Assembly (NCBI GenBank): GCA_021163365.1
Contig: JAGGWW010000007.1
Location: 13,929 to 77,928, forward strand
Length of the DNA: 64,000 nt
Source of the DNA: Nanobdellota archaeon
Lineage (GTDB): Archaea > Nanobdellota > Nanobdellia > CSSed11-243R1
Reading direction: 5' to 3'
The translations under genes and the position numbers were made by a program. Positions within the stretch are counted from its first letter, which is position 1, and the number at the start of each line of letters is the position of its first letter. Positions 1 through 64,000 of this stretch are shown here, one piece after another. Under the pieces are notes generated by a model. That model saw only the letters and a list, made by a program, of their open reading frames with translations. It did no database searches and had not been told where the DNA came from.

Positions 1-2
1 AA

Positions 3-122
3 AGAGGTGTTTTGTTCGGAGAGGATTTTGTTAAAAACATTGTTCCTCATTTAACTCAAATTAAAAATGCAAGAATTGGTGGTGGCGACCCACTTAAAGG
101 GTTTTTAAAAAGTTTAACGTAG
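3..122 (+). CDS. 3' end of an upstream gene, unknown product (the window starts inside it)
   Basis: Frame 3 stays open from the window edge to TAG at 120-122 (…RGVLFGEDFVKNIVPHLTQIKNARIGGGDPLKGFLKSLT*). No family recognised. Confidence 0.3.
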   Translation, partial: RGVLFGEDFVKNIVPHLTQIKNARIGGGDPLKGFLKSLT

Positions 123-506
123 TAAAGTTTCACACTCATATTCTTTTGGCTTTAGTTCTTCTATTAATAACTCAAGAGCTTTGTTTGCTTTTTCTTCATG
201 ATTCCCACCGCCATCAATACTACATGTAAATATATCAATTAAAGCAGCGCCTTTTTCCGGCCATGTGTGAATAGATAAGTGGGATTCTGAAAGAACAATC
301 ATTGCACTAACACCATATGGCTCAAATTGATGATAAACACTGTTAACAGCATGTAAATCCGCATTTTCTATAACTCTTTCAAGAATTGGTTTTAAATTTT
401 CCACATAATCTATTTTATCTTGAGAAACACCATAAAAATTTGAAGCAATATGGGTTCCAACTCTGGTGTAACCTTCCTTTGTTAAGGTTACTACCATCTT
501 CATCAC
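114..506 (-). CDS. speH: S-adenosylmethionine decarboxylase proenzyme (pyruvoyl-dependent, archaeal SpeH type)
   Basis: 130 aa with the self-cleavage motif VLSESHLSIHTWPE. Size and motif are typical of archaeal/bacterial class-1 AdoMetDC. Confidence 0.85.
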   Translation of the reverse strand: MMKMVVTLTKEGYTRVGTHIASNFYGVSQDKIDYVENLKPILERVIENADLHAVNSVYHQFEPYGVSAMIVLSESHLSIHTWPEKGAALIDIFTCSIDGGGNHEEKANKALELLIEELKPKEYECETLLR

Positions 507-565
507 CCATTTCTTCCATGGAAATTTTCACATAGTTGCTCTTTTAAAACTTTTCTATCAAGTCT

Positions 566-580
566 CGCAAAGTTTATAAA
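566..580 (+). promoter_or_regulatory. Candidate archaeal BRE/TATA promoter (CGCAAAG-TTTATAAA) for the gene at 628
   Basis: TATA-like TTTATAAA at 573-580 is preceded by the purine-rich CGCAAAG. It lies about 50 nt upstream of the ATG. A GGGGG Shine-Dalgarno-like element sits at 614-618. Confidence 0.4.
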
Positions 581-627
581 AAGAAGGCTTCTCAATGAAT
601 TTAGTTAGTTAAAGGGGGTAAGCTAAA

Positions 628-804
628 ATGGCTGAATTGTTAGTTGTCGGCTCAAAAGTAAGAAATGTAATTAAAAAAGCAAAATGTAACATGTCTGGAG
701 ATTTTATAAAAGCACTTTCAAAAGAAGTTGAGAACTTGGTTAAAAAAGCATGCATGAGAGCAAAAGCAAACAAGAGAAAAACAGTTAGAGCAGCTGATTT
801 GTAA
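628..804 (+). CDS. Small histone-fold-like protein (58 aa), tandem paralogue 1
   Basis: ORF below the 60-aa track cutoff: MAELLVVGSKVRNVIKKAKCNMSGDFIKALSKEVENLVKKACMRAKANKRKTVRAADL. It shares LVVGSKV…SGD.I.AL.K.VE.L…A..RAKANGRKT…DL with the next gene. The C-terminal RAKAN(K/G)RKT(V/M)…DL resembles the archaeal histone 'AGRKTIKAEDI' region. An SD-like GGGGGT lies upstream. Confidence 0.5.
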   Translation: MAELLVVGSKVRNVIKKAKCNMSGDFIKALSKEVENLVKKACMRAKANKRKTVRAADL

Positions 805-858
805 TCTTCTCAGCTGCATTTCTTTTTTATTTTTTGGTGATAAGTTCTTTCTAAGAAA

Positions 859-1041
859 ATGGATGGTGATAAGATGTTAGTTGTTGGTTCGAAAGTAAAG
901 GAGTATGTGAAATCAAAAGGGTTAAATTCTTCAGGAGATTTAATTGAAGCATTAAATAAAAAAGTTGAAAAATTGCTTGATGAAGCAGCAGAAAGAACAA
1001 AAGCAAATGGAAGAAAAACAATGAGGCCAGAAGATTTGTAA
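859..1041 (+). CDS. Small histone-fold-like protein (60 aa), tandem paralogue 2
   Basis: MDGDKMLVVGSKVKEYVKSKGLNSSGDLIEALNKKVEKLLDEAAERTKANGRKTMRPEDL. Paralogous to 628..804. Basic, histone-fold-like (DUF1931-like short archaeal histone-fold proteins). Confidence 0.5.
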   Translation: MDGDKMLVVGSKVKEYVKSKGLNSSGDLIEALNKKVEKLLDEAAERTKANGRKTMRPEDL

Positions 1042-1064
1042 TCTTCTTTTTTCTATTTCTTTAA

Positions 1065-1080
1065 GCGAAAGATTTATAAG
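1065..1080 (+). promoter_or_regulatory. Candidate BRE/TATA promoter (GCGAAAG-A-TTTATAAG) for the MoxR/VWA operon
   Basis: Same architecture as the element at 566-580 (CG[C]AAAG then TTTATAA). About 54 nt upstream of the ATG at 1134. GGTGGTGAGG SD-like element directly before the ATG. Confidence 0.4.
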
Positions 1081-1133
1081 CAGTCCTTTAGTAGTATTTA
1101 CTACTTATAAGTGATATAGATTGGTGGTGAGGA

Positions 1134-2465
1134 ATGGATACAAGGGAAAAGTTAAATAATCTTATTACTATTGTGGGTGAAAACTTCTATGGTGAGAGAA
1201 AGCCTGTTGAATTAATATTTGCTTCTTTGCTTTCTGAAGAAAATGTAATGTTATATGGACAAAAAGGTACTGGTAAAACAACATTAGCAATAAATGTGAT
1301 AAGTGCTCTTTATTCTTTTCCAACAAAATTTGTTGGAGAAGCCACTCTTCAAGGAAGTGTGACAAATCCAACAACACTTTTTGCAGCTCCAAAGTTAGAT
1401 AAGTTAAGAGAAGAAGGAGAGTATGAATATGTTTTAAGAAAAACACCATTTGTTTTTGCAGGAAGACTTATAGATGAAGTAAACAGGGGTGATTCAGGAA
1501 CTCAAAATATTCTCATTCCGATGTTGGATGAGAGAAGAGAATACATTGTAAATGGTATGCCTGTGGGAAATGCTCTTGATGCATATATTGGCACTGTAAA
1601 TGTTAATGGAACTGGAACCTATCAAATAAGCGAACAACTTGCAGATAGATTTGGTGTTTGGATATTTTTAATGCCCAGATATGTTTCAAATATTAATTTA
1701 AAAGGTAACAAAAGAGAACAACTTGAAGATATTCTTGGTAGTGGAGAAGATGAAGAACTTTGCAAAAAGTTCATTGAAGCTATTGATAATAAAAAAACAT
1801 TAGGAGAAGTTAGGGGAAACATGAATGAGCTTAGAAAGGAATACGCAGAAAAGTATAACACAATCTCTCCAGATGAATTAAATGAAATAAAACATGAGAT
1901 AAACAGCATTAGAGAAAAACTTTCAAACAAAATTGAAACAACTTTGTTCCCAGTAGTTTACACATCTATTTACTTTACAAATGCAAATTCACATGAAACT
2001 GGAGCAAAGCCATATCTTGGATATGTGGATTTAAAAAATACAAGCAAAAGGCCAGAAATAACAATTAAGAAGTTAATACCATCCTTAATATATTCAAGGG
2101 GGCGCGATGTAAACAATATAAGTGAAAAGGAAATTGAGAACATTGTTTGGGAATTGCTTCCTCATGTTATTGCAAGAGAAATAAGCATTACTCAAAATGG
2201 TTTAGACTTCTTAAAACAAAAGTATGAAAATGAAGAAATATCTGGGCGTATTTACAAAAGCGAAGAAGGGAAAAAATGGTTTATGGCAAAATATGTAATT
2301 AATAGCTTAAGAACAGATTACAATAGAGAAAGAGATGTTTTAATAAATGAATTTAAAGAAATAATGGAAAAAATTGAGGAAGATTCAAAGGTTCAAATTG
2401 ATACAAGAAAAATGCACATTGTTATTAAAGAAATCGTGCGCGACTTACAAAGGTGGGGTGCTTGA
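1134..2465 (+). CDS. MoxR-like AAA+ ATPase
   Basis: Walker A GQKGTGKT. Walker B/sensor LIDEVNRGDSGTQN, as in MoxR/AAA_3/AAA_5 'DEINRA' proteins. Followed, with a 13-nt overlap, by a VWA protein (a classic MoxR-VWA pair). Confidence 0.8.
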   Translation: MDTREKLNNLITIVGENFYGERKPVELIFASLLSEENVMLYGQKGTGKTTLAINVISALYSFPTKFVGEATLQGSVTNPTTLFAAPKLDKLREEGEYEYVLRKTPFVFAGRLIDEVNRGDSGTQNILIPMLDERREYIVNGMPVGNALDAYIGTVNVNGTGTYQISEQLADRFGVWIFLMPRYVSNINLKGNKREQLEDILGSGEDEELCKKFIEAIDNKKTLGEVRGNMNELRKEYAEKYNTISPDELNEIKHEINSIREKLSNKIETTLFPVVYTSIYFTNANSHETGAKPYLGYVDLKNTSKRPEITIKKLIPSLIYSRGRDVNNISEKEIENIVWELLPHVIAREISITQNGLDFLKQKYENEEISGRIYKSEEGKKWFMAKYVINSLRTDYNRERDVLINEFKEIMEKIEEDSKVQIDTRKMHIVIKEIVRDLQRWGA

Positions 2466-3937
2466 ATCAAGAATTAGTCGATGAGGTTAAAGAATACTTT
2501 TGGGAGAAATATATACTTCAACCACCAAGGACAAAGTTAGTGCCTCCTGATGCTAAGTCTCCAGACTTTATAGAATTTTCTCCTGGAGAGTATGTTATTT
2601 ACACAAAAGGATTAAACAAAGGTGTTGTAGCACACGAAATAACTCATTATAGATACTGGGGTTATTCTTTTTACGATGCTTTGATTGCTGAGATTTTTAT
2701 GGGAAAACATTTTAAAAATAAGGCACGCACTTTATTAAGCTATATTGATGATATAATCGCAAATTTAGAGATGGCAAGACAAGGAGATTATATTGATGAC
2801 TTGGCGGATTACTATCATGATGATGTTAAGAGTGCAGAAAAGATTTCTCCAATAAACAAGGTTTTCTTAGCTTTTCTTACATATAAAACAGGATATGACT
2901 TTGGTATTTCTCCAAACGAACTTGATAAGAACTTAAAGAAAAAGATTGAAGAATTAGATAAAATAAATTGGGAACTTGATTTAAATGACAGGCTTGGCTC
3001 TGCTATTAACATATTGTACAATGCTGGAAAAATCCTTGAAGATTTAGTAAAAGAACCTGAAGACGAAGACCTTCATAAGACTAAGATAAAATTTGATGAA
3101 AATGAGATTCCAGAAATCATGGACAAGGTAAAAAGAGATTATCCGAATTATTCAAAAATTGTAGAGGAGTATTTTAATAACAAGCCAGAATTAAGAGAAC
3201 AATTAGATTTGTGGAGATATAAAAATGAACTAAGTAAATATGAGATTAAAATAGTTGGAAAACACCAGTTTGGGAAAAGTGGAAATATAATCAATGGATT
3301 TAAAAAATGGAATGGTGGTGAATTTGACCCAATAAATAGTTTGGGTGTTTTACCTGGCGAATTACCAGGAGACCCAACAGTTGTTGAGCCGATGTTCAAA
3401 GAAAGTTTAATATATGAAAAAAACGAAGTGGATATACCAAATGCTTTTATTATCCTTGATGCATCAAGCTCTATGAGAGGAAACTTTCCAATGCCGCAAA
3501 TTGTTGCTGCCATGCTCTTAGCTAAGGAATATTTATTTAACGATAGGTATGTTGCTGTTGCAACATTTGGTTCACCTGGAACAACAGAGGTTTTTGATTA
3601 CAGTAACAATGAGATGGAAGTTTATAGAAAACTTGTTAGAAACCCAGATGGCAGCACACATCTGGATTTAGACAAAGTTGAAAATATTTTATGGAAAAAG
3701 AAAGGGGTTGATACGTATCTTATTACAGATAGTCCGGGAGGTGGATGGGACAACCTTGTTGATACTTTGTCTTTGCTAAACACACAACGTTCTAGAGGAA
3801 ACGAAGTTTGGGTTTTTTGGGTGAATCCAAATGGGATACCTGATATCGCGAGGAGTTACAAAAACATCAATTATGTTTCTATTAAAAACATAAATGACCT
3901 TGTTCAATTAGTAATTAATAGGGAAAGAAGATTTTAA
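2453..3937 (+). CDS. von Willebrand factor A (VWA) domain protein with an N-terminal HExxH metalloprotease-like motif
   Basis: C-terminal MIDAS motif AFIILDASSSMRG (DxSxS). The N-terminus carries VAHEITHY (HExxH). Start overlaps the stop of the MoxR gene. Confidence 0.7.
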   Translation: MGCLNQELVDEVKEYFWEKYILQPPRTKLVPPDAKSPDFIEFSPGEYVIYTKGLNKGVVAHEITHYRYWGYSFYDALIAEIFMGKHFKNKARTLLSYIDDIIANLEMARQGDYIDDLADYYHDDVKSAEKISPINKVFLAFLTYKTGYDFGISPNELDKNLKKKIEELDKINWELDLNDRLGSAINILYNAGKILEDLVKEPEDEDLHKTKIKFDENEIPEIMDKVKRDYPNYSKIVEEYFNNKPELREQLDLWRYKNELSKYEIKIVGKHQFGKSGNIINGFKKWNGGEFDPINSLGVLPGELPGDPTVVEPMFKESLIYEKNEVDIPNAFIILDASSSMRGNFPMPQIVAAMLLAKEYLFNDRYVAVATFGSPGTTEVFDYSNNEMEVYRKLVRNPDGSTHLDLDKVENILWKKKGVDTYLITDSPGGGWDNLVDTLSLLNTQRSRGNEVWVFWVNPNGIPDIARSYKNINYVSIKNINDLVQLVINRERRF

Positions 3938-3958
3938 TCAACCTTTAAAAATAAAAAA

Positions 3959-4714
3959 TTAAATAAAGCCGAAAGTTACACTGACTGTTGCAGAAAACTT
4001 TATCTCTCCTGGTGTTATTTCTGTTTCTGCTGGAGCGCCAGTTGCTACTCCTGCTAACATATATCTTGGCATGTCATAACCGATGTAACTGATTCTTTCT
4101 TCTTGTATACTTTTTATTTCAACAATTTCAATTCCAAGCCCTTGTGCAATTGCTTCTGCTTTTTCTTTTGCGTTTTGTCCAGCAAGCTTTAATGCTTCTT
4201 TTCTTAACTCGATTTGTTTTTCGTCGCTTAACCCAAATCTTACCCTATCTACCCTATTTGCTCCTGCATTAACTGCTGTGTCAATTATTTTTCCAGCATT
4301 GTTTATATTCTTACTCTTGATTCTTATTGTGTGTACTGTCTTATATCCAACTATTTTACTTGTTCCATTCTCCCATTTTATATCTGGATAAATATTGTAA
4401 TTTGTTGTTTTGATATCACTTATCCCAATTCCTCTTAATGCATTCCTAACTGATTGCATTTTATTTGCATTTTCTTGTTGCGAATCTTTAGCGCTTAAAG
4501 AATGCGTCTCAACTGTTATGTAGATGTAAACAACATCTGGATTTTCGTATAAAGTTGCTGTTCCTCTCACTGTTAATGGTTTTGTTGTTATGTTTTCATC
4601 TAGCTTTTGCCATGTTTGTTCTTGTGAAAACCAAACTGCGCTTGCCTGACTAAAAATTAAAGCAACGGCAATTGCTCCGAATAAAATTGTGTAAAACATT
4701 TTTTGATTGCTCAT
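3959..4714 (-). CDS. SIMPL/BP26 (DUF541) family secreted protein
   Basis: Internal start MSNQKMFYTILFGAIAVALIFSQASA gives a signal peptide. The body matches the SIMPL/26-kDa periplasmic protein family layout. The ORF-track N-terminal extension to 4855 lacks a signal peptide and is probably not translated. Confidence 0.55.
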   Translation of the reverse strand: MSNQKMFYTILFGAIAVALIFSQASAVWFSQEQTWQKLDENITTKPLTVRGTATLYENPDVVYIYITVETHSLSAKDSQQENANKMQSVRNALRGIGISDIKTTNYNIYPDIKWENGTSKIVGYKTVHTIRIKSKNINNAGKIIDTAVNAGANRVDRVRFGLSDEKQIELRKEALKLAGQNAKEKAEAIAQGLGIEIVEIKSIQEERISYIGYDMPRYMLAGVATGAPAETEITPGEIKFSATVSVTFGFI

Positions 4715-4898
4715 TTTTATCACCCAAGACTTAAATCTTGTGGAAGTATATAAAGAAGAGGTAAACTTCAAAATAAATTGAAGTTTAGAAATGCTTCTCA
4801 CAAATATTATCAACACACTTACATTTGAAAGGTAACTCATAGAGTGTGATTCCAATTAGCTAAAGAGAACCCACAATTACAAGCCAAGCAACAAATAT

Positions 4899-5249
4899 TT
4901 ATCTGTTCAATGTCCTCTGAAAATATTTGACTCCTTTTTGGGTGTTCCATAAAAGAGTGTAAACTAAAAGAGGTAGTTCTATGTAATGTTCATTATGCAT
5001 TGACATGCTAGCATACACAACAGCTTCTTTATGTATAAAAAAATTGTAAAGAATATCTTCAGCCAAAAGCCCCAAAATCGTAATTGTTGATGTATAGCCG
5101 AGTATGTTTAAATATTCTCTTATCTGGACATTCCCAATACAATGATTTAGTATATCATTTAATTTTAGCCCTTTCATCTTTTCCTCACTAAATAAGCTGT
5201 TATAAAAATCAATGTTGTAAAAACAGCTCCCAAAAAGAAAATGAACCAT
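4899..5249 (-). CDS. Hypothetical protein (116 aa)
   Basis: ORF only. It overlaps the 3' end of the next gene and is weakly supported. Confidence 0.25.
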   Translation of the reverse strand: MVHFLFGSCFYNIDFYNSLFSEEKMKGLKLNDILNHCIGNVQIREYLNILGYTSTITILGLLAEDILYNFFIHKEAVVYASMSMHNEHYIELPLLVYTLLWNTQKGVKYFQRTLNR

Positions 5250-5740
5250 GGTTGCTGGTAAAATGCTATTTTTGTGGTTTCATAAACAGCTGTAGCACTT
5301 GCTGTTGGAGCTTCTGCACCTGTCATTGTTACTGCCTTTTTAATTGGTTTTGTGAAGAGTGTCTGCCCCAAGAACCCAGCAAATATTGAGAGTCCAAGAG
5401 CTATAGGAATGACAAAATTATTTTTAAGCACACTTAGAATGGATTCTTTTTCTTTTTCAGGTGCAAGTATTATTAGCTTCTTAGCTGGCTCATAATAAAG
5501 TATCTTTTTACCTTTTTCAGAATACCTATATGCTGTGTCTTTTATTAAATTAACACCTTTTAGCAAGTCAAGATTGTATTGAACTGTTGACATTGGAAGA
5601 TTTAATTCTTTTGCTATTTCGCTTGCTGACATTCTTTTTTCAGAGAGCTTATTTAGGATTTTAATTGCTGTTTCATTTGAAAGCACTCTTGCTATTTCTT
5701 TACTTTCTTTTGTCATAGAAAGAACAACAAATTTATCCAT
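5174..5740 (-). CDS. ArsR-type winged-HTH protein with C-terminal transmembrane segments
   Basis: N-terminal wHTH (ETAIKILNKLSEKRMSASEIAKELNLPMSTVQYNLDLLKGVNLI). Two hydrophobic helices in the C-terminal half. Confidence 0.55.
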   Translation of the reverse strand: MDKFVVLSMTKESKEIARVLSNETAIKILNKLSEKRMSASEIAKELNLPMSTVQYNLDLLKGVNLIKDTAYRYSEKGKKILYYEPAKKLIILAPEKEKESILSVLKNNFVIPIALGLSIFAGFLGQTLFTKPIKKAVTMTGAEAPTASATAVYETTKIAFYQQPWFIFFLGAVFTTLIFITAYLVRKR

Positions 5741-5800
5741 AATGATAACAAAAGATAGCTGTTTTTAAATAGGTTTTTAAAACTTCAAAATTCTTTGAAC

Positions 5801-6250
5801 CTATTCTCTATGAATCACTATCATTGATTGGGTTTTGTCAACGCCTTCTAAAAGCTGTAGTTTTCCAAGCAATACTTTGTCAAATTCTTCAACATCTTTA
5901 ACTCTTATTACAACAACAATATCTGCGCCACCAGAAACAATATCAACCCTCTCAACAAAGTGAAATTTTCTAATCTCCTTTGCCAAATCATATTGTGTTT
6001 TTTTCTTTTGCTTTAATAGATGAAGATTTACAGATACAAGTACATACGCTACAAAATTTTTTTCTAATTTTTTATAATCTAATTCAATTGTGAATTTTTT
6101 AATCACTCCTTCTTGTTTTAATTTTTTAATTCTTCTATGAACTGTTGTTGGTGGAACTCCTATTTTTCTTGCAATTTGTCTAACTGTGTAGTCACCATGC
6201 TCTTTAAGAATCTGTAATATCTTTAAATCAGTTTCATCTATCTTAGCCAC
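5801..6250 (-). CDS. lrp: Lrp/AsnC-family transcriptional regulator
   Basis: MAKIDETDLKILQILKEHGDYTVRQIARKIGVPPTTVHRRIKKLKQEGVIKKFT… followed by a RAM domain. Canonical AsnC HTH. Confidence 0.85.
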   Translation of the reverse strand: MAKIDETDLKILQILKEHGDYTVRQIARKIGVPPTTVHRRIKKLKQEGVIKKFTIELDYKKLEKNFVAYVLVSVNLHLLKQKKKTQYDLAKEIRKFHFVERVDIVSGGADIVVVIRVKDVEEFDKVLLGKLQLLEGVDKTQSMIVIHRE

Positions 6251-6339
6251 AATAGAACATATGTTTCATCTATTATATAAATATTTCGATTTTTTGCAAT
6301 TTTTCCCATAAAATTTGGAATAGATTTAAAAAGAATATT

Positions 6340-6756
6340 TTGGTGATATTCTCAGGAGGTGGTAAAATGAAAGAAGCATATTTTGCTCTTATTGCAATAC
6401 CAAAAGGAAAAGATGTTGAAAAAGAATTGGAATTAGCAAAAAAAGCAATTGGAGTAGAACCAATGTTAGAAGAACACTTGTATGCTGTTGCTGCTACTGG
6501 GGGGCTTTCAACAGATGCACTTCCAATTAGCCCGCAAGAAAGAGTAGGAGGAGATGGAACTGTTTATTCGTGCTTTATGTTCCCGCTTGGAGAATCTGGA
6601 AAAGGATTGGAGGACATAATGCAAGAATTAAAAGATAAGCTTGGAGAAAAAAAGGAATTGCTAAAAGGTGTTTATAGAATTGTTGCAACAGATGTTCCTG
6701 AAGGATATAAGATCATTAGAAAATTACCATGCGGCATAATTGATTTGTGGAGTTAA
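6340..6756 (+). CDS. Hypothetical protein (about 130 aa; likely start at MKEAYFALIA)
   Basis: ORF with reasonable codon usage. No family recognised. Confidence 0.4.
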   Translation: MVIFSGGGKMKEAYFALIAIPKGKDVEKELELAKKAIGVEPMLEEHLYAVAATGGLSTDALPISPQERVGGDGTVYSCFMFPLGESGKGLEDIMQELKDKLGEKKELLKGVYRIVATDVPEGYKIIRKLPCGIIDLWS

Positions 6757-6757
6757 A

Positions 6758-6829
6758 AAAAGATTTGGAGGGTGCGGCGAGTCGGAGGTAAGCTGATGAG
6801 GTAGAGAACGCGGAGCGCCCTCCAAATCA
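6758..6829 (+). ncRNA. GC-rich 14-bp stem / 43-nt loop hairpin (candidate small RNA or transcript-end structure) containing CUGAUGA
   Basis: gatttggagggtgc…gcgccctccaaatc pair over 14 bp with one G-U. The loop holds a C-box-like CUGAUGA and GAG. It is about 60 % GC in a genome of about 30 % GC. It lies directly 3' of the gene ending at 6756. Confidence 0.35.
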
Positions 6830-6905
6830 AAATATAATAAATCAATTTTAATTTATAAATCTTTTGATTTGTTACTACTTATAAAAAGTTACAGATATAC
6901 TAAAC

Positions 6906-6917
6906 CTTTATATATTA
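6906..6917 (+). promoter_or_regulatory. Candidate TATA box (CTTTATATATTA) for a leaderless rpl21e-rpoF-DUF655 operon
   Basis: An AT-rich TATA-like element about 25 nt upstream of the ATG at 6937. No SD, consistent with a leaderless archaeal transcript. Confidence 0.35.
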
Positions 6918-6936
6918 CCCCTTTATTGAAATTTTC

Positions 6937-7227
6937 ATGGTAGTACGTTCGCATGGGTTTAGGATAGGCACAAGAAGGAAGCTAAGGAAGAAAATAAGAG
7001 AAAAAGGAAAAATTAGCATTAGAAAGGCTTTACAAAAATTTGAAATAGGCGATAAGGTAGTTATTGATGTGGAACCAGCTTATCATAAAGCAATGCCATA
7101 TAAGAGATTTTTCGGAAAACACGGAGTAGTCATAGAACAAAGGGGAAAATCCTATGTTGTTGAAGTAAAAGATGGAAGAAAAACAAAGCAAATAATTTGC
7201 GCTCCAATTCATCTTAAAAAGATTTAA
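6937..7227 (+). CDS. rpl21e: 50S ribosomal protein L21e
   Basis: MVVRSHGFRIGTRRKLRKKIREKGKISIRKALQKFEIGDKVVIDVEP…: characteristic L21e sequence. Heads the conserved archaeal L21e-RpoF-DUF655 operon. Confidence 0.9.
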   Translation: MVVRSHGFRIGTRRKLRKKIREKGKISIRKALQKFEIGDKVVIDVEPAYHKAMPYKRFFGKHGVVIEQRGKSYVVEVKDGRKTKQIICAPIHLKKI

Positions 7228-7230
7228 AGG

Positions 7231-7578
7231 GTGTTTATTATGAATGTTGATTATGAAATACTCAAAGAGGAATTTATTCCAATAGCAAAAGTAAAAGAAA
7301 TTTTAGACAAAATAAAGGACAAGAATTATGAGCAAAAACTTGCATATGAACATGCAAAAAAATTTTCAAAGCTTGATGTTAAAAAAGCAGAAGCTTTAAT
7401 TAAAGAGCTTTCAGAATTACAAATGAGGAAACTAAAAGATGACCAAATAGTTAAAATCGTTGATTTAATGCCAAAGGATGTTGAGGATTTAAAAGTTATT
7501 TTAGCAAAATCTCAAATACCATTCAAAGATGAGGAGCTTAATAAAATAATGGAAATAGTGAAAAAATATGAGAAGTGA
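7231..7578 (+). CDS. rpoF: DNA-directed RNA polymerase subunit F (Rpo4/RpoF)
   Basis: 115-aa helical protein immediately downstream of L21e, in the conserved position of rpoF in archaeal genomes. Rpb4-like K/E-rich helical profile. Confidence 0.65.
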   Translation: MFIMNVDYEILKEEFIPIAKVKEILDKIKDKNYEQKLAYEHAKKFSKLDVKKAEALIKELSELQMRKLKDDQIVKIVDLMPKDVEDLKVILAKSQIPFKDEELNKIMEIVKKYEK

Positions 7579-8132
7579 TTTTTATGATAAAACAAACACC
7601 AAGAGAGGAATATGGAATAGTGCTGGATTTCCTACCTCATGGGCACGCGAATTCAAAAGACAGAATTCCTATAGCTCAAGTTCTTGGTGAAAAGCACTTA
7701 ATCCTTCTTGAAGTTGTTCCAAGAAAGGGTGTATTTCTTAAACCAGGAGAAAGAGTTTACATAGGGCCGGAAAAAAGAGAAAAAGTTCATCATGTTGCTG
7801 GAAGAATCCATTTTAATAAATTAACAGAAACAGCTAAAATGGAGCTTGAAAATGTTATAAACAAATTAGTTGAAGAAAGAGAAAAAGAGTTTGTTGAGTT
7901 CTTTAATAAATGTGGACCAATTTCTACAAGACTTCACACACTTGAGATTTTGCCAGGAATTGGTAAAAAACATATGTGGGACATTCTTGAGGCAAGAAAG
8001 GAAAAGCCATTTGAGTCATTTGAAGATATTAAGAAAAGAGTTAAGCTTATTCCAGACCCAAAGCAAAGCATTGTAAGAAGAATATTGGAAGAATTACAAG
8101 AAAAAGATAAATACAAATTATTTGTTGGTTAA
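7575..8132 (+). CDS. DUF655-family putative RNA-binding protein (conserved partner of the L21e/RpoF operon)
   Basis: REEYGIVLDFLPHGH…ILPGIGKKHMWDILEARK…: an OB-like N-terminus plus helix-hairpin-helix, as in DUF655. ATGA start/stop overlap with rpoF. Confidence 0.7.
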   Translation: MIFMIKQTPREEYGIVLDFLPHGHANSKDRIPIAQVLGEKHLILLEVVPRKGVFLKPGERVYIGPEKREKVHHVAGRIHFNKLTETAKMELENVINKLVEEREKEFVEFFNKCGPISTRLHTLEILPGIGKKHMWDILEARKEKPFESFEDIKKRVKLIPDPKQSIVRRILEELQEKDKYKLFVG

Positions 8133-8992
8133 ACAGAAAGCAAGTCCAAGATTGTTTCTAACTTTGCTTTTCTTCTTTCAAGGTCTTTTTTTGCTTCTTT
8201 GTATGCTTCTTCTGATATTTTTCCTGCTGCAAGCTGCTTTGCTAAGTTAGCTAAGTCTTTTTCAATCTCTTTTGAGCTTTTTGCAATCTCTGCTAAGGCG
8301 TTTCTTTTTGGCTTTATCTCTTTGATTATTTCTGTTTTTGTAATTGGTTTTTTCTGTGTCTTAACATATCTTCTTATCAAAGAGTTGTAAAGCTCTGAAA
8401 CATCCTCTTCCAATACTTTAAATGCTTCTGCATCCTTCTTATCAGCATCTCCAGCAATTACAACTCTAACATCTGCTTTTTCATCAGCTATGTTATATAT
8501 TCCTGAAATCTTAAGCCATATTGCCATTGAGACTACTTCTTTTATTGAATAAACAAGTATTGCTAAAATAAACCATGCAATGCTTCCAAATAAAAACATG
8601 TTTGAGTTCCAAACTCTTGCTGTGTCAATTAATGTGTAAAAGTAAAACACTAAAAAGCCAATGCCAATTAGTGTAAGAAGTTTCCAAATAAGCGGGTATC
8701 TTGGACCTTTTTTAAATTGCTTGTATGCTTTCATAATTGTTTTTATTGGCTTCAATCTTCCGCCCCTGAACATGCCTTCGACTTCTGCTTCTTCAAATTT
8801 CATAAGTTCGTTTACAGATGTTTTCCAGTCCAAACTTTTTAATAATTCTGTAACATAACCACGCAGTTCTTCTGGGTCTCCTACACGTGCATATAAGTCA
8901 TAAAATATGTGCTTGTTTTGCATTTCACTTACTTTAAATTGCTCTTCATATCTTTCTAAAACAGTTTTTTTCTCAAACATTTTTAACACCAT
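8129..8992 (-). CDS. Membrane protein with a C-terminal SHOCT-like domain
   Basis: Three hydrophobic helices in the middle. C-terminal GKISEEAYKEAKKDLERRKAKL resembles the SHOCT short C-terminal oligomerisation motif. Confidence 0.45.
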   Translation of the reverse strand: MVLKMFEKKTVLERYEEQFKVSEMQNKHIFYDLYARVGDPEELRGYVTELLKSLDWKTSVNELMKFEEAEVEGMFRGGRLKPIKTIMKAYKQFKKGPRYPLIWKLLTLIGIGFLVFYFYTLIDTARVWNSNMFLFGSIAWFILAILVYSIKEVVSMAIWLKISGIYNIADEKADVRVVIAGDADKKDAEAFKVLEEDVSELYNSLIRRYVKTQKKPITKTEIIKEIKPKRNALAEIAKSSKEIEKDLANLAKQLAAGKISEEAYKEAKKDLERRKAKLETILDLLSV

Positions 8993-9051
8993 ATTTAATC
9001 AAAATTTATTTGCTTAAATTAACTTCTTACTATCATTAAGTAGTGAAGTAA

Positions 9052-9522
9052 TTATAAACCTTTCGTAAAAAGCTCTTTAGCAGTTTTTACAAAATTAACT
9101 TTAGTAGCTGGGTATGCTTCAAGTGAAAAAACTATTTGAATTGTGTCTCCAGATTCTTCTGCTAATGAAATTTTTTCATTAAATGCATCTTGTTTATCAA
9201 AGCGAAGATAAAGCTTTCCTTCATCACTTAATCTAAGGTTTATTTCATTAAGAATTTGCTTTTTTTCCAAGTCTGTTAAAGAATCTAATATTCTTTCGAA
9301 AAGCTCTCTTGCTTTTCTTTTTTCAAGCTTGGCTTTTAATATTTTTATCTTTGTTCCATACATACCTGGTTGTGTTTCTTGCTTGATTACTTTCTTTGGA
9401 AAAAACAATTCAAATGCTTTTTTTACTTTTTCTATACTTTCACTTTCATGACAAAAGGTTTCACCATAAACACTTCTAATTGGAATTTTTTTCATGAAAA
9501 ACAAATAAAAACGCACATTCAA
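9052..9522 (-). CDS. Hypothetical protein (156 aa)
   Basis: ORF only. It sits divergently next to guaB. No family recognised with confidence. Confidence 0.4.
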   Translation of the reverse strand: MNVRFYLFFMKKIPIRSVYGETFCHESESIEKVKKAFELFFPKKVIKQETQPGMYGTKIKILKAKLEKRKARELFERILDSLTDLEKKQILNEINLRLSDEGKLYLRFDKQDAFNEKISLAEESGDTIQIVFSLEAYPATKVNFVKTAKELFTKGL

Positions 9523-9556
9523 AAACTTTATATAGCTACTATGTAGTTACAATATT

Positions 9557-11131
9557 ATGGGTTGGGTTGATAAAAAACTGGACTTAAATGAAGCTCTTAC
9601 TTTTGATGATGTTGTAATCCTTCCAACATATACAGAGGTTTTGCCACATGAACCAGATGTTTCTTCATATCTTACTAAGAAAATAAAATTGCACACACCT
9701 TTTGTAAGCTCTCCAATGGAGTCTGTTACAGAATACAAATTAGCAATAGCAATTGCTCAAAATGGTGGGTTTGGATTTATTCATCGTAATCTAACTCCAA
9801 CAGAACAAGTACAGCAGGTAAAACAGGTTAAGAGATATGAGGCTTTTTTAATTGAAAACCCAACTGTTGTGAAAGCAAGGAAAAAGAGAAAGGGAAGTTT
9901 TTATCCAACTAAAGTTAAAGAAGTTTTATCATTACGAGAAAAATATGGGTATTCTACATTTCCTGTTGTTGATGAAAATAACAATCTCGTTGGAATTGTT
10001 ACAGACAAAGATGTTAGGTGGAGAAGTCTTGATGAATTGGTTGAGGATATAATGGTAAAGGATGTTGTAACAATCCCTTATGTTAAAAATGATGATAAAT
10101 TAAGAGAGATGGCAATAGAAGCTATGAGGGATTATAGAGTTGGATGTGTTGTTGTAACAAGAAGAAGAAATAGCAAGAAAATAAAAGGTTTAATTACAGA
10201 AACAGACATAAAAAAAAGAGATAAGTTCCCATATGCTACAAGAGATAAAAAAGGAAGATTAATGGTTGGTGCTGCAATAGGTGTTGGAGAAAAAGAATTG
10301 GAAAGAGTTGCAAAGCTTTACGAAGCAGAGGTTGATGCAATTGTAATTGACATCTCTCATGGACATTGTAAGAATCTATTGGATGTTCTTTATCAAATTA
10401 AATCCAAAGAATATTTAACAAAAGTAAAAGAAACAGTTAAAAGAGTAAAAAAAGATTATGACATTCCTGTTGTAGGTGGCAACATTGTAACAAAAGAAGC
10501 TGTTGAAGATTTATATTCTGCTGAAGCAGATGCTCTAAGAGTTGGTATAGGTCCTGGTTCTATTTGTACAACAAGAGTTGTTGTTGGAATAGGACTACCA
10601 CAAATATCTGCAATTTTAGAAACAGCAGAAGTTGCACGAGATTATGGCATTCCAATAATTGCTGATGGAGGTATTAAATACTATGGTGATATAGCGAAAG
10701 CAATAGCAGCTGGAGCGAGCACTGTTATGATGGGTAGATTGTTTGCTGGAACTCAAGAAGCTCCTGGCGAATTAGTATCTTTGCATGGAAGGTTATACAA
10801 AAAATATTTTGGAATGGCTTCTGAAAGAGCATTAAAGAATAAGGCAGGTGGTGGAAGACTAAGATATCTTGAATTTTTGGATAAGCCAATTGATTATCTA
10901 CATGTTTTTCCCCAAGGAGTTGAAGGTTATGTTGATTATGCTGGCTCTTTATCAGATGTTATCAATCAAATGAGGGAGGCATTAAAAAAAGCAATGGCTG
11001 CAACGAATTCAAGAACAATAGAAGAATTTCATGAAAACGCTGTTTTAAGAAAGGTTTCAAAAAGCGGTGCAATAGAAGGGCATCCATCTGTTACTTTAGA
11101 AAAAGAACCAATAAATTATAGAAAAACTTAG
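9557..11131 (+). CDS. guaB: Inosine-5'-monophosphate dehydrogenase with CBS pair
   Basis: FDDVVILP start and the catalytic loop GIGPGSICTTRVVVGIGLPQ. GGIKYYGDIAKAIAAGASTVMMG. CBS domains inserted after the first beta-strand region. Confidence 0.9.
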   Translation: MGWVDKKLDLNEALTFDDVVILPTYTEVLPHEPDVSSYLTKKIKLHTPFVSSPMESVTEYKLAIAIAQNGGFGFIHRNLTPTEQVQQVKQVKRYEAFLIENPTVVKARKKRKGSFYPTKVKEVLSLREKYGYSTFPVVDENNNLVGIVTDKDVRWRSLDELVEDIMVKDVVTIPYVKNDDKLREMAIEAMRDYRVGCVVVTRRRNSKKIKGLITETDIKKRDKFPYATRDKKGRLMVGAAIGVGEKELERVAKLYEAEVDAIVIDISHGHCKNLLDVLYQIKSKEYLTKVKETVKRVKKDYDIPVVGGNIVTKEAVEDLYSAEADALRVGIGPGSICTTRVVVGIGLPQISAILETAEVARDYGIPIIADGGIKYYGDIAKAIAAGASTVMMGRLFAGTQEAPGELVSLHGRLYKKYFGMASERALKNKAGGGRLRYLEFLDKPIDYLHVFPQGVEGYVDYAGSLSDVINQMREALKKAMAATNSRTIEEFHENAVLRKVSKSGAIEGHPSVTLEKEPINYRKT

Positions 11132-12160
11132 GTGTTGTTTATGGAATTTCCAGAAGAGATTGTTATAACTCTTAAAAAAGTTGGAAATCCAAGATATGGA
11201 GAAAACCCACAACAAGATGCAGCTATCTATGAAATTGAAGAAGCAAGTGGGATTAGCTTAGAAAAAATCTTTCCAATTACAAGAGCAGAGCAGCTTAATG
11301 GCAAACCAATGTCTTTCAACAACTGGCTTGATGCAGATGGTGTTCTTAAAATGCTTTGGCAATTTGAAGAACCAGCAGCAACTGTTTTTAAACATGTAAT
11401 TCCATCTGGTGCTGCACAAGCAGAAAACATTTTTGATGCTTATAAAAAAGCTTGGAACTCTGACCCATTAAGTGCATTTGGTGGTGTTGCTGGTGTAAAT
11501 CGCAAAGTTGACAAAGAACTTGCAAACTACATTGTTGATAAAAAATTCTTAGAAGTTTTAATTGCGCCAGACTACGATGATGATGCTCTTGAAACCTTAT
11601 GCAAGAAAAAGAATTTAAGAATACTTAAAACAAACACAGAAATGCCAGATTGTATTGGATATGACATTAGAGCAATCACTGGTGGGTTTTTAATTCAAGA
11701 ATTTGATTTTTCCAATTTAACCCAAAATGATTTAATTTATCTTGATGATAAAGAAATTAAGAAACCAACATATGAACAAATCGAAGATATGCTTTTTGGA
11801 TGGAAAATAGCAAGAAGAACAAGGTCAAATACTGTTTTACTTGTTAAGAACAAAGCAACTATAGGGATTGGTGCAGGACAACAAAGTAGGGTTGATGCTG
11901 CGTATATTGCATGTCGCAGAGCAAATCAACACCATGGTGGAGCAGAAGGGAGCGTTGCTGTTTCAGATGCATTTTTTCCTTTTCCAGATTCAATTGATGT
12001 GTTGCATGAGAATCGTGTATCAGCTGTTCTTAGTCCAGCTGGTTCAATTAGAGATGAAGAAGTTTATGAAACATTAAGAAAATATCAAATGTCTGCAGCG
12101 CACACACCTTATGTTGAAAAAGGTGGTTATAAAGGTGGTATGCGAGCATTTATACATTGA
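11132..12160 (+). CDS. AICAR transformylase domain protein (PurH C-terminal AICARFT domain, stand-alone)
   Basis: RYGENPQQDAAIYE matches the AICARFT signature RYGENPHQ. The length of about 340 aa equals one AICARFT domain. No MGS-like IMP cyclohydrolase domain is present. Confidence 0.65.
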   Translation: MLFMEFPEEIVITLKKVGNPRYGENPQQDAAIYEIEEASGISLEKIFPITRAEQLNGKPMSFNNWLDADGVLKMLWQFEEPAATVFKHVIPSGAAQAENIFDAYKKAWNSDPLSAFGGVAGVNRKVDKELANYIVDKKFLEVLIAPDYDDDALETLCKKKNLRILKTNTEMPDCIGYDIRAITGGFLIQEFDFSNLTQNDLIYLDDKEIKKPTYEQIEDMLFGWKIARRTRSNTVLLVKNKATIGIGAGQQSRVDAAYIACRRANQHHGGAEGSVAVSDAFFPFPDSIDVLHENRVSAVLSPAGSIRDEEVYETLRKYQMSAAHTPYVEKGGYKGGMRAFIH

Positions 12161-12479
12161 TTATATCATAGAAGTTTATAATCTAGTGAAAGAATTAGAT
12201 GAAGCAGTAAGTAAAATTGCAATAAAAAGAAGATGGTATAGAAAAGGGGACTTAGTTGTTTCTTGTGAAATTAAAGGAATAGGAGAATATACTGTTTATG
12301 CTGATAGAATTATAAAAAAAGGTTTGTTTAAATCATTAGTTGATAGGTTTATGATATTTTACAGAAACGGCAAACACATTGGTGAGTATCATCTTGGCAA
12401 AATTCACTTAAAGCCCAGAGGAGGGGTTGTTAATAAAAACATTGAAGAATTAGTCAATTATTTTGAAGTAAATCTTTAA
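12111..12479 (+). CDS. Hypothetical protein (122 aa; start uncertain, overlaps the end of the previous gene)
   Basis: ORF only. Confidence 0.3.
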   Translation: MLKKVVIKVVCEHLYIDYIIEVYNLVKELDEAVSKIAIKRRWYRKGDLVVSCEIKGIGEYTVYADRIIKKGLFKSLVDRFMIFYRNGKHIGEYHLGKIHLKPRGGVVNKNIEELVNYFEVNL

Positions 12480-13254
12480 TTTTTTGTTTTATAAGCATTA
12501 TTTCATCTATTTCTAAGTAAAAAACCTTTTTTTCACCCAGTTTGCCAAGCGACTTTGCTAGAATCTTTCTAAGTTTGTTTTTATCTTTTTCTTTTAAAAA
12601 ATGTCTTGAATCAATAAGTGCATTAATGACTTTTTTGTTTTTGTGCATGAAAAGAATTTTAGCAACATAAAAAAGCAAGTCATCTCTTTTAACATCTTTT
12701 GGAATAAGTTTCACAAGTGCTGATTCAACTTTCGGCGCTGGTCTAAAAGCTGTTTTTGGTATATACTTTATTATCTGACAATCAGCATAGTAGTTTACCA
12801 ACACAGAAAGCCGAGAGTAATCCCTTAAGCCAGGAAATGCAGTCATTCTTTCTGCAAACTCACGTTGATACATTAGAACTGCAAATAAATCTTTAACACC
12901 TTTATGAAGCTGCGAATTAAGGAAAAGCAAAATTTTTTCAGTAATTGCAGACGAGATTTCATAAGGCAGGTTCCCCACTATTTTATTTACTTCTTTTGGA
13001 AATTCATAATCCAACACATCTTTGTTTATGACTTCAACATTTGAGAATTCTTTCATTTTTTTCTTAAGTTTTAAAAAAAGTTTCTTATCAATTTCAATTG
13101 CATAAACCTTTTTTGCACTTGTTAAGTACTTTGTTAATCTTCCATCACCAGCGCCAATCTCAAGAACAACATCATCTTTTGTTATCTCTAAGTAATCTGC
13201 TATTTCCTTTAATAATTCTTCACTTTTTAAAAAATGCTGTCCAAGTTTTACCAT
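12454..13254 (-). CDS. rsmA: 16S rRNA (adenine1518/1519-N6)-dimethyltransferase KsgA/Dim1
   Basis: GQHFLKSEELLKEIADY…VLEIGAGDGRLT…GNLPYEISSAI: canonical KsgA motifs. Confidence 0.9.
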   Translation of the reverse strand: MVKLGQHFLKSEELLKEIADYLEITKDDVVLEIGAGDGRLTKYLTSAKKVYAIEIDKKLFLKLKKKMKEFSNVEVINKDVLDYEFPKEVNKIVGNLPYEISSAITEKILLFLNSQLHKGVKDLFAVLMYQREFAERMTAFPGLRDYSRLSVLVNYYADCQIIKYIPKTAFRPAPKVESALVKLIPKDVKRDDLLFYVAKILFMHKNKKVINALIDSRHFLKEKDKNKLRKILAKSLGKLGEKKVFYLEIDEIMLIKQKIKDLLQNN

Positions 13255-13263
13255 TTTACTTTC

Positions 13264-13950
13264 TTACATATTTAAATCATTTGGATTAACAATTGGCTTG
13301 TCAAACCTTTCTATATCATCAATTGCAATTCTTGGACAAGCAGTGTTAATCCACGCTTCAATGTCTGGGAAGTCTAAAAGTGATTCTGGTGAAAGTGTTT
13401 CAAACATAAAGATATATGCTTTCTTTCCTTTTTCTTCAATTTTTTTCTTAATTCTCTTTGCTAATTCTAAATTATATTGCCCTGGTTTTGTGCAAACAAG
13501 AATGCCATAAACTTTTGCTTTTTTTGCTTTTGAAATAGCATCTTCTCTTAACTTTTTATATCTATTTATTTCTTTTTCACTTAACTTACTTACAACTTGT
13601 GTTATGGGATTAGCTTGATAAATTGGTTTATTTGTTTCCAAACCAACAGAAATTGAATGAAAATATCCACTTCCTAAATAAACATAACAATCAACATCTT
13701 TTGAAATTGACAATGGAGATGTTATATCACAACCAAGAACTTGCCCTTTTTCTATTGCGCGATAAGCTGGTTCTCCAACAAACACTTTTTTACCTTTTTT
13801 CTTTAAAAAATCTTCAAGCTCCTTAAGTTGTTCTATAAATTGGATTGTTGTAAAAATACCCATGTTTCTACAAGGAATTTCAGCTACCTTTTCCATAAAA
13901 TCATTTGATAATCTTTTCTTATACTTTACTGGAATAAACAAAATATCCAT
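13264..13950 (-). CDS. dph2: Dph2-like protein (2-(3-amino-3-carboxypropyl)histidine synthase family), unusually short
   Basis: GILVCTKPGQ and WINTACPRIA resemble Dph2 motifs. Only 228 aa against about 340 for a typical archaeal Dph2. Confidence 0.45.
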   Translation of the reverse strand: MDILFIPVKYKKRLSNDFMEKVAEIPCRNMGIFTTIQFIEQLKELEDFLKKKGKKVFVGEPAYRAIEKGQVLGCDITSPLSISKDVDCYVYLGSGYFHSISVGLETNKPIYQANPITQVVSKLSEKEINRYKKLREDAISKAKKAKVYGILVCTKPGQYNLELAKRIKKKIEEKGKKAYIFMFETLSPESLLDFPDIEAWINTACPRIAIDDIERFDKPIVNPNDLNM

Positions 13951-14040
13951 GTTTTTTCTTAAAATATCATTAATTAAAAGCTTATCCTCAAAAACTTTAT
14001 AATAGATTATGTTTTTCTAATCAATGGAGGTAGATATCAA

Positions 14041-14331
14041 ATGGCTGAAAACACTTTAGTAATTGCCTTGGCTGTTATTGCAATTGTAGCAATTGTTGCA
14101 GTATTTGGGTTAGTTCAAATGACAGGGTACGTGATAAAAGAAAGAATAAGAGAGCCGCTTGGTTACTGCTATGTTACTGGCTTAAATCTACCAGACAAAA
14201 AAGAGGTAGCAATACCAATCTATTCATGTGAGCAATACTTTGCATTGAAGTCAGTAGACAAAATCCTTTGCCCAACATTGCGTGCATGTGAAGGAGGCGG
14301 ACCAACAGAGCCAAGCGAAGGTATGAAGTAA
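14041..14331 (+). CDS. Small membrane protein with a Cys-containing C-terminal region (96 aa)
   Basis: N-terminal TM helix (LVIALAVIAIVAIVAVFGLV) and 5 Cys in the C-terminal half. SD-like GGAGG upstream. Confidence 0.4.
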   Translation: MAENTLVIALAVIAIVAIVAVFGLVQMTGYVIKERIREPLGYCYVTGLNLPDKKEVAIPIYSCEQYFALKSVDKILCPTLRACEGGGPTEPSEGMK

Positions 14332-14389
14332 TTTTCTTTTTTATTTTTTTAGCGCAATTAATTTAACTTAGTAAGCATTTGTTTTTTCT

Positions 14390-15115
14390 ATGAAATTGCT
14401 CATTGATGAAGAAGGAAGAAAAATTTTAGTAAAAGAAAATAAAGAAATACACACGCATCAAGGTGTTGTTAAAAAGCAAAAGCTTTTGCATGGAAAAGTT
14501 GTTAAAACAAACATTGGAAAAAAATTTCTTGTTATTGAACCAAGCTTTGTTGATTTATTTGAAAGAATAAAAAGAGGACCACAAATAATAACATTAAAAG
14601 ATGCTGGAATTATTTCTGCTTACACTGGTGTTAGTTCTGGCTGGAAGATTGCAGAAGCTGGAAGCGGAAGTGGTGCATTAACGTGTTATCTTGCAAATCT
14701 CGTAAAGCCAAAAGGCAAGGTTTATTCTTATGAAAAAAGGAAAGATTTTTTGAAGATAGCTAAAGAAAATGTTGAAAAATTTGGGCTTTCTAAATTTGTT
14801 GTTTTTAAGAATAAAGATATTTCAAACATATCTGAAAAGAACTTGGACATGGTTGTTCTTGATTTGCCAAATCCATGGGAATATATAAAGCAAATAGAAA
14901 AAGCTTTGAAAATTGGAGGATTTTTAGTTATATATGTTCCCACAATTAATCAAATAATTAAAGCTGTAGATGCTCTTGAAAATTCTTCTTTTAAGGTGTT
15001 CAAAGTTTGCGAAGTAATTGAAAGAGACTGGAAAGTTGGAAAAGCAACAAGACCCTTGAATGTGATTCTTGGGCACACAGCATTTCTTTTATTTTCAAGA
15101 AAGTTGCCACTTTAA
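14390..15115 (+). CDS. trmI: tRNA (adenine57/58-N1)-methyltransferase TrmI (Gcd14 family)
   Basis: IAEAGSGSGALTCYLA (motif I) and VVLDLPNPWEY (motif IV, D-x-P-x-P-W of TrmI/Gcd14). Confidence 0.85.
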   Translation: MKLLIDEEGRKILVKENKEIHTHQGVVKKQKLLHGKVVKTNIGKKFLVIEPSFVDLFERIKRGPQIITLKDAGIISAYTGVSSGWKIAEAGSGSGALTCYLANLVKPKGKVYSYEKRKDFLKIAKENVEKFGLSKFVVFKNKDISNISEKNLDMVVLDLPNPWEYIKQIEKALKIGGFLVIYVPTINQIIKAVDALENSSFKVFKVCEVIERDWKVGKATRPLNVILGHTAFLLFSRKLPL

Positions 15116-15134
15116 AATAGTTAAATTTATATAC

Positions 15135-16019
15135 ATGCAACTTGTTTATTTAATTATGGAAGACATATTGTCAGATATAGAGGAAATGTTCGAAAGTGAA
15201 ATTAACAAAGTTGATGGTGTTTTCAAAAGATATGCTGTTAAAAAAGCATTTGAAAGTTTTAATTCATATGAGGCTCATGTGTTAGAATATATCATTAGGA
15301 GATATAGCAATGCAAAAATAGCGCAGGAAAATTATGTAGAAACCCAAGATGTTCAAAGAGATATTTCTGCTTTAGGCAATTTTGTTTATGATTGGTTTGC
15401 ATATCTATGGAGATTTGATTTGCATAGAACACCAGATTTTGACACTTTTATGAAATCAATTTCATCAACATCTAAAGCTGGAAGTATTTCTATCTGGAGA
15501 TGGAATTATGAACCAGACCCTGTTGAAAAATGGCAAACACCAAAGGAGACATATACAAGGAGAGATACGTTTGGAAGATTTATTGGAGACTGCGATGATA
15601 TAGCTCGCTTTTTGCTTTGCGGCTTAAATAGAAATGGACATAATGCATATTTATATGCTATGTGGGATGAGGAACATGGGCATGCAACTTGTGCTGTTGA
15701 AGAAGGAGAAATAGAAACAATTGGGACATTTCATAGAATTAGTCATTTCACAAAAGACAGAAAAGAGGTTGCTGAATATTGGTATAATAACTTACTTGGA
15801 TTATTAGTTTATAAGCAAGACCCAAATACATTTGAGCTTAAACTTGTTTATGAGTATACAAATCCAGAAAACAAAAGAGTTGGCACAAATGCATTAACAA
15901 CACCAATTGATAGATTTGTTAAAAAAATGAAAAAACTTCATCCAGAATCAGTTGAAATAATTCTGCAAACAATTGATGAAAGTGTTGCAAGAGAAATAAA
16001 AAAAGAGCTTGGTGATTAA
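15135..16019 (+). CDS. Hypothetical protein with a possible transglutaminase-like Cys/His core
   Basis: GDCDDIARFLLCGLNRNGHNAYLYAMWDEEHGHATCAV is suggestive of a papain-like/transglutaminase-like C…H…D arrangement. Start placed at an internal Met after the trmI stop. Confidence 0.35.
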   Translation: MQLVYLIMEDILSDIEEMFESEINKVDGVFKRYAVKKAFESFNSYEAHVLEYIIRRYSNAKIAQENYVETQDVQRDISALGNFVYDWFAYLWRFDLHRTPDFDTFMKSISSTSKAGSISIWRWNYEPDPVEKWQTPKETYTRRDTFGRFIGDCDDIARFLLCGLNRNGHNAYLYAMWDEEHGHATCAVEEGEIETIGTFHRISHFTKDRKEVAEYWYNNLLGLLVYKQDPNTFELKLVYEYTNPENKRVGTNALTTPIDRFVKKMKKLHPESVEIILQTIDESVAREIKKELGD

Positions 16020-16774
16020 TAAACATCTTTATAGCTTTTTCCCCTTTCCTTTACTTTTGATACAACAGCTACATATTTTTTTAATCCAGAATTTTTTATT
16101 TTCTTAAGCAAAATTTCTTGAACCTGAAAAACACCAGCAGCACTACTCATCTTAATCTCAATCTCAACTGGTTTTTCTTTTCCTTTCTTAATGTTAACCT
16201 CATCAATCGCCATTGCAGAGTATTCATGTATGCTTCTATCTCCTATTGTAAAAGAAATCCTTGCTCTTCCTTTTGTCATATCACAACCATCAGCAATGGA
16301 AATAATTCCAGCTTCTACGCTTGTTGGCTTGTAATTACCCATATGACAAAGGATTCCTTCAAGAACGACTGGTAAAATTGCATATGCTTTTTTTGATTCT
16401 TTGTAATAATCAATTAAAAGCTTTTCAGCAATTGGCTTTGCAAGAATAACAGAAAAAAGCTCGTGATTCTCCCTATTTATTGAGATTCCAATGTCATGAA
16501 GATAAGCTGAAAGCATTACAGCCATTTTTGCATCATCTTCGTTTCCAATTTTTTCTTTCATAATTGTTGATTTTTTTAGAAGACTTAAAATCTTCAAGGC
16601 ATTCCTTGTTGTTATCTTAGAATGCATTTCTCCATGGTCATTTAATCCCAATCTTCCAATTGAAACATTATTTGCTTGCTTAATTAATGTTTTTACTTCT
16701 TTGTTTGATTTTAGATTTTCATAAAAATTAATTAAATCTTCTTTCTTAAGAAGTGCTTTTATCTCGTCATCCAT
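16016..16774 (-). CDS. HD-domain phosphohydrolase
   Basis: H…HDIGI metal-binding motif (AYLHDIGISINRENHE) and further His/Asp ligands downstream. Confidence 0.75.
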   Translation of the reverse strand: MDDEIKALLKKEDLINFYENLKSNKEVKTLIKQANNVSIGRLGLNDHGEMHSKITTRNALKILSLLKKSTIMKEKIGNEDDAKMAVMLSAYLHDIGISINRENHELFSVILAKPIAEKLLIDYYKESKKAYAILPVVLEGILCHMGNYKPTSVEAGIISIADGCDMTKGRARISFTIGDRSIHEYSAMAIDEVNIKKGKEKPVEIEIKMSSAAGVFQVQEILLKKIKNSGLKKYVAVVSKVKERGKSYKDVY

Positions 16775-16775
16775 T

Positions 16776-16919
16776 TTATCCCTTTAATCCAAATCTTCCA
16801 CCGCAATCTAAACACTCATAAATACCTGTTGATTGTTTGCCGAAAAGCAAGTTAGAAAGCGAAAACCCTTCTTTTTTGTATGGTTTGATATTATAACTCC
16901 CACAATAAATGCATCTCAT
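16776..16919 (-). CDS. Zinc-ribbon micro-protein (47 aa)
   Basis: Not in the ORF track (<60 aa): MRCIYCGSYNIKPYKKEGFSLSNLLFGKQSTGIYECLDCGGRFGLKG. Two CxxC pairs. Its stop lies 1 nt from the start codon of the HD-domain gene, which suggests translational coupling. Confidence 0.4.
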   Translation of the reverse strand: MRCIYCGSYNIKPYKKEGFSLSNLLFGKQSTGIYECLDCGGRFGLKG

Positions 16920-16982
16920 GAAATTTTATAAGCGCTTTACACTTAAAAAGATTTTTAAATCCTTTTTGTTTGAGTTTTGCTT

Positions 16983-17132
16983 ATGAATCCAGTCGATTTG
17001 GTGCTTGGAAGTGTGCAAATCATTGGCGCTATTATGTTAATTTATAACTTATGCTGGCTTCCGAAATTTATAATATGGCCAATTGCCATATTACTTATTA
17101 TCTCTGGCTTGTTAGAATACATTGGTGCTTAA
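16983..17132 (+). CDS. Possible 49-aa single/double-pass membrane micro-protein
   Basis: MNPVDLVLGSVQIIGAIMLIYNLCWLPKFIIWPIAILLIISGLLEYIGA, an ORF in an otherwise empty 350-nt gap. Hydrophobic. Confidence 0.25.
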   Translation: MNPVDLVLGSVQIIGAIMLIYNLCWLPKFIIWPIAILLIISGLLEYIGA

Positions 17133-17636
17133 TCTTTGTAATTTCCATACTTTGGGATAACATGCCTAACTCCACCAACAGGATTATCCACATCTCCAAA
17201 GAATCTTGGTATGATGTGGATGTGTAAATGATGAATTGTTCTTCCTGCAGCTTTTCCTTCATTTACTCCTATGTTATATCCATCAGGCTTTTTATTAATA
17301 AAAGGACTTTTAAGCATTTCTTCCAAAAACCACTTAGATTTTTCATTAATTGGATTTTTTTAAAAACCCCTCATAAACCTTTTTTAAATCACTTTTTTCA
17401 ATAATTTCTTTTACATCTACAAGTGCTGATTTTAAATATTTCCATTCTTCATCTGATAATTCAAACAAAGAAGCAACATGTCTCTTTGGAATAATCTCTG
17501 CATGACCTGGAGAAACAGGAAATTTATCAAATTGAGCAAAGAAATATTTATTTTCATATATAACGTCTTTGTTTTCTTTGTAAATCTTACAAAAAACGCA
17601 TTCCATGTTAATCTTGGATTTCACATTTTTTTCCAA
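17129..17636 (-). pseudogene. HIT-family hydrolase gene interrupted by a frameshift (two ORFs: 17346..17636 N-terminal, 17129..17326 C-terminal)
   Basis: The N-terminal ORF has CVFCKI…FPVSPGHAEIIPKRH. The C-terminal ORF has DGYNIGVNEGKAAGRTIHHLHIHIIPR (the HxHxHxx histidine triad). The frames meet inside a G4T5A7 run (plus strand A-T7-A5-C4 at 17346-17362). Removing one A/T gives one continuous HIT ORF. Confidence 0.6.
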
Positions 17637-17874
17637 TTACTTGTCCTGGAAGTCCTTTCTTGAACCTTGCTCTCACAACACCTTTTTTCCCATGAAGTGC
17701 TACAATCTTTCCAATGAATTTCTTATTTTTTGATACTTGCACAATAACCTTTTTTCCAAGAAATGCATGCGCTTTTGTATATCCAATACCATCTGCTTTA
17801 ATTAAAATTTGATTTGGATATTGCCTATGCCTACTTCTTCTGTAACTTGTTATAATAGCTTCCATATCAAACAC
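17608..17874 (-). CDS. rpl35ae: 50S ribosomal protein L35Ae
   Basis: …IKADGIGYTKAHAFLGKKVIVQVSKNKKFIGKIVALHGKKGVVRARFKKGLPGQVIG: characteristic L35Ae. Confidence 0.85.
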   Translation of the reverse strand: MFDMEAIITSYRRSRHRQYPNQILIKADGIGYTKAHAFLGKKVIVQVSKNKKFIGKIVALHGKKGVVRARFKKGLPGQVIGKKCEIQD

Positions 17875-17901
17875 CCACTTTGTTTTTGTTTTTAAATCTT
17901 A

Positions 17902-19056
17902 CTATCTTTGTGCAAGCTCTTTTCTTATAAGCTCTTCTGCTTTTTCTTGTGGTTTTTCTCCTCTTTCAAGCTCTATGTCTGTTGGCCTTTGAACCTTTAA
18001 TTCTTTTTTCTTTTTTTCAACAGCTTCAAACAAGAAGGTTTCTCCTTTTTCTGAACGTATCTTTTTAAGCAACTGCTCCATTTTCTTTACAAATTCTTTT
18101 GTCATCTTTAAATGCTCATCCCATTCTTTTCCAGAATATGCTTTTTTCTCTTTATGTTCGATGTCTTTGTAATTCTTAACTATTGTTTCAGCAATCTTTG
18201 CATACTTTTCTGGTACAAGCTTTTCTTTTTCAACAAGAACCTCTTTAACAAATTTAGCAATCTCATTTGGCGCTGGCGGCCTATATCCTAATTCCATGAG
18301 AACAGCTTGAGCACTTGAAACAACTGCTTGTTCTAAATCATATGTTAATTTTGTTAGCATGGTATTTTCTGCAAGCTTAATTAATTCTGTTGCAACATAG
18401 ATGTGTTTATCAATTGCTTCTTTGCTTGGTTTTATGTGTCCCATTTTCATTAACATCTGTATTGGCAAAAAGAACCCAGTATCGTATAAGATAACCCCAT
18501 CTCTTAAAACATTGTAAATAACAGGATTACCTTCCATTGTGTATTGCCAAAATTCTGTTAATAAATATGGTTGTGGGTGAATCTTCTTTGAAATTGGATA
18601 AGCTAATTCTAAAAGCCTTTGAAAAAGTTTGTCTTTTAATTCTGGCCTTGTCATTCTTCTTACATCTGTATCATCAACAATTATAGCGATATCAATATCA
18701 TGTGTTTTTTTACTCATTGTAATCTTTGTCTTTTTGCTCCCCCATAAAACAATTGATTTAATATATCTGCCAAATTTTCCAACAACAGCTGCTATATATT
18801 GCTCAACTGCTTTTGCATCTTTTTTATTTAAAAACTGCTCAAGAATCTTAAGAATTGGAGTTTCTCCGCGTGGAGCTTGAGCAATTAATTTATTTGCAAT
18901 TTCTTCAGCTTCTTTTTTTGAAAGCCCTTTTTCTTTCATTAATCTTTCAACAATTTGTTTTTTTGCTTGTTCAATTGCTTTTGTTTGTTTAGTTTTTTTT
19001 GATGATTTCTTTGCCTTTGCCATGTTTTCACCACACTTTTTATAAACATTCAACAT
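17902..19056 (-). CDS. Pol-beta-superfamily nucleotidyltransferase with a C-terminal helical (KNTase_C/HEPN-like) domain; paralogue of 20045..20866
   Basis: IVLWGSKKTKITMSKKTHDIDIAIIVDD (G[SG]…DxD). The C-terminal …DTGFFLPIQMLMKMGHIKPSKEAIDKH… region is shared with the 273-aa paralogue. Lys-rich N- and C-terminal extensions. Confidence 0.6.
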   Translation of the reverse strand: MLNVYKKCGENMAKAKKSSKKTKQTKAIEQAKKQIVERLMKEKGLSKKEAEEIANKLIAQAPRGETPILKILEQFLNKKDAKAVEQYIAAVVGKFGRYIKSIVLWGSKKTKITMSKKTHDIDIAIIVDDTDVRRMTRPELKDKLFQRLLELAYPISKKIHPQPYLLTEFWQYTMEGNPVIYNVLRDGVILYDTGFFLPIQMLMKMGHIKPSKEAIDKHIYVATELIKLAENTMLTKLTYDLEQAVVSSAQAVLMELGYRPPAPNEIAKFVKEVLVEKEKLVPEKYAKIAETIVKNYKDIEHKEKKAYSGKEWDEHLKMTKEFVKKMEQLLKKIRSEKGETFLFEAVEKKKKELKVQRPTDIELERGEKPQEKAEELIRKELAQR

Positions 19057-19138
19057 ATTCCGTATTTAAAAGCGTTTCCTATGTCAAAACCGAAAGGTTT
19101 ATAAATGATTAAGTTATATAACTACTTGGTGGTGGTAA

Positions 19139-20062
19139 ATGGATAACCAACCAAACCAACAAATTATATTTCAAAATCAAATAGATGCTGGATTCAGGAA
19201 TTACTTAGAATTAATTGAAAAAGGGTTTGCACAAGCATCTTTACTTGATAAACTTGATGGCCCAAATGCACAAGAAGCAATGCCAGAAATTTACAAAACA
19301 TTAAATTATTTCTTGGGCGCATACGATGAAAAAACAGGACAAACAATAAGTTTGCCTCAAGAGATATTTCAAGATAAAGAGAAATTAAAGTCAATATATT
19401 CAAGATTGATTACAGTTTTAAATGGTGGTCCAACATACAAAGGACTTCCAACATTTTTAGAAACAATTTGGGACAGAATATCACAAGCATTGTCACCAGG
19501 CGCAGCATATGTTAACATAATCCCAGAAATTGAAGAGCTTGGAAAACAAATTGGCTATGGTGCATTAAATGATGCAAAGCATGAAGAAATAAAAAGCAAA
19601 CTTGAACAAATAACAGATGGAAAAATATCAGATGAAGAAGCAAGAAAAATTGCAGAGTCATTTGCAAAAAGACATTTTAAAGCACTTAAAGAAAAAGGCA
19701 TACTTGGAGAATTAATGGATGACAAAGTAATTGAACAACTTGTTGAATTATTTGCAGATGTTTGGACTGATGCAAAAGCAACACAAAATGGTAAAATATT
19801 CTATACAATAACATATATGAGAAACGAAGTTGACCCATACGCTGAACAAAACAAAGATAAGTTCAAAGAGTACTTTAAAGGTGTCTCAGACTACGCAATC
19901 AACACTGGAAAAGCACTTGAATTTGAATCGTACAAAAAAGCATTGCAAACAATCTATGGAATAAATGAAAAAAGAGGAGCGCTTTTGAAACTTGGGCAAG
20001 AAGGAAAATTAATTGAAGCATTAATGCTTCCGTACATGGGTAAACTAAACGCTGGAGCTTGA
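19139..20062 (+). CDS. Hypothetical protein (307 aa)
   Basis: ORF with good coding statistics and an SD-like GGTGGTGG upstream. No family recognised. Confidence 0.4.
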   Translation: MDNQPNQQIIFQNQIDAGFRNYLELIEKGFAQASLLDKLDGPNAQEAMPEIYKTLNYFLGAYDEKTGQTISLPQEIFQDKEKLKSIYSRLITVLNGGPTYKGLPTFLETIWDRISQALSPGAAYVNIIPEIEELGKQIGYGALNDAKHEEIKSKLEQITDGKISDEEARKIAESFAKRHFKALKEKGILGELMDDKVIEQLVELFADVWTDAKATQNGKIFYTITYMRNEVDPYAEQNKDKFKEYFKGVSDYAINTGKALEFESYKKALQTIYGINEKRGALLKLGQEGKLIEALMLPYMGKLNAGA

Positions 20063-20866
20063 TTCTTCTTTTCTTTTTACTAATTCTCTCATCTTTCCTT
20101 CAAAATCTTCTGCCATTTCCCTATATCTATCAAAATCAACACCATTACCCCTTAAAATCTCTCCATGAACAATTGCTTTTGCTGTTTTCCAAATTTCTCT
20201 GTAGTAATTAACATATTTTTTTGCAAGAAGTTTTTTTGATACAAATGTATCCATTAGCATTTTTTCAATGTGCTCTGGAGATGGTGGAACCTTTCCATAT
20301 GCCATTAATGCAGCATGAGCAGAGTCAATCATCACCCAATACAAATCAACTAATCCAGCAAGAATTCTTGAATTTGCTCTTGTTAAATGCCATGGAGCTC
20401 TTGTTAAAGCATTGTAAATTGCTTCTTTGCTTGGACGAATTCTTCCAGCTGCTAACAAAAATTGTAAAGGTTCAAAGTACCCAGTATCAATTAAAGGTAC
20501 ACCATATCTAAGAACATTTATTGCAACAGGTTCTCCAACAAGGATGTTTTCCCAAAACGTTGTTAGTGTTACTGTTGTAACATGTAAGCGCGGGTCACTT
20601 TTTCTAATTAACTTTGCAAGCTCTAAGTTATACCAATCAATGAATTTTCTCGTTGGTGCTACAGAGGTATCATCAACAATTATCAGTATATCTATATCGC
20701 TTCCTTTTTCAGGAACAGCTTTTGCTATAGAGCCAAATAAAACAACTGATTTTATTATTCCAGGAAAAAGTTCGAAAACATCTTTCGCAAATTTATAACC
20801 GATTTTATAAGCTTCCCCAACAAGTTTTTCTTTTTCTTCGTGTGTTAATTTTCTGTGCACAACCAT
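20045..20866 (-). CDS. Pol-beta-superfamily nucleotidyltransferase with a KNTase_C/HEPN-like helical domain; paralogue of 17902..19056
   Basis: VVLFGSIAKAVPEKGSDIDILIIVDD, and …DTGYFEPLQFLLAAGRIRPSKEAIYNAL…. Confidence 0.65.
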   Translation of the reverse strand: MVVHRKLTHEEKEKLVGEAYKIGYKFAKDVFELFPGIIKSVVLFGSIAKAVPEKGSDIDILIIVDDTSVAPTRKFIDWYNLELAKLIRKSDPRLHVTTVTLTTFWENILVGEPVAINVLRYGVPLIDTGYFEPLQFLLAAGRIRPSKEAIYNALTRAPWHLTRANSRILAGLVDLYWVMIDSAHAALMAYGKVPPSPEHIEKMLMDTFVSKKLLAKKYVNYYREIWKTAKAIVHGEILRGNGVDFDRYREMAEDFEGKMRELVKRKEESSSSV

Positions 20867-20907
20867 TTGCTCACCTCACCTTTTTAAATATTTTATTAAA
20901 TATATTT

Positions 20908-22596
20908 TTAACTCATTGGCGTACCAGCAAATCTTTCACCTGGTTTTTGTCCACCAATTTGCGCCCCAGTTGCATAAGGTAAACCTGAAAATCCAACACC
21001 ATATGTTTGGAAATTCACATCAGGTAAAATTGGTCCTGTTGTAAAAGCATAACCTGTTTGGAAATATGTGCCAAAAGCCATGTCCCATGATGGTCCTCCA
21101 GGAACAAGAGGCACACCCATTTGATAAAGAGATTGTGCAACACCAAATGCTTGCTGTCCATAAGGTATTGCTCCAAATGTTTCAAGTATTGCTCTTCCTT
21201 TCCAACCTTTTTTTCGAAGAATTTCTATTGCTTCTTTTATTGGTGCAGTTCCCCACCCAATTGGTAGATGGGCATCAATATCACCAAAGTTATCTGTAAT
21301 ATGAACATGCTTAATATATGGATAAACCTTTTTTACCCATTCTAATATCTCTTTATCACTGTAGAGCTTACCTGTTTTTGGATTAATGTATTTCTTAAAG
21401 AGATTTAAATGCCCTATATCAAGAGTTATCCCAATCAATTCATTTGCTACTTTTCTTGCTGCATCTCTTGAAAGTCCTTTTTTTCTAACTAATTCTTCTG
21501 CTAAAGATTGCCTTATTTCTTTTACTGCTTCTGCAAGTTTTTCTGGATTGCTTAATGCATGCTCTGGATAAAAGTTTTCAATTACAATCATTGGCTGGCT
21601 CTTTTTTTCATAAGCTTTTAACCCAAGCTCAACAAATGTCTTCTTAATTTGTTCCTTTGCAACATTATCTGGTGAATCTAAAATCCTAAGATTGCCTTTT
21701 TCATCAGTATATTTTCTTAACAAATGTCTCATTTCTGCTTTATGCTGCTCCTCTTCCTCTTTTATTGCTCTATACATCCTTGCAACCTCAAGCAAATCTA
21801 ATCTTCCTTTATCAATAAGTTCTTTTTCAACCTTTTTTGGATTTCTTTCAAGTTCAGCAAGTTGGATACCAACTGCCTTAAGTTGCTCTTCATAGTGCTT
21901 TCTCCAATATGCTGTGTGAGCTTCTTGATACCTTAAATTATCAACCATTCTTTTGTTGTACATTTTTAACCTTCCTTGTGGAAGAAGTTCATAATGTCCT
22001 GGCTTTCCTGGAATAGGTTTAAAATCAACACCTTCTTTTAACCCCATGCCTTCAAGATAACTTTTATCATATGCAACTTCTTTTGCTTCTATTGGTACTA
22101 TCTCTCCACTATCTCTATTTATTACATACATATACTTATCTGGCATTGGGTTACCAGGAACTGCATTAACAGCATGAATAACTACTGGAACATGTTTTTT
22201 GTTCATGCTTCTTCCAATCTGGTCAACAAAATCCAATGTTTGTTCAAACTCTTGCACTGCTTTTACTCTTGCTATTTCAGAAATAGCATTACCTTGTCCT
22301 CCTGCTGGACATAAAAGTGGAGCATGAACAGACAAATTAACCTTGTTTAGTTTTGCAAGTCTTATCAATTCCTCTCTTTCAATTTTTCCAAGTTGTGCTA
22401 AGTGTCCTGCTTGTTGAAAACTCATTTGTGTTCCAAGGTTTACTTCTAAATTTTGCAAACCCCAATTTATTGCAGTATTTGTTGTCATAAGTTGGGAACC
22501 CATTGGTGTAACACTTGCTCCAAGGCCATAGCTACCAAAATCAAGAGAATTAAAATGAGCATATTCAAATCTTAAATTGTCATACATTTTACACAC
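20908..22596 (-). CDS. Xylose-isomerase-like TIM-barrel (AP-endonuclease-2/sugar-phosphate isomerase superfamily) protein with a large internal coiled-coil insertion
   Basis: SVHAPLL (HAP motif), LDIGHLN (DxGH) and HVHITDNFGDIDAHLPIGWG (HxHxxD…H) match this TIM-barrel metal-site pattern. An inserted K/E-rich segment of roughly 190 aa separates the N-terminal HAP motif from the C-terminal DxGH/HxHxxD motifs. Confidence 0.5.
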   Translation of the reverse strand: MCKMYDNLRFEYAHFNSLDFGSYGLGASVTPMGSQLMTTNTAINWGLQNLEVNLGTQMSFQQAGHLAQLGKIEREELIRLAKLNKVNLSVHAPLLCPAGGQGNAISEIARVKAVQEFEQTLDFVDQIGRSMNKKHVPVVIHAVNAVPGNPMPDKYMYVINRDSGEIVPIEAKEVAYDKSYLEGMGLKEGVDFKPIPGKPGHYELLPQGRLKMYNKRMVDNLRYQEAHTAYWRKHYEEQLKAVGIQLAELERNPKKVEKELIDKGRLDLLEVARMYRAIKEEEEQHKAEMRHLLRKYTDEKGNLRILDSPDNVAKEQIKKTFVELGLKAYEKKSQPMIVIENFYPEHALSNPEKLAEAVKEIRQSLAEELVRKKGLSRDAARKVANELIGITLDIGHLNLFKKYINPKTGKLYSDKEILEWVKKVYPYIKHVHITDNFGDIDAHLPIGWGTAPIKEAIEILRKKGWKGRAILETFGAIPYGQQAFGVAQSLYQMGVPLVPGGPSWDMAFGTYFQTGYAFTTGPILPDVNFQTYGVGFSGLPYATGAQIGGQKPGERFAGTPMS

Positions 22597-23224
22597 CCAT
22601 TAACGTTCTTCTCAAATATTCTTCTTTTTCTTTCTTTTCTCTTTCTATAAACTTAGTAAGGTATTCCTCCCTTTTATACTCTACTGTTAATTCTTCTGGT
22701 GTTTCATCTGGTTTTGTTGCTTCAAAATCAATATTAACAAAAGGCTTTGAAACATCAATTCCACCTTGAATTTCTGCTTCTATTGGTATTGCTGTTTGAA
22801 TTCTTTGATATGTTGTTTCTGATTCAAGTGGGATATATGTTGGCTGAGATATTTTTCTATATTCTTCTTTTTCCATGTAAGCACTTGATTTAATTTCTTC
22901 TTCAATTGAAATTGGAATCTCTGTTATTTCTGAAGGTAATTCAACAAAATATTCTTTTAATTCTTCAAGATGTATTTCTGGTGGTGCTGCTCTTTGCATA
23001 ACAATTTTTTCAATTTGGCTTTCTTCTTCCTCTTCTTCATGAATTTTTTCAAAAGAAAGCCGCTTTTTCTCAAGATGCTCAATTTCCTTAAGCATCTTAA
23101 TTAACTTTTCTTTTGCCTTCTTATCTTTAGTTTTAAAAATAAGTTTTTCTAAAAATTTTATCTTACCTTTTACATCATCTATTTTATTAAGTTCCTCTTC
23201 AATAAGTTCAAAATCAAGTTTCAT
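22589..23224 (-). CDS. Acidic coiled-coil protein (211 aa)
   Basis: E/K-rich ORF. Its start overlaps the stop of the next upstream gene. Confidence 0.4.
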   Translation of the reverse strand: MKLDFELIEEELNKIDDVKGKIKFLEKLIFKTKDKKAKEKLIKMLKEIEHLEKKRLSFEKIHEEEEEESQIEKIVMQRAAPPEIHLEELKEYFVELPSEITEIPISIEEEIKSSAYMEKEEYRKISQPTYIPLESETTYQRIQTAIPIEAEIQGGIDVSKPFVNIDFEATKPDETPEELTVEYKREEYLTKFIEREKKEKEEYLRRTLMGV

Positions 23225-23230
23225 TTTTTA

Positions 23231-24730
23231 TCAGAACTTGACTGGTTTTGGTGGTTTTGTAATTGTGTGTGGTACAGCTTTGTATTCTGGGAAATACGGG
23301 AATGATTTGAACCTATGAGCTTTCTTAAATATGTCATATAATGTAAACAACCTATCCGCTGTTTCTTTTATTACAAGTTGTTTTACTTTTCTTTCCAACA
23401 CTTTTGATGTTGAAAACAAAGAAAGCAGTCCCTTTTTCCCACTGCTGGTTTTGCCTTTTAAAAACTTGTCAAGAATTGGTTCTCTTTTCTTTTTTTCTTC
23501 TTTTTTCTCAAGATCTTCAATTTCTTTTAAATACTTTTCTAGCTCTTCTCTCATTGCTTCAAGAGATTCTGTTGTTAAGCCCTCTATGAATTTCATTGCT
23601 TCATATTCTTCTTGTTTCTTTAAAGCATCATATTCTTCTTGCGTCATTGCATAACCTATGAATTCAATATTTAACTTACCCATTTGTCTGTAGGAGCCAC
23701 CTGTTTGGGCTTGTGCAACAACAGCTGGTTTTGTTCTATATGTAAATCTAAGTTCAATCACAGACAAAGCATAAGGACCACCTTTTTCAGCTTTCATAGC
23801 ACCCATCTCTTCTTCAGAATAAACTTTTGGTTCAACTAATGAAGGAGTCTTAGTTGGCTTCATTGTTGGTGGAGAATACTTCTTTGGCAAACCAAATGGT
23901 CTTTTAAACTCATGAAGATAATATTTTTTGGTTCCTCTTACAACAATTTCAATTACATTTTGGTCAAAAGCTTGAACAAGTTCTGGGTCTCTTATATTTG
24001 GTTCTTTAAACTGAAGCATTTGAGCTGCTTTAAGATATGGCTTTGCCCAAACAGAATATAATCTTAAAGCTTCAACTTGCGATTTAAGATATGCAAGTTC
24101 AATTTTTCTTCTTTGTTCTAATTCTTTTTCGCTTTCTTTTTCCCATTTTAAGTACTCCTCTATTCTTCCTTTTAAAATCCTTTTTACCCTATCGTTTAAA
24201 TCCATCTTGTCAACTTCTTCTGGACTATTTGCAAGCATAAATGCATCTCTAAGTGTTGTAAATTCTAATCCTCTTTGCGCAGTCATGGAGTTAATAGATG
24301 CCGCACCTTTTCTAACATCTACTTCATCCATCCATATTCTTTTCAATGTTAATCTTGCTGCTTCTCTTGTTTTTGGATTTGGGCTATGCAAGTCTTTATA
24401 AACCTCTAATCTTCTATCAAATTCCCTTAAATCATAAAGCAAATTAACAATAGATTTAACAACAGTATTTATTGTTGCAAGTATTTCCATGCCTCTTTTT
24501 TCAAGATATTGTCTTCTTGCAGACATCTCTCCAAAAAATTGTGAAACAACACTTGCAGCGATTTGCTCTTTATGTTTTTCAACTTTATATCCTAATTTTT
24601 TTAAAAAATCGATTAACCAGAAGTAATATGGCTCTAAACTAGTTGTAAAGCTATGAATCTCCATCTCATACTTATCAACGAAACACCTAACTAATATGTC
24701 GTGAATCTTCTTTTCATTATCTTTAGCCAT
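23231..24730 (-). CDS. Hypothetical protein (499 aa)
   Basis: Long ORF. Co-directional with 22589..23224 and 20908..22596, separated from them by 6 nt and an 8-nt overlap. No recognisable domain. Confidence 0.45.
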   Translation of the reverse strand: MAKDNEKKIHDILVRCFVDKYEMEIHSFTTSLEPYYFWLIDFLKKLGYKVEKHKEQIAASVVSQFFGEMSARRQYLEKRGMEILATINTVVKSIVNLLYDLREFDRRLEVYKDLHSPNPKTREAARLTLKRIWMDEVDVRKGAASINSMTAQRGLEFTTLRDAFMLANSPEEVDKMDLNDRVKRILKGRIEEYLKWEKESEKELEQRRKIELAYLKSQVEALRLYSVWAKPYLKAAQMLQFKEPNIRDPELVQAFDQNVIEIVVRGTKKYYLHEFKRPFGLPKKYSPPTMKPTKTPSLVEPKVYSEEEMGAMKAEKGGPYALSVIELRFTYRTKPAVVAQAQTGGSYRQMGKLNIEFIGYAMTQEEYDALKKQEEYEAMKFIEGLTTESLEAMREELEKYLKEIEDLEKKEEKKKREPILDKFLKGKTSSGKKGLLSLFSTSKVLERKVKQLVIKETADRLFTLYDIFKKAHRFKSFPYFPEYKAVPHTITKPPKPVKF

Positions 24731-24806
24731 GTAAAATTAAACTCATTGTGCATATATAAAATTTCAGATAACAAAGCTTAAAACCTATGCATGATTAAAA
24801 AAATCC

Positions 24807-25169
24807 ATGGGATTGTTTGATTTTTTGAAAAAGAAAAAAGAAGAGGACTTTGGGGAATTTGGTGGCGGGCTTGGTGGATTAGAACCAGGAATGCCAGGAG
24901 AACCCACCCCGCCAACAGCTGCACCACAACCACCACCATTATTTGGAGCACCAGAAACACCACCGCCTGGAACACCACCGCCATTAGCACCACCAATCTC
25001 ACCAACACCAGTTAGAATTGGGCCACAGCAACCACAGCAACAAGATAGAATTCAATTGTTAAAAAGCAGCATAGATGTGCTTTCATCGAAAATAGATGCA
25101 TTAAAAGCAACAATTGATAGAATAAATGAAAGGCTTGATTACATAGAACGCTATTTGCTAAGGAGATAA
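24807..25169 (+). CDS. Proline-rich protein with N-terminal amphipathic MGLFDFLKKKK and a C-terminal coiled coil (120 aa)
   Basis: MGLFDFLKKKKEEDFGEFGGG…, then a low-complexity Pro run (PTPPTAAPQPPPLFGAPETPPPGTPPPLAPP), then LLKSSIDVLSSKIDALKATIDRINERLDYIERYL. A local GC-rich island from the Pro/Gly codons. Its stop is adjacent to the start of the membrane protein downstream. Confidence 0.5.
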   Translation: MGLFDFLKKKKEEDFGEFGGGLGGLEPGMPGEPTPPTAAPQPPPLFGAPETPPPGTPPPLAPPISPTPVRIGPQQPQQQDRIQLLKSSIDVLSSKIDALKATIDRINERLDYIERYLLRR

Positions 25170-25170
25170 T

Positions 25171-25896
25171 ATGTACACAATTGGCAAAACAATTTTGCTT
25201 GGCATTGTTTTAGTTTCCTTAGTTTTTGTTTTTTATAAGGTTTTCAAAAAATTAAAGATAAAAATAAACAAGCAAATGTATGTCGCCCTCTCTGTTTGGG
25301 TTCTTCTTGCAGCATTTGTTAGGGTTTTTGAAGATGCAGGAATTTATCCAACAAGTTTTTTTACAGTTTCTCCAGGCATAATCATCTTATTTTCAATTAT
25401 CTTTTTAGCAACACTTTTCATTTGCGTTAAACTTCAAAAAAAGATTGAGCTTTGGAAAAGTTTGTCTATTGCAGGGTTGATTGGTATTTTAGTGCATCTT
25501 CCTTTTTTTAATCTTAAGAATGTTGAAGGATTTATTCTTGTGGTTGCTGTTTTTACAGTTGTCCTTCTTGTTATGATGCTAATAAACAAATTTGTGAATG
25601 CTGATTTTTTTTCTTTTTCAGCGCTTTCATCACACATGTTTGATGCATCAGCAACCTTTGTTTCTTTGCAATTCTTTGGTTATAGTGAAAAACATGTTTT
25701 GCCAACATATTTAATAAATTATGTTGGACCTTGGGTGATGTTTGTGCTAAAGCTAATTGTCCTTATACCTGTGATTTTCCTTATAAACAAATACTCAGAA
25801 ACAGAAGAATTCCGCAGATTCCTTTTGTTAGCAGTTTACGTAATTGGATTAGCACCAGCTTTAAGAGATTTGCTTAGGCTTGCAATGTTTGTCTGA
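25171..25896 (+). CDS. Polytopic membrane protein (241 aa)
   Basis: At least six hydrophobic segments. Translationally coupled (1-nt spacing) to the Pro-rich protein upstream. Confidence 0.5.
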   Translation: MYTIGKTILLGIVLVSLVFVFYKVFKKLKIKINKQMYVALSVWVLLAAFVRVFEDAGIYPTSFFTVSPGIIILFSIIFLATLFICVKLQKKIELWKSLSIAGLIGILVHLPFFNLKNVEGFILVVAVFTVVLLVMMLINKFVNADFFSFSALSSHMFDASATFVSLQFFGYSEKHVLPTYLINYVGPWVMFVLKLIVLIPVIFLINKYSETEEFRRFLLLAVYVIGLAPALRDLLRLAMFV

Positions 25897-25957
25897 AATT
25901 TTTTTCAGCATTCTAAGCTAAGGTTCATATAAATACTTTAGGAGATTTAATCTAACT

Positions 25958-26830
25958 ATGAAGGTAAAAGAAAGAGCTTGCGGAAAGGTAATCTTATTTG
26001 GTGAGCATACTGTTGTTTACAGTGGTTATGCTTTAGCAGCTTCTATTGATTTGTTTGCTGAAGTTGAATTAAGAAGAAGCTTATCAAAGAAAACATACAA
26101 TAGCCCAATAAAAGACATATTAGAAAGGTTTTCAAAAGATTATGGTGTTAAAACAGATAAATTAAAAATAAACATAAAAAACGAAATACCAAAAGGTTGT
26201 GGTTCTGGAAGCGCAATTGCTTGTGCACTTACAAAAGCACTTCACAAGTACTTTAATATTGAATTAAATGATGAAAAACTAATTGATTATGTGAATTTCT
26301 CTGATAGTATAACGCATGGAGGAAAAGTAAGTGGTATAGATGCATATACTGTTGTAAAAGGTGGTTTTGTTTATGCTGAAGAAGGTAAGTTTTCTCAAGT
26401 AGATGTTAATGAACCACTTGAGCTTGTTGTTTGCGATAGTGGTGTTAGAGCTCAAACAAAAAAACAAATTGAAAAACTTGAAAAATACAAGCAAGAAAAT
26501 GAAGAATTATTTAGATTAAGTAATGCAGCAATTACAACGTTTGCTGTTACAACTGCTGAATTTCTTCTTTCGCCTTTAGACAAAAAAGCTATTGGGCACT
26601 TTATGTATGAAAATCACGAAATATTAAAACACATGGGTTTGTCCTGCAAAGAACTTGATGAAATAGTTGAATTTGCAAAAGAAAGAGGAGAACTTGGAGC
26701 AAAGCTTACTGGAGCAGGTGGTGGTGGAGCTGCGATAATATTATCAGAAAATCCAAAAGAGCTTGTAGAAGAACTAAAGAAAAAAGGATACAAAGCATTC
26801 ATTGTAAGATTAGGAATATCCAAAGTATAA
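25958..26830 (+). CDS. mvk: Mevalonate kinase (GHMP kinase family)
   Basis: GKVILFGEHTVVYSG (N-terminal MVK motif), GCGSGSAIACALTKAL (GHMP ATP-binding motif 2) and KLTGAGGGGAAII (motif 3). Confidence 0.7.
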   Translation: MKVKERACGKVILFGEHTVVYSGYALAASIDLFAEVELRRSLSKKTYNSPIKDILERFSKDYGVKTDKLKINIKNEIPKGCGSGSAIACALTKALHKYFNIELNDEKLIDYVNFSDSITHGGKVSGIDAYTVVKGGFVYAEEGKFSQVDVNEPLELVVCDSGVRAQTKKQIEKLEKYKQENEELFRLSNAAITTFAVTTAEFLLSPLDKKAIGHFMYENHEILKHMGLSCKELDEIVEFAKERGELGAKLTGAGGGGAAIILSENPKELVEELKKKGYKAFIVRLGISKV

Positions 26831-26877
26831 GTCTTGCACAAGTAAGTTGTTTGTTTTTTCTTTAGGAAACATGTCTA

Positions 26878-27429
26878 TTATTTTATGTTTGGCATTCCAT
26901 GTAAAGTATGTAAAATCAAAAAGTTGGTAATATGTTCTTGGCTGGGAAAACACAACACCAGCGCATGCATGTTGTTTATTTGGTGATATTTGTCCCCATA
27001 CATATCCTCTTTTACAAGAACAAAACGGGCATCTAAACCTGCTGCTTTTGCTAAAATAAGAAACAGCATTGTTTTATGGTAACATGTGCCATTGCCATTT
27101 GTTAGAATGTATTTAATCGCAGAACCTTTAAGTTCATCATTTGCTTTTTCATCGTAATCATACAAGAAGGTTATAGCCATGTAAATTGAAATTGCCTTTG
27201 AAAATTCATCATCCAAATCTTTTGTTATTTTCATTGCAATTTCATACAATGGCTTTGGTATGTACAATGGTGATTTTTCATTTAAAACAGCATATTCCAA
27301 TCCCTCAGAAAGCACAAATAAATCTTTATTAACATATTTTGAAAAATCATGCAAGGCTTTCAACCATCTCACCCAAACTTTTAACAAGTTGCATATTTCT
27401 ATAAACACCGCTATTTGGAAGAATTTCAT
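26878..27429 (-). CDS. Transglutaminase-like cysteine-protease-fold protein, paralogue 2 (last gene of the long operon)
   Basis: GNGTCYHKTMLFLILAKAAGLDARFV… parallels GTCYSMTRVYVALAKSVGLDARIV in the upstream gene. The annotated start overlaps the upstream gene by 83 nt, so the true start is probably internal. Confidence 0.5.
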   Translation of the reverse strand: MKFFQIAVFIEICNLLKVWVRWLKALHDFSKYVNKDLFVLSEGLEYAVLNEKSPLYIPKPLYEIAMKITKDLDDEFSKAISIYMAITFLYDYDEKANDELKGSAIKYILTNGNGTCYHKTMLFLILAKAAGLDARFVLVKEDMYGDKYHQINNMHALVLCFPSQEHITNFLILHTLHGMPNIK

Positions 27430-28159
27430 AAGAGCGCCAAAAGAAATTATATGCAGTTTTATAATCTTTTCTTCTTACACATTCTAAACCAGCTTCATTA
27501 AGAACGCGTGCTTTTTTACTTCTTAATTTTAATTCTTGTGTTGCATAACCACCAGTTAATTGAAGAGCGATCTCACAACACATATAAGCATCATCAAATT
27601 TTTTCTCTTCAATTAAGTTTTCAATTGCAGTATAGTATGGCTGAAGAATATCATATATTATCTCTTCATTTGTTTCTTTTCTTGTAAAAATCCTAACTTC
27701 TTTATGTTGTGCATCACCATCTTCATAAGCTGGGTCAAATAATAAGAATTTATCTTCATTAAACATAACACCAGCGCAAACATGCCCTGGATTAGTTATT
27801 TTTTCTCCATATTCATCAACATAAACTCTCACAATCCTTGCATCTAAGCCAACAGATTTTGCTAAAGCAACATACACTCTTGTCATAGAATAGCATGTTC
27901 CTTCCTTATGTTGAAGAGCATATAATATTGCACTTTTTCCATTTATCTCATCATTGTTATTTTTATATTTAATGTTATCAACAATCCAAGTATGTATTGC
28001 GTATGCTTTTACTCGCGAATCCTTTATTCCTTGCGTTATTTGATTTGCTAATAGAACAAGCTCTATTGGAATCTTTGGGATTGGCTCAGTGGTGTCTATC
28101 TCAATAAATCTCTTTGGGTTTGTTAGATGTATATTTCTAACTAAATCATCGAGGTGCAT
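27347..28159 (-). CDS. Transglutaminase-like cysteine-protease-fold protein, paralogue 1, with a C-terminal helical region
   Basis: Cys (EGTCYSMT), His (NPGHVCAGV) and Asp (FLLFDPAY) in the order and spacing of the transglutaminase-like core. Confidence 0.6.
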   Translation of the reverse strand: MHLDDLVRNIHLTNPKRFIEIDTTEPIPKIPIELVLLANQITQGIKDSRVKAYAIHTWIVDNIKYKNNNDEINGKSAILYALQHKEGTCYSMTRVYVALAKSVGLDARIVRVYVDEYGEKITNPGHVCAGVMFNEDKFLLFDPAYEDGDAQHKEVRIFTRKETNEEIIYDILQPYYTAIENLIEEKKFDDAYMCCEIALQLTGGYATQELKLRSKKARVLNEAGLECVRRKDYKTAYNFFWRSYEILPNSGVYRNMQLVKSLGEMVESLA

Positions 28160-28168
28160 TTAATCACC

Positions 28169-28399
28169 TCATAAATCTCTTAAAATAGCTAAGCCAGTAA
28201 TTATTGAAGTTAGTGCAACACTTGTTGTTGCAATTGCTTTATAATCAATACCATATATTGCTCCGTCTGGAATTGGCAAATAACCATAGAGATAATTCAT
28301 AACCTTTGAAGCGAATTCTGGTGAATACAACATGTATCCACCCATTCCAACTCCACCTACACCAATTCCAAGTTTCATTTTATTAAGCAAACCCATCAT
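28169..28399 (-). CDS. Small Gly-rich membrane protein (76 aa)
   Basis: GIGVGGVGMGGYML… and a C-terminal TM helix. 9 nt upstream of the transglutaminase-like gene. Confidence 0.4.
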   Translation of the reverse strand: MMGLLNKMKLGIGVGGVGMGGYMLYSPEFASKVMNYLYGYLPIPDGAIYGIDYKAIATTSVALTSIITGLAILRDL

Positions 28400-28512
28400 C
28401 CCACCTCACAAATAATTCAAAGTCAAATTTACGCGTGCAGCTATTGCATAGGGTTATGCCTTCTTTTTTCTTTGTTTCACATTCACTTTTACAAAAAACG
28501 CACTTTTCCAAA

Positions 28513-29688
28513 TTAACTCACCTGTTTCCTGTGTTCATCAATTTTATTAACTAATTCTTCTAAATCTTTGAACTCCTCAGAAACCTTGTCTTTGTGCCTT
28601 TTGTATTCATCAACCCATCTGTATAATGACGAGCGTGTGTCTTTAATTACCTCAACTAAATCAGCGTGACATAGTTTTCTACTTGGGTCTTTAATGTGTT
28701 CTTTTAAAGCCCTTCTTCCTGCTTCTGCACATATTGCTGTTATATCTGATGATGCATAGTATTGCGTCATTCTTGCTAATTCATCATAATTAATATCATT
28801 TGAAACTAACAACCCGTCAAGTGATAATTTAAACAATTCTTTTCTTGCTTCAAAATCTAATGGGTCAACTCTTATATGATAGCCAAATCTACCAGACCTT
28901 AAAAGAGCTGAGTCAATTCCCCAAACCTTGTTTGTTGTTCCAACAACTAAGACTGATTTTCCTGTTATTATATCAAATGATGATAAAAACTGATTAACTA
29001 ATCTTTGAGCATAAGATGACCTATTTCCACTTCTCGACATTCCTATTCCATCTATTTCATCAAAAACAATTATTGCTGGTTCTTTTTCTGCTGCTTCTTC
29101 AAAAACTCTTTTTAGATTCTTTTCGCTAACTCCAACGTATGAACTTAAAACACTGCTTGCATCAATGTAAAGAAATGTCACTTTCTTGCCTAATCTTTTA
29201 CTTGCTTCTCCTGCTGCAGCTTTTGCTATGTATGTTTTTCCACAGCCTGGTGGACCATACAATATTATTCCGCTTGCCATGTAATCCTTTTTTACAAACT
29301 TGAAAAACAAATCTGGATTTTCTAATGGCAATATTATTGCATTGTAGAACCTGTCTTTTACTTCTTGCATACCAGCAACTTTGTCAAATGTTAAATCTGG
29401 AATTTCTACTTCAAATGATTTTACAACATCTTCTTTATCATCTCCTTCTCTAATTGCTGTTTTCTTTGGTGCTGACAATGCTTGAGCTTTTGCTTTACAT
29501 ATTTCAATTTGATTTTGAAATGCATTTATTGCTGTTTCATCTTTGCATAACTTTGTTGCTTTCAAAAGCTCTTGAGCTGCTCTTATGTAATTAATCGCTG
29601 CTTGATTGTAATTTTTAGTAGCTTCTTGTTCTCTTGCTATTTTTACATATTCATTCGCTGCTGCAACATGAGGTGTGTATGAGTCCAA
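28513..29688 (-). CDS. MIT-domain AAA+ ATPase of the Vps4/CdvC-spastin-katanin ('meiotic') clade
   Basis: The N-terminal three-helix region (AAANEYVKIAREQEATKNYNQAAINYIRAAQELLKATKL) resembles a MIT domain. Single AAA cassette with Walker A ILYGPPGCGKTY, Walker B IIVFDEID and a second-region-of-homology/Arg-finger segment (…SALLRSGRFGYHI). Confidence 0.8.
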   Translation of the reverse strand: MDSYTPHVAAANEYVKIAREQEATKNYNQAAINYIRAAQELLKATKLCKDETAINAFQNQIEICKAKAQALSAPKKTAIREGDDKEDVVKSFEVEIPDLTFDKVAGMQEVKDRFYNAIILPLENPDLFFKFVKKDYMASGIILYGPPGCGKTYIAKAAAGEASKRLGKKVTFLYIDASSVLSSYVGVSEKNLKRVFEEAAEKEPAIIVFDEIDGIGMSRSGNRSSYAQRLVNQFLSSFDIITGKSVLVVGTTNKVWGIDSALLRSGRFGYHIRVDPLDFEARKELFKLSLDGLLVSNDINYDELARMTQYYASSDITAICAEAGRRALKEHIKDPSRKLCHADLVEVIKDTRSSLYRWVDEYKRHKDKVSEEFKDLEELVNKIDEHRKQVS

Positions 29689-30245
29689 ATGATCACCTCC
29701 TTTTTAAATCCAAGAAGCTCTTCAAGGTCTTCTTCAAGTTTATTTATTTCTAGCCGCTGTGGTGAGACTTCGTTTGAGAGATATTCTTCCATTAGTTCTT
29801 TTCCTCTATAGGGCTTTAACATGGATTCTCGCTGCGAAATAAACAGCAGATCTAAAAAAAATTCCCTTAATTCTTCAGCTGCCGTAAAACCACGCTTAAT
29901 AGTATACCTATCACTAGCAGAGTTTTCTATCGAATACCTTAATCCTTCGATTATTTTTTTAAGTGCAACCACATAAAACTCTAATGCGCATGTATTCTTT
30001 ACATACCTAGCATGTGTAGTCATCCTTTCTGCTAAGAAATCCCAATATTTCTCTGCTTCCTCTAGTTTTCCTTCGTCTGTTAGAGCCTCTGCCTTTGGCC
30101 GTATTGTGTCTATTTCTCTTCTTAATGTTCTTACTGATGTAACATAGCGTGTTAGTTTTTCTGATGCTTCTTCAAATCTCTCTTCCAGCTCTCTAATTTT
30201 TCTCCTGTACCATAACGCCATGAAAAAACCAAACATACGCACCAC
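29643..30245 (-). CDS. Coiled-coil protein, candidate ESCRT-III/Snf7-PspA-superfamily member (paralogue of 30259..30840)
   Basis: N-terminal amphipathic MVRMFGFFMALW. Shares LTDEGKLEEAEKYWDFLAERM with its neighbour. Acidic C-terminus with EEDLEELLGF. Overlaps the AAA gene start by 46 nt. Confidence 0.45.
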   Translation of the reverse strand: MVRMFGFFMALWYRRKIRELEERFEEASEKLTRYVTSVRTLRREIDTIRPKAEALTDEGKLEEAEKYWDFLAERMTTHARYVKNTCALEFYVVALKKIIEGLRYSIENSASDRYTIKRGFTAAEELREFFLDLLFISQRESMLKPYRGKELMEEYLSNEVSPQRLEINKLEEDLEELLGFKKEVIIWTHTHLMLQQRMNM

Positions 30246-30258
30246 TGTTTAACGTTGT

Positions 30259-30840
30259 TTATGCAACAGCGCCTTGTAATTGTTGAAGTTGTCTCTCTAA
30301 TTCGCTTTCTTGTGTTTGTATTTGTGATTCTCTTGCTTGTTTCTTTTTCAAATATTCTTGCATTAGTTGTTCTCCTTCTGTTGTCAATTGTGTATCTATT
30401 ATGTAATCCCTAGAATATGTATGTACTTCCTCTGCACTTTCTACATCATTCAAAACAGCCTCTATTCCATCGTCCCTTTCTCCAATCTTTGCTTTTTTCT
30501 TTTTTATCCTCTTCAAAGCACGTTTAGCAATGCGTTCTAATTTCTTTGTGTTGTATTGAGTGTCCATTAATTCATTACCAATTTTTTGTGAAGCAACCTC
30601 CCATGCTCTTCTTTTCCTCTCATATAATTCAAACTGCTTCTTTGCTTTTGCTACTTGATTCCAATACCTCTTTGCTTCATCTAATCTTCCTTCATCTGTT
30701 AATTGCTCTGCAAGTGTTCTGTTGTAATCCATGTTAGCTTTTGCTGTTCTTGCTTTTTGTTCGTACGTTTTTGCCACTGCTCTTGCGCTTTCCAAGTCAG
30801 CTGGTTTCACATAGCCAAGTAAGCTAAATAACCCCAACAT
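30259..30840 (-). CDS. Coiled-coil protein, candidate ESCRT-III/Snf7-PspA-superfamily member with a MIM1-like C-terminal helix
   Basis: N-terminal MLGLFSLLGY. A basic helical hairpin (…KRRAWEVASQKIGNE…KRALKRIKKKKAK), then an acidic tail ending SELERQLQQLQGAVA (L-x-R-x-L-x-x-L, close to MIM1 D/ExxLxxRLxxL[KR]). Conserved LTDEGRLDEAKRYW with the neighbour. Confidence 0.45.
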   Translation of the reverse strand: MLGLFSLLGYVKPADLESARAVAKTYEQKARTAKANMDYNRTLAEQLTDEGRLDEAKRYWNQVAKAKKQFELYERKRRAWEVASQKIGNELMDTQYNTKKLERIAKRALKRIKKKKAKIGERDDGIEAVLNDVESAEEVHTYSRDYIIDTQLTTEGEQLMQEYLKKKQARESQIQTQESELERQLQQLQGAVA

Positions 30841-30844
30841 CTTT

Positions 30845-31873
30845 TTACACCTCCTTTTTTATTAGATATCCCTCTCCAAGAGGGAAGAGCATGGTTTTTT
30901 CTAAGTGCCTTAAAGATTTCTTAGATAGATTTAAATCATGTGTTAAAAACCTCTTAGAAACAACATCGTTTTTTGCATTTTCTTTTATTACGTCATAAAT
31001 TGATTTAAATCTATCATCAGTAAAATAAACTTTGTAGTAACCTGCAGCTGTATCTTTTTCGTTATATATAAGTGTGTTGCTCGATAGTTCATAAATGAAT
31101 ACTGGATAACTACCAAAGTACCCATTTACAAATTCTTTCAATTCATCGCTTGCTTTTTGAACAACATAACAAGTGATTTCTTTTTTCTTTGACTTCTTAG
31201 TTATCTCATCCATTGTTGGTTCTTTATTTTTATATTCGCAAACAATTTTGAAATCTTTATGTTTGCCGATAACCTTTTTTTCTTTTTTATTATATGTAAC
31301 CTTTAATTTTCCTGTTAAAATCTCGCCTTTTGGGTATGGAACATAGTCTGGAGGAAATCTTTCTAACTTTGAATAAACTTTTAACAAATAGTGCGACTCG
31401 TCCTCACGTTCTTTTTCCTCTTTAAGAATGTAAACATCATTTAATTCAATTGATTTCTTTACCTTTTGTAATTCACGTGAAAATTCCGTTAGTAAATAAT
31501 CACCAAACAACTTTCTTGATTTTCTAATATAATCTGCGTTTGCTGTTTTTTTAACTAATGAGATTCTTTCATGAACAGCTTCTAAGAGTTCTTTTTGTTC
31601 TTTTCTTTCATCATATGTTTCTCCAATTATCAAATTATCAACATTAGACTTTAATGTAAGAACATCCATTCTAATATCTGATAAAGAGTTCCAATACTTT
31701 GTCCAATCTTCATCTTTGTTTAAATAAATCTCTTTTCTTGTTGATTCAACTAATGTTTCTAATGAATCCAAATCCTTAGCTATCTTGTTTGACAAATCTA
31801 TTATTTTCTTTTCATATCTCCACGACATAAACTTCTTGTAAACACCTTCAATTAACAATAGGGCCAAACTCAT
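30845..31873 (-). CDS. Membrane-anchored hypothetical protein (342 aa)
   Basis: Single N-terminal TM (SLALLLIEGVYKKF), then a K/E-rich soluble region. Overlaps the upstream gene by 26 nt. Confidence 0.45.
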   Translation of the reverse strand: MSLALLLIEGVYKKFMSWRYEKKIIDLSNKIAKDLDSLETLVESTRKEIYLNKDEDWTKYWNSLSDIRMDVLTLKSNVDNLIIGETYDERKEQKELLEAVHERISLVKKTANADYIRKSRKLFGDYLLTEFSRELQKVKKSIELNDVYILKEEKEREDESHYLLKVYSKLERFPPDYVPYPKGEILTGKLKVTYNKKEKKVIGKHKDFKIVCEYKNKEPTMDEITKKSKKKEITCYVVQKASDELKEFVNGYFGSYPVFIYELSSNTLIYNEKDTAAGYYKVYFTDDRFKSIYDVIKENAKNDVVSKRFLTHDLNLSKKSLRHLEKTMLFPLGEGYLIKKEV

Positions 31874-33026
31874 CTTCTACCCCCCTTAGGATTTGTTCGA
31901 AGGTTCTTCTAAAGTAAGACTTAACTTTATTTTCATCAAGACGAGGGTCAAAAGCACTTACTAAGTTGCCTAAGCCATCACCATATTTCTCAGAAAGCTC
32001 TTTAATAGCGTTCTCCCTTCCCTTAAAGATTGTATTTAGAATATCAATAAGTTCATCTCTTGTAATTCCACTTCTTGCTTTTTCAACTGCAGAGGTAAGT
32101 TGTTCTATTTTTCCTTCAATCGTATCTATTTCTTCTGCACTAACGCCTTTAATAGCATCTATCTTTTTTTCAAGCTCGTAAATAGCGCTGTAAACATCTC
32201 TTAACAACCTTTCTTCTACTTCGCTTTGATTATCAACAGCATGCTGAAGTTTGTCAAGCTCTTCTTCAATTTTATACAATCTTTCATTGTATTTTTCTTT
32301 TGCAATTGTTTGCTTTAATCTATCTATGTCTTGTTTGATTTCACTTAATCCGACGTCTAAAACCTTTGCAAGTTCTTCATTTGATTTATAAAGACTTGAT
32401 ATTTCTCCTTCTAAAACACGAACTTTTCTTTCTAAATTTCTAGGCACTTCTTGATACTCATCTAACTTATTCTCAAGTATCCGTTGAGCAGAAAAAACAG
32501 CTTCTTTTATAGAATTTTCAACATCTTCCAATTCCTTTTGTGAAACCATTGTTTTGTTTTTATAATTGAAAACAAATTGCGAATCAATTAATTTTATACC
32601 CATATTTGACATAGCGTAAGACATCTTAGTGTGTGCATGTGCTTCAAATTCATTTTTTGAATCAACTATTTCCTCCAAACTCTTTGTTTGTAAATAGTCA
32701 TCAGCTATTGCCTTTGTTTTGCTAAACATAATTCCATCTAAGCACTCTTGTGGTGTTTTGTACGATGGAAGCCTTGTTAACAACTTGTTGATGTTTTGAT
32801 ACTCAACTGTGTAAAGTGCAGTAATCTCTATCTCATAACCGTCCTTTGAATAGCTGCTAAAAACATATTTAAGTTCAGAATCCAAATCAGCGTATATCTT
32901 TGCATTTTGTGGCCCAACATATTGCTTCTTTATTTTTCCTTTTTTTCTTTTAGCAACAATTGTTCTTGGAGAAGCAAGGCGCTCCCAGGATTTAACCTCC
33001 ACCCCATTTTTAATTCCCTTTACCAT
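31848..33026 (-). CDS. SPFH/band-7-like protein with a long C-terminal coiled coil (flotillin-like architecture)
   Basis: N-terminal …GPQNAKIYADLDSELKYVFSSYSKDGYEIEITALYTVEYQNINKLL… is compatible with the SPFH core (TKDnv.v.vd.vv.yrv.d). Residues about 170-330 are heptad-rich. Confidence 0.4.
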   Translation of the reverse strand: MVKGIKNGVEVKSWERLASPRTIVAKRKKGKIKKQYVGPQNAKIYADLDSELKYVFSSYSKDGYEIEITALYTVEYQNINKLLTRLPSYKTPQECLDGIMFSKTKAIADDYLQTKSLEEIVDSKNEFEAHAHTKMSYAMSNMGIKLIDSQFVFNYKNKTMVSQKELEDVENSIKEAVFSAQRILENKLDEYQEVPRNLERKVRVLEGEISSLYKSNEELAKVLDVGLSEIKQDIDRLKQTIAKEKYNERLYKIEEELDKLQHAVDNQSEVEERLLRDVYSAIYELEKKIDAIKGVSAEEIDTIEGKIEQLTSAVEKARSGITRDELIDILNTIFKGRENAIKELSEKYGDGLGNLVSAFDPRLDENKVKSYFRRTFEQILRGVEDEFGPIVN

Positions 33027-33142
33027 TTCAGCTTACCTCCCATTAATTTTAAGAAATAGCTAATATAATCATGAATACAATTGAATACATCTTAAGAAAA
33101 ATAAAAATGTTTGAAAAAAATTTCAGAAAACAGGTCATTGAG

Positions 33143-34222
33143 CTAGTTTAAATTTGGATTTTTAACGTAAAACCCGTATTTATCTTTGTATTTTGCATAT
33201 ATAGAATAAGCTTTCCTTAAAGCTTCATTTTTTAAAGATGGGTTTTTATCAGCAAAGCTTTCTAAAGCATCTTGTATGCCTCTTAAATCTTTTAATCCTT
33301 CTTTTACAGCTTTTTTATAATACTTTATCCCTTTTCTTAAATGTGATTTGTCATTGCCTTTCAAAAGATGATATATAGATGCGACTTCATATGCAAATGC
33401 GCTGTTGATTCTGAATAAAATATTGATTAACTCTTCTGCATGAGGCTCATCAAACTTTTCAATGGTAGAAACAATGGTTTCAGTTAAACACATATTTTCT
33501 CCAACTACTTGTTTTGCTTTGTTAACGATGTAGTCTTCAAAAAAGAGGAGAGTGTTATTGTTGCAAATCCTCTTAAAAACTTCAGCAAAAGATACAAAGT
33601 CTTTTATATACTTATCATACACTTCTTGTACCAATTCTATTGCTTTATCTGAAATATACATATCAACATCATCTATCGTATCAGCAATTTCAAGAAATTT
33701 TTCACCATCCAATGTAACACCATTGTTAATGAGGGTTTTAATTGTGCGTTCTTTTATAACATCATCATCTATATCTTTAAGCACTTTAATATCTTTAGTA
33801 ATAAGAATATAACTAGCGTACATATCTGCTGCTTCTAGAGGATACCAACATGTCTTCGCGGTATATAAAAGTCCTAATGTTGTATTTGGACCCACGCTTC
33901 TTTCTAATTCCTTCTTTAAGTCAATGTTGTTCATTGCAACGTAAATGTCCATAAACAATGAAAGGTTTACGTTAACATACTTACGTAGCAAATCTATTAA
34001 TGGCTGCTTTTCATTAACAAACTCCAATTCTCTAATAAGTGCTAATAAATCTGACTTATGCAGATAGGATACTTTTCCATCTCTCAAAAGATTCTTAATC
34101 CATGCCTGTAGCAAATTCTTATAATCTTCTTCATCCAATCCAAGTTCTTCGTGCGAATATTTCCAAGGCTCCCAATTTGGATTAGATTTGTACATAGTAT
34201 CTAAAATTTCTTCCAATTCCAT
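33143..34222 (-). CDS. Unknown-family protein, tandem paralogue C (NWEPWKYS…GL…DY N-terminal motif)
   Basis: Shares an N-terminal W-x-P-W-K-x-S-x-x-x-x-G-L-x-x-x-D-Y block and a C-terminal Y.KA(V/L)K.G(L/W)..L..IQ..L..FA………AL..I..IY block with 34667..35710 and 35704..36525. Confidence 0.5.
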   Translation of the reverse strand: MELEEILDTMYKSNPNWEPWKYSHEELGLDEEDYKNLLQAWIKNLLRDGKVSYLHKSDLLALIRELEFVNEKQPLIDLLRKYVNVNLSLFMDIYVAMNNIDLKKELERSVGPNTTLGLLYTAKTCWYPLEAADMYASYILITKDIKVLKDIDDDVIKERTIKTLINNGVTLDGEKFLEIADTIDDVDMYISDKAIELVQEVYDKYIKDFVSFAEVFKRICNNNTLLFFEDYIVNKAKQVVGENMCLTETIVSTIEKFDEPHAEELINILFRINSAFAYEVASIYHLLKGNDKSHLRKGIKYYKKAVKEGLKDLRGIQDALESFADKNPSLKNEALRKAYSIYAKYKDKYGFYVKNPNLN

Positions 34223-34657
34223 TTAAACCACTGGCTTAAGACTTTTTAGATAAACCAAAGCAATCTCATAATCTCTTCCGCTTAATTCTTTTTTCGCATA
34301 TGATTTTAAACGTTCAACATCTTCTTTTCTTAAAAATGGATGAACAAATCTTTCTCTTTTTGAGTTATCCACATAGAAAATTCCTTCTTCTCCACTTAAA
34401 GTAAAAATAATCATATCTAAAGATGGTTTTTTAGATAAATAATCAACAAACCCTTTTCTATTCCCAACAACTTGCTCTGCGTTATTTATAAAATCATGCA
34501 TATCCTTAACTAATCTTTGAAAGTAATTATCAAAAACATGGCTTGCTTGTTTTTCTAAAATATTTTTCAAATTTAACTTATCACTTTCGCACATTTGCTC
34601 AACATTTAAAGGAATACCTTTCAAAAAATTTGATAAATATCTTTCAATCTCTACCAT
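34223..34657 (-). CDS. Hypothetical protein (144 aa)
   Basis: ORF. Stop abuts the start of paralogue C, and the start lies 9 nt after paralogue B. Confidence 0.45.
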   Translation of the reverse strand: MVEIERYLSNFLKGIPLNVEQMCESDKLNLKNILEKQASHVFDNYFQRLVKDMHDFINNAEQVVGNRKGFVDYLSKKPSLDMIIFTLSGEEGIFYVDNSKRERFVHPFLRKEDVERLKSYAKKELSGRDYEIALVYLKSLKPVV

Positions 34658-34666
34658 TTTACCACC

Positions 34667-35710
34667 TCAAACCTTTTTCTTTTTCATGTACTTCTCTATC
34701 TTCTTAGCTGGATTCATTGAATTAAGTAAATAAGACGCAATTCTATCAATGAAAAAGCCCAATGGGAGTGCAAAATAAGTAGTGGAAACAAATGCAAAAT
34801 CAGTGTAATCATAGTAATAATATGTCTCATGAACACCGCTACTATCCCATTCACAAGTATGCGCATATTCGCCTGAAGTAGCTGCAGCAAGTGCTAAAAG
34901 CATTGCTGATTGGATTGCTGCAATCTTAAGTGCAGTTGTTTTATTCCAAACTTCGCTGTACTCCAAATCAAAATCTTCTAAAGAAATAAGCTCTCTTGGG
35001 TTTAATGCAAATTCTGGATTCTTCTTATAAATATTAACTATGCTCCTTAATGCTAAATAAGAGTAGAACCTATTGCTTTGTTTCACATCTTCTGCAAAGT
35101 TATACAATGCCTTTTGAAGAGCTTTTAAACCATCTTTATACTTTAAAGCATTCCAATAATGTGGGAATCCTTTTATTGCCATGCGCTTTCTTTTTCCAAC
35201 CTCTTCATCAGCAGTAAGATGTGCTACTGAAAGCAATATGTGTTTTATTGGATTTTTTGATTTACTTAATAATTTCTCTAATGTCTCAACATCTTCTTTT
35301 TTCAAATCATACAATAAATCAATCTTTTCATTAAGTATAACTTCATTAAGCAAACTGTAGTCATTTGTACTATGAATTACTTCAGCTAATGTAAAGATAC
35401 CTGAGATACCTGTTGAATAAAGCATCTTTACTGATTCATAGCTATTAGCTACAATATCTTCTCTTGGGTTTAACTCTTTAGCTCTTGACATAAGCACATC
35501 AGCGAGCTCGAAAATATCTCTGCTATTTTTTAACAAACCATTATCCAAAGCTCTTTTAGCATATCTATTAAGCAAAAGCAAATAATCTCTTTTTGACAAA
35601 CCAAAGTCCTTTGGTGATTTTTTCCACGGCTTCCATTGAGAATCTTCCATATTTTCGCCAATAATTTTTTCCAAATTTGGGGGCTTGTACATTTCCATTT
35701 TTATCACCAA
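34667..35710 (-). CDS. Unknown-family protein, tandem paralogue B (QWKPWKKSPKDFGLSKRDY), with a hydrophobic C-terminal extension
   Basis: Conserved N- and C-terminal blocks as for paralogues A and C. An extra about 80-aa C-terminus with a hydrophobic segment (ALKIAAIQSAMLLALAAATSG). Confidence 0.5.
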   Translation of the reverse strand: MVIKMEMYKPPNLEKIIGENMEDSQWKPWKKSPKDFGLSKRDYLLLLNRYAKRALDNGLLKNSRDIFELADVLMSRAKELNPREDIVANSYESVKMLYSTGISGIFTLAEVIHSTNDYSLLNEVILNEKIDLLYDLKKEDVETLEKLLSKSKNPIKHILLSVAHLTADEEVGKRKRMAIKGFPHYWNALKYKDGLKALQKALYNFAEDVKQSNRFYSYLALRSIVNIYKKNPEFALNPRELISLEDFDLEYSEVWNKTTALKIAAIQSAMLLALAAATSGEYAHTCEWDSSGVHETYYYYDYTDFAFVSTTYFALPLGFFIDRIASYLLNSMNPAKKIEKYMKKKKV

Positions 35711-36525
35711 TTTTCAAGTATGTAAATAATCTTATCTTTGATTGTTTTTCTTTGGATATATCTGTCAATCAAATTTGCTAAGTTAAAGAAAAACAAACGT
35801 TTATCAAAATAATCTAATTGTATAATATCCTGTGGCTTCTTTGAGTCAAAAGGATTATTTCTGTAAATTTTAACAATCTCCTTAAGTGCAGTTATTGAAA
35901 GTAATGGATGCACTTGCTTAGCAAACTCATGCAGTTCTTCTTGAATCGCAAGAAGATTTTCCCATCCTTTTTTCACAGCTTTGTTTTTATACCAAAGTGC
36001 CTTGTCCAAGCTTAAAAGTTTGTTTGTATTAAGATGATATAGGGATATCAAAAAATAACCAAGGGCTGTTTTTTTCTTTTTTAATCTTTTTATATCCTTT
36101 TTTGAGAACTTTTTAACAATATCTTTGTTTTCCAAAACAAATTTAGTAACTGCATTGTTTTTATATTTTGACTCGCTTCCATGTGTAACCAAATAAACTA
36201 ATGCTTCTTTTTTGTCTTTACTAATCTTTAAATAATCCAGGTATAAATCCTTTGCAGTGCTATGTTCGCCTTGTGCAAGTCTTTCTGCTAAGTCAAATTG
36301 GTAATCAAAACGTTTACGCTCAAAGATGTGTAATTCTAAAATCTTCTCTGCCCAATAGCATAAAAATGAATCAAAATCATCTTTTTTAAGATTAACTTCT
36401 TCAGGTGAAACACTTAAAGGATTCCAATCACTATTATGTTTAAATAATTTATCAACGAGCTCGGGTAATTCATCTTCGTATTTGAATGCATAATCCACTT
36501 TAACCACCAAGATATTTTTCAACAA
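35704..36525 (-). CDS. Unknown-family protein, tandem paralogue A (DWNPLSVSPEEVNLKKDDF)
   Basis: Conserved blocks as above (ALWYKNKAVKKGWENLLAIQEELHEFAKQVHPLLSITALKEIVKIYRNNP). Confidence 0.5.
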   Translation of the reverse strand: MLKNILVVKVDYAFKYEDELPELVDKLFKHNSDWNPLSVSPEEVNLKKDDFDSFLCYWAEKILELHIFERKRFDYQFDLAERLAQGEHSTAKDLYLDYLKISKDKKEALVYLVTHGSESKYKNNAVTKFVLENKDIVKKFSKKDIKRLKKKKTALGYFLISLYHLNTNKLLSLDKALWYKNKAVKKGWENLLAIQEELHEFAKQVHPLLSITALKEIVKIYRNNPFDSKKPQDIIQLDYFDKRLFFFNLANLIDRYIQRKTIKDKIIYILENW

Positions 36526-38035
36526 GCAATCTATATTTATCAGGAATTAAATCCAAGACATTTTCATCTTTCTTTTTTATTAACTCATCTACTAACTCCT
36601 TCTTTTTTTCTTTTATTTCACCCATACTCACTTTTATTAAAGTAGGAAGATAATCAAATCTTATTTCATCAACAGGCGTGTATTTCGCAATATTTTCTAA
36701 TAAAATAATTCCTCCAACAAGAGTTTCTGAATCAACAACATTCTTAGCATAAAAAAGCTCATTAGCTATAACCTCTGCTGTAGCCATACTATAAATATGC
36801 TTGTAATCTTCATCTTTAACACTTTGATGTTTTCCAGATAGTTTGTGGAAATTCCTCACCAAACTATCGGAAACAAACATGCTTGCAAAATTTCTTATTT
36901 CTTCTGATGCTTCCTTCTTATAAAGCGATGCATATGTTAAATATCTGGCAGTTAAATAAACCATCTCTGGGAAGTCTTCATAGTTAAACACATCTATCAA
37001 ATCGCTAAGCTTTGATTCATTATCTAATGGTTTTTCATAGATATCTCTAACTATTTCATAAAATGTTTTACCATATTTCGAAAAAATATACCTGTGTGCT
37101 ATTGAAAGACGTTCTTCTCTTTTAGAAAGATTTAGCAAATCATTGAAAAAGCCAGTCATATCTTTGCTTAGGTTCTCAAATATTCCATCAAATTCATCAT
37201 TAGATATCCTATCTATAACATTAATCTCCTTTCTTTTATTTAAATAAGCACCTCCGAAGCTAGATATGAAATAAATAAAAGCTTCATTATCTTCAAGTGT
37301 TGCTACTAATTCATTTGTTTTTTTGAGAAAATTCAACAAGCCGTTCAATGTTGAATAACCAAAAGCACTAAAAACATTGTTATCTCTTTCAACCAATTTT
37401 ATGAATTCATTAACAGAAATCGCATGACCGCTCCCTAAGCTAAGATTTGCAGTTTTCTGAAACCCTATTGAAATAACTTTTTCAATTGTATCTTTTCTAA
37501 CCTGATTATATCCAAATGACAAAGCAGAAACCAACTTATTCTCATTTAGAACGCCTATCTTTTTCTCAAAATCATTTGTTACATCTTTGTACTTTTCTAA
37601 GAAATCATTTACAAACGTAAAACTTATATCTAAAGATGGAGTTATTTCTAAAAACTCAGACAATTCTTTTACGAACCTCGTATCTTTTTCAACTAAAGAA
37701 TAAAGTTTTTCGATTGAAGTTTCTTCTGGAACAACTGGTACAAAAGAAATATCAACATATGTAAGAAGAGAATAAAACTCTTTGTTTATAGAATCAATAG
37801 CTTTCGGCAGATAATTTTTGCATTTTTCATAAAGCACGCCATTAACAATGGTTGCAGTGCTTTTTCTTCTATCTGCATCTTCTAATTCATATATTGCTGT
37901 ATCAATAAGGTCTTCTAATTTTTTTGTTTCCATACCATATTGCTTAAAAACACTAATCAACTCTCTTAACATCTCCAATTCATCCTTTGTTTTCAGCACA
38001 TCATTTAAAAGCCCATCAAATGGCATATTTATCAC
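36500..38035 (-). CDS. Hypothetical protein (511 aa)
   Basis: Long ORF, overlapping both neighbours (20 and 26 nt). Helical, D/E/K-rich. No family recognised. Confidence 0.5.
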   Translation of the reverse strand: MINMPFDGLLNDVLKTKDELEMLRELISVFKQYGMETKKLEDLIDTAIYELEDADRRKSTATIVNGVLYEKCKNYLPKAIDSINKEFYSLLTYVDISFVPVVPEETSIEKLYSLVEKDTRFVKELSEFLEITPSLDISFTFVNDFLEKYKDVTNDFEKKIGVLNENKLVSALSFGYNQVRKDTIEKVISIGFQKTANLSLGSGHAISVNEFIKLVERDNNVFSAFGYSTLNGLLNFLKKTNELVATLEDNEAFIYFISSFGGAYLNKRKEINVIDRISNDEFDGIFENLSKDMTGFFNDLLNLSKREERLSIAHRYIFSKYGKTFYEIVRDIYEKPLDNESKLSDLIDVFNYEDFPEMVYLTARYLTYASLYKKEASEEIRNFASMFVSDSLVRNFHKLSGKHQSVKDEDYKHIYSMATAEVIANELFYAKNVVDSETLVGGIILLENIAKYTPVDEIRFDYLPTLIKVSMGEIKEKKKELVDELIKKKDENVLDLIPDKYRLLVEKYLGG

Positions 38036-39920
38036 TCACACTTTTTACATCAACATAATCATCAAGGTAACTAGTTTCATATGCTGCAAGAGCATCGTAA
38101 GAATGTTCAAGTTCATTAAAATAAGAAATAATGTCAAGCTTAAGCTTCAAATACTTTTTATAATCAACATATGTTATGAAATCTCCACTTTCCTTTAAAA
38201 TATCAATTGCTTTAACTAACTTTGTAATCAAGTCTGTTTGCTTATACAAAATCAAATAACGCATTAAAGTATACCTGTTTATCTCTTCTTTATTTTTTAA
38301 CTTCCTTTCTTCAAAATCATTTAATCTTTCTTCAAGCCCACCTTGGACTTCTGAAAAATATTTGTAATCTTCATTAAGAATGCAGTTAGTATAATTCTCC
38401 CATGATTCAAAAAATCTCTTTACATGTTTTCCTTTAAGTTTTGGCTCAAGCAAAACAGCTTTAATTGGATCCACAGAATTTTCTATAATTTTACTAAGTT
38501 CTTTATAACCTCCATCTCCTTCTATTTCACAAAGCACATCCCACAAAAATGGATTCAATGAATCTTTGTTAATAGCTTCATCTATAAGCTTGCGCGCTTC
38601 TTCATGTTTGCCATTTTTGAATTTAGCAAGTGCAAGCCTACCTCTTAAAGAGGAATCATACAAACTTGGCACAACACTATGTATACTTAACTCTTTCTGT
38701 AGACTAACTGCTTTTTGAAGCAATCTCTCTGCTTGTTCATAATCCTCTACCATAAGTTTAACCCCACCAGCAAAAGCGTAGTAAAAACCATCTTCTTCTA
38801 TCATTTTCTTTGCTAACTCAGAAGAAAGCTCGCCTATGTTTGAGATTTTTTTAAGCAAATCCTTTAAAATAGGTAAATCATCCTTTAAATCATTATATAA
38901 ATCTCCTTCTGCGTGTTCGATTTCTTCTGCATATTCGATTAAATCCTCACCGACAATAAGTGCAACAGAGTAAAAGATATCCCTTTTATCTTTATCCATA
39001 TTTTTATAACTCTCTATAACTCTTCTTGCAGTATCCTTTGAATAATTAATTAATTCTGTGTAATGTTCTCGGGGCATTTTAATTCCTATTTGTGCTTCTT
39101 TAACAAAAAGGCGCTTGAAGTAATTGAAGAACTTAACAAAACCCATAATCTCTTGATAATTAAATTCATATGTGTCTCTTCCTCTTTTTACATCCAATGC
39201 TTTTCTTGCTACTTCTTCATAATCTGAATACAAACCACTTAAGAAAAGCAATTTACCTTCTTGGAATATCTTTTCATAAATACCTTCATCAGAATAAGCA
39301 GGCCTACATCTAATCCTTATTCTAAATGCTTCAATTGTTCTAAGAATTGCTTTTGCCATCTTATTGCTTGCTACTTTTTTATTTCCATTGGTAAGTGCCA
39401 TTGCAATTGCTTCTATGGCATCCCTCTTACATGTAGTAAACAACTCTTCTCCTTCATATTCTGGAACATTCATTACCCTTGGATCGAATCTTAAGTCTTC
39501 AATTATCTTTTTTCCAGCTTCTGTTTTGCCTGTCATTGTAACATAAAAAAGTCTGTAATACGGTGCAATATTACCCCAGCCTTCATTAGAACGTGTTAAT
39601 GTTAAAAGCAAAGAAGAAACATCTAGATTAAAATAATACTCTAATGGTGCAAGAAAGATTGTTACATCATAGTCATCGTGTTCTTCTGCAATTTCATCAA
39701 GTGTTTTTTTAATTCTCTTGTAATTTTCTGCCTCATCATAATATTTAAAGCGCTCTGGGTTTAATTCATCATGTTTAAGCAGCAAAACCAAATCAATGTC
39801 AGAGCATGGGTCTGTGCTTCCAAATGAGAATAAAGAAAACCTTTTATCCCTAAGATTAAGCTTACTAAGAATCTCAGATACTATTTCCTTTTTAACTTCC
39901 TCTCTGCCCATCGTTATCAC
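38016..39920 (-). CDS. Nucleotidyltransferase (Pol-beta fold) fused to a long TPR-like helical domain (634 aa)
   Basis: N-terminal FSLFSFGSTDPCSDIDLVLLLKHD (hG[GS]…DxD) with a third acidic residue in DYDVTIFLAP. The remaining about 480 aa are helical repeats. Confidence 0.6.
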   Translation of the reverse strand: MITMGREEVKKEIVSEILSKLNLRDKRFSLFSFGSTDPCSDIDLVLLLKHDELNPERFKYYDEAENYKRIKKTLDEIAEEHDDYDVTIFLAPLEYYFNLDVSSLLLTLTRSNEGWGNIAPYYRLFYVTMTGKTEAGKKIIEDLRFDPRVMNVPEYEGEELFTTCKRDAIEAIAMALTNGNKKVASNKMAKAILRTIEAFRIRIRCRPAYSDEGIYEKIFQEGKLLFLSGLYSDYEEVARKALDVKRGRDTYEFNYQEIMGFVKFFNYFKRLFVKEAQIGIKMPREHYTELINYSKDTARRVIESYKNMDKDKRDIFYSVALIVGEDLIEYAEEIEHAEGDLYNDLKDDLPILKDLLKKISNIGELSSELAKKMIEEDGFYYAFAGGVKLMVEDYEQAERLLQKAVSLQKELSIHSVVPSLYDSSLRGRLALAKFKNGKHEEARKLIDEAINKDSLNPFLWDVLCEIEGDGGYKELSKIIENSVDPIKAVLLEPKLKGKHVKRFFESWENYTNCILNEDYKYFSEVQGGLEERLNDFEERKLKNKEEINRYTLMRYLILYKQTDLITKLVKAIDILKESGDFITYVDYKKYLKLKLDIISYFNELEHSYDALAAYETSYLDDYVDVKSVSDKYAI

Positions 39921-39931
39921 TTTAAAGTAGA

Positions 39932-40690
39932 TTATATTTCATAAACTTTTCCCTTAGAAAGTATCTCTAGATTTGTTTGCATATTCTCTGGAACATGAAC
40001 AAGATAAAGCCTTTCTTTAACATCATCTGGCAATGCTTCTAAGTTTCTAACATGTGTGTGAAAATATTCACCAAATTCATCAGTTGCTTCATGTAAAATT
40101 ATATGACAATCCCATCCAAAATCAATATTATTGTGGAAAAATTCTTCATCTATAATTCCATTGTAAAACAAGTGTTTTAAAAGTCTGGGATTGTAATTTG
40201 TATCTCCACTATAAAACAATCTTTTACCATCATATTCAAATATAAAACCAAATGCAGGCACAGGATGATAATTTTCTCTAATCCTTATTGATATTCCATT
40301 TTCTTTAAATTCTTCACCAACCTTTAGTTCTTTAAATTCAACTAAATCATCTAAATCAAACACTGTGGCTTTTGTAACATTATTTGGAAGTGCATAGCTT
40401 GGAGGATTTCTAAACATGATATCAAATATTTCCTTAAATCTGTTAAAAACCTCTTTTGTTGTATAAATCTTTGTTTTTTTGTTTGATTTATATCTCTGTA
40501 AAAGAAGTGTGAATATATCGCCAAGATGGTCTGGGTGCACATGTGTAAGGATAATATTATTAATCTCCTGTGCATTAATCTTTGATATATCTTTTGGACA
40601 TTCAACAAGATAAACATCACTAGCGTAAATTAAAAAAGAAGTGTTTTCTATTGAAGTTGCATTTCCTATTCCAAGTGCTTTTATTCTCAC
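39932..40690 (-). CDS. Metallo-beta-lactamase-fold hydrolase (first gene of the long minus-strand operon)
   Basis: ILTHVHPDHLGD (HxHxDH) plus downstream His/Asp ligands. 11 nt upstream of the NTase-TPR gene. Confidence 0.7.
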   Translation of the reverse strand: MRIKALGIGNATSIENTSFLIYASDVYLVECPKDISKINAQEINNIILTHVHPDHLGDIFTLLLQRYKSNKKTKIYTTKEVFNRFKEIFDIMFRNPPSYALPNNVTKATVFDLDDLVEFKELKVGEEFKENGISIRIRENYHPVPAFGFIFEYDGKRLFYSGDTNYNPRLLKHLFYNGIIDEEFFHNNIDFGWDCHIILHEATDEFGEYFHTHVRNLEALPDDVKERLYLVHVPENMQTNLEILSKGKVYEI

Positions 40691-40789
40691 AGAAAAATTA
40701 AGACATTTTAAAGATAATAATGAAAAGTGCTTATTTTTGCTGAATAAAATTTCAGAAGATTTAAATATTGAAACTTAATTAGTAAATAC

Positions 40790-41989
40790 ATGGATTTTGA
40801 AGAATATTTCAGAAAAACAATAGATTTTGTAATCAAAGAACAAAAAGCACAAGGAATATGGAGCAAAAGAATCAAACACAATGAGCCAAGAGAACTTTTT
40901 AGAAGGATTGTACCAACAAAAGAAGCTGTTGAAACATTAATATATACTGGTGCTTATGGAAATTCCAAAGTAATTAAAGCTGGAATTAAAAACATACTTG
41001 ATTATGAACTTGAAGAGGCAGACCCATTAGAACTTTGGGCAACGAAGCTAAGGATTGCGGAAATTGCTAATAATAAAGAAATTATAAAAGAAATCTCAAA
41101 ATGGCTTAGAAATAAAAACATCCTAAGCACACGATTGCCCATGTTGTTTTCTATGATGTTATCAGAAGCAATAGGTGAAAACATAGACTTAATAAAAAAG
41201 TTAAAAAAAGCAAGAGCAAGAGATGGCAAAGGATGGGGAAGAATTGTTAAGGATTCTAAATCGTACATTACATTTACATCAAACGCTGTAATAGCATTGA
41301 TACTTGCTGGAGAAAATCCAAATGAAACATATCTTCAAAAAGCAAGAATATTTATTGAAAAATCTCAAAATAAAAATGGGAGCTGGAATTCAAGCCCAGA
41401 AACACTTACTAAACCAACAACATATGCAACAGCATTGGCTGTTCAAGCACTAATGCTTCTTTCAAAGAATCCATTTAACAAAGCAGTAAATAACGGAATA
41501 TCCTATTTATTAAAAACAGCACATAAAAAAGGAGGCTGGCCACTTATTAAAAATGAAGAACCCGAGATATATACAACAATGTATGCTGTGAAGACATTGA
41601 GATTCTATAATTATTTAAAAGAAAACAATGAAGAATATTTATCAAAGTTTCTAACACCTCAACAGCTAAGCTGCTATTTGTTTAAAAAATTCACATTCGA
41701 TTATCCAAAGGAAAAATTGATAGATATTTGCATTAAAGACCTTCTTTCATCAAAAGCTATTGCTGCAACACCTTCTGCAATTAAAAGGAGAAGAGACATA
41801 ATAAAAATTCTAATGAAACACACACTTGATGTTGCTGGCATAATAGATAAGTTAAATCAAATGGGATATCACCTAAATAAAAAATCTCACATGACTCAAA
41901 TAAAGTTTGATGTTGAGCATTTAAGAGAAATGAACTTAGTTGATAGAATTAAAAATAGGTACTTCGTTGTTGTTGATTTAGGATTTTAA
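40790..41989 (+). CDS. Prenyltransferase/terpenoid-cyclase-like alpha-alpha-toroid repeat protein
   Basis: Repeated Q/GxW units (KAQGIW, GKGWGR, KNGSWN, KKGGWP) of the squalene-cyclase/prenyltransferase beta-subunit repeat type. Divergent from the long operon. Confidence 0.45.
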   Translation: MDFEEYFRKTIDFVIKEQKAQGIWSKRIKHNEPRELFRRIVPTKEAVETLIYTGAYGNSKVIKAGIKNILDYELEEADPLELWATKLRIAEIANNKEIIKEISKWLRNKNILSTRLPMLFSMMLSEAIGENIDLIKKLKKARARDGKGWGRIVKDSKSYITFTSNAVIALILAGENPNETYLQKARIFIEKSQNKNGSWNSSPETLTKPTTYATALAVQALMLLSKNPFNKAVNNGISYLLKTAHKKGGWPLIKNEEPEIYTTMYAVKTLRFYNYLKENNEEYLSKFLTPQQLSCYLFKKFTFDYPKEKLIDICIKDLLSSKAIAATPSAIKRRRDIIKILMKHTLDVAGIIDKLNQMGYHLNKKSHMTQIKFDVEHLREMNLVDRIKNRYFVVVDLGF

Positions 41990-43018
41990 ATAAATTCTCG
42001 TGGACTTGCCTTTAAATCCTCCGCCTGTTTTTTCAAGTTTTAGAAAACCAAGCCTTTCTAAGTTATTAACATATCTTTTAAAACTCTTATATGAAAGCTT
42101 ACCGCCTTTTGAAACATATTCTTTGTAAATTTCTCCTGAGATTGCGCCGTTCTTCTTTTTAACAGCACTTAAAATTAAATGCTCATCTTTATTAAGACTA
42201 TCTTCTTCTGGCTTCTTTTCACTAACTTCTTTTATAACTTTATCAACATGCTCTTTTTTTATCCTATTCTCACCTTCATACTCTGCTAACTTTGCTGCTT
42301 CATGAATAATATTTAAACCAACCCTTACATCTCCTTTTTTGTGCGTTACATTTGCAATTAGTTTTATTAACAAAGGATTAATTGCGCCTGCTCTTAATCC
42401 AAGCTTCACTCTTTCTTTTAAAATCCCTTCTATTTCTTCAAGTGAGTATGGTTTAAATTCTAAACTTCTTAATTGTAAACGCGATTTTATCCTTGGGTCA
42501 ATCCTTAAAATATAATTGTAATTGTTGCTAATCAAATGCACGCATGATTTTTGAGTAACATTTAAAATTTGATATAAAAAGTTAGAATTCTCTATTTTAT
42601 CTATTTCATCAAAAACAAAAACAGCGCTTTTGTTTTTTAACTTATACTTTATTTGATGTAAAACATGCTCAGCACTCTTTCCAGCAGTAAATGAAATCCC
42701 AAGCTGGTTTGCTATGTCTGTATATATAAAGTACTTTGTCTTCAGGTTCCAACAATTAACATAAATTGGGACAACCTCATCAGTTGTTTCTTCTAACTCT
42801 CTAAGAACCCATTTAACAGATGCTGTTTTACCTATGCCAGGAGCACCATGAATAAAAAGATTAGAACCTTTCCTTTCGTAAAGAAGTGGTTTTATTGCAT
42901 TTGCAATTTCCTGAATTTGATTTTCTCTGTAAGGAAGAACCTTTGGCACAAATTCATAACTAAAAGCATCTTCATTTTTTATTATGTCTGATTTTTTACC
43001 AACATCAAAAATTCCCAT
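41978..43018 (-). CDS. cdc6: Orc1/Cdc6 replication initiator
   Basis: YRENQIQEIANAIKPLL…FIHGAPGIGKTASVKWV (AAA+ Walker A), a D[DE] Walker B, and a C-terminal winged helix (…ISGEIYKEYVSKGGKLSYKSFKRYVNNLERLGFL…). Confidence 0.85.
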   Translation of the reverse strand: MGIFDVGKKSDIIKNEDAFSYEFVPKVLPYRENQIQEIANAIKPLLYERKGSNLFIHGAPGIGKTASVKWVLRELEETTDEVVPIYVNCWNLKTKYFIYTDIANQLGISFTAGKSAEHVLHQIKYKLKNKSAVFVFDEIDKIENSNFLYQILNVTQKSCVHLISNNYNYILRIDPRIKSRLQLRSLEFKPYSLEEIEGILKERVKLGLRAGAINPLLIKLIANVTHKKGDVRVGLNIIHEAAKLAEYEGENRIKKEHVDKVIKEVSEKKPEEDSLNKDEHLILSAVKKKNGAISGEIYKEYVSKGGKLSYKSFKRYVNNLERLGFLKLEKTGGGFKGKSTRIYLKS

Positions 43019-43326
43019 TAGACTGCACCTTTCTCAAGTTTCTTTAAAAATTTGAAAACCTCTGGATGCAAAGATGTTGTAAAATATTTTTTCACTTGTG
43101 TTGGTTTAATCCATTTAATTTCAACAAGTTTTTCTTTTGCTAATTCCAAATCCTTTGAATAGCCAGGCCTGCCACCTGGAAAACACCAACTAAGCTTTGG
43201 GAAATAAGGGTCATTTTCTCTTCTGCCTATTAAGATTTTCTTCTTTTTTTCGTCATAAACAATACCTAAAACATTGACTAAGAATACACCTCTGTTAAAT
43301 TCATGCAAATTAAGAGTTTTTCTCAT
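43018..43326 (-). CDS. Hypothetical small protein (102 aa), possibly a degenerate Nudix-like fold
   Basis: …ILIGRRENDPYFPKLSWCFPGGRPGYSKDLELAKEKLVE… weakly resembles the Nudix N-terminal strand/loop but lacks a full Nudix box. ATGA overlap with cdc6. Confidence 0.3.
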   Translation of the reverse strand: MRKTLNLHEFNRGVFLVNVLGIVYDEKKKKILIGRRENDPYFPKLSWCFPGGRPGYSKDLELAKEKLVEIKWIKPTQVKKYFTTSLHPEVFKFLKKLEKGAV

Positions 43327-43435
43327 TTTTATTCGACAACTAGATAGTCAGTAATGGTTTATAAATATTTGTAAGTGCTTTATCTTCTTCCAGATAAAAA
43401 AGAGAAATAAAATTTCATGAAGTGCTTTAACTTTC

Positions 43436-43969
43436 ATGGACATCAAGGGATTTAAGAAAAATACAATAGTGCTTATAATTTGCGATGCAGACAAGATTCT
43501 AAAAAACACAATTGATATAATAAAAACATTGCAGAACGATTATCTTTTCTTATATGTAGCAATAAGCCATCCCTATCATGTTTTAAGCGAGATATTTAAA
43601 AAACAAGAAATAGATGTTAACAAAATTTTCTTTATTGATTGTGTTACAAAAATGACTTTGCCTGAAAAAGCAGTTCAAACACCACATTGTTTGTTTATAG
43701 ACACGCCAAGCTCGTTAAATGAGCTAAATATAGCAATAAATAGAACTATTAACTCAATGCCAAACAAGGATAAACTTCTCTTTATGGATAGCCTTACAAC
43801 ACTTTTAGTTTATAGCTCATCTGGAAGCATTGCAAAATTTTCTCATTTTTTAATAAACAAGATAAAGCTAATGGGATTAAGTGGTGTTTTCATGAGCGTT
43901 GAAAAAGAAATGGATGAAAGGTTAGTTGCACAACTAACTGAATTTTGTGATGAAGTTATAAGGATTTAG
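43436..43969 (+). CDS. KaiC/RecA-superfamily-like protein lacking a canonical Walker A (degenerate ATPase domain)
   Basis: Size and strand topology resemble a single KaiC-like domain. No GxxxxGK[ST]. Precedes a bona fide KaiC-like ATPase by 10 nt. Confidence 0.4.
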   Translation: MDIKGFKKNTIVLIICDADKILKNTIDIIKTLQNDYLFLYVAISHPYHVLSEIFKKQEIDVNKIFFIDCVTKMTLPEKAVQTPHCLFIDTPSSLNELNIAINRTINSMPNKDKLLFMDSLTTLLVYSSSGSIAKFSHFLINKIKLMGLSGVFMSVEKEMDERLVAQLTEFCDEVIRI

Positions 43970-43979
43970 GTGATGGAAA

Positions 43980-44696
43980 ATGTTGTCAAGATTTGCAAAA
44001 TTTGGTATTAAAAAACTTGATGAATCTTTGGGTGGAGGATTAGAAAGAAATTCGTTAAATCTAATAAGCGGAAAAACAGGAACTGGTAAAACAATTTTAG
44101 CTCTTACATGGTTGGCTGAAGGTGCAAAAAATGGAGAGAAATGCACTTTTATATCAACAACAATGGAAACAGATAGAATAAAGAATTATATGAAAAGAAT
44201 CATGGGAAATAAGGTGAACAAAATAACATTTAGAGACTTTACTCCAGAACCAAAAGAATTGATGCCAATAAATGAAGAAGTTATAAAAGAACTTTTTGAT
44301 AAGAAGCTAAGAGTTGAAGGAAAAATAGACAGATTAGTAATAGACTCTATATCAACTTTTGAAAGAGTTTTACTTGACCAATCAATGATAAGAAAGTTTT
44401 TTTACATACTAAGCAGGCAATTAGCAGAAAATAAATGCACAAGCATATTTGTTGAAGAAGCAAGAAAAGCAAGTTCTCCAATATGGGATGAAACGAGAAA
44501 TATATGTGAATCTTTTATTGAGCTAACAACTCTTCCAACAAGAACCAAACTTGTAAGAGCATTAAGAATTGTTAAAAGATATGGTGTAAGTCATCCATTA
44601 GAATGGCTTCCCTTTGAAATAACAAACAAAGGTGTGAAATTGCTTAATGGAAGATACATAGAAAGAAACGAAGATGTTGTTTTTATCAGGAAATAA
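43980..44696 (+). CDS. KaiC-like RecA-superfamily ATPase
   Basis: GIKKLDESLGGGLERNSLNLISGKTGTGKT (KaiC/RadA-type P-loop). Walker B …RLVIDSIS. Confidence 0.7.
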   Translation: MLSRFAKFGIKKLDESLGGGLERNSLNLISGKTGTGKTILALTWLAEGAKNGEKCTFISTTMETDRIKNYMKRIMGNKVNKITFRDFTPEPKELMPINEEVIKELFDKKLRVEGKIDRLVIDSISTFERVLLDQSMIRKFFYILSRQLAENKCTSIFVEEARKASSPIWDETRNICESFIELTTLPTRTKLVRALRIVKRYGVSHPLEWLPFEITNKGVKLLNGRYIERNEDVVFIRK

Positions 44697-44807
44697 TTGA
44701 ATTAATGGAAATATTGGACAACACCCCGACAAATATTAATACATTTAAAAGATAATATAAATTAGCCAAGGCGGGCAATACCCGCCTTTAAATTCGGAGG
44801 TGTTCAA

Positions 44808-44930
44808 ATGAACGGGCTTTTTTATGATCTTGATGAATGGCTTAAAATGGTTGAAGAAAGAAGGAGACCCTCATCTGCAGAAGGTGCAAGATGGTGGCTT
44901 GAAAGAATAAAAGCACGCTCTTTCTCCTAA
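44808..44930 (+). CDS. Possible 40-aa basic micro-protein
   Basis: MNGLFYDLDEWLKMVEERRRPSSAEGARWWLERIKARSFS. A strong SD (GGAGGTG) sits 7 nt upstream. It lies in a 290-nt gap and is preceded by a perfect 6-bp GC hairpin (GGCGGG-caata-CCCGCC, 44770-44786). Confidence 0.3.
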   Translation: MNGLFYDLDEWLKMVEERRRPSSAEGARWWLERIKARSFS

Positions 44931-44984
44931 CGAGGTTTTCGCAGCCCTCTCCCTCCGTTTTTTCTTTTCTTTTTTGGTGAAAAA

Positions 44985-45767
44985 ATGAAAATTTTCCATG
45001 TTATTAAATTCTCACCAAATAAAAGAAAATTAGTTGTCCGACAATTACCAAATAAACTTTCTGAAATTAATTTGGATGGAGTTATTAACTTTAAAGTTTT
45101 ATCTGGAAAGTTCTGCATTGGCTACTGGAAAAACCAGTCTTATTTTAAATGTTTTAAGAAAATTCAAAAAGGTTTTCAATGCGAGAGCTGTTTTAAGAAA
45201 GAAACAAATAACTTTTGCGCTATGTGTAATGGAAAATGTTTTCTTAGAAAACCAATTTGCGGGCAACATTATGTTTATCTTGCAAGCTTTGGGAATATTT
45301 TAAAAGTTGGTGTTACATCAGTAAACAGATTTCCAGAAAGAGTAATAGAACAAGGTGCTGATTTTGCAGCAAGAATATTGCTTGTTGAGAATGGTTTAAT
45401 AGCAAGAAAAATAGAAAGAATGATTTCAATTAATTACAACATTAGAGATAAAATTAGTGCAATAACTAAGCTAAAAGTATTGTTAAACAAAAATGCGCGT
45501 GAGATTGGAAAAGAATTTCTAAAAACAGTTTATTGGCAGATAATTGACAAATTACCTGCTAAGATAAAACTTGACTTAGAAATAGAAGATTTATCAATAT
45601 ATTATAAAGAACCTCAAAAAGCAAAAGCAATTTCAATAGAAGACAATATGGAATTGCAAGGAAAAATCATAGGATATAAGGGGAATTACATTTTTATTAA
45701 AAATCACCAAGGGATTTTCATGTTTAATGGATATGAATTAGTATCACGAGTTGTAAAAATACCATAA
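44985..45767 (+). CDS. Cys-rich hypothetical protein (260 aa)
   Basis: Cluster CFKKIQKGFQCESCFKKETNNFCAMCNGKCFLRKPICGQH (at least 8 Cys), suggesting Zn binding. Confidence 0.45.
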   Translation: MKIFHVIKFSPNKRKLVVRQLPNKLSEINLDGVINFKVLSGKFCIGYWKNQSYFKCFKKIQKGFQCESCFKKETNNFCAMCNGKCFLRKPICGQHYVYLASFGNILKVGVTSVNRFPERVIEQGADFAARILLVENGLIARKIERMISINYNIRDKISAITKLKVLLNKNAREIGKEFLKTVYWQIIDKLPAKIKLDLEIEDLSIYYKEPQKAKAISIEDNMELQGKIIGYKGNYIFIKNHQGIFMFNGYELVSRVVKIP

Positions 45768-45840
45768 TATCACTGCAAGGAGACGAATTTACCGCAATCC
45801 ATCACAAATGCTTTTAAATGAACGAATTCTATAAAAAAAC

Positions 45841-46134
45841 ATGGTAGAGGTAACAGAAGCCCTTTTGCTTCCATTAATGGCAATTGCTTGGTTAGTATTT
45901 GCCTGGCTATGGAAGGAAGGGGGCTTTAAAACAAAAAAAGGATTGAAGTTTGTAGCTATTGGAGCAGCATGGCTTTTGTTTTACAATGCATTTCAAATGT
46001 TTTCAATGGTATTAGCAGGACAAGGGTTTGAAGCAACAATTCTTGCAATAGGTAAATGGGTTGGCGGAACATTAGCATGGCTATTTGTGTTCATTGGAGC
46101 ATTGTTCTTAGTGATTGAGAACTTCAAGATGTAA
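45841..46134 (+). CDS. Small membrane protein (97 aa, 3 TM)
   Basis: Hydrophobic ORF. Confidence 0.4.
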   Translation: MVEVTEALLLPLMAIAWLVFAWLWKEGGFKTKKGLKFVAIGAAWLLFYNAFQMFSMVLAGQGFEATILAIGKWVGGTLAWLFVFIGALFLVIENFKM

Positions 46135-46136
46135 TT

Positions 46137-46877
46137 TTATTTTTTCATTTTTTCTTTTTCTGCAAGGTGTTTTATAAAAGGTATATATATTGGTGATACA
46201 GCAAAAAGGATAAGCATTACTATACCCATTATTATTGATATTTGTGGGTTTTCAAGCAATATGTATCCAACATAAGTATAGAATATTGTAACAGGAATAA
46301 GCCCAAAAAAAGTTCCAAGAACATAATCCTTAAATCTAACACTAGTTACACCAAATAAATAGCTCATTAAACCAAAGGATACAACTGGCACAGCTCTAAG
46401 TAAAAACGTTAAAATAAAACCTCTTTTTTCAAAGAAATAATCAAGCGACTCTAAACCTTCATGCTTTGTTATTTTTTCAACAAAGGGCCTTCCATATTTT
46501 CTTGCAATTAAGAAGCAAACAACTGCCCCAATCATACTACCCAATATTGTATATATTCCACCAACAAGAGGGCCAAATAAGATTGCACCAGCTATTGTAA
46601 AAACAAATCCAGGAATTGGAGCTATAACTGCTTGGGAAATTTGTAAAAGCACAAATACAAGAGGCGCGTAAATAGAGAATGAAGAAACAAATGCTCTTAC
46701 TTCATCAACATCAATAGTTGATAAAAAATCAAAAATATCTTTTGTTGTTGCACCAGACATTCTTATAAATACATATGCTACAAGGGACAAGATTATTATT
46801 AAAATAATTAAAGGGTATGTTTTAGCTAGTGCTTTTTTAATTTCATTCTTTGTGTCAAAACCCATTGTTATTTCCAT
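46137..46877 (-). CDS. DedA/TVP38/SNARE-associated family membrane protein
   Basis: …RAVPVVSFGLMSYLFGVTSVRFKDYVLGTFFGLIPVTIFYTYVGY… is typical of the DedA core. Confidence 0.7.
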   Translation of the reverse strand: MEITMGFDTKNEIKKALAKTYPLIILIIILSLVAYVFIRMSGATTKDIFDFLSTIDVDEVRAFVSSFSIYAPLVFVLLQISQAVIAPIPGFVFTIAGAILFGPLVGGIYTILGSMIGAVVCFLIARKYGRPFVEKITKHEGLESLDYFFEKRGFILTFLLRAVPVVSFGLMSYLFGVTSVRFKDYVLGTFFGLIPVTIFYTYVGYILLENPQISIIMGIVMLILFAVSPIYIPFIKHLAEKEKMKK

Positions 46878-46915
46878 GCGCTAAGTATTTATAATCTTTT
46901 ACGCTCAACTTAATC

Positions 46916-47458
46916 ATGGTGAAAAAAGACTTTTTTAAACAAGACACGATATGTATTGCTAAAAAACTTCTTGGAAAAGTTCTTGTTAAAGGAAAGTGTA
47001 AAGGCATAATTGTTGAAACTGAAGCGTATAAAGATGACCCAGCAAGCCATGCAAGGAAAAGAACTCCAAGAAGTGAAATAATGTTTAATTCCTATGGAAA
47101 GGTTTATGTTTACTTTGTTTATGGAAACCACTACTGCTTAAATTTTACATGCGAAGATGGAAAACCTGGTGCTGTTCTAATAAGAGCAGTTGAACCAATT
47201 GCAGGTATAGAACTAATGAAAAAAAGAAGAAAAGTTGATAATGTGAAAAATCTTTGCAATGGACCGGGAAAACTTTGTCAAGCTTTTAATATAACAAAAA
47301 AAGATAATGGCACTAATGTTGGAGATAAGATAAAAGTTGAAGATGGAATAAAACCAAAAGAAATTGTTGCAACCCCAAGAATTGGGATAAAACAAGGAAA
47401 AGAATTGCTTTGGCGCTTTATTATAAAAGGCAACGATTTTGTAAGCAAAAGAATTTAA
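46916..47458 (+). CDS. DNA-3-methyladenine glycosylase (AAG/MPG family)
   Basis: GIIVETEAYKDDPASHARKRTPRSEIMFNSYGKVYVYFVYGNHYCLN: the ETEAY…DPASHA signature of the Mpg family. Confidence 0.85.
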   Translation: MVKKDFFKQDTICIAKKLLGKVLVKGKCKGIIVETEAYKDDPASHARKRTPRSEIMFNSYGKVYVYFVYGNHYCLNFTCEDGKPGAVLIRAVEPIAGIELMKKRRKVDNVKNLCNGPGKLCQAFNITKKDNGTNVGDKIKVEDGIKPKEIVATPRIGIKQGKELLWRFIIKGNDFVSKRI

Positions 47459-47481
47459 GTAAGAAAAGATAAAAAATATCT

Positions 47482-48573
47482 ATGGGCAAGTTTGCAACAG
47501 CTGTTTCTATGATTGTTGGGACAGTCATAGGAGCGGGTGTTCTTGGAATACCTTATGCAATTTCAAAGTCAGGATTCATTCCTGGCATGATTACAATGGT
47601 GATTGTTGGAATCATGGTTACTATAATGACACTTTACATGGGTGAGGTTGTTTTAAGAACAAAAGGAGAAAAACAATTTACAGCACTTGCAAAAAAATAT
47701 TTGGGTGAAAAAGGAAAATGGCTTATGTTGTTGTTTATGATAATGGGTATATTTGGTGCTTTAATTGCGTATTTAGTTGGAATAGGAGAAACAATTGCTG
47801 ATTTAGTTGGAGGTAACAGTTTGCTCTTCTCTTTGATTTTTTTTGCTATTGCTGCTCCAATAACATTTAAAGGTTTAAAAGCAGTTTCAAAGGTTGAGCT
47901 AACTCTTGCTTCCTTGCTTGTTGCCATACTTTTCATAATCTGCTTGCACTTGCTTCCTCAAGTTAAGCTTTCAAATTTAACATATTTTAACTTAAAAAAC
48001 GCTTTTGTACCATATGGTGTTGTTTTATTTGCATGTCTTGGATATCAAGTAATACCAGAAGTTAAAAAAATTCTTACAAACAAAAAACAAATGTCAAAAG
48101 TAATAATCATAGCATTAAGTTTGTGCCTTGGGTTATATGCTTTTTTTGCATTTTCATTTGTTGGAACATATAACCAAGAAGTAAGAGAAATAGCAATTGA
48201 ATCACTTAGTGGAGTTTTCCATGTTTTGGGAACAATTGTTGCAGTTCTTGCAATGTCAACTGGTTTTCTGGCTTTAAGCATTGTACTAAAAGATGTTTTA
48301 CATTGGGATTTTGGTTTAAATGAAAAGGTTGCATGGGCGATTGTTTCTTTTTTACCACTTCTAGTAGTTTTAGTAGCAAAACCTGGATTTGTAACCTCCC
48401 TTGCTTTAACTGGAACATACGCTGGAGGATTAACTGGAATTTTAAGTGTGTTAATTGTAAAGGAAGCAAGAAAGAAAGGTGAAAGAAAGCCAGAATTTGT
48501 TGTTCCAGGAGGAAACTTACTTATCTATATCTTAATTGTTTTCTTTGTGCTTGGTATGATACTGCAATTTTAA
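47482..48573 (+). CDS. Amino-acid permease (aromatic/hydroxy amino-acid permease-like, about 11 TM)
   Basis: Polytopic. N-terminal VGTVIGAGVLGIPYAISKSGF is typical of the Trp/Tyr/Ser permease (HAAAP) family. Confidence 0.65.
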   Translation: MGKFATAVSMIVGTVIGAGVLGIPYAISKSGFIPGMITMVIVGIMVTIMTLYMGEVVLRTKGEKQFTALAKKYLGEKGKWLMLLFMIMGIFGALIAYLVGIGETIADLVGGNSLLFSLIFFAIAAPITFKGLKAVSKVELTLASLLVAILFIICLHLLPQVKLSNLTYFNLKNAFVPYGVVLFACLGYQVIPEVKKILTNKKQMSKVIIIALSLCLGLYAFFAFSFVGTYNQEVREIAIESLSGVFHVLGTIVAVLAMSTGFLALSIVLKDVLHWDFGLNEKVAWAIVSFLPLLVVLVAKPGFVTSLALTGTYAGGLTGILSVLIVKEARKKGERKPEFVVPGGNLLIYILIVFFVLGMILQF

Positions 48574-49048
48574 TACTATTCATAATATCTTTGTTTTCTT
48601 CTTCTTTTTTACCTGCAACATCTAAAAAAGGATGTTTGTCAAAATGAAGTCTAACAATGGTTTCTGCGCGCTCCATAACAGCGCTTAGCCGCATAAATTT
48701 ATCTAATTCATTCATTTCATTTAAAGAAAGTTTTTTATTTCTTTTTCTTGTTAATCTATCTACAAATTTTCTGCAAAGCTGCATATATTCATCAATATTT
48801 TTCATTGCAAGATTAACAATGCTGAACTGTTCGTCTTCTATTTTATCAATTAATGAAATTGCTTCTTCATAATTTAACTCCTCTTCTCCGCCCAGCATGT
48901 AATAAATGACATAGGCATGAAAAAAGTGAGCTCGCGCAATTCCAAAGTAATATTCTCTTTTTCTTGTTTGTTTAATTTTTTCCAAATAAGCTTTTACATT
49001 TTCTTTTGTTGGATTATCAAGTATTTCGCAAATTGTTTCTAATTCCAT
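48521..49048 (-). CDS. Hypothetical protein (about 176 aa from internal start MELETICEILDNP)
   Basis: The track ORF extends to 49342 and overlaps the next plus-strand gene, so the internal Met at 49046-49048 is the more plausible start. The C-terminal 53 nt overlap the convergent permease gene. Confidence 0.4.
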   Translation of the reverse strand: MELETICEILDNPTKENVKAYLEKIKQTRKREYYFGIARAHFFHAYVIYYMLGGEEELNYEEAISLIDKIEDEQFSIVNLAMKNIDEYMQLCRKFVDRLTRKRNKKLSLNEMNELDKFMRLSAVMERAETIVRLHFDKHPFLDVAGKKEEENKDIMNSIKIAVSYQAQRKQLRYR

Positions 49049-49151
49049 ATTTTTTCCTTTACAATTTAGATTTATAAAAGTTACTTTGTGGTGGTGAAAA
49101 ATTACTAAGCTTTTATAAAATATTAAAAAAGATAAAAGGCATGCAATAAGC

Positions 49152-51035
49152 ATGGCTCTTAAAAGAAAATTGACATTTGGCATATTGCTTTTTTTAACAA
49201 TAAACGCATTAATAGGAACAGGTATATTCTTTACACCAGGAATAGCAGCTTCTATTGCTGGTGTTAATTCAATTTTTTCATGGATTCTTGCTATAATTGT
49301 TTCAATTTTAATTGCACTTGTTTTTGCAGAACTTTCAAGCATATATCCAAAAGCAGGTGGTGTTTACGAATATTCAAAAAGAGCATTTGGAAATGAAGTT
49401 GGATTCTTTGTTGGTTGGATTTCTTGGGTAGTCTCAAACATAGTTATTGCAATGCTTGTTGTTGGAAGCCTTGATTATTTAAAGATATTGTTTCCGATTT
49501 CAGATACAATAAAACTTGTTTCTGCAATAAGCTTTGTTGTTTTCTTTAATTACGTAAGCTTTAGGGGGATAGAAATAAGCGGAAAAATCCTTCTTGCATT
49601 TTCCTTAATAACATTGTCTGTTCTTTGCTTAATTGGTTTTTCAGGAAGCACAGCAATTAACTTAAAAAACTTTAGTGATATAAGTTTAACGAAATCTACG
49701 GTTTTTCCAATTGTTATTGCAATGTTTTATGCAATTGAAACATTTTTTGGATGGGAGTCTATTTCTTTTCTTTCTGAAGAAACAAAGAACCCAAAGAAGA
49801 ACATACCAAAAGCATTGTTTATAGGAACTTTAGTAATTTCTGCGCTTGTCATGTTTGTAATTTTTGTCTCATTAGCATCTGTTCCAGCAAAAGAGCTTGG
49901 CTCATCTAGTTATCCATTACTGCTTGTTGCATCAAAGTTTTTCTCAGAAAAAGTTGTTAGATTAATATCAATACTTGTTGTTTTAACAATAATGGGTGGT
50001 GCTGCCTCATGGATTATAACAACACCAAGACTTATTTATGCAATGTCAAGAGATAGGGTTCTTCCAGAAAGCTTTAGCAAGGTTCATAAAAAATACAATA
50101 CTCCTTACACAGCTATAATCCTGCAAGCTTGCATAACTGTTCTTGTAATTGCTTCTGGTTCATATAAGTTTTTACTTGATGTTGCATTACCTTTAGCAAT
50201 TGTTATGTATTCAATTGTTATATTAAGTGTTGTAAAATTAAGAATAGAAAAACCAAAACTTAAGAGAACATTTAAGGTTCCTTTTGGAAAAATTTTGCCA
50301 ATTTTATTAGTTGCTTTGTTGATGGGTGCTTTAATTATTTCTTCAACCCTTCATAGCATTATATTAGGATTTATTCTTGTTTTGCTTGGAATACCCTTAT
50401 ATATTATTGCAAGCTTAGGTTATCATGAAAAGATAATAAAATATTTCTCTGACATTTTTGCAGAAATACATTATTGGGCAAACAGATTCATGATTGAAAA
50501 GGACATAGTGGAGCACATACTTAATTATTTAAGTGATGTAACAGTTGAGCGTGTTCTTGACTTAGGATGTGGTGTTGGCGTAGTAACTAACAGGATTGCA
50601 AGAGAGGTTATTCCACCAAATGGAAAAGTTTATGGTGTTGACTTCTCAAAAAGAGCATTAAGAATTGCTAAGAAAATTGCAGAATCAAGGGATATAAAAA
50701 ATGTTGAGTTTATTCATGAAAACTTTTACAATTTAAGTAAAAACAAAAAAGTGAATAAAAAGCTTAGAAAATTAGATGCTGTTGTTGGTGTCGGAGTTCT
50801 TGGATACATTGATAGACTTGAATTCATCCTTAAAGAGATTAGAAAAAGACTAAGAAAAGGTGGAAAGATTTATTTTGTTGATTATGACTATCCTGGACAT
50901 TTTCTTGACAAGCCACTTATCGAAGATAATAGAAAAATTCATGATTTATTTGAAAAATTTGGATTTAAAATAAGGGTTTGGAGACAAAAGAAATTGTTCT
51001 GGACTTATGTTCATATCTACGGGGAAAAGATTTAA
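49152..51035 (+). CDS. APC-family amino-acid/polyamine transporter fused to a C-terminal class-I SAM-dependent methyltransferase domain
   Basis: Residues 1-about 430: APC permease (…FAELSSIYPKAGGVYEYSKRAFG…, 12 TM). Residues about 450-627: VLDLGCGVGVVTNRIA (motif I), GVDFSKRAL (post-I), LDAVVGVGVL (motif II). Confidence 0.7.
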   Translation: MALKRKLTFGILLFLTINALIGTGIFFTPGIAASIAGVNSIFSWILAIIVSILIALVFAELSSIYPKAGGVYEYSKRAFGNEVGFFVGWISWVVSNIVIAMLVVGSLDYLKILFPISDTIKLVSAISFVVFFNYVSFRGIEISGKILLAFSLITLSVLCLIGFSGSTAINLKNFSDISLTKSTVFPIVIAMFYAIETFFGWESISFLSEETKNPKKNIPKALFIGTLVISALVMFVIFVSLASVPAKELGSSSYPLLLVASKFFSEKVVRLISILVVLTIMGGAASWIITTPRLIYAMSRDRVLPESFSKVHKKYNTPYTAIILQACITVLVIASGSYKFLLDVALPLAIVMYSIVILSVVKLRIEKPKLKRTFKVPFGKILPILLVALLMGALIISSTLHSIILGFILVLLGIPLYIIASLGYHEKIIKYFSDIFAEIHYWANRFMIEKDIVEHILNYLSDVTVERVLDLGCGVGVVTNRIAREVIPPNGKVYGVDFSKRALRIAKKIAESRDIKNVEFIHENFYNLSKNKKVNKKLRKLDAVVGVGVLGYIDRLEFILKEIRKRLRKGGKIYFVDYDYPGHFLDKPLIEDNRKIHDLFEKFGFKIRVWRQKKLFWTYVHIYGEKI

Positions 51036-51062
51036 ATATTAAAAAGTCATCACTTCTTAATA

Positions 51063-51431
51063 ATGAATGAAACAGAAGTTAAAAAGATTACAGTAAGATT
51101 AGAAGGTGAGCCACTAAAAGCATTAGAGGATTTGCTTCGCATGAAAGACCCATTAATTGGAAAAAACCCAAGCGAAATTGTAAGAAATGCCTTAATTTTC
51201 TTTAGAAGAGTTCCATATACACCAGATCTGATCTTGCTTGCTGAAAAAGGACTTTATGTTAAAACACATGATAGTGTAACAAATGTTAACATACCAAGGG
51301 TTGTTATGGAAAGAGCAATATATGATGTTGCACATGGAAGATTTACTCGCGTTGATGAAGCAATAAAATATTACTTAATAAAAGGCTCTGAGAAAGACTA
51401 TGCACAAACAAGATTAGACGATTATTCGTAA
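51063..51431 (+). CDS. Hypothetical protein (122 aa)
   Basis: ORF only. Confidence 0.4.
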   Translation: MNETEVKKITVRLEGEPLKALEDLLRMKDPLIGKNPSEIVRNALIFFRRVPYTPDLILLAEKGLYVKTHDSVTNVNIPRVVMERAIYDVAHGRFTRVDEAIKYYLIKGSEKDYAQTRLDDYS

Positions 51432-53191
51432 TAAAACTCTCCTTTTTCTTTTTGCTCTCTGTCTTTTACAGAACCCAATTTGTTTATCCTTGGCCTATTT
51501 GTTTGTCCGTCTCTTCTCATTGTTATGTTAACTTCTTTTAAAAATAAGTTCATTCCTTGTCTCATGCTAAGGGGCCCAACTGTTTCTCCTTTTACTGAGG
51601 GCTTTCCTTTAAAAACTAAAAGTCTTTCTGATAAATAATCTAAGAAAAGCAAATCATGGTCAATTATTAAAGCAGATGCATTTCTTTTTTTAATTAATTC
51701 TCTAATTGCTTTTGCAACTAAAAGCCTTTGTTCTACATCTAAATATGCAGAAGGCTCATCTAATAAGTACAGATTAGCATCTTGTGAAAGGCAAACAGCT
51801 ATGGCAACTCTTTGAAGCTCACCACCACTTAAAGAATTAACTTTGTGATTAAGCAAATAATCAATTTGAAGGGGTTTTATTATTTGAAGCCTGTAACTGT
51901 CAGAACCAAACTCCTTTGTAACATTTGATAAAACTTCTGCAACTGTTTGCGATGTTTCAGCTTTTATATACTGTGGTTTATATGAGATTTTTATTTTTTT
52001 GTCAATCTCTCCTGAGTCTGGTTTTATTTCTCCTGCTAAAATCTTTGCAAATGTTGTTTTACCTGTTCCATTTTCTCCAAGACAGCCAACAACCTCATTC
52101 ACATAGATTTCTCCTGGAGAAACAGCTAATTCAAAATCACCAAGTTTTTTCTTTATCTCACCCCACTTTGTTAAAACAATGACATTTTTTGATTCAAGGG
52201 GTGGTTTTACTTCAAATCTTATTGGGTATTCTCTAAATCTTACATTTTCATCTTTCAAATAACCAGATAAATAAGTGTTTATTCCATTCTTAGAAGACAT
52301 TGGATGTGAGACAACACCATAAACACCTCTTTTTCCATACATTATGTGGATTAAATCAGAGATGTAATCAAGAACAATTAAGTCGTGTTCTATTACGTTT
52401 ACGCTTGTTTGTTCATTTGCAAGTTCGTAGATAAGCTTTGCTATGTTTAACCTTTGCTTTATGTCAAGATAAGATGACGGCTCATCAAAAAACATAACAT
52501 TTGCTCCTTTTAGGATTGTTGCTGCAATTGCAACTCTTTGAAGCTCACCACCAGAAATGTTTTTTATGTCTCTATTAAGAATCTCATAAATTCCAAGTTT
52601 TTTTGTTACCTCTTCTATTTTTCCAAGCTTATCAACTTTTTTAAGCAAATCCATAACTTTGCCATCAAACTCTTTTGGAATTGCATCAACATATTGCGGT
52701 TTATAAGCAAGCTTTATTTGTTTTTTAAAGAGTTTTTCAAAATATGCTTGTGCTTCTGTTCCTTTAAAGAAGTCAATTATTTCTTTTTCTTCCGGCTTTT
52801 CTCCAACTCTTCCAAGGTTTGGATAGATTAATCCTGCAAGGATTGAGATTGCAGTTGTTTTTCCAATCCCATTTGGACCTAAGACACCAACAACTTTTCC
52901 AAAATGTGGAACAATTGTTCTAAAAAGTTTAAATCCGTTTTTAGAATAGCGATGAAGCGCTTGGGTTTTTAACTCTTCTGGAAGATTTAAAATGTGAATG
53001 CATTTTGTTGGACATTTTTTAACACAAATTCCACAACCTATGCAAAGCTCTTCATTTATTACTGGCTTTCCATCTTCACCAATTACAATGCATTCCTTCC
53101 CAGCTCTATTTATTGGGCATGCTTTTTGACAAATGTAATTGCATTCTTTTGGAGCTATGCAGTCTTCTTTTTTTATAACTGCAATTCTCAT
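51422..53191 (-). CDS. abcE1: ABCE1 (RNase L inhibitor/ribosome recycling factor): Fe-S domain plus twin ABC cassettes
   Basis: N-terminal CIAPKECNYICQKACP…CIGCGICVKKCP (two [4Fe-4S] ferredoxin motifs). Two ABC domains (GPNGIGKTT / GENGTGKTT; LSGGELQRVAIA twice). Start placed at MRIAVIKKE (53189-53191). Confidence 0.9.
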   Translation of the reverse strand: MRIAVIKKEDCIAPKECNYICQKACPINRAGKECIVIGEDGKPVINEELCIGCGICVKKCPTKCIHILNLPEELKTQALHRYSKNGFKLFRTIVPHFGKVVGVLGPNGIGKTTAISILAGLIYPNLGRVGEKPEEKEIIDFFKGTEAQAYFEKLFKKQIKLAYKPQYVDAIPKEFDGKVMDLLKKVDKLGKIEEVTKKLGIYEILNRDIKNISGGELQRVAIAATILKGANVMFFDEPSSYLDIKQRLNIAKLIYELANEQTSVNVIEHDLIVLDYISDLIHIMYGKRGVYGVVSHPMSSKNGINTYLSGYLKDENVRFREYPIRFEVKPPLESKNVIVLTKWGEIKKKLGDFELAVSPGEIYVNEVVGCLGENGTGKTTFAKILAGEIKPDSGEIDKKIKISYKPQYIKAETSQTVAEVLSNVTKEFGSDSYRLQIIKPLQIDYLLNHKVNSLSGGELQRVAIAVCLSQDANLYLLDEPSAYLDVEQRLLVAKAIRELIKKRNASALIIDHDLLFLDYLSERLLVFKGKPSVKGETVGPLSMRQGMNLFLKEVNITMRRDGQTNRPRINKLGSVKDREQKEKGEFYYE

Positions 53192-53264
53192 AGAAATGTG
53201 AAAAATGGTGTGTTTTTTAAAAGTTACCAAAAATGATTAAAAAACAAATTGTTTTCATAAAAAC

Positions 53265-54443
53265 ATGCTTATAGGTGTTGTTGGAAAAGCAAATGTTGGA
53301 AAATCAACTTTTTTTAAAGCAGCAACATTAGCTCCAGCAGAAATAGGACCTTATCCATTTGTAACAATAAAACCAAATAGGGCGGTTGCATATGTTAAAG
53401 TTAAATGTCCTTGCAAGGAGTTTAATTTAAAATGCAATCCAAGAAATTCCCCTTGTATTGATGGGTATCGTTTTGTTCCTTTTGAACTTTTAGATGTTGC
53501 TGGTTTAATTCCTGGTGCTCATGAGGGGCTTGGTTTAGGTAATCAATTCTTAGATGATTTAAGACAAGCAGACGCACTAATTCATGTTTTAGATGCTGCT
53601 GGAGCAACTGACGAAAAGGGGAATCCTGTTGCTCCAGGAACAAGGGACCCAAAGGAAGATGTTTTGTTTTTAAAAGAAGAATTTGACTTTTGGCTTCAAA
53701 ATATTTTAATAAAGAACTTTAGAACAAAGCACAATCAACCAATTAGTTTAAATGATGTAGCAGAAAAACTTTCTGGATTAAAAATAAAAAAAGAACACAT
53801 AGTACAAGCTGAAAAGGAAACAGGATTAAATTTAAAGGATATAAGAAATTGGACAGACGACCAATTCCTTGAGTTTGCAATTGCACTAAGAGTTAAATCA
53901 AAACCAATGGTTATTGCTGCAAATAAATGCGACATTCAGATTGCGCGAGAAAATGTTTTTAGATTAAGAAAAGAATTTCCAACAGAGATAATTATTCCAA
54001 CTTGCTCTGAGTGTGAATTGGTTTTAAGAGAAGCAGCTGAAAAAAAATTAATTAAATATATCCCGGGTGATTCGCATTTTGAAATTATTGGAAACTTAAA
54101 TGAAAAACAAAAGCAAGCACTTGATTTTGTTCAAAAGACTTTAAAGATTTTAGGGAACACAGGTGTTCAACAAGTTTTAAATGAAGTTGTTTTAAGACTC
54201 CTTAATTACATTGTTGTTTATCCTGTTGAAGATGAAAATAAGCTTACAGATGGTGAAGGAAATGTTCTTCCAGATGCTTTCTTATTACCAAGTGGCTCAA
54301 CAGCTCTTGATTTAGCATACAAGATTCACACAGATATAGGTGAAAATTTTATTGGCGCAATTGATTGCAGAACAAAAAGAAAAATCGGAAAAGAAACAAA
54401 GCTAAAGAATGGAGATATAATTAAGATTCTTGTAAGAAGATAA
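53265..54443 (+). CDS. Obg-family (YchF/DRG-like) GTPase with a C-terminal TGS domain
   Basis: G1 GVVGKANVGKST, G3 DVAGL, and a C-terminal ALDLAYKIHTDIGENFIGAIDCRTKRKIGKETKLKNGDIIKI (TGS). Confidence 0.8.
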   Translation: MLIGVVGKANVGKSTFFKAATLAPAEIGPYPFVTIKPNRAVAYVKVKCPCKEFNLKCNPRNSPCIDGYRFVPFELLDVAGLIPGAHEGLGLGNQFLDDLRQADALIHVLDAAGATDEKGNPVAPGTRDPKEDVLFLKEEFDFWLQNILIKNFRTKHNQPISLNDVAEKLSGLKIKKEHIVQAEKETGLNLKDIRNWTDDQFLEFAIALRVKSKPMVIAANKCDIQIARENVFRLRKEFPTEIIIPTCSECELVLREAAEKKLIKYIPGDSHFEIIGNLNEKQKQALDFVQKTLKILGNTGVQQVLNEVVLRLLNYIVVYPVEDENKLTDGEGNVLPDAFLLPSGSTALDLAYKIHTDIGENFIGAIDCRTKRKIGKETKLKNGDIIKILVRR

Positions 54444-54509
54444 CCAAACTTATTTCGACTTAACTATCAAAACGAAAATTATTTAAATAATCGTTACAAT
54501 TATAACAAT

Positions 54510-55070
54510 ATGGTTAAAAATATATCAATGTGGTTAGTTTTAGAACCATTACTTTATTCTAAGGAGTTTATGCATCTAGCAGACATCTCGCGTAAGTTAA
54601 AGAAGCCACATGCCACAGTTAGAAAATATTTAAATTATTTTGAAAAACAGGGGTTAATAATAAAAGACAAAAAAGGAAGACTTACTTTATACAAACTTAA
54701 TTATAAAAATCCATTGGTAATCGATTATTTAAGTATTGTTGAAAAGGAAAGAGTAATCGAAAAATGCAAAAGAGACTTAGCTATGAAAGAAATAGTGCAT
54801 TTTCTACATAAATTTAAAAATGAAATTTTAATATTCGGGTCAGCTGTTGATGGAACAAAAAAAGCAAATGATATTGATGTACTTTTCCTTGGAAGAATTA
54901 GAGATATTTCATATATGAAAAAATTTGAAAAAAGACTTGGAGTAAAGTTTCACATAATAAACTTAAAGCAACTAAAGGACGTAACTCCAAGTTTGAAAAA
55001 TGACGTAACTCAAAAACATTTGATAGTGCAAGGAGTTGAAAAGTGGGTAAAATGGATGTTAAAAGATTAA
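54510..55070 (+). CDS. Winged-HTH plus minimal nucleotidyltransferase domain protein
   Basis: N-terminal wHTH (…ADISRKLKKPHATVRKYLNYFEKQGLI…). C-terminal ILIFGSAVDGTKKANDIDVLFLG (GS…DxD). Confidence 0.6.
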   Translation: MVKNISMWLVLEPLLYSKEFMHLADISRKLKKPHATVRKYLNYFEKQGLIIKDKKGRLTLYKLNYKNPLVIDYLSIVEKERVIEKCKRDLAMKEIVHFLHKFKNEILIFGSAVDGTKKANDIDVLFLGRIRDISYMKKFEKRLGVKFHIINLKQLKDVTPSLKNDVTQKHLIVQGVEKWVKWMLKD

Positions 55071-55081
55071 AATTTAACTAA

Positions 55082-55627
55082 TTGATTAAAATGTTAAACA
55101 CCACAACCATACTTGAAGCACCAAAAGAAATTTTTTCTAAATTTATTAAGCTTCCAGAAATTGGCCCGTTCTTACCAAGCAATTATGCAATTGTGTTTTT
55201 TGCGCTTTTTGTTCTAACACTTTTACTAGCAAGATTTCTTAAACTTAAAGGATTGATAATGTTAATATTAATCACATCAATTACTGGCTTGCTTTTTGGT
55301 GGCACATATGTTGCTGCTATGAGTTTTGCTATCTTGCTTCCCCTTTGTTTTATTTTGAAGCTTAAAAAAGGCGAAGGAAAATTTGGAAAAATTGGGAAAG
55401 GAGAGAAATTTGATTTTAAGGAAGAAGGAGAACTTAAGATGCCTGAAATGAAAGAACCAGAGATAAAAGAACCAGAACTTGGAGAAGAATTTAAAATGCC
55501 AGAAGAAAAAATGCCGCAAACACCAACACAACCCCAACAAAAACTTTGCCCTTATTGTGGAAGCCCTTTAACATACATCCCCCAATACCAAAGGTATTAT
55601 TGCTATAAGTGTAGGAGGTATATTTAA
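55082..55627 (+). CDS. Membrane protein with an internal (M/E)-P-E repeat region and a C-terminal zinc ribbon
   Basis: Two TM helices. Repeats PEMKEPEIKEPELGEEFKMPEEKMPQ. C-terminal CPYCGSPLTYIPQYQRYYCYKC. Confidence 0.45.
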   Translation: MIKMLNTTTILEAPKEIFSKFIKLPEIGPFLPSNYAIVFFALFVLTLLLARFLKLKGLIMLILITSITGLLFGGTYVAAMSFAILLPLCFILKLKKGEGKFGKIGKGEKFDFKEEGELKMPEMKEPEIKEPELGEEFKMPEEKMPQTPTQPQQKLCPYCGSPLTYIPQYQRYYCYKCRRYI

Positions 55628-56506
55628 TTAAACCACCAACGCAGCACCAACTACAATTAAAATAATTGAAATGATTTTTATAAAAAGGTTTTTTCCTTTA
55701 AGATGTTCTTTTATCTCTTTGATAAATCTTTTATCTATAACGCTTAAAAGGAGCAACAATCCAAGAACTACTAATGGCTGAATTGAGGTTAATGCGCTGA
55801 CAAGAGAAACAAGACCATAAGCAATTGCAAACGTACTGAAAATAACACCAAGTATGTTAAATGTTTCGCTTAAAGAGACTATTCCAACAGCTATTTTCTT
55901 TTTAAAGAAATCTTTGAAATCATTGTAGTAAATAAAAGGTAATGGCAAGACTGCAATTAAAACTCCCAGTCTTGTATATGAGTAAACTGTAAGGAAGTCA
56001 ATTCTTTCAAATAAATATTTTGAAATAACTGAAGATAAGGCCATTGGTATGTCTGCTAAAAACATGAGCCAAAAAGCCTTCCTAATCCTGAAATGCTTCT
56101 TAAAAGAAAGAAAAATGGCACCAAGAACTAAAAGAAATATCCCCATGTAGTTTTTAATTGAAAGGGGTTCCTTCAAGAGAAAAAATGCGAAAATTAGAAC
56201 AAAGATTGGAGATAGGTAAAACAATGGGATTACTCTTGAAACTTCCTCTATTTTTAAGGCATGAAAATAGAAATAAAGAGATAGTACATAAAGGATTCCT
56301 GCAAGTATGCTAAGTCCAAATTCAAAAAGGGAAAGAGCCACAAAGCCCTTTAGGATGTAAATGATAAAACTCGATACAATCCCAATCACTGCTACGAATA
56401 TTAAAGGGATATTCGGATTTCTTATGTACTCAGATAAAGCAAACTTATCAATTAGATTTGCGAATGACCAAAAGAGTGTCGCAAGCACAACAAACAAAAC
56501 CCACAT
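55628..56506 (-). CDS. EamA/DMT-superfamily transporter (10 TM)
   Basis: Two repeated 5-TM halves with EamA-like profiles. Confidence 0.65.
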   Translation of the reverse strand: MWVLFVVLATLFWSFANLIDKFALSEYIRNPNIPLIFVAVIGIVSSFIIYILKGFVALSLFEFGLSILAGILYVLSLYFYFHALKIEEVSRVIPLFYLSPIFVLIFAFFLLKEPLSIKNYMGIFLLVLGAIFLSFKKHFRIRKAFWLMFLADIPMALSSVISKYLFERIDFLTVYSYTRLGVLIAVLPLPFIYYNDFKDFFKKKIAVGIVSLSETFNILGVIFSTFAIAYGLVSLVSALTSIQPLVVLGLLLLLSVIDKRFIKEIKEHLKGKNLFIKIISIILIVVGAALVV

Positions 56507-56600
56507 TTTTACACCCTCGGCAGTATTATTTTTCCACTCTCCTCGTCACCAAATTCTTGATATTGGTTCTCTAAGTAAAATACACCAACTACAGCGCAGA

Positions 56601-57026
56601 TTATTGCATCTTTTTATGTTCGTTTTTGATTATATTCATAATTCTAACCTTTTTTAGTTCTTTCGCGTCTTTTATCCCTAAAATCTTTTTTGCAGAATTT
56701 GGATGTGTTTCAATCACTTCGCAGAATCTTTTTATTATGTATTTTAAATGCCTACCCCTTTCTGAAAGCTTTTTCATGGATGGAATATTTAAAGGTAAAA
56801 GCTTAAATCCCAATTGCTGCATTTCTCTTTCAGCAGGCCTAAAAGGTTTTTCTGAAGTTGTTAATGGTGCATCGATTACAACTACATTTGGCTTAAATCT
56901 TTTTATAAAGTCGATGATTTCAGAATCCTTCATTATAGTAAAAGTTTTTACCTTATCCTCTTCTAACTCCGCAATCCCAGTAGGATTTTTCTCATCTGCT
57001 GCTAAGTCAACCCCTATAACTCTCAT
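56601..57026 (-). CDS. DUF429-like predicted RNase-H-fold nuclease
   Basis: MRVIGVDLAADEKNPTGIAELE…VVVIDAPL: the N-terminal Asp-containing strand and second acidic strand typical of DUF429/YqgF-like folds. Start moved to the internal Met. Confidence 0.45.
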   Translation of the reverse strand: MRVIGVDLAADEKNPTGIAELEEDKVKTFTIMKDSEIIDFIKRFKPNVVVIDAPLTTSEKPFRPAEREMQQLGFKLLPLNIPSMKKLSERGRHLKYIIKRFCEVIETHPNSAKKILGIKDAKELKKVRIMNIIKNEHKKMQ

Positions 57027-57182
57027 ACTCACCAAAACTGAAAAAGCGACCACTATTTTATAAAAACTCCTATTGTTGGTGCTACACCTTTACCTCTGCG
57101 GTTTCCCCCACCCCTTACATTAATTGGAGAAGGTGAATTTGCTTTTAAAAACAAGATTATAGAATCTCGCATAAGACATTGT

Positions 57183-57458
57183 ATGACAGATGATAAAAAA
57201 CCAAGCAAAGAGATTCCTGTTTTATACGAAGCTTATCCAAATGCAACAACACCAACAGTAGAAATCCTTGGCAGAATAACAAAAGTTGATGAAAAACATG
57301 TTTGGTTTGAACAAGATTCAAGTTTAGAGAAAAAAGCAGAAGAAGAACTCTCTAAAGTTTACAATGCTGTAATATTTGGGAATCTTGATGAAAATGTTAA
57401 TGCTTGCGTGCCAAGAGTTCAAATCGGTAAAAGCTATTTCGTCCTTTGGGTTGATTAA
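57183..57458 (+). CDS. Hypothetical protein (91 aa)
   Basis: ORF only. Confidence 0.35.
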   Translation: MTDDKKPSKEIPVLYEAYPNATTPTVEILGRITKVDEKHVWFEQDSSLEKKAEEELSKVYNAVIFGNLDENVNACVPRVQIGKSYFVLWVD

Positions 57459-57459
57459 A

Positions 57460-57807
57460 ATGAGCTTGGCTGACAAAATAGAAGAATTCTATCTTGGTAA
57501 TGAAAAAGACGAGGGAAGACATTTTTTCTTAAACACACTTTTTCTTCCAACAACAGAACATTTCATAAGTTATAGGGCAGGAGAACTATATAGAAAAAAT
57601 GAAGCAGACTTAGAAATCACTGTCTATCAATTAGCAGCAACCTTTTGGGGTGGTTTAAGAAACACAATTTATCTATATAACTTAAACTTGCTCTTAGACA
57701 TAATCCCTGAAAAGTATAAAACACATGCATATACACTGATGTTTGCCGGAACAATTATTTCTTGCGCAATTTCTACCTTAGTTGGCTATTTTAAAAAGAA
57801 TTCATAA
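57460..57807 (+). CDS. Hypothetical protein (115 aa) with a C-terminal hydrophobic helix
   Basis: Starts at MSLADKIEEF, 2 nt after the previous stop. Confidence 0.4.
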   Translation: MSLADKIEEFYLGNEKDEGRHFFLNTLFLPTTEHFISYRAGELYRKNEADLEITVYQLAATFWGGLRNTIYLYNLNLLLDIIPEKYKTHAYTLMFAGTIISCAISTLVGYFKKNS

Positions 57808-58316
57808 ACAAACAAATCTTCAAAACCAATGTGTTTTTTCTCAAGAAGATTATGTGAATAACCAAGTTTTTCAGCAATCTCCAAAACTCTTTTTGGATTT
57901 GTTAAAGAAGAAAAAACCATGAGAATTTTTCCATTTTTATTTAAATGCTTCTTTGCTTCTTTTAAAAATCTTTCAATTGTTTCCCAACCTTCTTTACCTC
58001 CTGTTACATCTATTTCTTTATCAAACTTTGATTCAGGCAAATAAGGAGGGTTAAATATAATCACATCAAACTTTTCAGGAACATTTGAAAACAAATCACT
58101 TACACGAAACTCAATGTTTTTAAAAACATGAACAGCGTTTTTGCAATATTCAATTGCTTCAGGATTCGCATCAACTGCAATAACTTTTTTTGCTTTTGGA
58201 GCTGCTGCAAATGCTTGAATACCTGTTCCAGTACCCATATCTAAAACATCGCCTTTGGCTAATTTTTCAACCCATTTTTTTAATAGGTATGAATCCTCTC
58301 GCGGCAAATATACCAT
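57786..58316 (-). CDS. HemK/Mtq2-type N5-glutamine (release-factor) methyltransferase
   Basis: VLDMGTGTGIQAFAAA (motif I) and IIFNPPYLP (the NPPY substrate-Gln/adenine-N6 motif). Size matches archaeal Mtq2. Confidence 0.75.
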   Translation of the reverse strand: MVYLPREDSYLLKKWVEKLAKGDVLDMGTGTGIQAFAAAPKAKKVIAVDANPEAIEYCKNAVHVFKNIEFRVSDLFSNVPEKFDVIIFNPPYLPESKFDKEIDVTGGKEGWETIERFLKEAKKHLNKNGKILMVFSSLTNPKRVLEIAEKLGYSHNLLEKKHIGFEDLFVYEFFLK

Positions 58317-58347
58317 GTTAATCTAAACAGAATTGTTAATTTTAAAA

Positions 58348-58782
58348 CTATTGATGATAGCCAGTTGGTAATTTAACTTCCTTTTTAGCAAGCACATCAA
58401 CTATTTTTACATCATCGTGTTTTCCATCATAAGGCAAACTTGATAAATAAGCTGGAAACTCATTTGCTATTCTTACTAATGATTCTATCTCTGAGGGAAC
58501 ATCTCCTAAGATGCCACGCCAGTAGTTTATATCTTCTAAAGCAGACTTAAGGTGTTCGAATTTTTCATTTATTTCAGCTTCAGAAGGATAAATATCTCCA
58601 CCCAAAGCACTTTGTTTATTTCTCTCTAAAATTAATTTTTTTAATTCACCTGCTTGCGTGAAATATGATTCTAAGATATTTAGAAGCGAAGAATAATCTT
58701 CATTTACTTCTTTAAGATTTTTAATTAATTCAAGTGCATCTGAAGGAATTTGTTCTATGTTTAGTTCTCTTATTCCATTCAA
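58348..58782 (-). CDS. Hypothetical protein (144 aa)
   Basis: ORF only. 4 nt downstream of the next gene. Confidence 0.4.
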   Translation of the reverse strand: MNGIRELNIEQIPSDALELIKNLKEVNEDYSSLLNILESYFTQAGELKKLILERNKQSALGGDIYPSEAEINEKFEHLKSALEDINYWRGILGDVPSEIESLVRIANEFPAYLSSLPYDGKHDDVKIVDVLAKKEVKLPTGYHQ

Positions 58783-58786
58783 AATC

Positions 58787-59263
58787 TCACCTTTTAGCTT
58801 TTTTTAGTTTTTCCAATTTTTTTAAAGCATTTAATTTCCTTGTTTGCAAATCATGTAAGTGAATACTATCAATTCTTAATTGTTCATGTTTAGCTATATT
58901 TGAAAGTTTTTGAATATGTTTTTCTTGCTTTAAAAGCTCATTTAATCTGTTTTTCAAATTAAGATACTCATGAACCAAAGAAGGATTCACACCACTTATA
59001 TCAACAATTGGGCCTGCGGCTTTTTTAAGCATATTTATCTTTTCATTACCAATTTCTCTTGCTATCTTTGTTAAATCATGATTTATTTTTTCAATTTCTC
59101 TAAGTATTGAACTATAAATATGTTGAAATCTTGGGTGAATTAATTTATTTTGCAAAGCATTCATTCTTTCAACAACAGCATTTATTTGCTTATCAATCTC
59201 TATTAACTCGTTTTCTATTTTGGCTATTTCCCGCTCAACATGTTTTGTGCTTGGTTCAAACAT
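58787..59263 (-). CDS. Coiled-coil hypothetical protein (158 aa)
   Basis: Heptad-rich K/E/L sequence. Confidence 0.4.
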   Translation of the reverse strand: MFEPSTKHVEREIAKIENELIEIDKQINAVVERMNALQNKLIHPRFQHIYSSILREIEKINHDLTKIAREIGNEKINMLKKAAGPIVDISGVNPSLVHEYLNLKNRLNELLKQEKHIQKLSNIAKHEQLRIDSIHLHDLQTRKLNALKKLEKLKKAKR

Positions 59264-59428
59264 AAAATCACCTTAATAATTTATTAAAGCACTTTTTATA
59301 TATAAATGTTTTCACTATTAGATGATAACAAATATTTTTATACTCTTGAAAACTATATATATTAGGCAGTTCAATGGCGTTAAGCATGGCTACCATATAA
59401 CCGCTAACCCAAAACCAATCCACATCTG

Positions 59429-59840
59429 CAAAGAGATTGGGCCTTAGAATCTCAATGCAGATGCCTGGGTTAAGTTATATGGTGCCATGGGGAGCAGGCT
59501 GTTTGGCTTGGATTGGATTTTTCAAAAGGAGTCAAACAGAAAAACTCCCCCATTGAGCCCAAAGTAATCAAAGGGGTATTGCCTTGTGCAGTGTTCCTAT
59601 GATTACAATGCCTTCGGGCAGTTCCAGTGCCTTTTGGCAAGACAAGTGCCAAACCTCTGGTTGCAAACCAGCCCAGGTCTCATGAAAGAAAGGGCCTTAG
59701 AATCTTTCATGAGATCCAGCAACTAAAGTTTGGTGCTTTGTCTTGGGAAGTAACTTCACCTGCAGTTGGGCTGGGTCCTTCGGGATCAGAGAACTGCAGG
59801 GAAGCTAAACTTCCCACTGGAGCCCAAAGATTTCTTTGAA
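59429..59840 (+). ncRNA. Structured GC-rich non-coding RNA of about 410 nt (candidate SRP 7S RNA or RNase P RNA; identity unresolved)
   Basis: GC content is well above the flanking sequence. Two hairpins are closed by UUCG tetraloops on the plus strand (UGCC-UUCG-GGCA at 59609-59620; GGUCC-UUCG-GGAUC at 59776-59789). A perfect 12-bp hairpin UCUCAUGAAAGA/UCUUUCAUGAGA has the loop AAGGGCCUUAGAA, and that loop sequence GGGCCUUAG recurs in a second hairpin at 59437-59458. The possible terminal helix CAAAGAGAUUGGGC…GCCCAAAGAUUUCUUUG would pair the 5' and 3' ends. GGUGCCAUGGGGAGCAGGC resembles the SRP domain-IV GG(A)AGCAGG element. The only ORFs here are two short overlapping frames. Confidence 0.5.
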
Positions 59841-59933
59841 ATTATGACAGCATTCTCAAAAGTAGTAATTGCTTGTTCAAGTGTTGTGATGTTCTTAGAA
59901 AGAAATATTAACATTAAATTTCTCTAAATAAAT

Positions 59934-60485
59934 ATGACGTTCATTTTAGTTTCAGTAATTGTTGCAATTGCTGCATCAATTGGAGGATTAATTGCAATTT
60001 ACACAAAAAAGGAAATTGAACAATTTGACAAATGGATAAAATATTCTGAAATTGCACTTTCTATACTTCTTGCAATTTTGATGATAAGCGTGCATAAAAG
60101 CGTGTGGCCTGTGTTGTTCTTAATTGTTGGTGCAGTATTTGTCATTCTCTTAAATAAATCTCTTTTCCACATTCATTTGAATAGATTTATAAGAGCGCTC
60201 ATGTTTGGATTTGCACTTGGAATATTGTTTAACATAAACAGAGATATTGCATTTCCATTTGCTGTTATCTTATCACTTCACAATATAATCAAAGGAAGCA
60301 GGATTGGTGCATACTATCTTGACAAAAGAAAAAACATCTTTAAGGTTATTGGTAATTTCCAAGCAATTTTTATAATCGCTGCGCTGTTAGGTTTTTATGT
60401 TTTCTCGAATCAACTCCTACAAGCAGTAGTTTTAAACTTTGCAGCAGGAGCAGTTATAACAACTGCAATTGGAACTAAAATCTAA
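59934..60485 (+). CDS. Polytopic membrane protein (183 aa)
   Basis: 6 hydrophobic segments. No family assigned. Confidence 0.45.
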   Translation: MTFILVSVIVAIAASIGGLIAIYTKKEIEQFDKWIKYSEIALSILLAILMISVHKSVWPVLFLIVGAVFVILLNKSLFHIHLNRFIRALMFGFALGILFNINRDIAFPFAVILSLHNIIKGSRIGAYYLDKRKNIFKVIGNFQAIFIIAALLGFYVFSNQLLQAVVLNFAAGAVITTAIGTKI

Positions 60486-60507
60486 TTTCTTTGATGAAAC
60501 TTTCTTC

Positions 60508-60918
60508 TTAAGAAAGTGTTTTTGACAATTCAGCCAAAGGATGTCCTTTTACTTTTGTTTCAAATTCTTTATAATATCCAAAGGGTGCTCTAAAGACATC
60601 AATTCCTTTTTGTTTTGCAAAAGATTCCATTTCTTTGAGAATTGTTATTGCAATTGATGGTGTTGCCAAATTATTTGAAAGATGAGCATAAGGATAAATT
60701 AACAAGCAATCTGCTTTAACTTCATCTATTTGTTTTTTAACTGCAATTATCGCATTTCGTGCTGTTTCTGGTTCATCTCCTTTTTCAACACTAACTAATG
60801 CCACAATCACGTTTTTAAACTCTTTTTGTTCGCCATCTCTGTTCTCTGGCAAAATCTTCATTGCTGGCTTTGTTACCTTATACCTAAAGTATTCGCAATG
60901 CCATTGAAGTATTTTCAT
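60508..60918 (-). CDS. Free-standing archaeal ThrRS-type editing domain (D-aminoacyl-tRNA-deacylase-like fold)
   Basis: [13 protein letters not shown]…[26 protein letters not shown]…[24 protein letters not shown] aligns with the N-terminal editing domain of archaeal ThrRS (e.g. …VLVAFISVEK…[21 protein letters not shown]…[24 protein letters not shown]). ATGA overlap with the upstream catalytic gene. Confidence 0.85.
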   Translation of the reverse strand: [136 protein letters not shown]

Positions 60919-62381
60919 CTACTATCACTCCATGCAACAAAAATTGGCCTCTTTGTTAAAAGTCGTGGGACATACATTGGCCTTTTTGGGAATTCTCCAT
61001 ATTTTTCTTTAAACATTAAGATAAATTCATCTTTTGTCATCTCAACTATTTTTTCTTCTTCAGCCTTTGCTCCTTCTCTTATTACAACCTTAAGCTTACT
61101 ACCCCCAACTTCTTTATCACCAATAACAATTATGTATGGAATCCACCTCATCTTTGCATCGTGAACTTTTTTTGGAACTCTTTCACTTCTATCATCAATT
61201 CCAACACGTATGCCAGCTAATTCAAATTCATCTGCTAATTTCTCTGCAAATGGTAAATGCCTATCTGCAACAGGAAGCAACCTAACTTGTTCTGGAGAAA
61301 GCCACACTGGGAGCATCGGTAAAAACCCTTCTTTTTCCATACCAGCAGCTCTTTCAAGCATACTGCACAATGCACGCTCTACAGAGCCAAAAGAAGAAGC
61401 ATGTAAAACAATTTGAATTGGGTGTTTTTTGTTATCTTTTCCGACATATTCAAACCCAAACCTTTTTCCATTTTTAACATCCCACTGAACTGTTGAAATC
61501 TGTAAGTTATTCCCATCAGGCAAAATAGCTTGAAACTCATTTTTAAAAGCATAGTAATGCCACATTTCTCTCATTATCTTAAAGAAAGCTGGCATGTTCA
61601 TCTTTTTAATTATCTGTTTAAACCATTCCTTGTATTTATCAAAGTATTCATTTACAACTTCCCAACCAAAAGCCCAATCTTTTGCTATCATGCTTTCCAT
61701 GAGTTGTTGAAATTGCAAACAAAGTTCTTCGAACTCTTTTTTTGCAGATTTCTCATCTGCGCATAACGCGTGCATGTCACTCATTGTAAAATTGCGGACT
61801 CTTGCAAGGCCTAAAAGCTCGCCTGATTGTTCTCTTCTAAAGCAAATTGCTTCTTCATAAACCTTTAATGGAAGATGATTGTATGTATAAATCATCCTCT
61901 TAATTGCTGGAAAAGCACCAGGGTCAGAAGCAAATCTTAAAACAAGTTCCTTGTCGTCTGATTTAACTTTATACTCTCTTTCAAGAAACTCTTTCATTAA
62001 CTCAGCAACTTCCTTTACACTTGTTCTATACAACAAAGGATTTTGTATTTTAACAGCACCCCATGGGAGAGCAATGTTCTTTAATGCATAATCAAGTATT
62101 AAGTCTTTAATTAAAACACCATTTGGATACCATTTCATATTACCAATGTCGCTTTCAGGACAATAATCAACAAGTTCTAATTTTCTCATATAATCTATGT
62201 GCTTTGGCTCTTGTTTTTTCTCTGGTTTGCCAACAAGCTCGTTCCTAACAAAGTTCTTTAATGCCATGTACTTTCTGTCTTTCTTTTTCCACAGCTCACA
62301 TTTCTCCCAGTTATCCTTATTTACCTCATACTCTTTTCCATCAACGTCAATTATAACCCACCTAAAAAATTCACTTGGCAT
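60915..62381 (-). CDS. thrS: Threonyl-tRNA synthetase, catalytic core plus anticodon-binding domain (no editing domain)
   Basis: Class-II aaRS motifs (…FRREQSGELLGLARVRNFTMSDMH…, …HASSFGSVERAL…) and a C-terminal anticodon-binding domain (…LPVWLSPEQVRLLPV…IRVGIDD…). Confidence 0.9.
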   Translation of the reverse strand: MPSEFFRWVIIDVDGKEYEVNKDNWEKCELWKKKDRKYMALKNFVRNELVGKPEKKQEPKHIDYMRKLELVDYCPESDIGNMKWYPNGVLIKDLILDYALKNIALPWGAVKIQNPLLYRTSVKEVAELMKEFLEREYKVKSDDKELVLRFASDPGAFPAIKRMIYTYNHLPLKVYEEAICFRREQSGELLGLARVRNFTMSDMHALCADEKSAKKEFEELCLQFQQLMESMIAKDWAFGWEVVNEYFDKYKEWFKQIIKKMNMPAFFKIMREMWHYYAFKNEFQAILPDGNNLQISTVQWDVKNGKRFGFEYVGKDNKKHPIQIVLHASSFGSVERALCSMLERAAGMEKEGFLPMLPVWLSPEQVRLLPVADRHLPFAEKLADEFELAGIRVGIDDRSERVPKKVHDAKMRWIPYIIVIGDKEVGGSKLKVVIREGAKAEEEKIVEMTKDEFILMFKEKYGEFPKRPMYVPRLLTKRPIFVAWSDSR

Positions 62382-62421
62382 AAATTATAGCAGAGGCTTC
62401 ACTTTTTTATTTCTTTTGCTT

Positions 62422-63444
62422 TTACAATTCTTTTTGAGCGTTCTTCCATAACACTTCAAAATAATCTCTTAGAGAATTAGCAACATTTTTATCCTTTATT
62501 ACCACAACTTCTGGTATTTTAGTCCAAAGGATTATCGCAACTTTATCAGAATAAATATTAATCACAGCATGCGATTTTGTCCTTTTCTTAATGAATCTAA
62601 CTTCTGTTGTTTTTGATGGCTTTACATCCCTTCCTTTTCTTACAAGATGTCTTATTTGAATATTCTTCTTTTCTGTTTGATTAATAAACCATTTAGCAAA
62701 TTCTGGCATCCGTTCGGCAAATTGGCCTTCCGAATCTAAAACACAGTTTGGCTGGTTTTCAGCTAAGATGTCCTTAAAAACTTTTTTGACGCCCTCTTCA
62801 CCATAGAATAACTTTATTTTTCTTTCAAAATAAAATTCTTTAAACATACTCTTTATAATTTTTACAGCAGATTCCCTCATCTTACCTTCTGGATCCTCAG
62901 GAATTATTACGTGGGCTCTTTTTGCACTTGGTTCAATAAACATTTTATGAGCTGGTCTCACAAACCGGTTCCATTGCTCTATAACTGATTTCACATCCCT
63001 ACCTCTTTCTATTACGTCACGTTGAATCCTCCTTATTAATCGAATATCAGGTGGTGTTTCGACAAAAAGCCTTACTTTCATGAGGTTGCAAATTTCTTCA
63101 TCATAAAGAGCAAATATACCTTCAATGATTATAACATCTTTAGGTGTAACAATTTCATAACCAATTCTCACATGTTTGGTAAATGAGTATATAGGTGCCT
63201 TTACTTTTTTGTTTTTTAAAAGTTGCTTTATTTGTTTTCTAAAAAGAGGCCAATCAATGGAATTGGGATGATCAAAATTTACCTTCTCTCTTTCTGCTGG
63301 CTTTATCTTACTTAAGTCTTTGTAATACCTGTCCATAGAAATTAAGAGAACTCTATCTTGACCAATTTCTTCGGCTATCATTTTTGCGAGGGTTGTTTTT
63401 CCAGAACCGCTACCACCTGCTATTCCCATCAAAAACTTTTTCAT
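62422..63444 (-). CDS. udk: Uridine kinase fused to a C-terminal TrmB-C-like (putative ligand-binding) domain
   Basis: N-terminal GIAGGSGSGKTTLA (P-loop) with …DRYY…, DHP and IIEGI motifs of Udk/PRK. The C-terminal about 130 aa end …VAIILWTKIPEVVVIKDKNVANSLRDYFEVLWKNAQ, resembling the TrmB C-terminal domain. Start set at MKKFLMGIAGG. Confidence 0.7.
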   Translation of the reverse strand: MKKFLMGIAGGSGSGKTTLAKMIAEEIGQDRVLLISMDRYYKDLSKIKPAEREKVNFDHPNSIDWPLFRKQIKQLLKNKKVKAPIYSFTKHVRIGYEIVTPKDVIIIEGIFALYDEEICNLMKVRLFVETPPDIRLIRRIQRDVIERGRDVKSVIEQWNRFVRPAHKMFIEPSAKRAHVIIPEDPEGKMRESAVKIIKSMFKEFYFERKIKLFYGEEGVKKVFKDILAENQPNCVLDSEGQFAERMPEFAKWFINQTEKKNIQIRHLVRKGRDVKPSKTTEVRFIKKRTKSHAVINIYSDKVAIILWTKIPEVVVIKDKNVANSLRDYFEVLWKNAQKEL

Positions 63445-63511
63445 AGATATAAATAGCAGATAGATATTTATTAAGTTTAAGCGAGGAAGTATTTTTTCGG
63501 CAGTGTGATAA

Positions 63512-63808
63512 TTATTTCTCTGTTTTTTCTTTTCCAAGTTTAAACAATTTGATATATTCTTTGCTATAAGGTTTCCACTTAATTGTGCCAAGTTTGAATT
63601 CCTTGAATTCGGGAATTTCAGCTAAATTCCAATCAAAACCTTCTTCAAACAACTTACAAGGAAAATCTTTACATAAAAAGCAACATTTAATATTTCTTGA
63701 GCTCGCACATTCAGCAATTTCACATCTACCACATAATTCTAAAAGTTTTTGGCATCCTGGACATTTTTTTCTCTGAAAGCAGGACATAATGAACAACAAA
63801 TCCCGCAA
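63512..63808 (-). CDS. Cys-rich hypothetical protein (about 90 aa)
   Basis: CPGCQKLLELCGRCEIAEC…CCFLCKDFPC: multiple CxxC pairs. Confidence 0.4.
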   Translation of the reverse strand: MRDLLFIMSCFQRKKCPGCQKLLELCGRCEIAECASSRNIKCCFLCKDFPCKLFEEGFDWNLAEIPEFKEFKLGTIKWKPYSKEYIKLFKLGKEKTEK

Positions 63809-64000
63809 TAACTAATTAATTGTTTTTCTTTAGTCATAAACCAAAGTAAAGTTAAATTATTTTAAATCCCTTTCGCTTTAAAGCATCCCGAAAATTGCAA
63901 CTAACGTTTTGGATAAAAGAAGCTTTTCTTTTTGCGATAGTGAAAAACTCGATCATCTACTTAACCTAATTTCTTTTTTATAAGACCTTTTAGTTTCCTT

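Follow-up and report, generated by a model that had tools for sequence, protein, structure and literature searches.

A candidate divergent ESCRT-like membrane-remodelling gene cluster in a Nanoarchaeota lineage

To our knowledge, ESCRT-III is reported as missing from DPANN archaea. In the euryarchaeal 'Main' ESCRT clade, arCOG09748 is encoded upstream of ESCRT-III and comprises an N-terminal helix, a coiled coil, a globular domain of unknown fold and a C-terminal winged helix (PMC11188069). SPFH proteins alongside ESCRT-III have precedents in Meth_adaptin systems and bacterial PspA-YdjI (PMC11188069). The locus analyzed here lies in a 64,000-nucleotide window of contig JAGGWW010000007.1, to which all coordinates refer, and its source lineage (Nanoarchaeota) falls within Nanobdellati/DPANN. 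Its ATPase (g12) and g09 have identical counterparts in an NCBI metagenome-assembled genome of a Nanoarchaeota archaeon. It was interpreted, with somewhat more confidence than doubt, as a rare, lineage-restricted, highly divergent ESCRT-like membrane-remodelling system of two linked modules, present in one Nanoarchaeota (DPANN) archaeon and a few related uncultured archaea.

The ORF listing contained 15 consecutive minus-strand ORFs spanning 26878-40690 (g01 to g15 in the direction of transcription), and both the co-directional run and its two long internal gaps were as described in the initial annotation. Junctions from g01 to g08 were, in order, a gap of 11 nt, overlaps of 20, 26 and 7 nt, and gaps of 9, 0 and 116 nt (33027-33142, minus strand). 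Those from g08 to g15 were an overlap of 26 nt, gaps of 4 and 13 nt, an overlap of 46 nt, gaps of 113 (28400-28512, minus strand) and 9 nt, and an overlap of 83 nt. The 116-nt gap is A+T-rich and, judged from its sequence, is a candidate internal promoter; it holds a GGAGGT ribosome-binding site ahead of the g08 ATG, and the conserved core starts after it. The 113-nt gap, which follows the ATPase gene g12, has a T-run close to its start, and a GAGGTG ribosome-binding site precedes g13.

For g12 (28513..29688, minus strand) a Vps4-like MIT-AAA ATPase had been proposed. In this protein a MIT domain at about residues 10-72 is followed by a single classical AAA cassette, a lid and a C-terminal helix (Pfam AAA 5e-36, AAA_lid_3, weak MIT). 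The CdvC model aligned over residues 10-365, and the architecture is Vps4/CdvC-like. When a profile of 18 N-termini was compared with the PDB, only MIT domains came out on top (calpain-7 8e-9, Sulfolobus Vps4 1e-8, CdvC 4e-6 and human VPS4A/B), and MIT was also found in L188, the most distant of the loci (1e-9). The MIT part of the proposal was upheld by this search, but the AAA core cannot be assigned to the Vps4 clade in particular: it is equidistant from CDC48, CdvC and PAN. Many of the nearest g12 relatives bear TPR in place of MIT.

Upstream of the ATPase gene lie g11 (29643..30245) and g10 (30259..30840), both on the minus strand and paralogous by BLASTP (4e-8). g10 begins MLGLFSLLG and ends in a MIM1-like helix, ESELERQLQQLQG; the corresponding termini of g11 are VRMFGFF and KLEEDLEELLG. 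The N-terminal motifs are of LFG type, and the C-terminal L-x3-L-x2-L helix is kept across otherwise very divergent g10-family proteins; ESCRT-III charge asymmetry is present in only some members. An AlphaFold (AF2) model of g10 placed helices at residues 13-49, 53-138 and 151-192, and its best 11 Foldseek matches in the PDB were all ESCRT-III/PspA superfamily filaments, including Loki CHMP4-7, CHMP1B, Asgard ESCRT-IIIB, CHMP2A/3 and PspA. These E-values are weak (0.05-1), the model was derived from a single sequence (pLDDT 72), and long helical hairpins are structurally simple. A profile search gave a marginal match of g10 to Heimdall ESCRT-IIIB (E 0.03), and neither g10 nor g11 showed statistically significant similarity, in sequence or profile, to Snf7, CdvB or PspA. 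For the claimed pair of ESCRT-III-like paralogues, the paralogy holds and the structural matches are those of g10; significant sequence support is lacking, and the assignment rests on predicted fold and context only.

The SPFH-like identity suggested for g08 (31848..33026, minus strand) was supported. A Band-7-like N-terminal domain precedes a long coiled coil (Pfam Band_7 2e-5, 25.0 bits vs a cutoff of 23.6), the same region is matched in relatives from L187 (24.9 bits) and L026 (19.3 bits), and the family profile, with members in 6-7 loci, matched stomatin SPFH domains in the PDB (E about 0.009). g09 (30845..31873, minus strand; 342 aa) is a coiled-coil and winged-helix protein. Its residues 2-172 form a long N-terminal helix with a helical bundle; a beta-rich globular domain follows at 183-283, and a winged-helix-like C-terminal domain at 292-338. 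This architecture matches that of euryarchaeal arCOG09748 (PMC11188069), and g09 is regarded as a system-specific adaptor. It had been described as membrane-anchored, which was not confirmed: it has only a short hydrophobic N-terminus, and hydropathy analysis predicted no transmembrane segment in g08 or g09. The real membrane proteins of the cluster are predicted to be g13 and the C-terminus of g05.

g13 (28169..28399, minus strand; 76 aa) has a Gly-rich N-terminal segment and, by hydropathy, a C-terminal transmembrane helix, with homologues directly 3' of the ATPase gene in L025, L026, L185 and L187. g14 (27347..28159, minus strand) is a transglutaminase-like cysteine peptidase with a helical C-terminal region (Transglut_core 1.5e-17) and an intact Cys-His-Asp triad; orthologues occupy the same position in L185 (2e-61) and L187 (6e-74). 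In the sibling contig L021, g14 is frameshifted. g15 (26878..27429, minus strand) is a truncated second copy (Transglut_core 4e-9; BLASTP 4e-15 to g14). The two had been claimed as protease paralogues, and the paralogy was confirmed, but g15 is without the catalytic Asp and is probably degenerate.

An invariant order of g09, a helical protein of ~190-290 aa and the MIT-AAA ATPase was found in 10 metagenomic loci (the window, L001, L003, L023, L025, L026, L185, L186, L187 and L188). GC content of loci with this core ranged from 27% to 50%, and ATPase identity between loci was only about 43-46% where measured. An SPFH-like gene usually lies upstream of the triad, the gene for the ~76-aa membrane protein and one for a transglutaminase-like peptidase are often found downstream, and an intergenic gap is always present ahead of the core (70-188 nt in the nine other loci). 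Conservation of synteny was borne out for the core order, but the conserved unit takes in only some of the 15 genes. The initial annotation would have been refuted by the absence of an ESCRT-III/PspA-like fold, of a MIT domain or of conserved synteny; none of these was the outcome. The g09 family accounts for no more than 15 clusters in a set of 1.84 billion representative proteins, and no close relatives were found on viral contigs. Rarity and variable accessory content are as expected of conflict systems.

The upstream module is variable and includes an MBL hydrolase, a Pol-beta NTase-TPR, large helical proteins, tandem paralogues and a divergent alpha/alpha-toroid gene. This last gene, g00 (40790..41989, plus strand), points away from the operon head; its product has repeats like those of prenyltransferases and squalene-hopene cyclases and ends in a helical tail (Pfam SQHop_cyclase_C 1.7e-12, Prenyltrans 4.8e-6). 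Homologues in the same divergent position beside the MBL gene were found in L003 (2.5e-28) and L186; g00 belongs to the conserved neighbourhood and is to be added to the cluster. The MBL-fold hydrolase and NTase-TPR annotations were both sustained. g01 (39932..40690, minus strand) is an RNase Z / Apyc1 / cyclic-nucleotide-PDE-like phosphodiesterase-type protein (Lactamase_B_2 2e-14) with an HxHxDH motif. g02 (38016..39920, minus strand) joins a Pol-beta-superfamily nucleotidyltransferase to a helical/TPR region (weak NTP_transf_2, 0.03; TPR_14 1e-5) with a GS...DxD-type motif, FGS-x7-DIDL; it has homologues in L185 (1.3e-84) and L001, and NTases at the equivalent position in L003 and L023 match PF01909/PF18765 clearly. 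From their catalytic motifs, the g01, g02 and g14 enzymes look active. g03 (36500..38035, minus strand; 511 aa, unknown fold) had no match in Pfam, PADLOC or NCBIfam; its homologues immediately precede the core in L026 (6e-14) and L185.

The three paralogues g04 (35704..36525), g05 (34667..35710) and g07 (33143..34222), all on the minus strand, form a lineage-specific family (BLASTP g04/g05 4e-10, g04/g07 3e-7). They had been called tandem; the paralogy holds, but 144-aa g06 (34223..34657, minus strand), which has no domain matches and no homologue outside the window, sits between the second and third. g04 carries the N-terminal motif W-x-P-[WL]-x2-S-x-[ED][ED], and the hydrophobic C-terminal region of g05 (segment 259-278) is probably a membrane anchor. 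No counterparts of g04-g07 or g15 were found outside the window lineage, and other loci have their own arrays at the g04 position (L023 289/355 aa, 2e-25; L003 392 aa; L186 407/488 aa).

A tentative alternative reading is an anti-virus or conflict system, in which the NTase-TPR would sense infection and make a nucleotide signal and the MBL would reset it. The SPFH, ESCRT-III-like, MIT-AAA and peptidase proteins would serve as effectors or for self-protection, whether by sealing membranes, by disrupting them in an abortive response or by expelling infected membrane. The pairing of an NTase with an Apyc1-like MBL is consistent with this, as are the extremely patchy distribution, the fast turnover of the module with its lineage-specific paralogues, a ThiF/E1-like gene substituted in L185 and reminiscent of CBASS accessory genes, a sub-threshold match of g12 to the anti-phage ATPase IteA, and the decay of g15. 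However, PADLOC, run on g01-g10 only, returned no defence-system protein, just weak coiled-coil or MBL noise; the NTase matched NTP_transf_2/Polbeta models and no CBASS cyclase model; and no nuclease, pore or TIR/SIR2-type effector was recognizable among the genes. The flanks are ordinary chromosomal genes (ABCE1, Orc1/Cdc6, GHMP kinase) and not a defence island. In L187 no NTase/MBL module adjoins the core upstream (a 275-aa NTP_transf_2 gene lies ~5 kb off on the opposite strand), and hence the core functions independently. Membrane remodelling versus defence remains undecided, and a defence role is not excluded.

A soluble quality-control operon, in which a Cdc48/PAN-like unfoldase with a TPR-like N-domain feeds the peptidases and the coiled-coil proteins serve it as adaptors or substrates without a membrane role, is unlikely. 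Cdc48 D2 and PAN are among the best PDB/NCBIfam matches of the AAA core, TPR-N-domain relatives adjoin proteases such as PrsW in L190, and a peptidase gene follows the ATPase gene in three loci; but it is missing from most, the N-domain matches MIT specifically and not generic TPR, the gene immediately upstream of the ATPase has an ESCRT-III-like model and MIM1-like tail, and the SPFH-like and small membrane proteins recur as partners. The alternative that unrelated genes merely happen to run in one direction, for which short intergenic distances in small archaeal genomes and the absence of g04-g07 and g15 elsewhere could be cited, was rejected, being refuted by the conserved order of the core in ten widely differing loci and by that of the MBL/NTase/toroid head, which recurs in three to five.

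For the ESCRT-like interpretation, the domains of the core module (g08-g14) and the order of its genes are observed and its mechanism is inferred; none of the data demonstrate membrane binding, polymerization or the nature of the NTase product. g13 and g08 would mark or scaffold a membrane patch and g09 would act as a nucleating adaptor, as winged-helix proteins encoded just upstream of ESCRT-III do in other archaeal ESCRT systems. g10 and g11 may polymerize into ESCRT-III-like filaments, with their hydrophobic 'LFG'-type N-termini contacting the membrane. The MIT domain of g12 would bind their MIM1-like C-terminal helix, and ATP hydrolysis would remodel or disassemble the polymer, leading to scission, vesicle formation or membrane repair. 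g14 may process or trim a component, resembling MIT-containing proteases at eukaryotic ESCRT-III. By inference, g00-g07 form a regulatory or sensor layer: g02 would write a nucleotide-based signal (protein nucleotidylylation or a small nucleotide messenger) and g01 would erase it, analogous to kinase/phosphatase pairs of euryarchaeal ESCRT loci, with the large helical proteins and fast-evolving paralogues as putative input or cargo adaptors. The family is extremely rare and therefore cannot be the general DPANN division machine. The cluster is best read as a new and strongly diverged form of archaeal ESCRT-like system, probably signal-regulated.

The cluster comprises 15 consecutive minus-strand genes (g01 to g15 in operon order), and an ORF listing confirmed the co-directional run from 26878 to 40690 that had been called in the initial annotation. 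The GC content of the window is ∼32%. Junctions between the genes were overlaps or gaps of ≤13 nt with two exceptions, a 116 nt gap at 33027-33142, which is A+T-rich in part and carries a GGAGGT ribosome-binding site, and a 113 nt gap at 28400-28512. Scans with Pfam, NCBIfam and PADLOC upheld the earlier domain calls. These were an MBL-fold hydrolase with an HxHxDH motif (g01, 39932-40690, minus strand), a Pol-beta-type nucleotidyltransferase (NTase) with a GS...DxD motif and TPR (g02), a protein with an N-terminal Band_7/SPFH match followed by a long coiled coil (g08, minus strand), an AAA ATPase with a weak Pfam MIT match (g12) and two transglutaminase-core proteins (g14 and g15). The remaining products of g01-g15 had no family match in these scans.

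Paralogy was likewise upheld for g10/g11, g14/g15 and g04/g05/g07. The last three, described as tandem, are not in strict tandem order, since the 144-aa g06 interrupts them. The product of g09 had been taken for a membrane-anchored protein but is devoid of transmembrane segments; it is g13 and, through its C-terminus, g05 that are membrane proteins. The paralogues at 35704-36525, 34667-35710 and 33143-34222 share a sharply defined motif at the N-terminus, W-x-P-[WL]-x2-S-x-[ED][ED]-x-[GN]-L-x3-D[YF]. This motif was absent from the corresponding arrays of paralogues at other loci, and it might serve as a peptide on which TPR or MIT domains of the system dock.

The genes flanking the cluster are those of an ordinary archaeal chromosome (GHMP kinase, DUF63, Orc1/Cdc6, KaiC-like, ABCE1). 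Three products of the region, the ATPase, g09 and the Orc1/Cdc6 next to the cluster, have identical counterparts in a Nanoarchaeota archaeon MAG at NCBI. The Orc1/Cdc6 gene (41978-43018, minus strand) abuts the divergent alpha/alpha-toroid gene g00 (40790-41989, plus strand), and a NUDIX-like ORF comes next (43018-43326). Judging from the adjoining Orc1/Cdc6 gene alone, the cluster may lie next to the replication origin.

A MIT profile was built from the N-terminal ∼80 residues of 18 ATPase family members and run against all PDB sequences. Each of the 15 best matches (E 8e-9 to 3.5e-3) was a MIT domain, among them calpain-7 (8e-9), Sulfolobus Vps4 MIT (1e-8), CdvC (4e-6), human VPS4A/B and MITD1, which bears out the MIT domain proposed earlier. 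Pfam MIT was detected in 10 of the 18 N-termini (best 2e-6), and MIT was also present in the most distant locus (L188). Besides the MIT domain, g12 has one AAA cassette of the classical type, together with a lid and a C-terminal helix (Pfam AAA 5e-36, AAA_lid_3 1e-8). The NCBIfam CdvC model aligned with it end to end (residues 10-365 to positions 10-364 of 370) at 188 bits, against a cutoff of 650. Scores of g12 with the CDC48 and PAN models were 183 and 167 bits, best E-values over 12 family members were 6e-65 (CDC48), 2.5e-58 (CdvC) and 2.8e-56 (PAN), and the top PDB matches of the cassette were p97/Cdc48 D2. The CDC48, CdvC and PAN scores being similar, the cassette itself is not specifically Vps4-like. 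By the published criterion (Makarova et al. 2024, PMC11188069), an ATPase counts as Vps4 if it has a MIT domain or if ESCRT genes lie nearby. This was fulfilled, with MIT confirmed and an ESCRT-III-like gene directly upstream of the ATPase gene in ten of ten loci. As far as sequence can tell, g12 meets the Vps4/CdvC architecture and the operational criteria, while its clade membership is unresolved.

N-terminal TPR arrays take the place of MIT in many AAA ATPases at 36-40% identity, which belong to Micrarchaeota, Altiarchaeales and candidate-phyla bacteria. The sole TPR-AAA context inspected (L190, a Micrarchaeota relative) had FKBP and PrsW-protease neighbours without an ESCRT-III-like gene and is unrelated.

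The single-sequence AF2 model of g10 (30259-30840) contained a confident helical hairpin (residues 13-49 and 53-138), with pLDDT above 90 for residues 21-80 within it, and a C-terminal helix (151-192) behind a disordered linker. The model was searched with Foldseek against 350,542 PDB chains. Ranks 1-11 were all ESCRT-III/PspA filaments, including Loki CHMP4-7, CHMP1B, Asgard ESCRT-IIIB, CHMP2A-CHMP3 and Synechocystis PspA, at probabilities of 0.75-0.99 and E-values of only 0.05-0.7; Vipp1, Snf7, Shrub and CHMP3 came next. Of the description of g10 and g11 as ESCRT-III-like coiled coils, the fold (hairpin plus further helices) was supported by the g10 model and significant sequence or profile similarity was not. 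Pfam gave no match to Snf7 (PF03357) or PspA_IM30 (PF04012) in g10/g11 or in the scanned members from L001, L003, L025 and L026. The g10-family profile had a marginal PDB match to Heimdall ESCRT-IIIB (E 0.03, residues 8-152), which vanished with a broader profile, and a homologue search with the ESCRT-III-like alignment returned 6 close relatives only, none with a Pfam domain.

By inspection, N-termini in the family (MLGLF.., ..MFGFF, ..DRLFG) resemble the hydrophobic N-terminal motif typical of eukaryotic ESCRT-III, and the hairpin tip carries the motif A-x2-L-x3-G-x3-EA. Across these otherwise very divergent proteins, conservation in every member is confined to one segment, an acidic amphipathic helix at the C-terminus spaced as L-x3-L-x2-L (for example ELERQLQQL, LEEDLEELL and IDSELDKF; pattern [DE]-L-x3-L-x2-L, identified by inspection and without binding data). 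This is the leucine spacing of the MIM1 motif, which is bound by MIT domains. ESCRT-III charge asymmetry was left out of the evidence because it is inconsistent across the family. The term ESCRT-III-like is thus supported by the predicted fold, gene position and motifs; homology was not demonstrated. The hairpin-tip motif AEQLTDEGRLDEAKRYW (residues about 44-60 of g10) produced spurious profile matches to designed PPR/TPR proteins with E-values to 5e-18. They were discarded as repeat artefacts of a short motif and are a trap for automated annotation.

For the g08 family, Band_7 matched the same N-terminal region at 25.0 bits in the window, 24.9 bits in L187 and 19.3 bits in L026 (Pfam cutoff 23.6). 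The sole non-coiled-coil PDB matches of the family profile were stomatin SPFH domains (E 0.009-0.03). With window g08 above the gathering score, support for the SPFH-like call is marginal but consistent. A Kyte-Doolittle scan showed no hydrophobic segment that would serve as an N-terminal membrane anchor, and an exact-sequence look-up of g08 returned no record. The model of g09, generated from 15 sequences (mean pLDDT 87), starts with an N-terminal helix of 50 residues, continues with a helical bundle and a beta-rich globular domain and ends in a C-terminal H-S-H-H-S-S unit, the typical winged-helix order.

Nine further loci (L001/2, L003/4, L023/4, L025, L026, L185, L186, L187 and L188; GC 27% to 50%) were gathered via ATPase homologues at 43-46% identity and an exhaustive HMMER search with g09, and all their products were grouped by iterative HMM clustering. 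A triad of a g09-family protein, a 176-288 aa helical protein and the MIT-AAA ATPase was encoded in invariant order in all ten loci including the window. A g08-family SPFH-like protein preceded the triad in six or seven loci (positional analogues in L003/L023), a g13-type ∼76-aa membrane protein followed the ATPase in five, and a g14-type peptidase occurred in three (window, L185 and L187). Genes further upstream were more scattered. The MBL gene was present in the window, L003, L023 and L186, the NTase(-TPR) gene in the window, L185, L001, L003 and L023 (probably split in L186), the 511-aa g03 in the window, L185 and L026, and a toroid gene divergent from the MBL gene in the window, L003 and L186; L003, L023 and L186 had tandem paralogue arrays of their own at the g04-g07 position. 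In L187 the six-gene core stands alone, adjoining housekeeping genes, and the core was therefore regarded as a self-sufficient unit and the upstream genes as an optional, fast-evolving module. A gap of about 70-190 nt lies ahead of the core in every locus, matching that at 33027-33142.

Several features of single loci were recorded. L025 encodes a second ESCRT-III-like paralogue (6580-7236, 218 aa) with an N-terminus nearly identical to that of the first, placed behind the small membrane protein gene and not ahead of the ATPase gene. In L185 (104-5323, Logan SRR22388327 contig) the MBL gene is replaced, and a ThiF/E1-like protein (501 aa, PF00899 2.7e-31), a 468-aa unknown, a TPR protein and a 349-aa unknown are encoded upstream of the NTase-TPR homologue. 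By analogy with Asgard ESCRT or CBASS type II, the E1-like gene may tie the system to ubiquitin-like conjugation. In L026 (6775-7185), L185 (14941-15336) and L187 (14089-14472) the system is followed immediately downstream by a GIY-YIG nuclease gene on the opposite strand; in the window a GHMP kinase gene takes that place. DUF63 and AP_endonuc_2-like genes also recur nearby, and these neighbours may simply reflect genome-level synteny of related organisms.

The family is rare. Among 1.84 billion representative proteins the g09 family formed 15 clusters at E ≤1e-3, all metagenomic singletons. A metagenome scan with the AAA alignment gave at least two relevant loci among the matches listed, and system components were absent from 78 generic AAA loci among them. 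The ATPase query against genome contigs returned generic bacterial AAA genes only, and a homologue search with the g09 alignment gave 2 proteins only, probably since Lys/Glu-rich words swamped the candidates. No close relative of the ATPase was found on viral contigs, and a virus-borne origin was rejected on that ground.

The catalytic motifs of g01 and g02 are conserved, and a PDB sequence search with the NTase gave no match. Of the two transglutaminase-like paralogues, g14 has an intact Cys-His-Asp triad that is conserved in L185 and L187, and g15 lacks the catalytic Asp. The two genes overlap by 83 nt (26878-28159), and in the contig of a sibling population (L021:3112-3938) a frameshift splits g14 into ORFs of 171 and 78 aa. 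From the missing Asp and this frameshift the pair appears to be decaying.

The cluster was compared with described ESCRT, PspA and nucleotide-signalling systems. Loci of the euryarchaeal Main clade encode Vps4, ESCRT-III, arCOG09748 and arCOG08177, frequently joined by a Ser/Thr kinase and a phosphatase (Makarova et al. 2024, PMC11188069). As in these, the MIT-AAA gene is directly downstream of the ESCRT-III-like genes and the locus holds a putative writer/eraser enzyme pair, here an NTase and MBL hydrolase in place of kinase and phosphatase. Winged-helix/coiled-coil proteins are encoded upstream of ESCRT-III in archaeal systems (PMC11188069), and the g09 model fits the description of arCOG09748 (N-helix, coiled coil, globular domain of unknown fold, C-terminal winged helix), without homology data. 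No Pfam match of arCOG08177 type (Cas2-like domain plus DUF3568/TBP fold) was found in the cluster or the related loci scanned. Additional to the Main clade are the SPFH, small membrane, transglutaminase-like peptidase and toroid proteins. The host also differs: Nanobdellota are placed in the DPANN kingdom Nanobdellati, and DPANN are unmentioned in the Main-clade survey (PMC11188069). The Meth_adaptin system comprises Vps4, ESCRT-III, an SPFH-coiled-coil protein, adaptin-appendage/GOLD proteins and ProX (PMC11188069). It shares with the cluster an SPFH-plus-coiled-coil protein encoded with ESCRT-III and Vps4, and this SPFH component only; g09, NTase, MBL hydrolase and peptidase are not part of it, and Pfam detected no adaptin-appendage, GOLD, zinc-ribbon or ProX domain in the cluster products.

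The MIT-plus-AAA architecture of CdvC, the helical ESCRT-III-like partner upstream and an inferred recruitment via a winged helix are shared with TACK CdvABC. Unlike CdvABC, the cluster has no CdvA or PRC-barrel protein, carries the winged helix on a separate protein and resembles ESCRT-III at the fold level only. Bacterial PspA-YdjGHI and PspA-SPFH modules combine an ESCRT-III-superfamily protein with SPFH/flotillin-like and tethering small membrane proteins (PMC11188069, PMC7619361). Corresponding elements, the first of them ESCRT-III-like by fold only, are found here, and PspA structures were among the top fold matches of g10, but PspA modules lack a MIT-AAA Vps4-like ATPase and the cluster lacks a PspA_IM30 match, PspBC and PspF. 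A putative MIT-MIM logic is shared with eukaryotic and Asgard ESCRT, and calpain-7 was the best PDB match of the MIT profile. Eukaryotic ESCRT-III works with the MIT-domain proteases calpain-7, AMSH and UBPY, and the presence of a papain-superfamily-like cysteine peptidase alongside the machinery is likewise shared. In contrast, the peptidase of the cluster is transglutaminase-like without a MIT domain, and the window has no ESCRT-0/I/II or ubiquitin components, the E1-like gene being confined to L185. The archaeal ESCRT types of the fullest neighbourhood survey so far (Main, Thermoplasmata, Halo_FHA, Meth_adaptin, Halo_adaptin and CdvA) include none with an NTase, MBL hydrolase, transglutaminase-like peptidase or toroid protein, and DPANN are unmentioned (PMC11188069).

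A defence or conflict system has real support as an alternative, with weaknesses. As in CBASS/Pycsar, the NTase gene adjoins an MBL hydrolase gene, whose relatives match Apyc1 and cyclic-nucleotide-PDE models; the distribution is patchy, and accessory genes turn over rapidly, with an E1-like gene in L185. PADLOC gave no match to a CD-NTase or Pycsar cyclase for g02 and no match, effector families included, among g01-g10 (g11-g15 were outside the scan). Relatives of the NTase match NTP_transf_2/Polbeta. Unlike CBASS/Pycsar, the cluster has no canonical effector and its NTase is fused to TPR, which suggests that the NTase partner is a protein. There is no defence-island context, and the L187 core has no adjoining NTase/MBL module. 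Interpretation as a soluble unfoldase-protease operon is disfavoured, the N-domain of the ATPase being MIT-specific and its partners membrane-linked. Chance juxtaposition was excluded by the synteny of the triad in ten loci and the conserved core gene order.

The cluster was accordingly interpreted as an archaeal ESCRT-like system whose regulatory and accessory complement is novel and whose ESCRT-III part is recognisable so far by fold and context only. The complement was counted as novel because the surveyed ESCRT types lack it and no description of ESCRT in DPANN/Nanoarchaeota was found in the literature, in agreement with the earlier remark that the gene content was not recognised from any described system. 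The mechanism proposed for this ESCRT-like system is inferred throughout, from membrane binding and polymerisation to MIT-helix engagement and processing. The small membrane protein g13 and SPFH-like g08 would define a membrane site, where g09 would nucleate g10/g11 polymers. The MIT-AAA ATPase would grip the C-terminal helices of g10/g11 and remodel the polymer with ATP, and g14 would process a component of the system. NTase-TPR and MBL hydrolase would form a writer/eraser switch like the kinase/phosphatase pairs of Main-clade loci, a reading based on the conserved catalytic motifs and the fusion of the NTase to a protein-interaction domain; action on a small-molecule nucleotide signal is equally possible. 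The rarity of the family, unlike CdvABC, rules it out as the general machinery of cell division in DPANN, and an accessory role in vesicles, membrane repair, the symbiont-host interface or defence is more likely.

How ESCRT evolved is a central element in models of archaeal cell biology and of eukaryogenesis. A 2025 review (PMC7619361) reported ESCRT-III homologues from every major archaeal lineage but DPANN. A MIT-AAA/ESCRT-III-like/winged-helix-adaptor/SPFH cluster in a Nanoarchaeota MAG would fill this gap or document horizontal acquisition. It would be the third independent case of SPFH-ESCRT-III coupling and would add a peptidase as partner and a layer of regulation not seen before, made up of NTase-TPR, MBL hydrolase and alpha/alpha toroid. 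That DPANN do hold an ESCRT-III/Vps4-type machine, too divergent for sequence searches and hard-wired to an NTase/MBL-phosphodiesterase switch and a cysteine peptidase, is a tentative proposal that is somewhat more apt to fail than to hold. If true, the cluster would be a signal-triggered membrane scission/repair device, possibly acting at the symbiont-host interface or against viruses, and would represent a new evolutionary branch of ESCRT with a new type of input control. It supplies concrete testable proteins for the study of membrane remodelling by ectosymbiotic nano-archaea.

Follow-up and report, generated by a model that had tools for sequence, protein, structure and literature searches.

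Three genes on the minus strand of an archaeal DNA window (the whole stretch of 64,000 nucleotides analysed here) are genuine, very divergent paralogues of ancient origin, and they lie in a 13-kb operon together with genes for a MIT-domain AAA+ ATPase and two putative ESCRT-III-like proteins. We name them A (35704-36525, listed ORF of 273 aa, stop TGA followed by TAA), B (34667-35710, listed ORF of 347 aa, stop TGA, with the following gene in the same reading frame) and C (33143-34222, 359 aa). They form a new sequence family within a very common structural class, and the explanation that we tentatively prefer is that an ESCRT-type system uses them as scaffold or adaptor subunits specific to this lineage, with one copy anchored in the membrane.

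An earlier reading, made without database searches (the sequence-only reading), had proposed that the three genes are tandem paralogues. The ORFs are present at these coordinates, and all the sequence blocks that it quoted were found in their translations. Composition-adjusted BLASTP gave significant similarity for every pair (3e-11, 3e-8 and 7e-6): A and B aligned over nearly their full length (3e-11, 27% identity, 252 aa), A and C in their C-terminal (3e-8) and N-terminal blocks (1e-7), and B and C in their N-terminal (7e-6) and C-terminal blocks (6e-4). Smith-Waterman z-scores against 300 shuffles were 15.5, 9.1 and 5.8 for these pairs, versus 0.3-0.6 for three control pairs with neighbouring genes. 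The proposed paralogy is confirmed. The pairwise scores were just 33-49 bits, which indicates that, as proposed, the duplication is old. The arrangement is not strictly tandem, however, because an unrelated 144-aa gene, u144 (34223-34657, minus strand), sits between B and C. When the window was searched in all six frames with a profile derived from A, B and C, no fourth copy was detected.

Every copy contains an N-terminal W-x-P block as well as a C-terminal one of ~75 aa, all encoded on the minus strand. The N-terminal blocks are DWNPLSVSPEEVNLKKDDFDSFL in A (36361-36429, residues 33-55), QWKPWKKSPKDFGLSKRDYLLLL in B (35570-35638, residues 25-47) and NWEPWKYSHEELGLDEEDYKNLL in C (34109-34177, residues 16-38). 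The C-terminal blocks span 35851-36066 in A (residues 154-225), 35015-35248 in B (residues 155-232) and 33173-33400 in C (residues 275-350). Five polar residues are invariant across the three copies (Ser161, His164, Asp50, Asp74 and Lys175 in A numbering). Relative to A, C contains a central helical insertion of ~110 aa. The extra hydrophobic C-terminal extension previously noticed in B (34724-34933, minus strand, delimited by hydropathy only) consists of two hydrophobic segments, residues ~258-280 and 305-329. The first is of transmembrane grade by Kyte-Doolittle and the second is aromatic; an acidic, aromatic loop separates them and a basic KKKK tail follows. We read this extension as a candidate membrane hairpin anchor.

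Several features indicate that A, B and C are real genes. At 31% GC a stop codon is expected by composition about every 13 codons, whereas these ORFs run for 273-359 codons. Shine-Dalgarno-like motifs are present at the probable starts of A, B and u144. A probably starts at the GTG at 36498 (264 aa), one nt past the stop of the upstream gene and with GGTGG five nt upstream; B probably starts at the ATG at 35698 (343 aa), preceded by GGTGAT; and u144 has its own ribosome-binding site, GAGGTGG. The start codon of C abuts the stop of u144, where no Shine-Dalgarno-like motif was found. Finally, codon usage and GC content of the A-B-144-C genes fall inside the range of the host, with RSCU distances of 0.10-0.13 versus a background of 0.098 +/- 0.025, and gene junctions overlap or abut.

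The proposal that the family is unrecognised was borne out at the level of sequence. Searches of Pfam, NCBIfam, PHROG, PADLOC and PDB sequences assigned none of the three proteins to a well-known family. An exhaustive HMMER search of 1.84e9 representative proteins with the family profile returned just A and C. Among known defence and phage families, C gave a marginal match to RT_UG21 (E = 4.8e-4, 17 bits), A and B gave none in PADLOC, and the PHROG scan yielded nothing beyond a single match at 0.06. At E <= 0.1, hmmscan against Pfam detected neither the TPR models (TPR_1/2/8/11/12/14/16/19) nor Sel1 (PF08238) in A, B or C, while the same scan did pick up TPR in the neighbouring 634-aa protein. 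The fold, in contrast, is not new. The AlphaFold model of A, computed from an alignment of three sequences only, consists entirely of alpha-helices arranged as an array of hairpins (pLDDT 77, pTM 0.75) with a repeat period of ~29-37 residues, in which the C-terminal block is modelled as a pair of hairpins with a capping helix. Its best fold matches among PDB and viral proteins were TPR, Sel1, LapB and MamA proteins, all weak (E >= 0.04, TM <= 0.34), the Sel1 ones being viral. The structure is that of a generic TPR/Sel1-like helical-hairpin solenoid, so that the family is new in sequence and ordinary in structural class. The resemblance extends to the pattern A..Y....A..YY.KAV of the C-terminal block, which is typical of such repeats (clan CL0020); unlike these, the family has its own N-terminal W-x-P-W...G-L...D-Y cap and, in B, the C-terminal membrane hairpin.

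A, B and C are translationally coupled within the operon, whose gene order is: metallo-beta-lactamase-fold (MBL) hydrolase, nucleotidyltransferase, a 511-aa protein (u511), A, B, u144, C, SPFH coiled-coil protein, a 342-aa protein, two ESCRT-III-like proteins, the MIT-AAA ATPase and a small membrane protein. A-B-144-C thus occupies a 3.4-kb block between two conserved genes, the gene for u511 (36500-38035, minus strand), to which A is translationally coupled, and the SPFH gene. In agreement with the operon membership that had been suggested, the stretch holding A, B and C is tightly packed, with gaps of -26, -7, +9 and 0 nt. Between C and the SPFH gene lie 116 nt that are AT-rich and include a T-run; transcription may therefore be split here into two units. 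What links A, B and C to the ESCRT-like proteins is co-orientation and tight spacing.

The ATPase (28513-29688, minus strand) is Vps4/CdvC-like in architecture. Makarova et al. (2024; PMC10936438) distinguish Vps4/CdvC by (i) an N-terminal MIT domain and (ii) ESCRT component genes nearby. Searched as a profile, the N-terminal 75 aa of the ATPase and 13 orthologues matched the MIT domain of Sulfolobus Vps4/CdvC (2w2u, 2.5e-9; 4lcb, 1.2e-6; 2v6y) as well as human VPS4A/B, calpain-7 and MITD1, and the single sequence matched Pfam MIT at E = 0.005, so that the ATPase has the N-terminal MIT domain of (i). As to (ii), two adjoining genes, in the order cc193-cc200-ATPase, resemble ESCRT-III in fold ranking and in motifs only. 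Among PDB sequences the ATPase scored best against Cdc48/p97 D2, and the Vps4 C-terminal oligomerisation domain (PF09336) was not detected at E <= 0.01.

The product of cc193 (30259-30840, minus strand) has the hydrophobic N-terminus MLGLFSLLGY, and its paralogue cc200 (29643-30245, minus strand) would begin with MFGFFMALWY from the probable start ATG at 30236. The cc193 model has helices at residues 13-49, 53-96, 98-116 and 126-192. ESCRT-III proteins made up six of its seven best Foldseek matches (CHMP1B with prob 0.99), and the top matches comprised CHMP1B, Snf7, Asgard ESCRT-IIIB, Loki CHMP4-7, CHMP2A/3, PspA and Vipp1, at E-values of 0.06-1. The C-terminal helix of the cc family has hydrophobic residues at i, i+4 and i+7, as in MIM1, and in cc193 the MIM1-like ELERQLQQLQ lies 4 residues from the C-terminus. 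The architecture is accordingly ESCRT-III-like: an alpha1-alpha2 hairpin followed by shorter helices, ~200 aa, a MIM1-like motif at the C-terminus and a MIT-AAA neighbour. HMMs for Snf7 (PF03357) and PspA (PF04012) matched neither cc193 and cc200 nor nine homologues, and the cc profile reached CdvB among PDB sequences at E = 1.1. Fold ranking and motifs thus make cc193 and cc200 look like ESCRT-III proteins.

At least six further metagenomic contigs share synteny with the operon (L017, L019/L020, L021, L022, L023 and L024). None of these loci contains a relative of A, B or C, and the family was seen in one species-level population only. In the closest locus, L024, A-B-144-C is missing and the u511 homologue directly abuts the SPFH homologue. 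Since the paralogues are absent from every syntenic operon found, they are a lineage-specific insertion and not a conserved component, with u144 as part of the inserted block, and the core system therefore works without the block. In L019 and L022 the slot is held by different, unrelated genes. L019, L021, L022 and L023 encode, upstream of the core, an unrelated protein with a C-terminal TM anchor, present in L022 as a tandem pair; L017 encodes a similar TM-anchored TPR protein, with an opposite-strand gene between it and the core. Many relatives of the ATPase in other DPANN lineages (Altiarchaeales, Micrarchaeota) carry fused N-terminal TPR repeats.

Strain-level variation was assessed on one contig of an independent assembly (99.3% identical), in which the three ORFs are intact. 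A hypervariable tract of C (33335-33436, minus strand, codons 263-296) contains 20 of the 38 differences to this contig. Its amino-acid changes are conservative (I/V, R/K, V/L, H/Y) and are accompanied by 7 synonymous ones; the H/Y change, His285Tyr, replaces the invariant His of C in a natural variant. Differences in A and B are few, with 6 changed codons versus 1 synonymous, a mostly non-synonymous pattern that is compatible with weak constraint.

In the explanation that we favour, with some reserve, each of A, B and C would be a TPR/Sel1-like alpha-solenoid of ~4-5 helical hairpins, capped by the N-terminal W-x-P module and the C-terminal two-hairpin block. The C-terminal hydrophobic hairpin would keep B at the membrane, on the cytoplasmic side, with A and C as soluble partners. 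Through surfaces on the shared end-blocks the copies might contact one another or some partner common to them, and the divergent central parts might confer different binding specificities. The sequence-only reading's suggestion of a hetero-oligomeric or specificity-diversified component is plausible and would suit a variable position in the operon. Such a platform could recruit or position the SPFH/ESCRT-III-like polymer, its cargo or its site on the membrane, after which the MIT-AAA ATPase would remodel the polymer through MIT-MIM contacts. The A-B-144-C block would then be a lineage-specific, non-homologous counterpart of the CdvA, ESCRT-I/II and Bro1 targeting modules. The TM-anchored proteins upstream of the core in L019, L021, L022 and L023, the TPR-fused AAA relatives in other DPANN lineages and the lineage-specific accessory proteins of published archaeal ESCRT loci all support the adaptor idea.

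The alternative that we take most seriously, while considering it somewhat less probable, is that A-B-144-C is a fast-evolving cassette hitch-hiking in a permissive intergenic site, co-transcribed with the ESCRT-like machinery and unrelated to it; its products might serve an episymbiotic archaeon in host interaction or in conflict. This would fit the absence of the block from L024 and every other syntenic locus, the lack of relatives among 1.84e9 proteins, the unrelated genes filling the slot in L019 and L022, the hypervariable tract in C and the non-synonymous excess in the strain differences of B. Against it, the codon usage and GC content are those of the host, the junctions with u511 and inside the block overlap or abut, and there is neither a mobile-element gene nor a repeat nor a viral relative. 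In addition, the membrane-anchored proteins upstream of the core in L019, L021, L022 and L023 argue for a functional slot.

We consider it unlikely that the three proteins serve the MIT-AAA ATPase itself as TPR-like adaptors for substrates or cofactors, be it in the manner of alpha-SNAP/Sec17 or as a TPR-AAA arrangement in trans, instead of organising the ESCRT-III-like polymer. The N-terminal TPR repeats in many Altiarchaeales and Micrarchaeota homologues of the ATPase are in its favour, and so is Sec17 (9nlz), a ~290-aa helical-hairpin sheet that likewise partners an AAA ATPase. Its chains I and H ranked 6 and 47 among the Foldseek matches of A (prob 0.69 and 0.38, TM 0.26), which does not set them apart from dozens of generic TPR matches, and kinship of A with alpha-SNAP/Sec17 was rejected on this ground. 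Moreover, A, B and C are accompanied by no SNARE-like partner and lie five genes from the ATPase, which has its own MIT targeting domain and whose orthologues work without them. That the genes are decaying duplicates or mis-called frames is very improbable. Such an origin could account for the lack of homologues beyond one population and for the near-neutral strain substitutions outside the C tract (small counts), but not for three long ORFs that are intact also in an independent assembly, ribosome-binding sites at A, B and u144, end blocks kept despite deep divergence, conservative changes in the C tract and a confident fold prediction for A. We give still less credence to an enzyme family with the five invariant polar residues as its catalytic site: invariance among three sequences is weak evidence, the helical-repeat scaffold has no enzyme fold matches, and the invariant His is lost in the C strain variant (H285Y).

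The likeness of A, B and C to upstream ESCRT components appears to be positional and functional only. Like CdvA in Thermoproteota, ESCRT-I/II and Bro1/ALIX in Asgard archaea and eukaryotes, and arCOG09748/arCOG08177 in Euryarchaeota, they are lineage-specific, patchy and encoded beside ESCRT-III-like and MIT-AAA genes, and one member (B) is predicted to be membrane-associated. In contrast to these components, they contain no PRC barrel, winged-helix or steadiness-box, and no sequence or fold similarity to them was found (none among the best 50 fold matches of A). Specifically, Pfam detected no Bro1 in A, B or C, and Bro1/ALIX was absent from the best 50 Foldseek matches of A; the core of the Bro1 domain, too, is TPR-like. 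Archaeal ESCRT accessory proteins are described as lineage-specific and patchy, with SPFH, TPR and HEAT contexts (PMC10936438).

On its own the family is a modest curiosity, an orphan sequence in a common fold class, and its value comes from the genomic context: it shows where a conserved operon of MIT-AAA ATPase, ESCRT-III-like and SPFH proteins has a variable slot. According to reviews, DPANN alone among the major archaeal lineages lack ESCRT-III (PMC7619361), and DPANN division uses FtsZ. If the context assignment holds, ESCRT-type machinery extends to DPANN, and operons with the block, without it or with unrelated anchored proteins constitute a natural comparison that could reveal what directs ESCRT-III polymers to the membranes of minimal cells. 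A bolder version, which we regard as rather doubtful, is that this is a previously unrecognised DPANN ESCRT-III/Vps4-type system in which A, B and C, as TPR-like paralogues, make up a membrane-anchored, hetero-oligomeric, lineage-specific and non-homologous targeting module in the role of CdvA or ESCRT-I/II, the upstream end of ESCRT having been reinvented repeatedly out of unrelated scaffolds, in DPANN too.

The system shares with Cdv systems the AAA ATPase with N-terminal MIT, the two ESCRT-III-like proteins of ~190-200 aa and the MIM1-like C-terminal helix. It differs from them in lacking Snf7/PspA and Vps4_C matches and a CdvA in the operon, and in its additional nucleotidyltransferase, MBL hydrolase and transglutaminase-like genes. 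The SPFH coiled-coil neighbour is a feature in common with 'Meth_adaptin' loci. This SPFH/Band-7-like protein (31848-33026, 392 aa, directly downstream of C) has a long coiled coil and matches PF01145 over residues 57-150 with 25.0 bits, above the gathering cut-off of 23.6; stomatin chains match the same residues weakly (E ~0.06). The other neighbours, like the SPFH gene, lie on the minus strand. The operon opens with the MBL hydrolase (39932-40690), which is conserved in L019; the nucleotidyltransferase, a 634-aa protein with TPR (38016-39920), is kept in L019 and L022; and the 342-aa protein (30845-31873) is conserved in L024, L021 and L017. The 76-aa membrane protein (28169-28399) is found downstream of the ATPase also in L021 and L024, and two transglutaminase-like paralogues (26878-28159) end the gene string. 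The host archaeon is labelled Nanoarchaeota (DPANN).

The sequence-only reading had described three ORFs, A (35704-36525), B (34667-35710) and C (33143-34222), as members of one family. We found all three at these positions on the minus strand, and every peptide block quoted for them was present in the translations. BLASTP with compositional adjustment aligned A and B over nearly their full length (3e-11, 27% identity over 252 residues), A and C in a C-terminal block (3e-8) and an N-terminal block (1e-7), and B and C with values of 7e-6 and 6e-4. The Smith-Waterman scores of the A/B/C pairs were 15.5, 9.1 and 5.8 SD above those of 300 shuffles; in the same shuffle control, three pairs formed with neighbouring genes gave z values of 0.3-0.6. 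The three-way alignment contains 32 invariant columns, clustered in the N-terminal block (N..W.P...S.....L...D) and in the C-terminal block of ~75 residues (S..HL...K...A.K...L..Q..L..FA...AL...IY). Together these results demonstrate that A, B and C are paralogues and that the shared blocks are not a low-complexity coincidence. Run on the window translated in six frames, the three-sequence profile detected no fourth copy.

At the 31% GC of the window one stop per ~13 codons is expected from composition, and the A, B and C ORFs are intact at 273-359 codons, indicating that they are genes. Their GC content and codon usage, and those of a 144-aa gene at 34223-34657, fall inside the range of the window's other genes. 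The latter gene is unrelated to the family and separates B from C; the proposed tandem triplication thus stands as three neighbouring paralogues, in the block A-B-144-C, but not as a strictly tandem array. A probably starts at a GTG at 36498, which has GGTGG five nt upstream and lies 1 nt past the stop of the gene encoding a 511-aa protein (36500-38035), and B probably starts at an ATG at 35698, preceded by GGTGAT. The junctions measure -26 nt between the 511-aa gene and A (+1 with the revised start), -7 between A and B (+5), +9 between B and the 144-aa gene, and 0 between the latter and C. The 116-nt AT-rich gap 3' of C holds a T-run and GGAGGT precedes the start of the SPFH gene beyond it, so the operon may comprise two transcription units split at this gap. 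TGA recoding was also considered, prompted by a database entry for A ending in ENWW (P0002) and by a 491-aa fusion of B and the 144-aa protein on the strain contig L027. Both are genetic-code-4 calls on the same DNA, in which TGA is read as Trp; the stops of A (35704-35706) and B (34667-34669) are both TGA, and the gene after B lies in the same frame as its stop. Because under code 11 the window's conserved genes are intact, recoding was rejected and these entries are treated as caller artefacts.

The strain contig, a Logan contig from run SRR21462135, is 99.3% identical to the window over 5382 nt (32154-37535), without indels. More than half of the differences (20 of 38) lie in a 100-nt tract of C (codons ~263-296, 33335-33436) where the conserved C-terminal block begins. 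Ten codons of the tract are replaced, always conservatively, through 13 nucleotide changes, and 7 changes are synonymous; His285Tyr is among the replacements. This clustering of conservative and synonymous changes suggests that a more divergent allele, still under constraint, was brought in by recombination or by a switch during assembly; alternatively, the tract could be a hypervariable patch. Outside it, five codons of B are replaced against a single synonymous change, and A shows one replaced codon; these small counts are compatible with weak constraint.

At the sequence level the family is indeed unrecognised. Scans of A, B and C against Pfam, NCBIfam, PADLOC and PHROGs gave no credible match, the A/B/C profile did not match PDB sequences, and a scan of viral contigs with the A/B/C alignment gave no match. 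A word-indexed search of 5.8e9 clusters with C returned C alone, annotated there as hypothetical and assigned to a MAG named 'Nanoarchaeota archaeon' (MCD6547133.1). An exhaustive HMMER search of 1.84e9 representatives with the three-sequence profile returned only A and C; the absence of B, itself one of the profile sequences, indicates that this library is incomplete for the contig, which weakens its negatives, and relatives no closer than A, B and C are to one another (33-49 bits) could fall under the threshold at this database size. Divergent relatives could therefore have been hidden, and we searched the six-frame ORFs of seven syntenic loci with HMM and phmmer; no A/B/C relatives were found (best E 0.13-0.45).

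An AlphaFold2 model of A, built on the three-sequence alignment, was fairly confident (pLDDT 77.4, pTM 0.75). It is built solely from helices of 10-18 residues with short connecting loops; the period is ~29-37 residues, equivalent to four or five helical hairpins with caps. The Foldseek comparison proposed earlier, run against the PDB and viral models, gave weak, generic matches to TPR, Sel1, LapB, MamA, KLC and Sec17 (E >= 0.04, TM <= 0.34) and none to a specific fold such as a Bro1 domain or an enzyme. The predicted hairpin array and its generic matches thus point to a new sequence family within a very common structural class, the protein-binding alpha-solenoid scaffolds. On the model, A, B and C would work like TPR/Sel1 scaffolds, yet none of their sequences matches the TPR or Sel1 HMMs. 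The paralogues are confirmed and their fold is ordinary; the most interesting aspect is the operon around them (26878-40690, especially 28513-30840), which may outweigh the A/B/C finding itself.

This co-oriented minus-strand gene string runs from 40690 to ~26900. It starts with an MBL-fold hydrolase, followed by a nucleotidyltransferase with TPR, the 511-aa protein, A, B, the 144-aa gene and C, and continues with an SPFH/Band-7 protein with a coiled coil (31848-33026), a 342-aa protein (30845-31873), two coiled-coil proteins of ~195 aa (cc193, 30259-30840, and cc200, 29643-30245), an AAA ATPase (28513-29688), a 76-aa membrane protein and, last, two transglutaminase-like proteins. A profile built from the first 75 residues of the ATPase and of 13 full-length orthologues matched MIT domains, namely those of Sulfolobus Vps4/CdvC (2w2u, 2.5e-9; 4lcb, 1.2e-6; 2v6y), human VPS4A/B, calpain-7 and MITD1; the MIT domain is a criterion for recognising Vps4 in archaea (PMC10936438). 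The two coiled-coil genes (29643-30840, minus strand) are tandem paralogues (2e-9) with hydrophobic N-termini (MLGLFSLLGY and MFGFFMALWY) and a C-terminal helix carrying a MIM1-type i, i+4, i+7 hydrophobic pattern (ELERQLQQLQ in cc193). No Snf7 or PspA HMM matched them. The structure of cc193, predicted from a two-sequence alignment, has helices at 13-49, 53-96, 98-116 and 126-192, and Foldseek placed ESCRT-III structures at the top of its matches, with CHMP1B (prob 0.99) ahead of Snf7, Asgard ESCRT-IIIB, Loki CHMP4-7, CHMP2A/3, PspA and Vipp1, though E was only 0.06-1. The match of the SPFH gene marginally exceeds the Pfam cut-off; an SPFH coiled-coil protein has been described beside archaeal ESCRT loci and bacterial PspA. 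Based on the MIT domain, the ESCRT-III-like proteins and the SPFH match we interpret the operon as a system of the ESCRT-III/Vps4 type, with the MIT-AAA part well supported and the ESCRT-III part probable.

According to reviews, ESCRT-III is absent from DPANN (PMC7619361) and DPANN division is FtsZ-based (PMC7617429, from 2024), and full-text literature searches did not turn up any account of ESCRT in DPANN. Nanoarchaeota is the submitter's label of the MAG; the window has archaeal chromosomal genes (Orc1/Cdc6, an ABCE1-like Fer4+ABC protein, IMPDH and aaRS). Compared with archaeal ESCRT-III/Vps4 loci the operon is a variant that adds nucleotidyltransferase, MBL and transglutaminase genes. A, B and C would hold the place taken by CdvA, ESCRT-I/II, Bro1 or arCOG09748/08177 in other ESCRT systems, and resemble none of them. 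The transglutaminase-like (PF01841) genes that close the string (26878-28159, minus strand) are overlapping paralogues (2e-14); none was noted in the syntenic loci examined. The nucleotidyltransferase and MBL hydrolase genes (38016-40690, minus strand), the latter with a weak Apyc1-like match, and a divergent squalene-cyclase/prenyltransferase-like gene (40790-41989, plus strand) recur together, in the same arrangement, in the metagenomic locus L019/L020, which suggests a regulatory or nucleotide-signalling module joined to the ESCRT-like core.

Full-length orthologues of the ATPase (43-46% identity) were found on metagenomic contigs only, and a genome-collection scan with it yielded bacterial AAA proteins alone, all of them distant. 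In many AAA homologues from Altiarchaeales, Micrarchaeota and related MAGs, N-terminal TPR repeats replace the MIT domain. Recognisably the same operon is present on at least six distinct metagenomic contigs (L017, L019/L020, L021, L022, L023 and L024, equal to L026), and L025 has the ATPase and one cc-like gene only. Among the core proteins of these loci only the ATPase carries a Pfam annotation. The window's SPFH protein (32% identity, 5e-47) and 342-aa protein (2e-41) have homologues in L024 and L021, as do an ESCRT-III-like protein, the ATPase and the small membrane protein; in L021 two cc-type copies with 64% identity flank the ATPase. A metagenome scan with the SPFH alignment returned the already known L024 contig only.

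The earlier suggestion that copy number might vary between related genomes led to this result: the window has three copies, the other loci have none, and the equivalent slot holds non-homologous proteins. In the closest locus, L024, the block is missing, and only 105 nt separate the homologue of the 511-aa protein (1.6e-13) from that of the SPFH protein, which comes next. In L022 the slot is occupied by a tandem paralogue pair (4e-25, 4556-6489) and in L019 by a single copy (6263-7441) of a family with a conserved VRNPGP.SL motif and C-terminal hydrophobic segments. Compared with A/B/C by hhalign, these occupants (L022_289, L022_355 and L019_392) reached a probability of 0.2% and are thus unrelated to them; they represent a further paralogue expansion, independent of A/B/C, in this slot of the operon. 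Also tested and rejected as relatives were L019_845 and L022_715, despite BLAST E of 0.002-0.005 to A, the 511-aa protein and its L024 homologue, and a TPR protein of L017 (BLAST E 0.001 over 54 residues; nothing by hhalign). The last is a TM-anchored true TPR protein, parted from the core by a 1241-aa gene on the opposite strand; in L019, L021, L022 and L023 a C-terminally anchored protein lies ahead of the core.

The extra hydrophobic C-terminal extension attributed to B is present, and comprises two hydrophobic segments, one TM-grade (258-279) and one aromatic (305-329), and a KKKK tail. Judged by hydropathy, it would fit a membrane hairpin with both ends cytoplasmic. Comparison with the tails of the L022/L019 proteins gave no relationship.

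The hydrophobic tail of B, the tight coupling of the block within a conserved operon, its lineage-specific presence and its helical-repeat fold class are established by these data. We tentatively propose, at somewhat less than even chances, that B would be tethered to the membrane, that A, B and C would associate via their conserved end blocks, and that they would act as scaffold or adaptor for an SPFH/ESCRT-III-like assembly remodelled by the MIT-AAA ATPase. The main rival reads the block as a fast-evolving insert unrelated to the ESCRT-like machinery; its absence from L024 is what such an insert would predict and its tight coupling to the operon is not, and we consider this rather unlikely. 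In a variant with distinctly low probability, A, B and C would be adaptors of the ATPase itself. Readings of A, B and C as pseudogenes, artefacts or enzymes are unlikely as well. The ORFs are intact, and a catalytic Ser/His/Asp site was rejected since C of the strain contig carries a natural His285Tyr replacement at a His invariant among the three proteins, which argues against a catalytic role of this His.

Elsewhere in the window, a gene for a MoxR-like AAA ATPase (PF07728, PF20030) overlaps the gene behind it, which encodes a 494-aa protein without Pfam match (1134-3937, plus strand); these two genes may be a MoxR-partner pair.

Follow-up and report, generated by a model that had tools for sequence, protein, structure and literature searches.

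What does a Pol-beta nucleotidyltransferase (NTase) fused to TPR-like repeats do when it follows the gene of a metallo-beta-lactamase-fold (MBL) hydrolase at the head of a long archaeal gene run? The two genes lie in a 64,000-nucleotide stretch of Nanobdellota DNA, hereafter the window, from a very small, symbiotic archaeon of the DPANN group. A first-pass annotation of this sequence had suggested a nucleotide-signalling module, for which pairs of an NTase and a phosphodiesterase-like enzyme are typical. Both open reading frames and the motifs quoted for them, HVHPDH, FGSTDPCSDIDLVLL and DYDVTIF, are present in the window, and the two products are 100% identical to the NCBI proteins J7K22_01145 (MBL) and J7K22_01140 (NTase) of a 'Nanoarchaeota archaeon' MAG. 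Here, the domains, relatives and gene neighbours of both proteins were analysed. The pair points to a nucleotide-based switch that lies outside the catalogued signalling or defence systems.

Results

The MBL protein resembles Apyc1

The MBL gene (39932..40690, minus strand) is the first of the run. It starts with GTG and encodes a protein of 252 residues, a predicted binuclear-metal phosphodiesterase. The MBL assignment is significant, with a match to Pfam Lactamase_B_2 at E = 2.4e-14 (53.9 bits; cut-off 27). The set of metal ligands is complete: H50, H52, D54 and H55, which make up the HVHPDH motif, are invariant together with D163, H211 and H232, and the histidine of motif 3 is present. The closest solved relative is Apyc1, followed by RNase Z. 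The match to Apyc1 spans the full length of the protein (E = 6e-9 for the single protein and 4.5e-25 for the profile), and the score for Pfam Anti-Pycsar_Apyc1 (PF23023), 22.9 bits, is below the gathering value of 50. Behind Apyc1, the profile has strong matches to RNase Z and ELAC2 (2e-20 and 2e-16), but the RNase Z alignment is split in two by an insertion, whereas Apyc1 aligns in one piece, end to end. RNase Z is also the top NCBIfam match, yet at 40.3 bits against an equivalog cut-off of 293. An identity as RNase Z was rejected because of this score and because the exosite (flexible arm) insertion is missing. Judged by its sequence, the protein belongs to the Apyc1/YhfI/RNase Z branch, the class II phosphodiesterases. 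It shares with phage Apyc1 and Bacillus subtilis YhfI a size of about 250 residues, the HxHxDH motif, all other metal ligands and the lack of an RNase Z exosite. Apyc1 proteins are cNMP phosphodiesterases (PMC9117128). However, phage Apyc1 is an anti-defence gene that opposes a Pycsar cyclase, while the MBL gene described here is archaeal and chromosomal, and is coupled to an NTase.

The NTase-TPR protein has four segments

The NTase-TPR gene (38016..39920, minus strand) encodes 634 residues when read from a GTG, and 631 from the annotated start, an ATG at 39911. The NTase core occupies residues 1-100 (39621..39920, minus strand). The segment FGSTDPCSDIDLVLL supplies G34, S35, D41 and D43, and DYDVTIF supplies D85. 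An incomplete catalytic triad, which the first-pass annotation had named as a ground against its own reading, is not what is found, as all three aspartates are in place. Pfam NTP_transf_2 matches this protein alone below threshold (E = 0.03; 15.1 against 21 bits), but the gathering score is passed by three homologues (P0007, P0008 and P0010), and the family profile matches solved NTases (E = 9e-6). The AlphaFold2 (AF2) model of the core has helices at residues 6-20 and 65-80 and strands at 28-33, 42-48 and 86-92, in agreement with the alpha-beta-alpha-beta-alpha-beta fold of Pol-beta, at moderate confidence (pLDDT 51-86). The spacer between GS and DxD consists of 5 residues, compared with 9-13 in canonical enzymes and 10-11 in its own relatives, so that NTP binding may suffer.

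The core is followed by a family-specific lobe of about 170 residues (residues ~110-280; 39081..39593, minus strand), which is all-helical in the AF2 model with pLDDT 74-92. It carries the conserved motifs EGWGxLA, TGKTxxGK, VPxxEGxEL and KLAKAILR; K190 and G136 are invariant, and K245 and G157 nearly so. The third segment, residues ~284-495 (38436..39071, minus strand), is a TPR-like solenoid by Pfam TPR_14 and Foldseek. The sole repeat above the Pfam threshold is TPR_14 at residues 428-465 (26.0 bits, cut-off 23.5), and the top Foldseek matches of this part are TPR solenoids, with probabilities of up to 0.99 and E-values of at least 1e-3. Finally, AF2 secondary structure gives three long, coiled-coil-like helices at residues ~497-618 (38067..38432, minus strand). 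The earlier description of about 480 residues of TPR-like repeats is too wide at both ends, where residues ~110-280 form a lobe of the NTase and ~497-618 the long helices.

A rare NTase family of DPANN archaea

Of the 1.84 billion representatives searched, 8 proteins matched the family at E<1e-3. Altogether, about 18 distinct loci were found, all in DPANN, with the additional loci reached through a partner protein described below. From sequence comparison, the window NTase-TPR protein is the founding member of a very rare, undescribed, DPANN-specific family of putative Pol-beta NTases, and the family as a whole has the motif of the superfamily, hG[GS]-x9-13-Dh[DE]h with a third carboxylate on the following strand. 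The S-D-x-D motif is invariant in all members examined, at about 20% identity. This invariance, together with the conservation of G136, K190 and K245, argues for a working active site. The third carboxylate is absent at the aligned position from five lineages, which include all three with an HD protein as partner (see below).

The profile of the family has its best solved matches in CdnE-type CD-NTases (E = 9e-6 and 1e-4). It also matches HI0073 and MntA (E = 4e-4 to 0.04 for the two) and KNTase, all confined to the core segment, and DrrA weakly (E = 0.24). Several members have weak MTPAP-like_central matches (E = 0.001-0.05). In a Foldseek search of BFVD, the two-lobed fold matches a phage NTase-domain protein of 301 residues with E = 1.2e-4 and probability 1.0. 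The best fold match in the PDB for the core and helical lobe is HalB, which is not significant (E of at least 0.04, TM 0.27-0.36). HalB, the NTase of the Hailong system, is a minimal, signal-making NTase with a helical domain, which is primed on tyrosine and makes oligo-dA (PMC13434031). In Hailong it is paired with the channel HalA, of which no counterpart was recognised here, and unlike the present protein it has no TPR.

The family shares with CBASS CD-NTases of the CdnE clade the Pol-beta core with GS and S-D-x-D and a two-lobed catalytic part of about 300 residues. However, no Pfam SMODS match was obtained at E<=0.05 for the window NTase or its homologues, and in hhalign comparisons with six CdnE-type enzymes the alignment, with a probability of 70%, covered no more than 59 columns of the core. 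The spacing from DxD to the third carboxylate is 42 residues, against about 72 in CD-NTases, and the protein is fused to TPR. In the window run, Pfam and PADLOC gave no signal-activated effector (SAVED, STING, TIR, patatin, 2TM and similar), no Cap2 or Cap3, and no known cyclic-nucleotide or second-messenger sensor domain. Since the similarity ends at the generic core, the protein is not demonstrably a CD-NTase, and membership in the CD-NTase/cGAS group is not supported. The firm grouping with MNT antitoxins that had been considered earlier is likewise not seen. The core motif resembles HI0073 and MntA, but MNT NTases have about 100-140 residues and a HEPN partner, while the present protein has 634 residues with the additional lobe, solenoid and long helices; its neighbours have no HEPN match and no Rx4-6H motif, and the locus is outside a mobile or defence context. 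An identity as an MNT-HEPN toxin-antitoxin pair was therefore discarded.

The NTase is coupled to one of two unrelated phosphoesterases

In six lineages (the window, L007, L008, L013, L030 and L032), the gene directly 5' of the NTase encodes an Apyc1-like MBL protein; in three others (L003, L005 and L014), this position is taken by an HD phosphohydrolase, which is unrelated to it. The gaps between the two genes range from -17 to +20 nucleotides, and the gene ends often overlap. The HD proteins bear YHNxxH..HD..D motifs, with class I cyclic-nucleotide phosphodiesterases among their weak matches. The closest characterised relatives of both types are nucleotide or cyclic-nucleotide phosphodiesterases. 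Two unrelated folds in the same slot indicate non-homologous displacement, and the position of either one directly upstream of the NTase supports a functional pair that adds and removes. The comparison across lineages supports a conserved, tightly coupled NTase and putative phosphodiesterase pair, which is the part of the earlier signalling-module proposal that stands; CD-NTase membership and a known sensor or effector domain are not supported. The phosphoesterase is missing in a marine Woesearchaeota clade and in one complete genome.

The pair resembles GlnD, in which a Pol-beta NTase adds NMP and an HD domain removes it, and the same logic is seen in the HD-linked relatives. However, GlnD is a single bifunctional protein, whereas here the NTase and the phosphohydrolase are separate polypeptides, with no ACT domains or PII target. 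There is no sequence similarity to GlnD beyond the superfamily, and the partner in the window is MBL rather than HD.

Toroid partner and gene neighbourhood

As had been proposed, the pair heads a large operon-like run: 16 co-directional genes extend from 40690 down to 26878, behind a divergent intergenic region of 99 nucleotides (40691..40789). This region, in which a TATA-like TTTAAA box can be read about 20 nucleotides upstream of the MBL start, is a candidate promoter region. On its other side lies the gene of a squalene-hopene-cyclase-like alpha/alpha-toroid protein (40790..41989, plus strand; Pfam SQHop_cyclase_C, 1.7e-12), whose profile matches the squalene-hopene cyclase structure 2sqc at 1e-19 and which carries a conserved C-terminal domain of about 100 residues. 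The toroid gene adjoins the NTase family in every locus with both ends visible, save for one genome in which they are unlinked. At least 12 genomes have both the NTase and the toroid protein, whereas the phosphoesterase can be missing; this fits a core of synthase and receptor with an optional reset enzyme.

Downstream, the NTase stop is overlapped by the gene of a 511-residue protein (36500..38035, minus strand) that is conserved in the closest relative, L001, only. It is followed by a lineage-specific block (33143..36525, minus strand) of three paralogues (273, 347 and 359 residues) and a 144-residue protein, which have no family matches. The distal block (26878..33026, minus strand) is conserved and comprises an SPFH-like protein, a 342-residue protein, two ESCRT-III/PspA-like proteins of about 195 residues each, a Vps4/CdvC-like ATPase with MIT and AAA domains, a small hydrophobic protein and two transglutaminase-core proteins. 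None of the downstream products is a recognisable effector, and the label 'effector-like' given to them earlier does not hold. Uba1-like E1 and JAB genes are found in the clusters of relatives only; ThiF and JAB genes are absent from the window. Type II CBASS also has an E1/E2 protein (Cap2) and a JAB protein (Cap3), but the E1 of the relatives is closest to Uba1, with Cap2 scoring much lower. A defence island was rejected, as the neighbourhood is housekeeping in nature and PADLOC gave no defence match in the run.

Discussion

We favour an antagonistic pair in which NTase-TPR would write, MBL or HD would reset, and the product would be a free nucleotide-derived signal; we give this reading a probability of about 40%. 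NTase-TPR would make a phosphodiester-linked nucleotide product, cyclic or short and linear, through D41, D43 and D85 and the lobe residues K190 and K245, with the TPR and long-helix part as a possible module for sensing or docking. Its product would then be hydrolysed, and the system reset, by the MBL protein translated along with it, or by HD in other lineages. What is observed are the folds, the catalytic residues, the scarcity of the family and the conserved gene linkage with its exchange of MBL for HD; catalysis, product, receptor and output are proposed. The near-obligate toroid protein is, purely by inference, a candidate receptor, and the output may be control of the co-encoded Vps4/ESCRT-III-like machinery and, in relatives, of the E1/JAB machinery. 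Several results speak against a free signal. The similarity to CD-NTases is core-only, the HalB fold match is insignificant, and known cyclic-nucleotide sensor domains are lacking; the 5-residue loop of the window protein, the loss of the third carboxylate in five lineages and the moderate AF2 core also weigh against it. Moreover, a host phosphodiesterase in the operon of a signal synthase is less common than writer and eraser pairs for protein modification.

Equally coherent is a reading in which the mark is placed on a protein, although we consider it possible rather than probable. NTase-TPR would AMPylate or UMPylate a protein docked through its TPR and coiled-coil part, and, as in GlnD, the NMP would be taken off again, here by MBL or HD. 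Candidate substrates are the toroid protein, an ESCRT-III-like subunit and the NTase itself. The TPR and long-helix part is of a kind that mediates protein interactions, and the clusters of relatives hold E1-like, JAB and transglutaminase-like proteins with an AAA unfoldase. Tight translational coupling of writer and eraser is typical for protein-modification pairs such as GlnD, GlnE and DrrA/SidD, and MNT-type NTases such as MntA nucleotidylate tyrosines. MNT-type enzymes of this kind and HalB, which also nucleotidylates tyrosines (PMC13434031), are among the nearest matches of the family, with DrrA as the weak one. On the other hand, the closest relatives of the MBL protein act on nucleotides or RNA, and the helical lobe of about 170 residues is closer to the second lobe of NTases for small molecules or oligonucleotides than to that of minimal protein AMPylators. 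It also counts against a protein mark that we know of no MBL-fold de-nucleotidylylase.

A module for RNA 3' ends, in which the NTase would tail RNA or repair it in a CCA-like manner and its partner, an MBL like RNase Z or an HD protein, would trim or heal the end, is quite unlikely. It would account for the RNase Z and ELAC2 matches and the weak MTPAP-like ones, and bacterial CCA enzymes do join an NTase with an HD domain. However, the MBL protein lacks the exosite and falls far below the RNase Z cut-off, no RNA-binding domain was detected, the window holds no tRNA or ncRNA, and the NTase family is far too rare for a core RNA-processing enzyme. That NTase-TPR is, at least in the window genome, a non-catalytic scaffold beside an independent housekeeping phosphoesterase, their adjacency being historical, is very unlikely: the short loop, the variable third carboxylate, the weak Pfam NTase scores and the lineages without phosphoesterase would suit it, but the invariant S-D-x-D and conserved lobe lysines speak against it, and unless the two were functionally coupled, one would hardly expect HD to take the place of MBL at the identical, overlapping site.

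The preferred reading, a writing NTase with a resetting phosphodiesterase, can be extended to a nucleotide regulatory pathway specific to DPANN lineages. It would comprise an NTase with a TPR sensor, the toroid protein as receptor or substrate and a swappable MBL/HD reset, and would control an ESCRT-III/Vps4-like module for membrane remodelling, joined in many lineages by a conjugation module of Uba1-like E1 and JAB. We put this forward as a tentative and rather doubtful extension. DPANN genomes of about 1 Mb nevertheless keep this cluster of 14-25 kb, in which nearly all proteins are unannotated, and the conserved pair offers a concrete, testable biochemical way into it. A signal as the product would mean a second-messenger pathway new to archaea and separate from CBASS, Pycsar and type III CRISPR, and a protein-NMP mark would mean a new writer and eraser system. 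With either product, nucleotide chemistry would be tied to Vps4/ESCRT-III-like and Uba1-like E1/JAB genes in non-Asgard archaea, which bears on the spread of eukaryote-like membrane and ubiquitin machinery. The full pathway, if true, would be a previously unknown form of archaeal signalling that joins nucleotide chemistry to eukaryote-like cell-biology machinery.

Results

The metallo-beta-lactamase (MBL) fold protein (252 aa; 39932-40690, minus strand) lies upstream of the NTase-TPR protein (634 aa; 38016-39920, minus strand), whose ORF begins 11-20 nt beyond it. The two are identical to J7K22_01145 and J7K22_01140, respectively, which are annotated as hypothetical proteins in a 'Nanoarchaeota archaeon' MAG. 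All motifs that the first-pass annotation quoted are present in these ORFs, and the pair stands first among 16 consecutive genes read in one direction (40690 down to 26878), whose junctions mostly overlap or have single-digit gaps, with two gaps of about 110 nt. As read from the sequence, the run is preceded by a 99-nt divergent intergenic region with a TTTAAA box. The GC content is about 32% across the whole window, in which no tRNA or Rfam families were found. The organism is archaeal, as shown by nearby genes for Orc1/Cdc6, mevalonate kinase, an ABCE1-like protein and a CdvC-like ATPase; the housekeeping neighbours also include an Obg-like GTPase and an MPG glycosylase, and the surroundings are not a defence island. 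Because PADLOC gave no meaningful matches in the window and the neighbours are housekeeping genes, a defence-system reading of the locus is disfavoured.

In the NTase-TPR protein, aa 1-100 are a Pol-beta core, aa ~110-280 a helical lobe specific to the family, aa ~284-495 a TPR-like solenoid and aa ~497-618 three long helices. The motifs of the helical lobe are strongly conserved, with G136 and K190 invariant and K245 and G157 nearly so. On the window protein alone, NTP_transf_2 scored below threshold (E=0.03). With the N-terminal 300 aa as query, an exhaustive profile search through 1.84 billion representatives returned only 8 proteins at E<1e-3, and three of these exceed the Pfam gathering score for NTP_transf_2. 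Further members, located by way of the partner gene, bring the total to about 18 distinct loci, and every named source is DPANN (Woesearchaeota, Pacearchaeota, Aenigmatarchaeota and 'Nanoarchaeota'). Neither an NTase pattern scan of genome contigs nor a word-indexed search with a 12-sequence NTase alignment gave a match.

The S-D-x-D motif is invariant in all family members examined. Most MBL-linked members and the marine clade keep the third acidic residue, D85 in the window protein; five lineages lack it at the aligned position, and all three HD-linked ones are among these. At this position the carboxylate (D/E-V/L-x-I/L-W/F) is found in 6 of 7 MBL-linked NTases, compared with 0 of 3 HD-linked ones. 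The spacer between GS and DxD, canonically 9-13 residues long, has 5 residues in the window protein (residues 34-43, GSTDPCSDID) as opposed to 10-11 in its relatives; the only other short spacer, of 6 residues, is in the related locus L007, and the orthologue P0002 has a canonical loop of 10 aa. The short spacer is a genuine reservation about NTP binding by the window protein specifically.

The best solved matches of the family profiles are CdnE-type CD-NTases (E=9e-6 and 1e-4), followed by MNT proteins and KNTase, all confined to helix 1, strand 1, the GS motif and strand 2. Alignment by hhalign to six CdnE-type enzymes, whose genes were taken from plasmids, covered 59 columns at 70% probability and stopped at the generic core; CD-NTase membership was therefore rejected. 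A control against the MNT-like protein of the window itself was equally uninformative. Modelled with AF2 (pLDDT 70.6), the N-terminal 300 aa gave insignificant PDB matches, led by Hailong HalB, and a single significant BFVD match, to a phage protein of 301 aa with an NTase domain (E=1.2e-4, TM 0.39). NTase-TPR is a genuine two-lobed Pol-beta NTase of a distinct family, and it is not demonstrably a CD-NTase, MNT or HalB homologue.

The 252-aa protein matches Lactamase_B_2 (E=2.4e-14), which assigns it to the MBL fold, and the full set of metal ligands is conserved. Its closest solved sequence relative is the cyclic-nucleotide phosphodiesterase Apyc1, with an end-to-end alignment (E=6e-9). It misses the Pfam Apyc1 threshold (22.9 versus 50 bits) and the NCBIfam RNase Z threshold (40 versus 293 bits). 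From this match and the two missed thresholds, it belongs to the class II phosphodiesterase/RNase Z branch, outside both curated families, with an architecture most like that of Apyc1. Enzymes of the Apyc1 type and YhfI hydrolyse cNMPs (PMC9117128). The genomic contexts of the bacterial MBL homologues P0004 and P0005 are unrelated, so the system is not extended by these two.

The most constant partner of the NTase is the squalene-cyclase-like toroid protein (40790-41989, plus strand; SHC E=1e-19). At its C-terminus, about 100 aa (residues ~300-399) form a strongly conserved domain with a KKSHMTQIK.D.E.L motif and only a faint winged-helix match (SelB_WH1, E=0.03). In the closest related locus, L001, synteny extends over Cdc6, the toroid gene, MBL, NTase-TPR, the 511-aa, SPFH-like and 342-aa genes, the AAA ATPase and the transglutaminase-like gene, with six additional genes, one of them ThiF/E1-like, between MBL and NTase. 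An Apyc1-like MBL gene is directly 5' of the NTase gene in L007, L008, L013, L030 and L032, as in the window. In L003/L036 and L005 this place is taken by an HD phosphohydrolase of 195-197 aa whose H..HD..D motifs are intact; the equivalent 195-aa protein of L014 is assigned to HD by a sub-threshold Pfam match only (18.8 versus 22 bits; E=0.002). Gene ends overlap by 8-17 nt or are separated by 1-2 nt. That two unrelated folds fill this one slot, with translational coupling, is strong evidence of a comparative kind that the phosphoesterase would act on the NTase product. One marine Woesearchaeota clade is without a phosphoesterase, its toroid gene running straight into that of the NTase. The NTase and toroid genes are unlinked in one complete genome, CP070803.1 (919 kb).

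The description of the downstream proteins as effector-like was not borne out: they are Vps4/CdvC-like, weakly ESCRT-III/PspA-like, SPFH-like and transglutaminase-like proteins and lineage-specific paralogues, with no classic effectors. For the MIT+AAA ATPase (28513-29688, minus strand), the top NCBIfam model is CdvC (2.6e-55, over the full length but below cut-off). Ahead of it are two coiled-coil proteins (29643-30245 and 30259-30840, minus strand), each about 195 aa long with an N-terminus of the MGxFG type, that weakly match PspA_IM30 (2.8e-4), Asgard ESCRT-III 9fn1 (0.009) and CdvB (0.03). Together, the three may form a divergent ESCRT-III/Vps4 module encoded by a DPANN archaeon. Three paralogues (273, 347 and 359 aa) and a 144-aa protein, at 33143-36525 on the minus strand, are lineage-specific and have no family matches; the 347-aa paralogue has a hydrophobic C-terminus. 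This block fills a variable slot, where relatives have E1, JAB and giant genes. The run ends distally with two adjacent transglutaminase-core proteins (26878-28159, minus strand); the second of these (183 aa) overlaps the first by 83 nt and has the look of a truncated duplicate. A conserved hydrophobic protein of 78 aa (28172-28405, minus strand) separates the two from the AAA gene. Elsewhere, a second, unrelated NTase (273 aa; 20045-20866, minus strand; NTP_transf_2 E=6e-10), whose C-terminal half is helical, is an ordinary archaeal MNT-like protein. It adjoins a protein of 562 aa that has a TIM barrel like that of xylose isomerase.

The E1-like gene of related clusters is absent from the window. 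The encoded proteins, of 470-520 aa (L005 17790-19346; L001 6195-7700; L003 17085-18500; L008 19443-20882), best match eukaryotic Uba1 and Uba6 (E=3e-28, in two stretches), compared with 1e-13 for Cap2. In their N-terminal half, they seem to carry a second Rossmann/adenylation domain in degenerate form. On both grounds, a Cap2-like E1/E2 identity was rejected, and the layout looks like the pseudo-dimeric one of Uba1, in DPANN archaea. In L005, the E1-like gene adjoins a Prok-JAB gene and is followed by a giant ORF of 1200-1600 aa.

Discussion

The NTase and the phosphoesterase would constitute a switch that adds and removes a nucleotide. We tentatively favour, at a probability of about 0.4, a free nucleotide signal as the NTase product, since both phosphoesterase types, the nearest NTase sequence matches and the nearest fold matches all weakly point there. 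A constant core of NTase and toroid protein with an optional phosphoesterase also fits this reading, in which the NTase would be the synthase, the toroid protein the receptor and the phosphoesterase the reset enzyme. GlnD-like protein nucleotidylylation is nearly as good an explanation, if a doubtful one, and is favoured by the TPR and coiled-coil scaffold of NTase-TPR and by a cluster whose content leans towards protein modification. RNA 3'-end processing is improbable, and a role of NTase-TPR as a non-catalytic scaffold more improbable still.

No description of the cluster was found in the literature searched; this literature was limited in scope, and absence from it is no proof of novelty; a survey of ESCRT systems (PMC11188069) mentions neither DPANN, NTase nor ThiF. 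A similar logic is seen in GlnD, which has an NTase plus HD, in RelA/SpoT, and in CD-NTases opposed by a phosphodiesterase. To pair a putative writer or synthase of nucleotides with a phosphodiesterase dedicated to it is a known logic, here built on a new NTase family.
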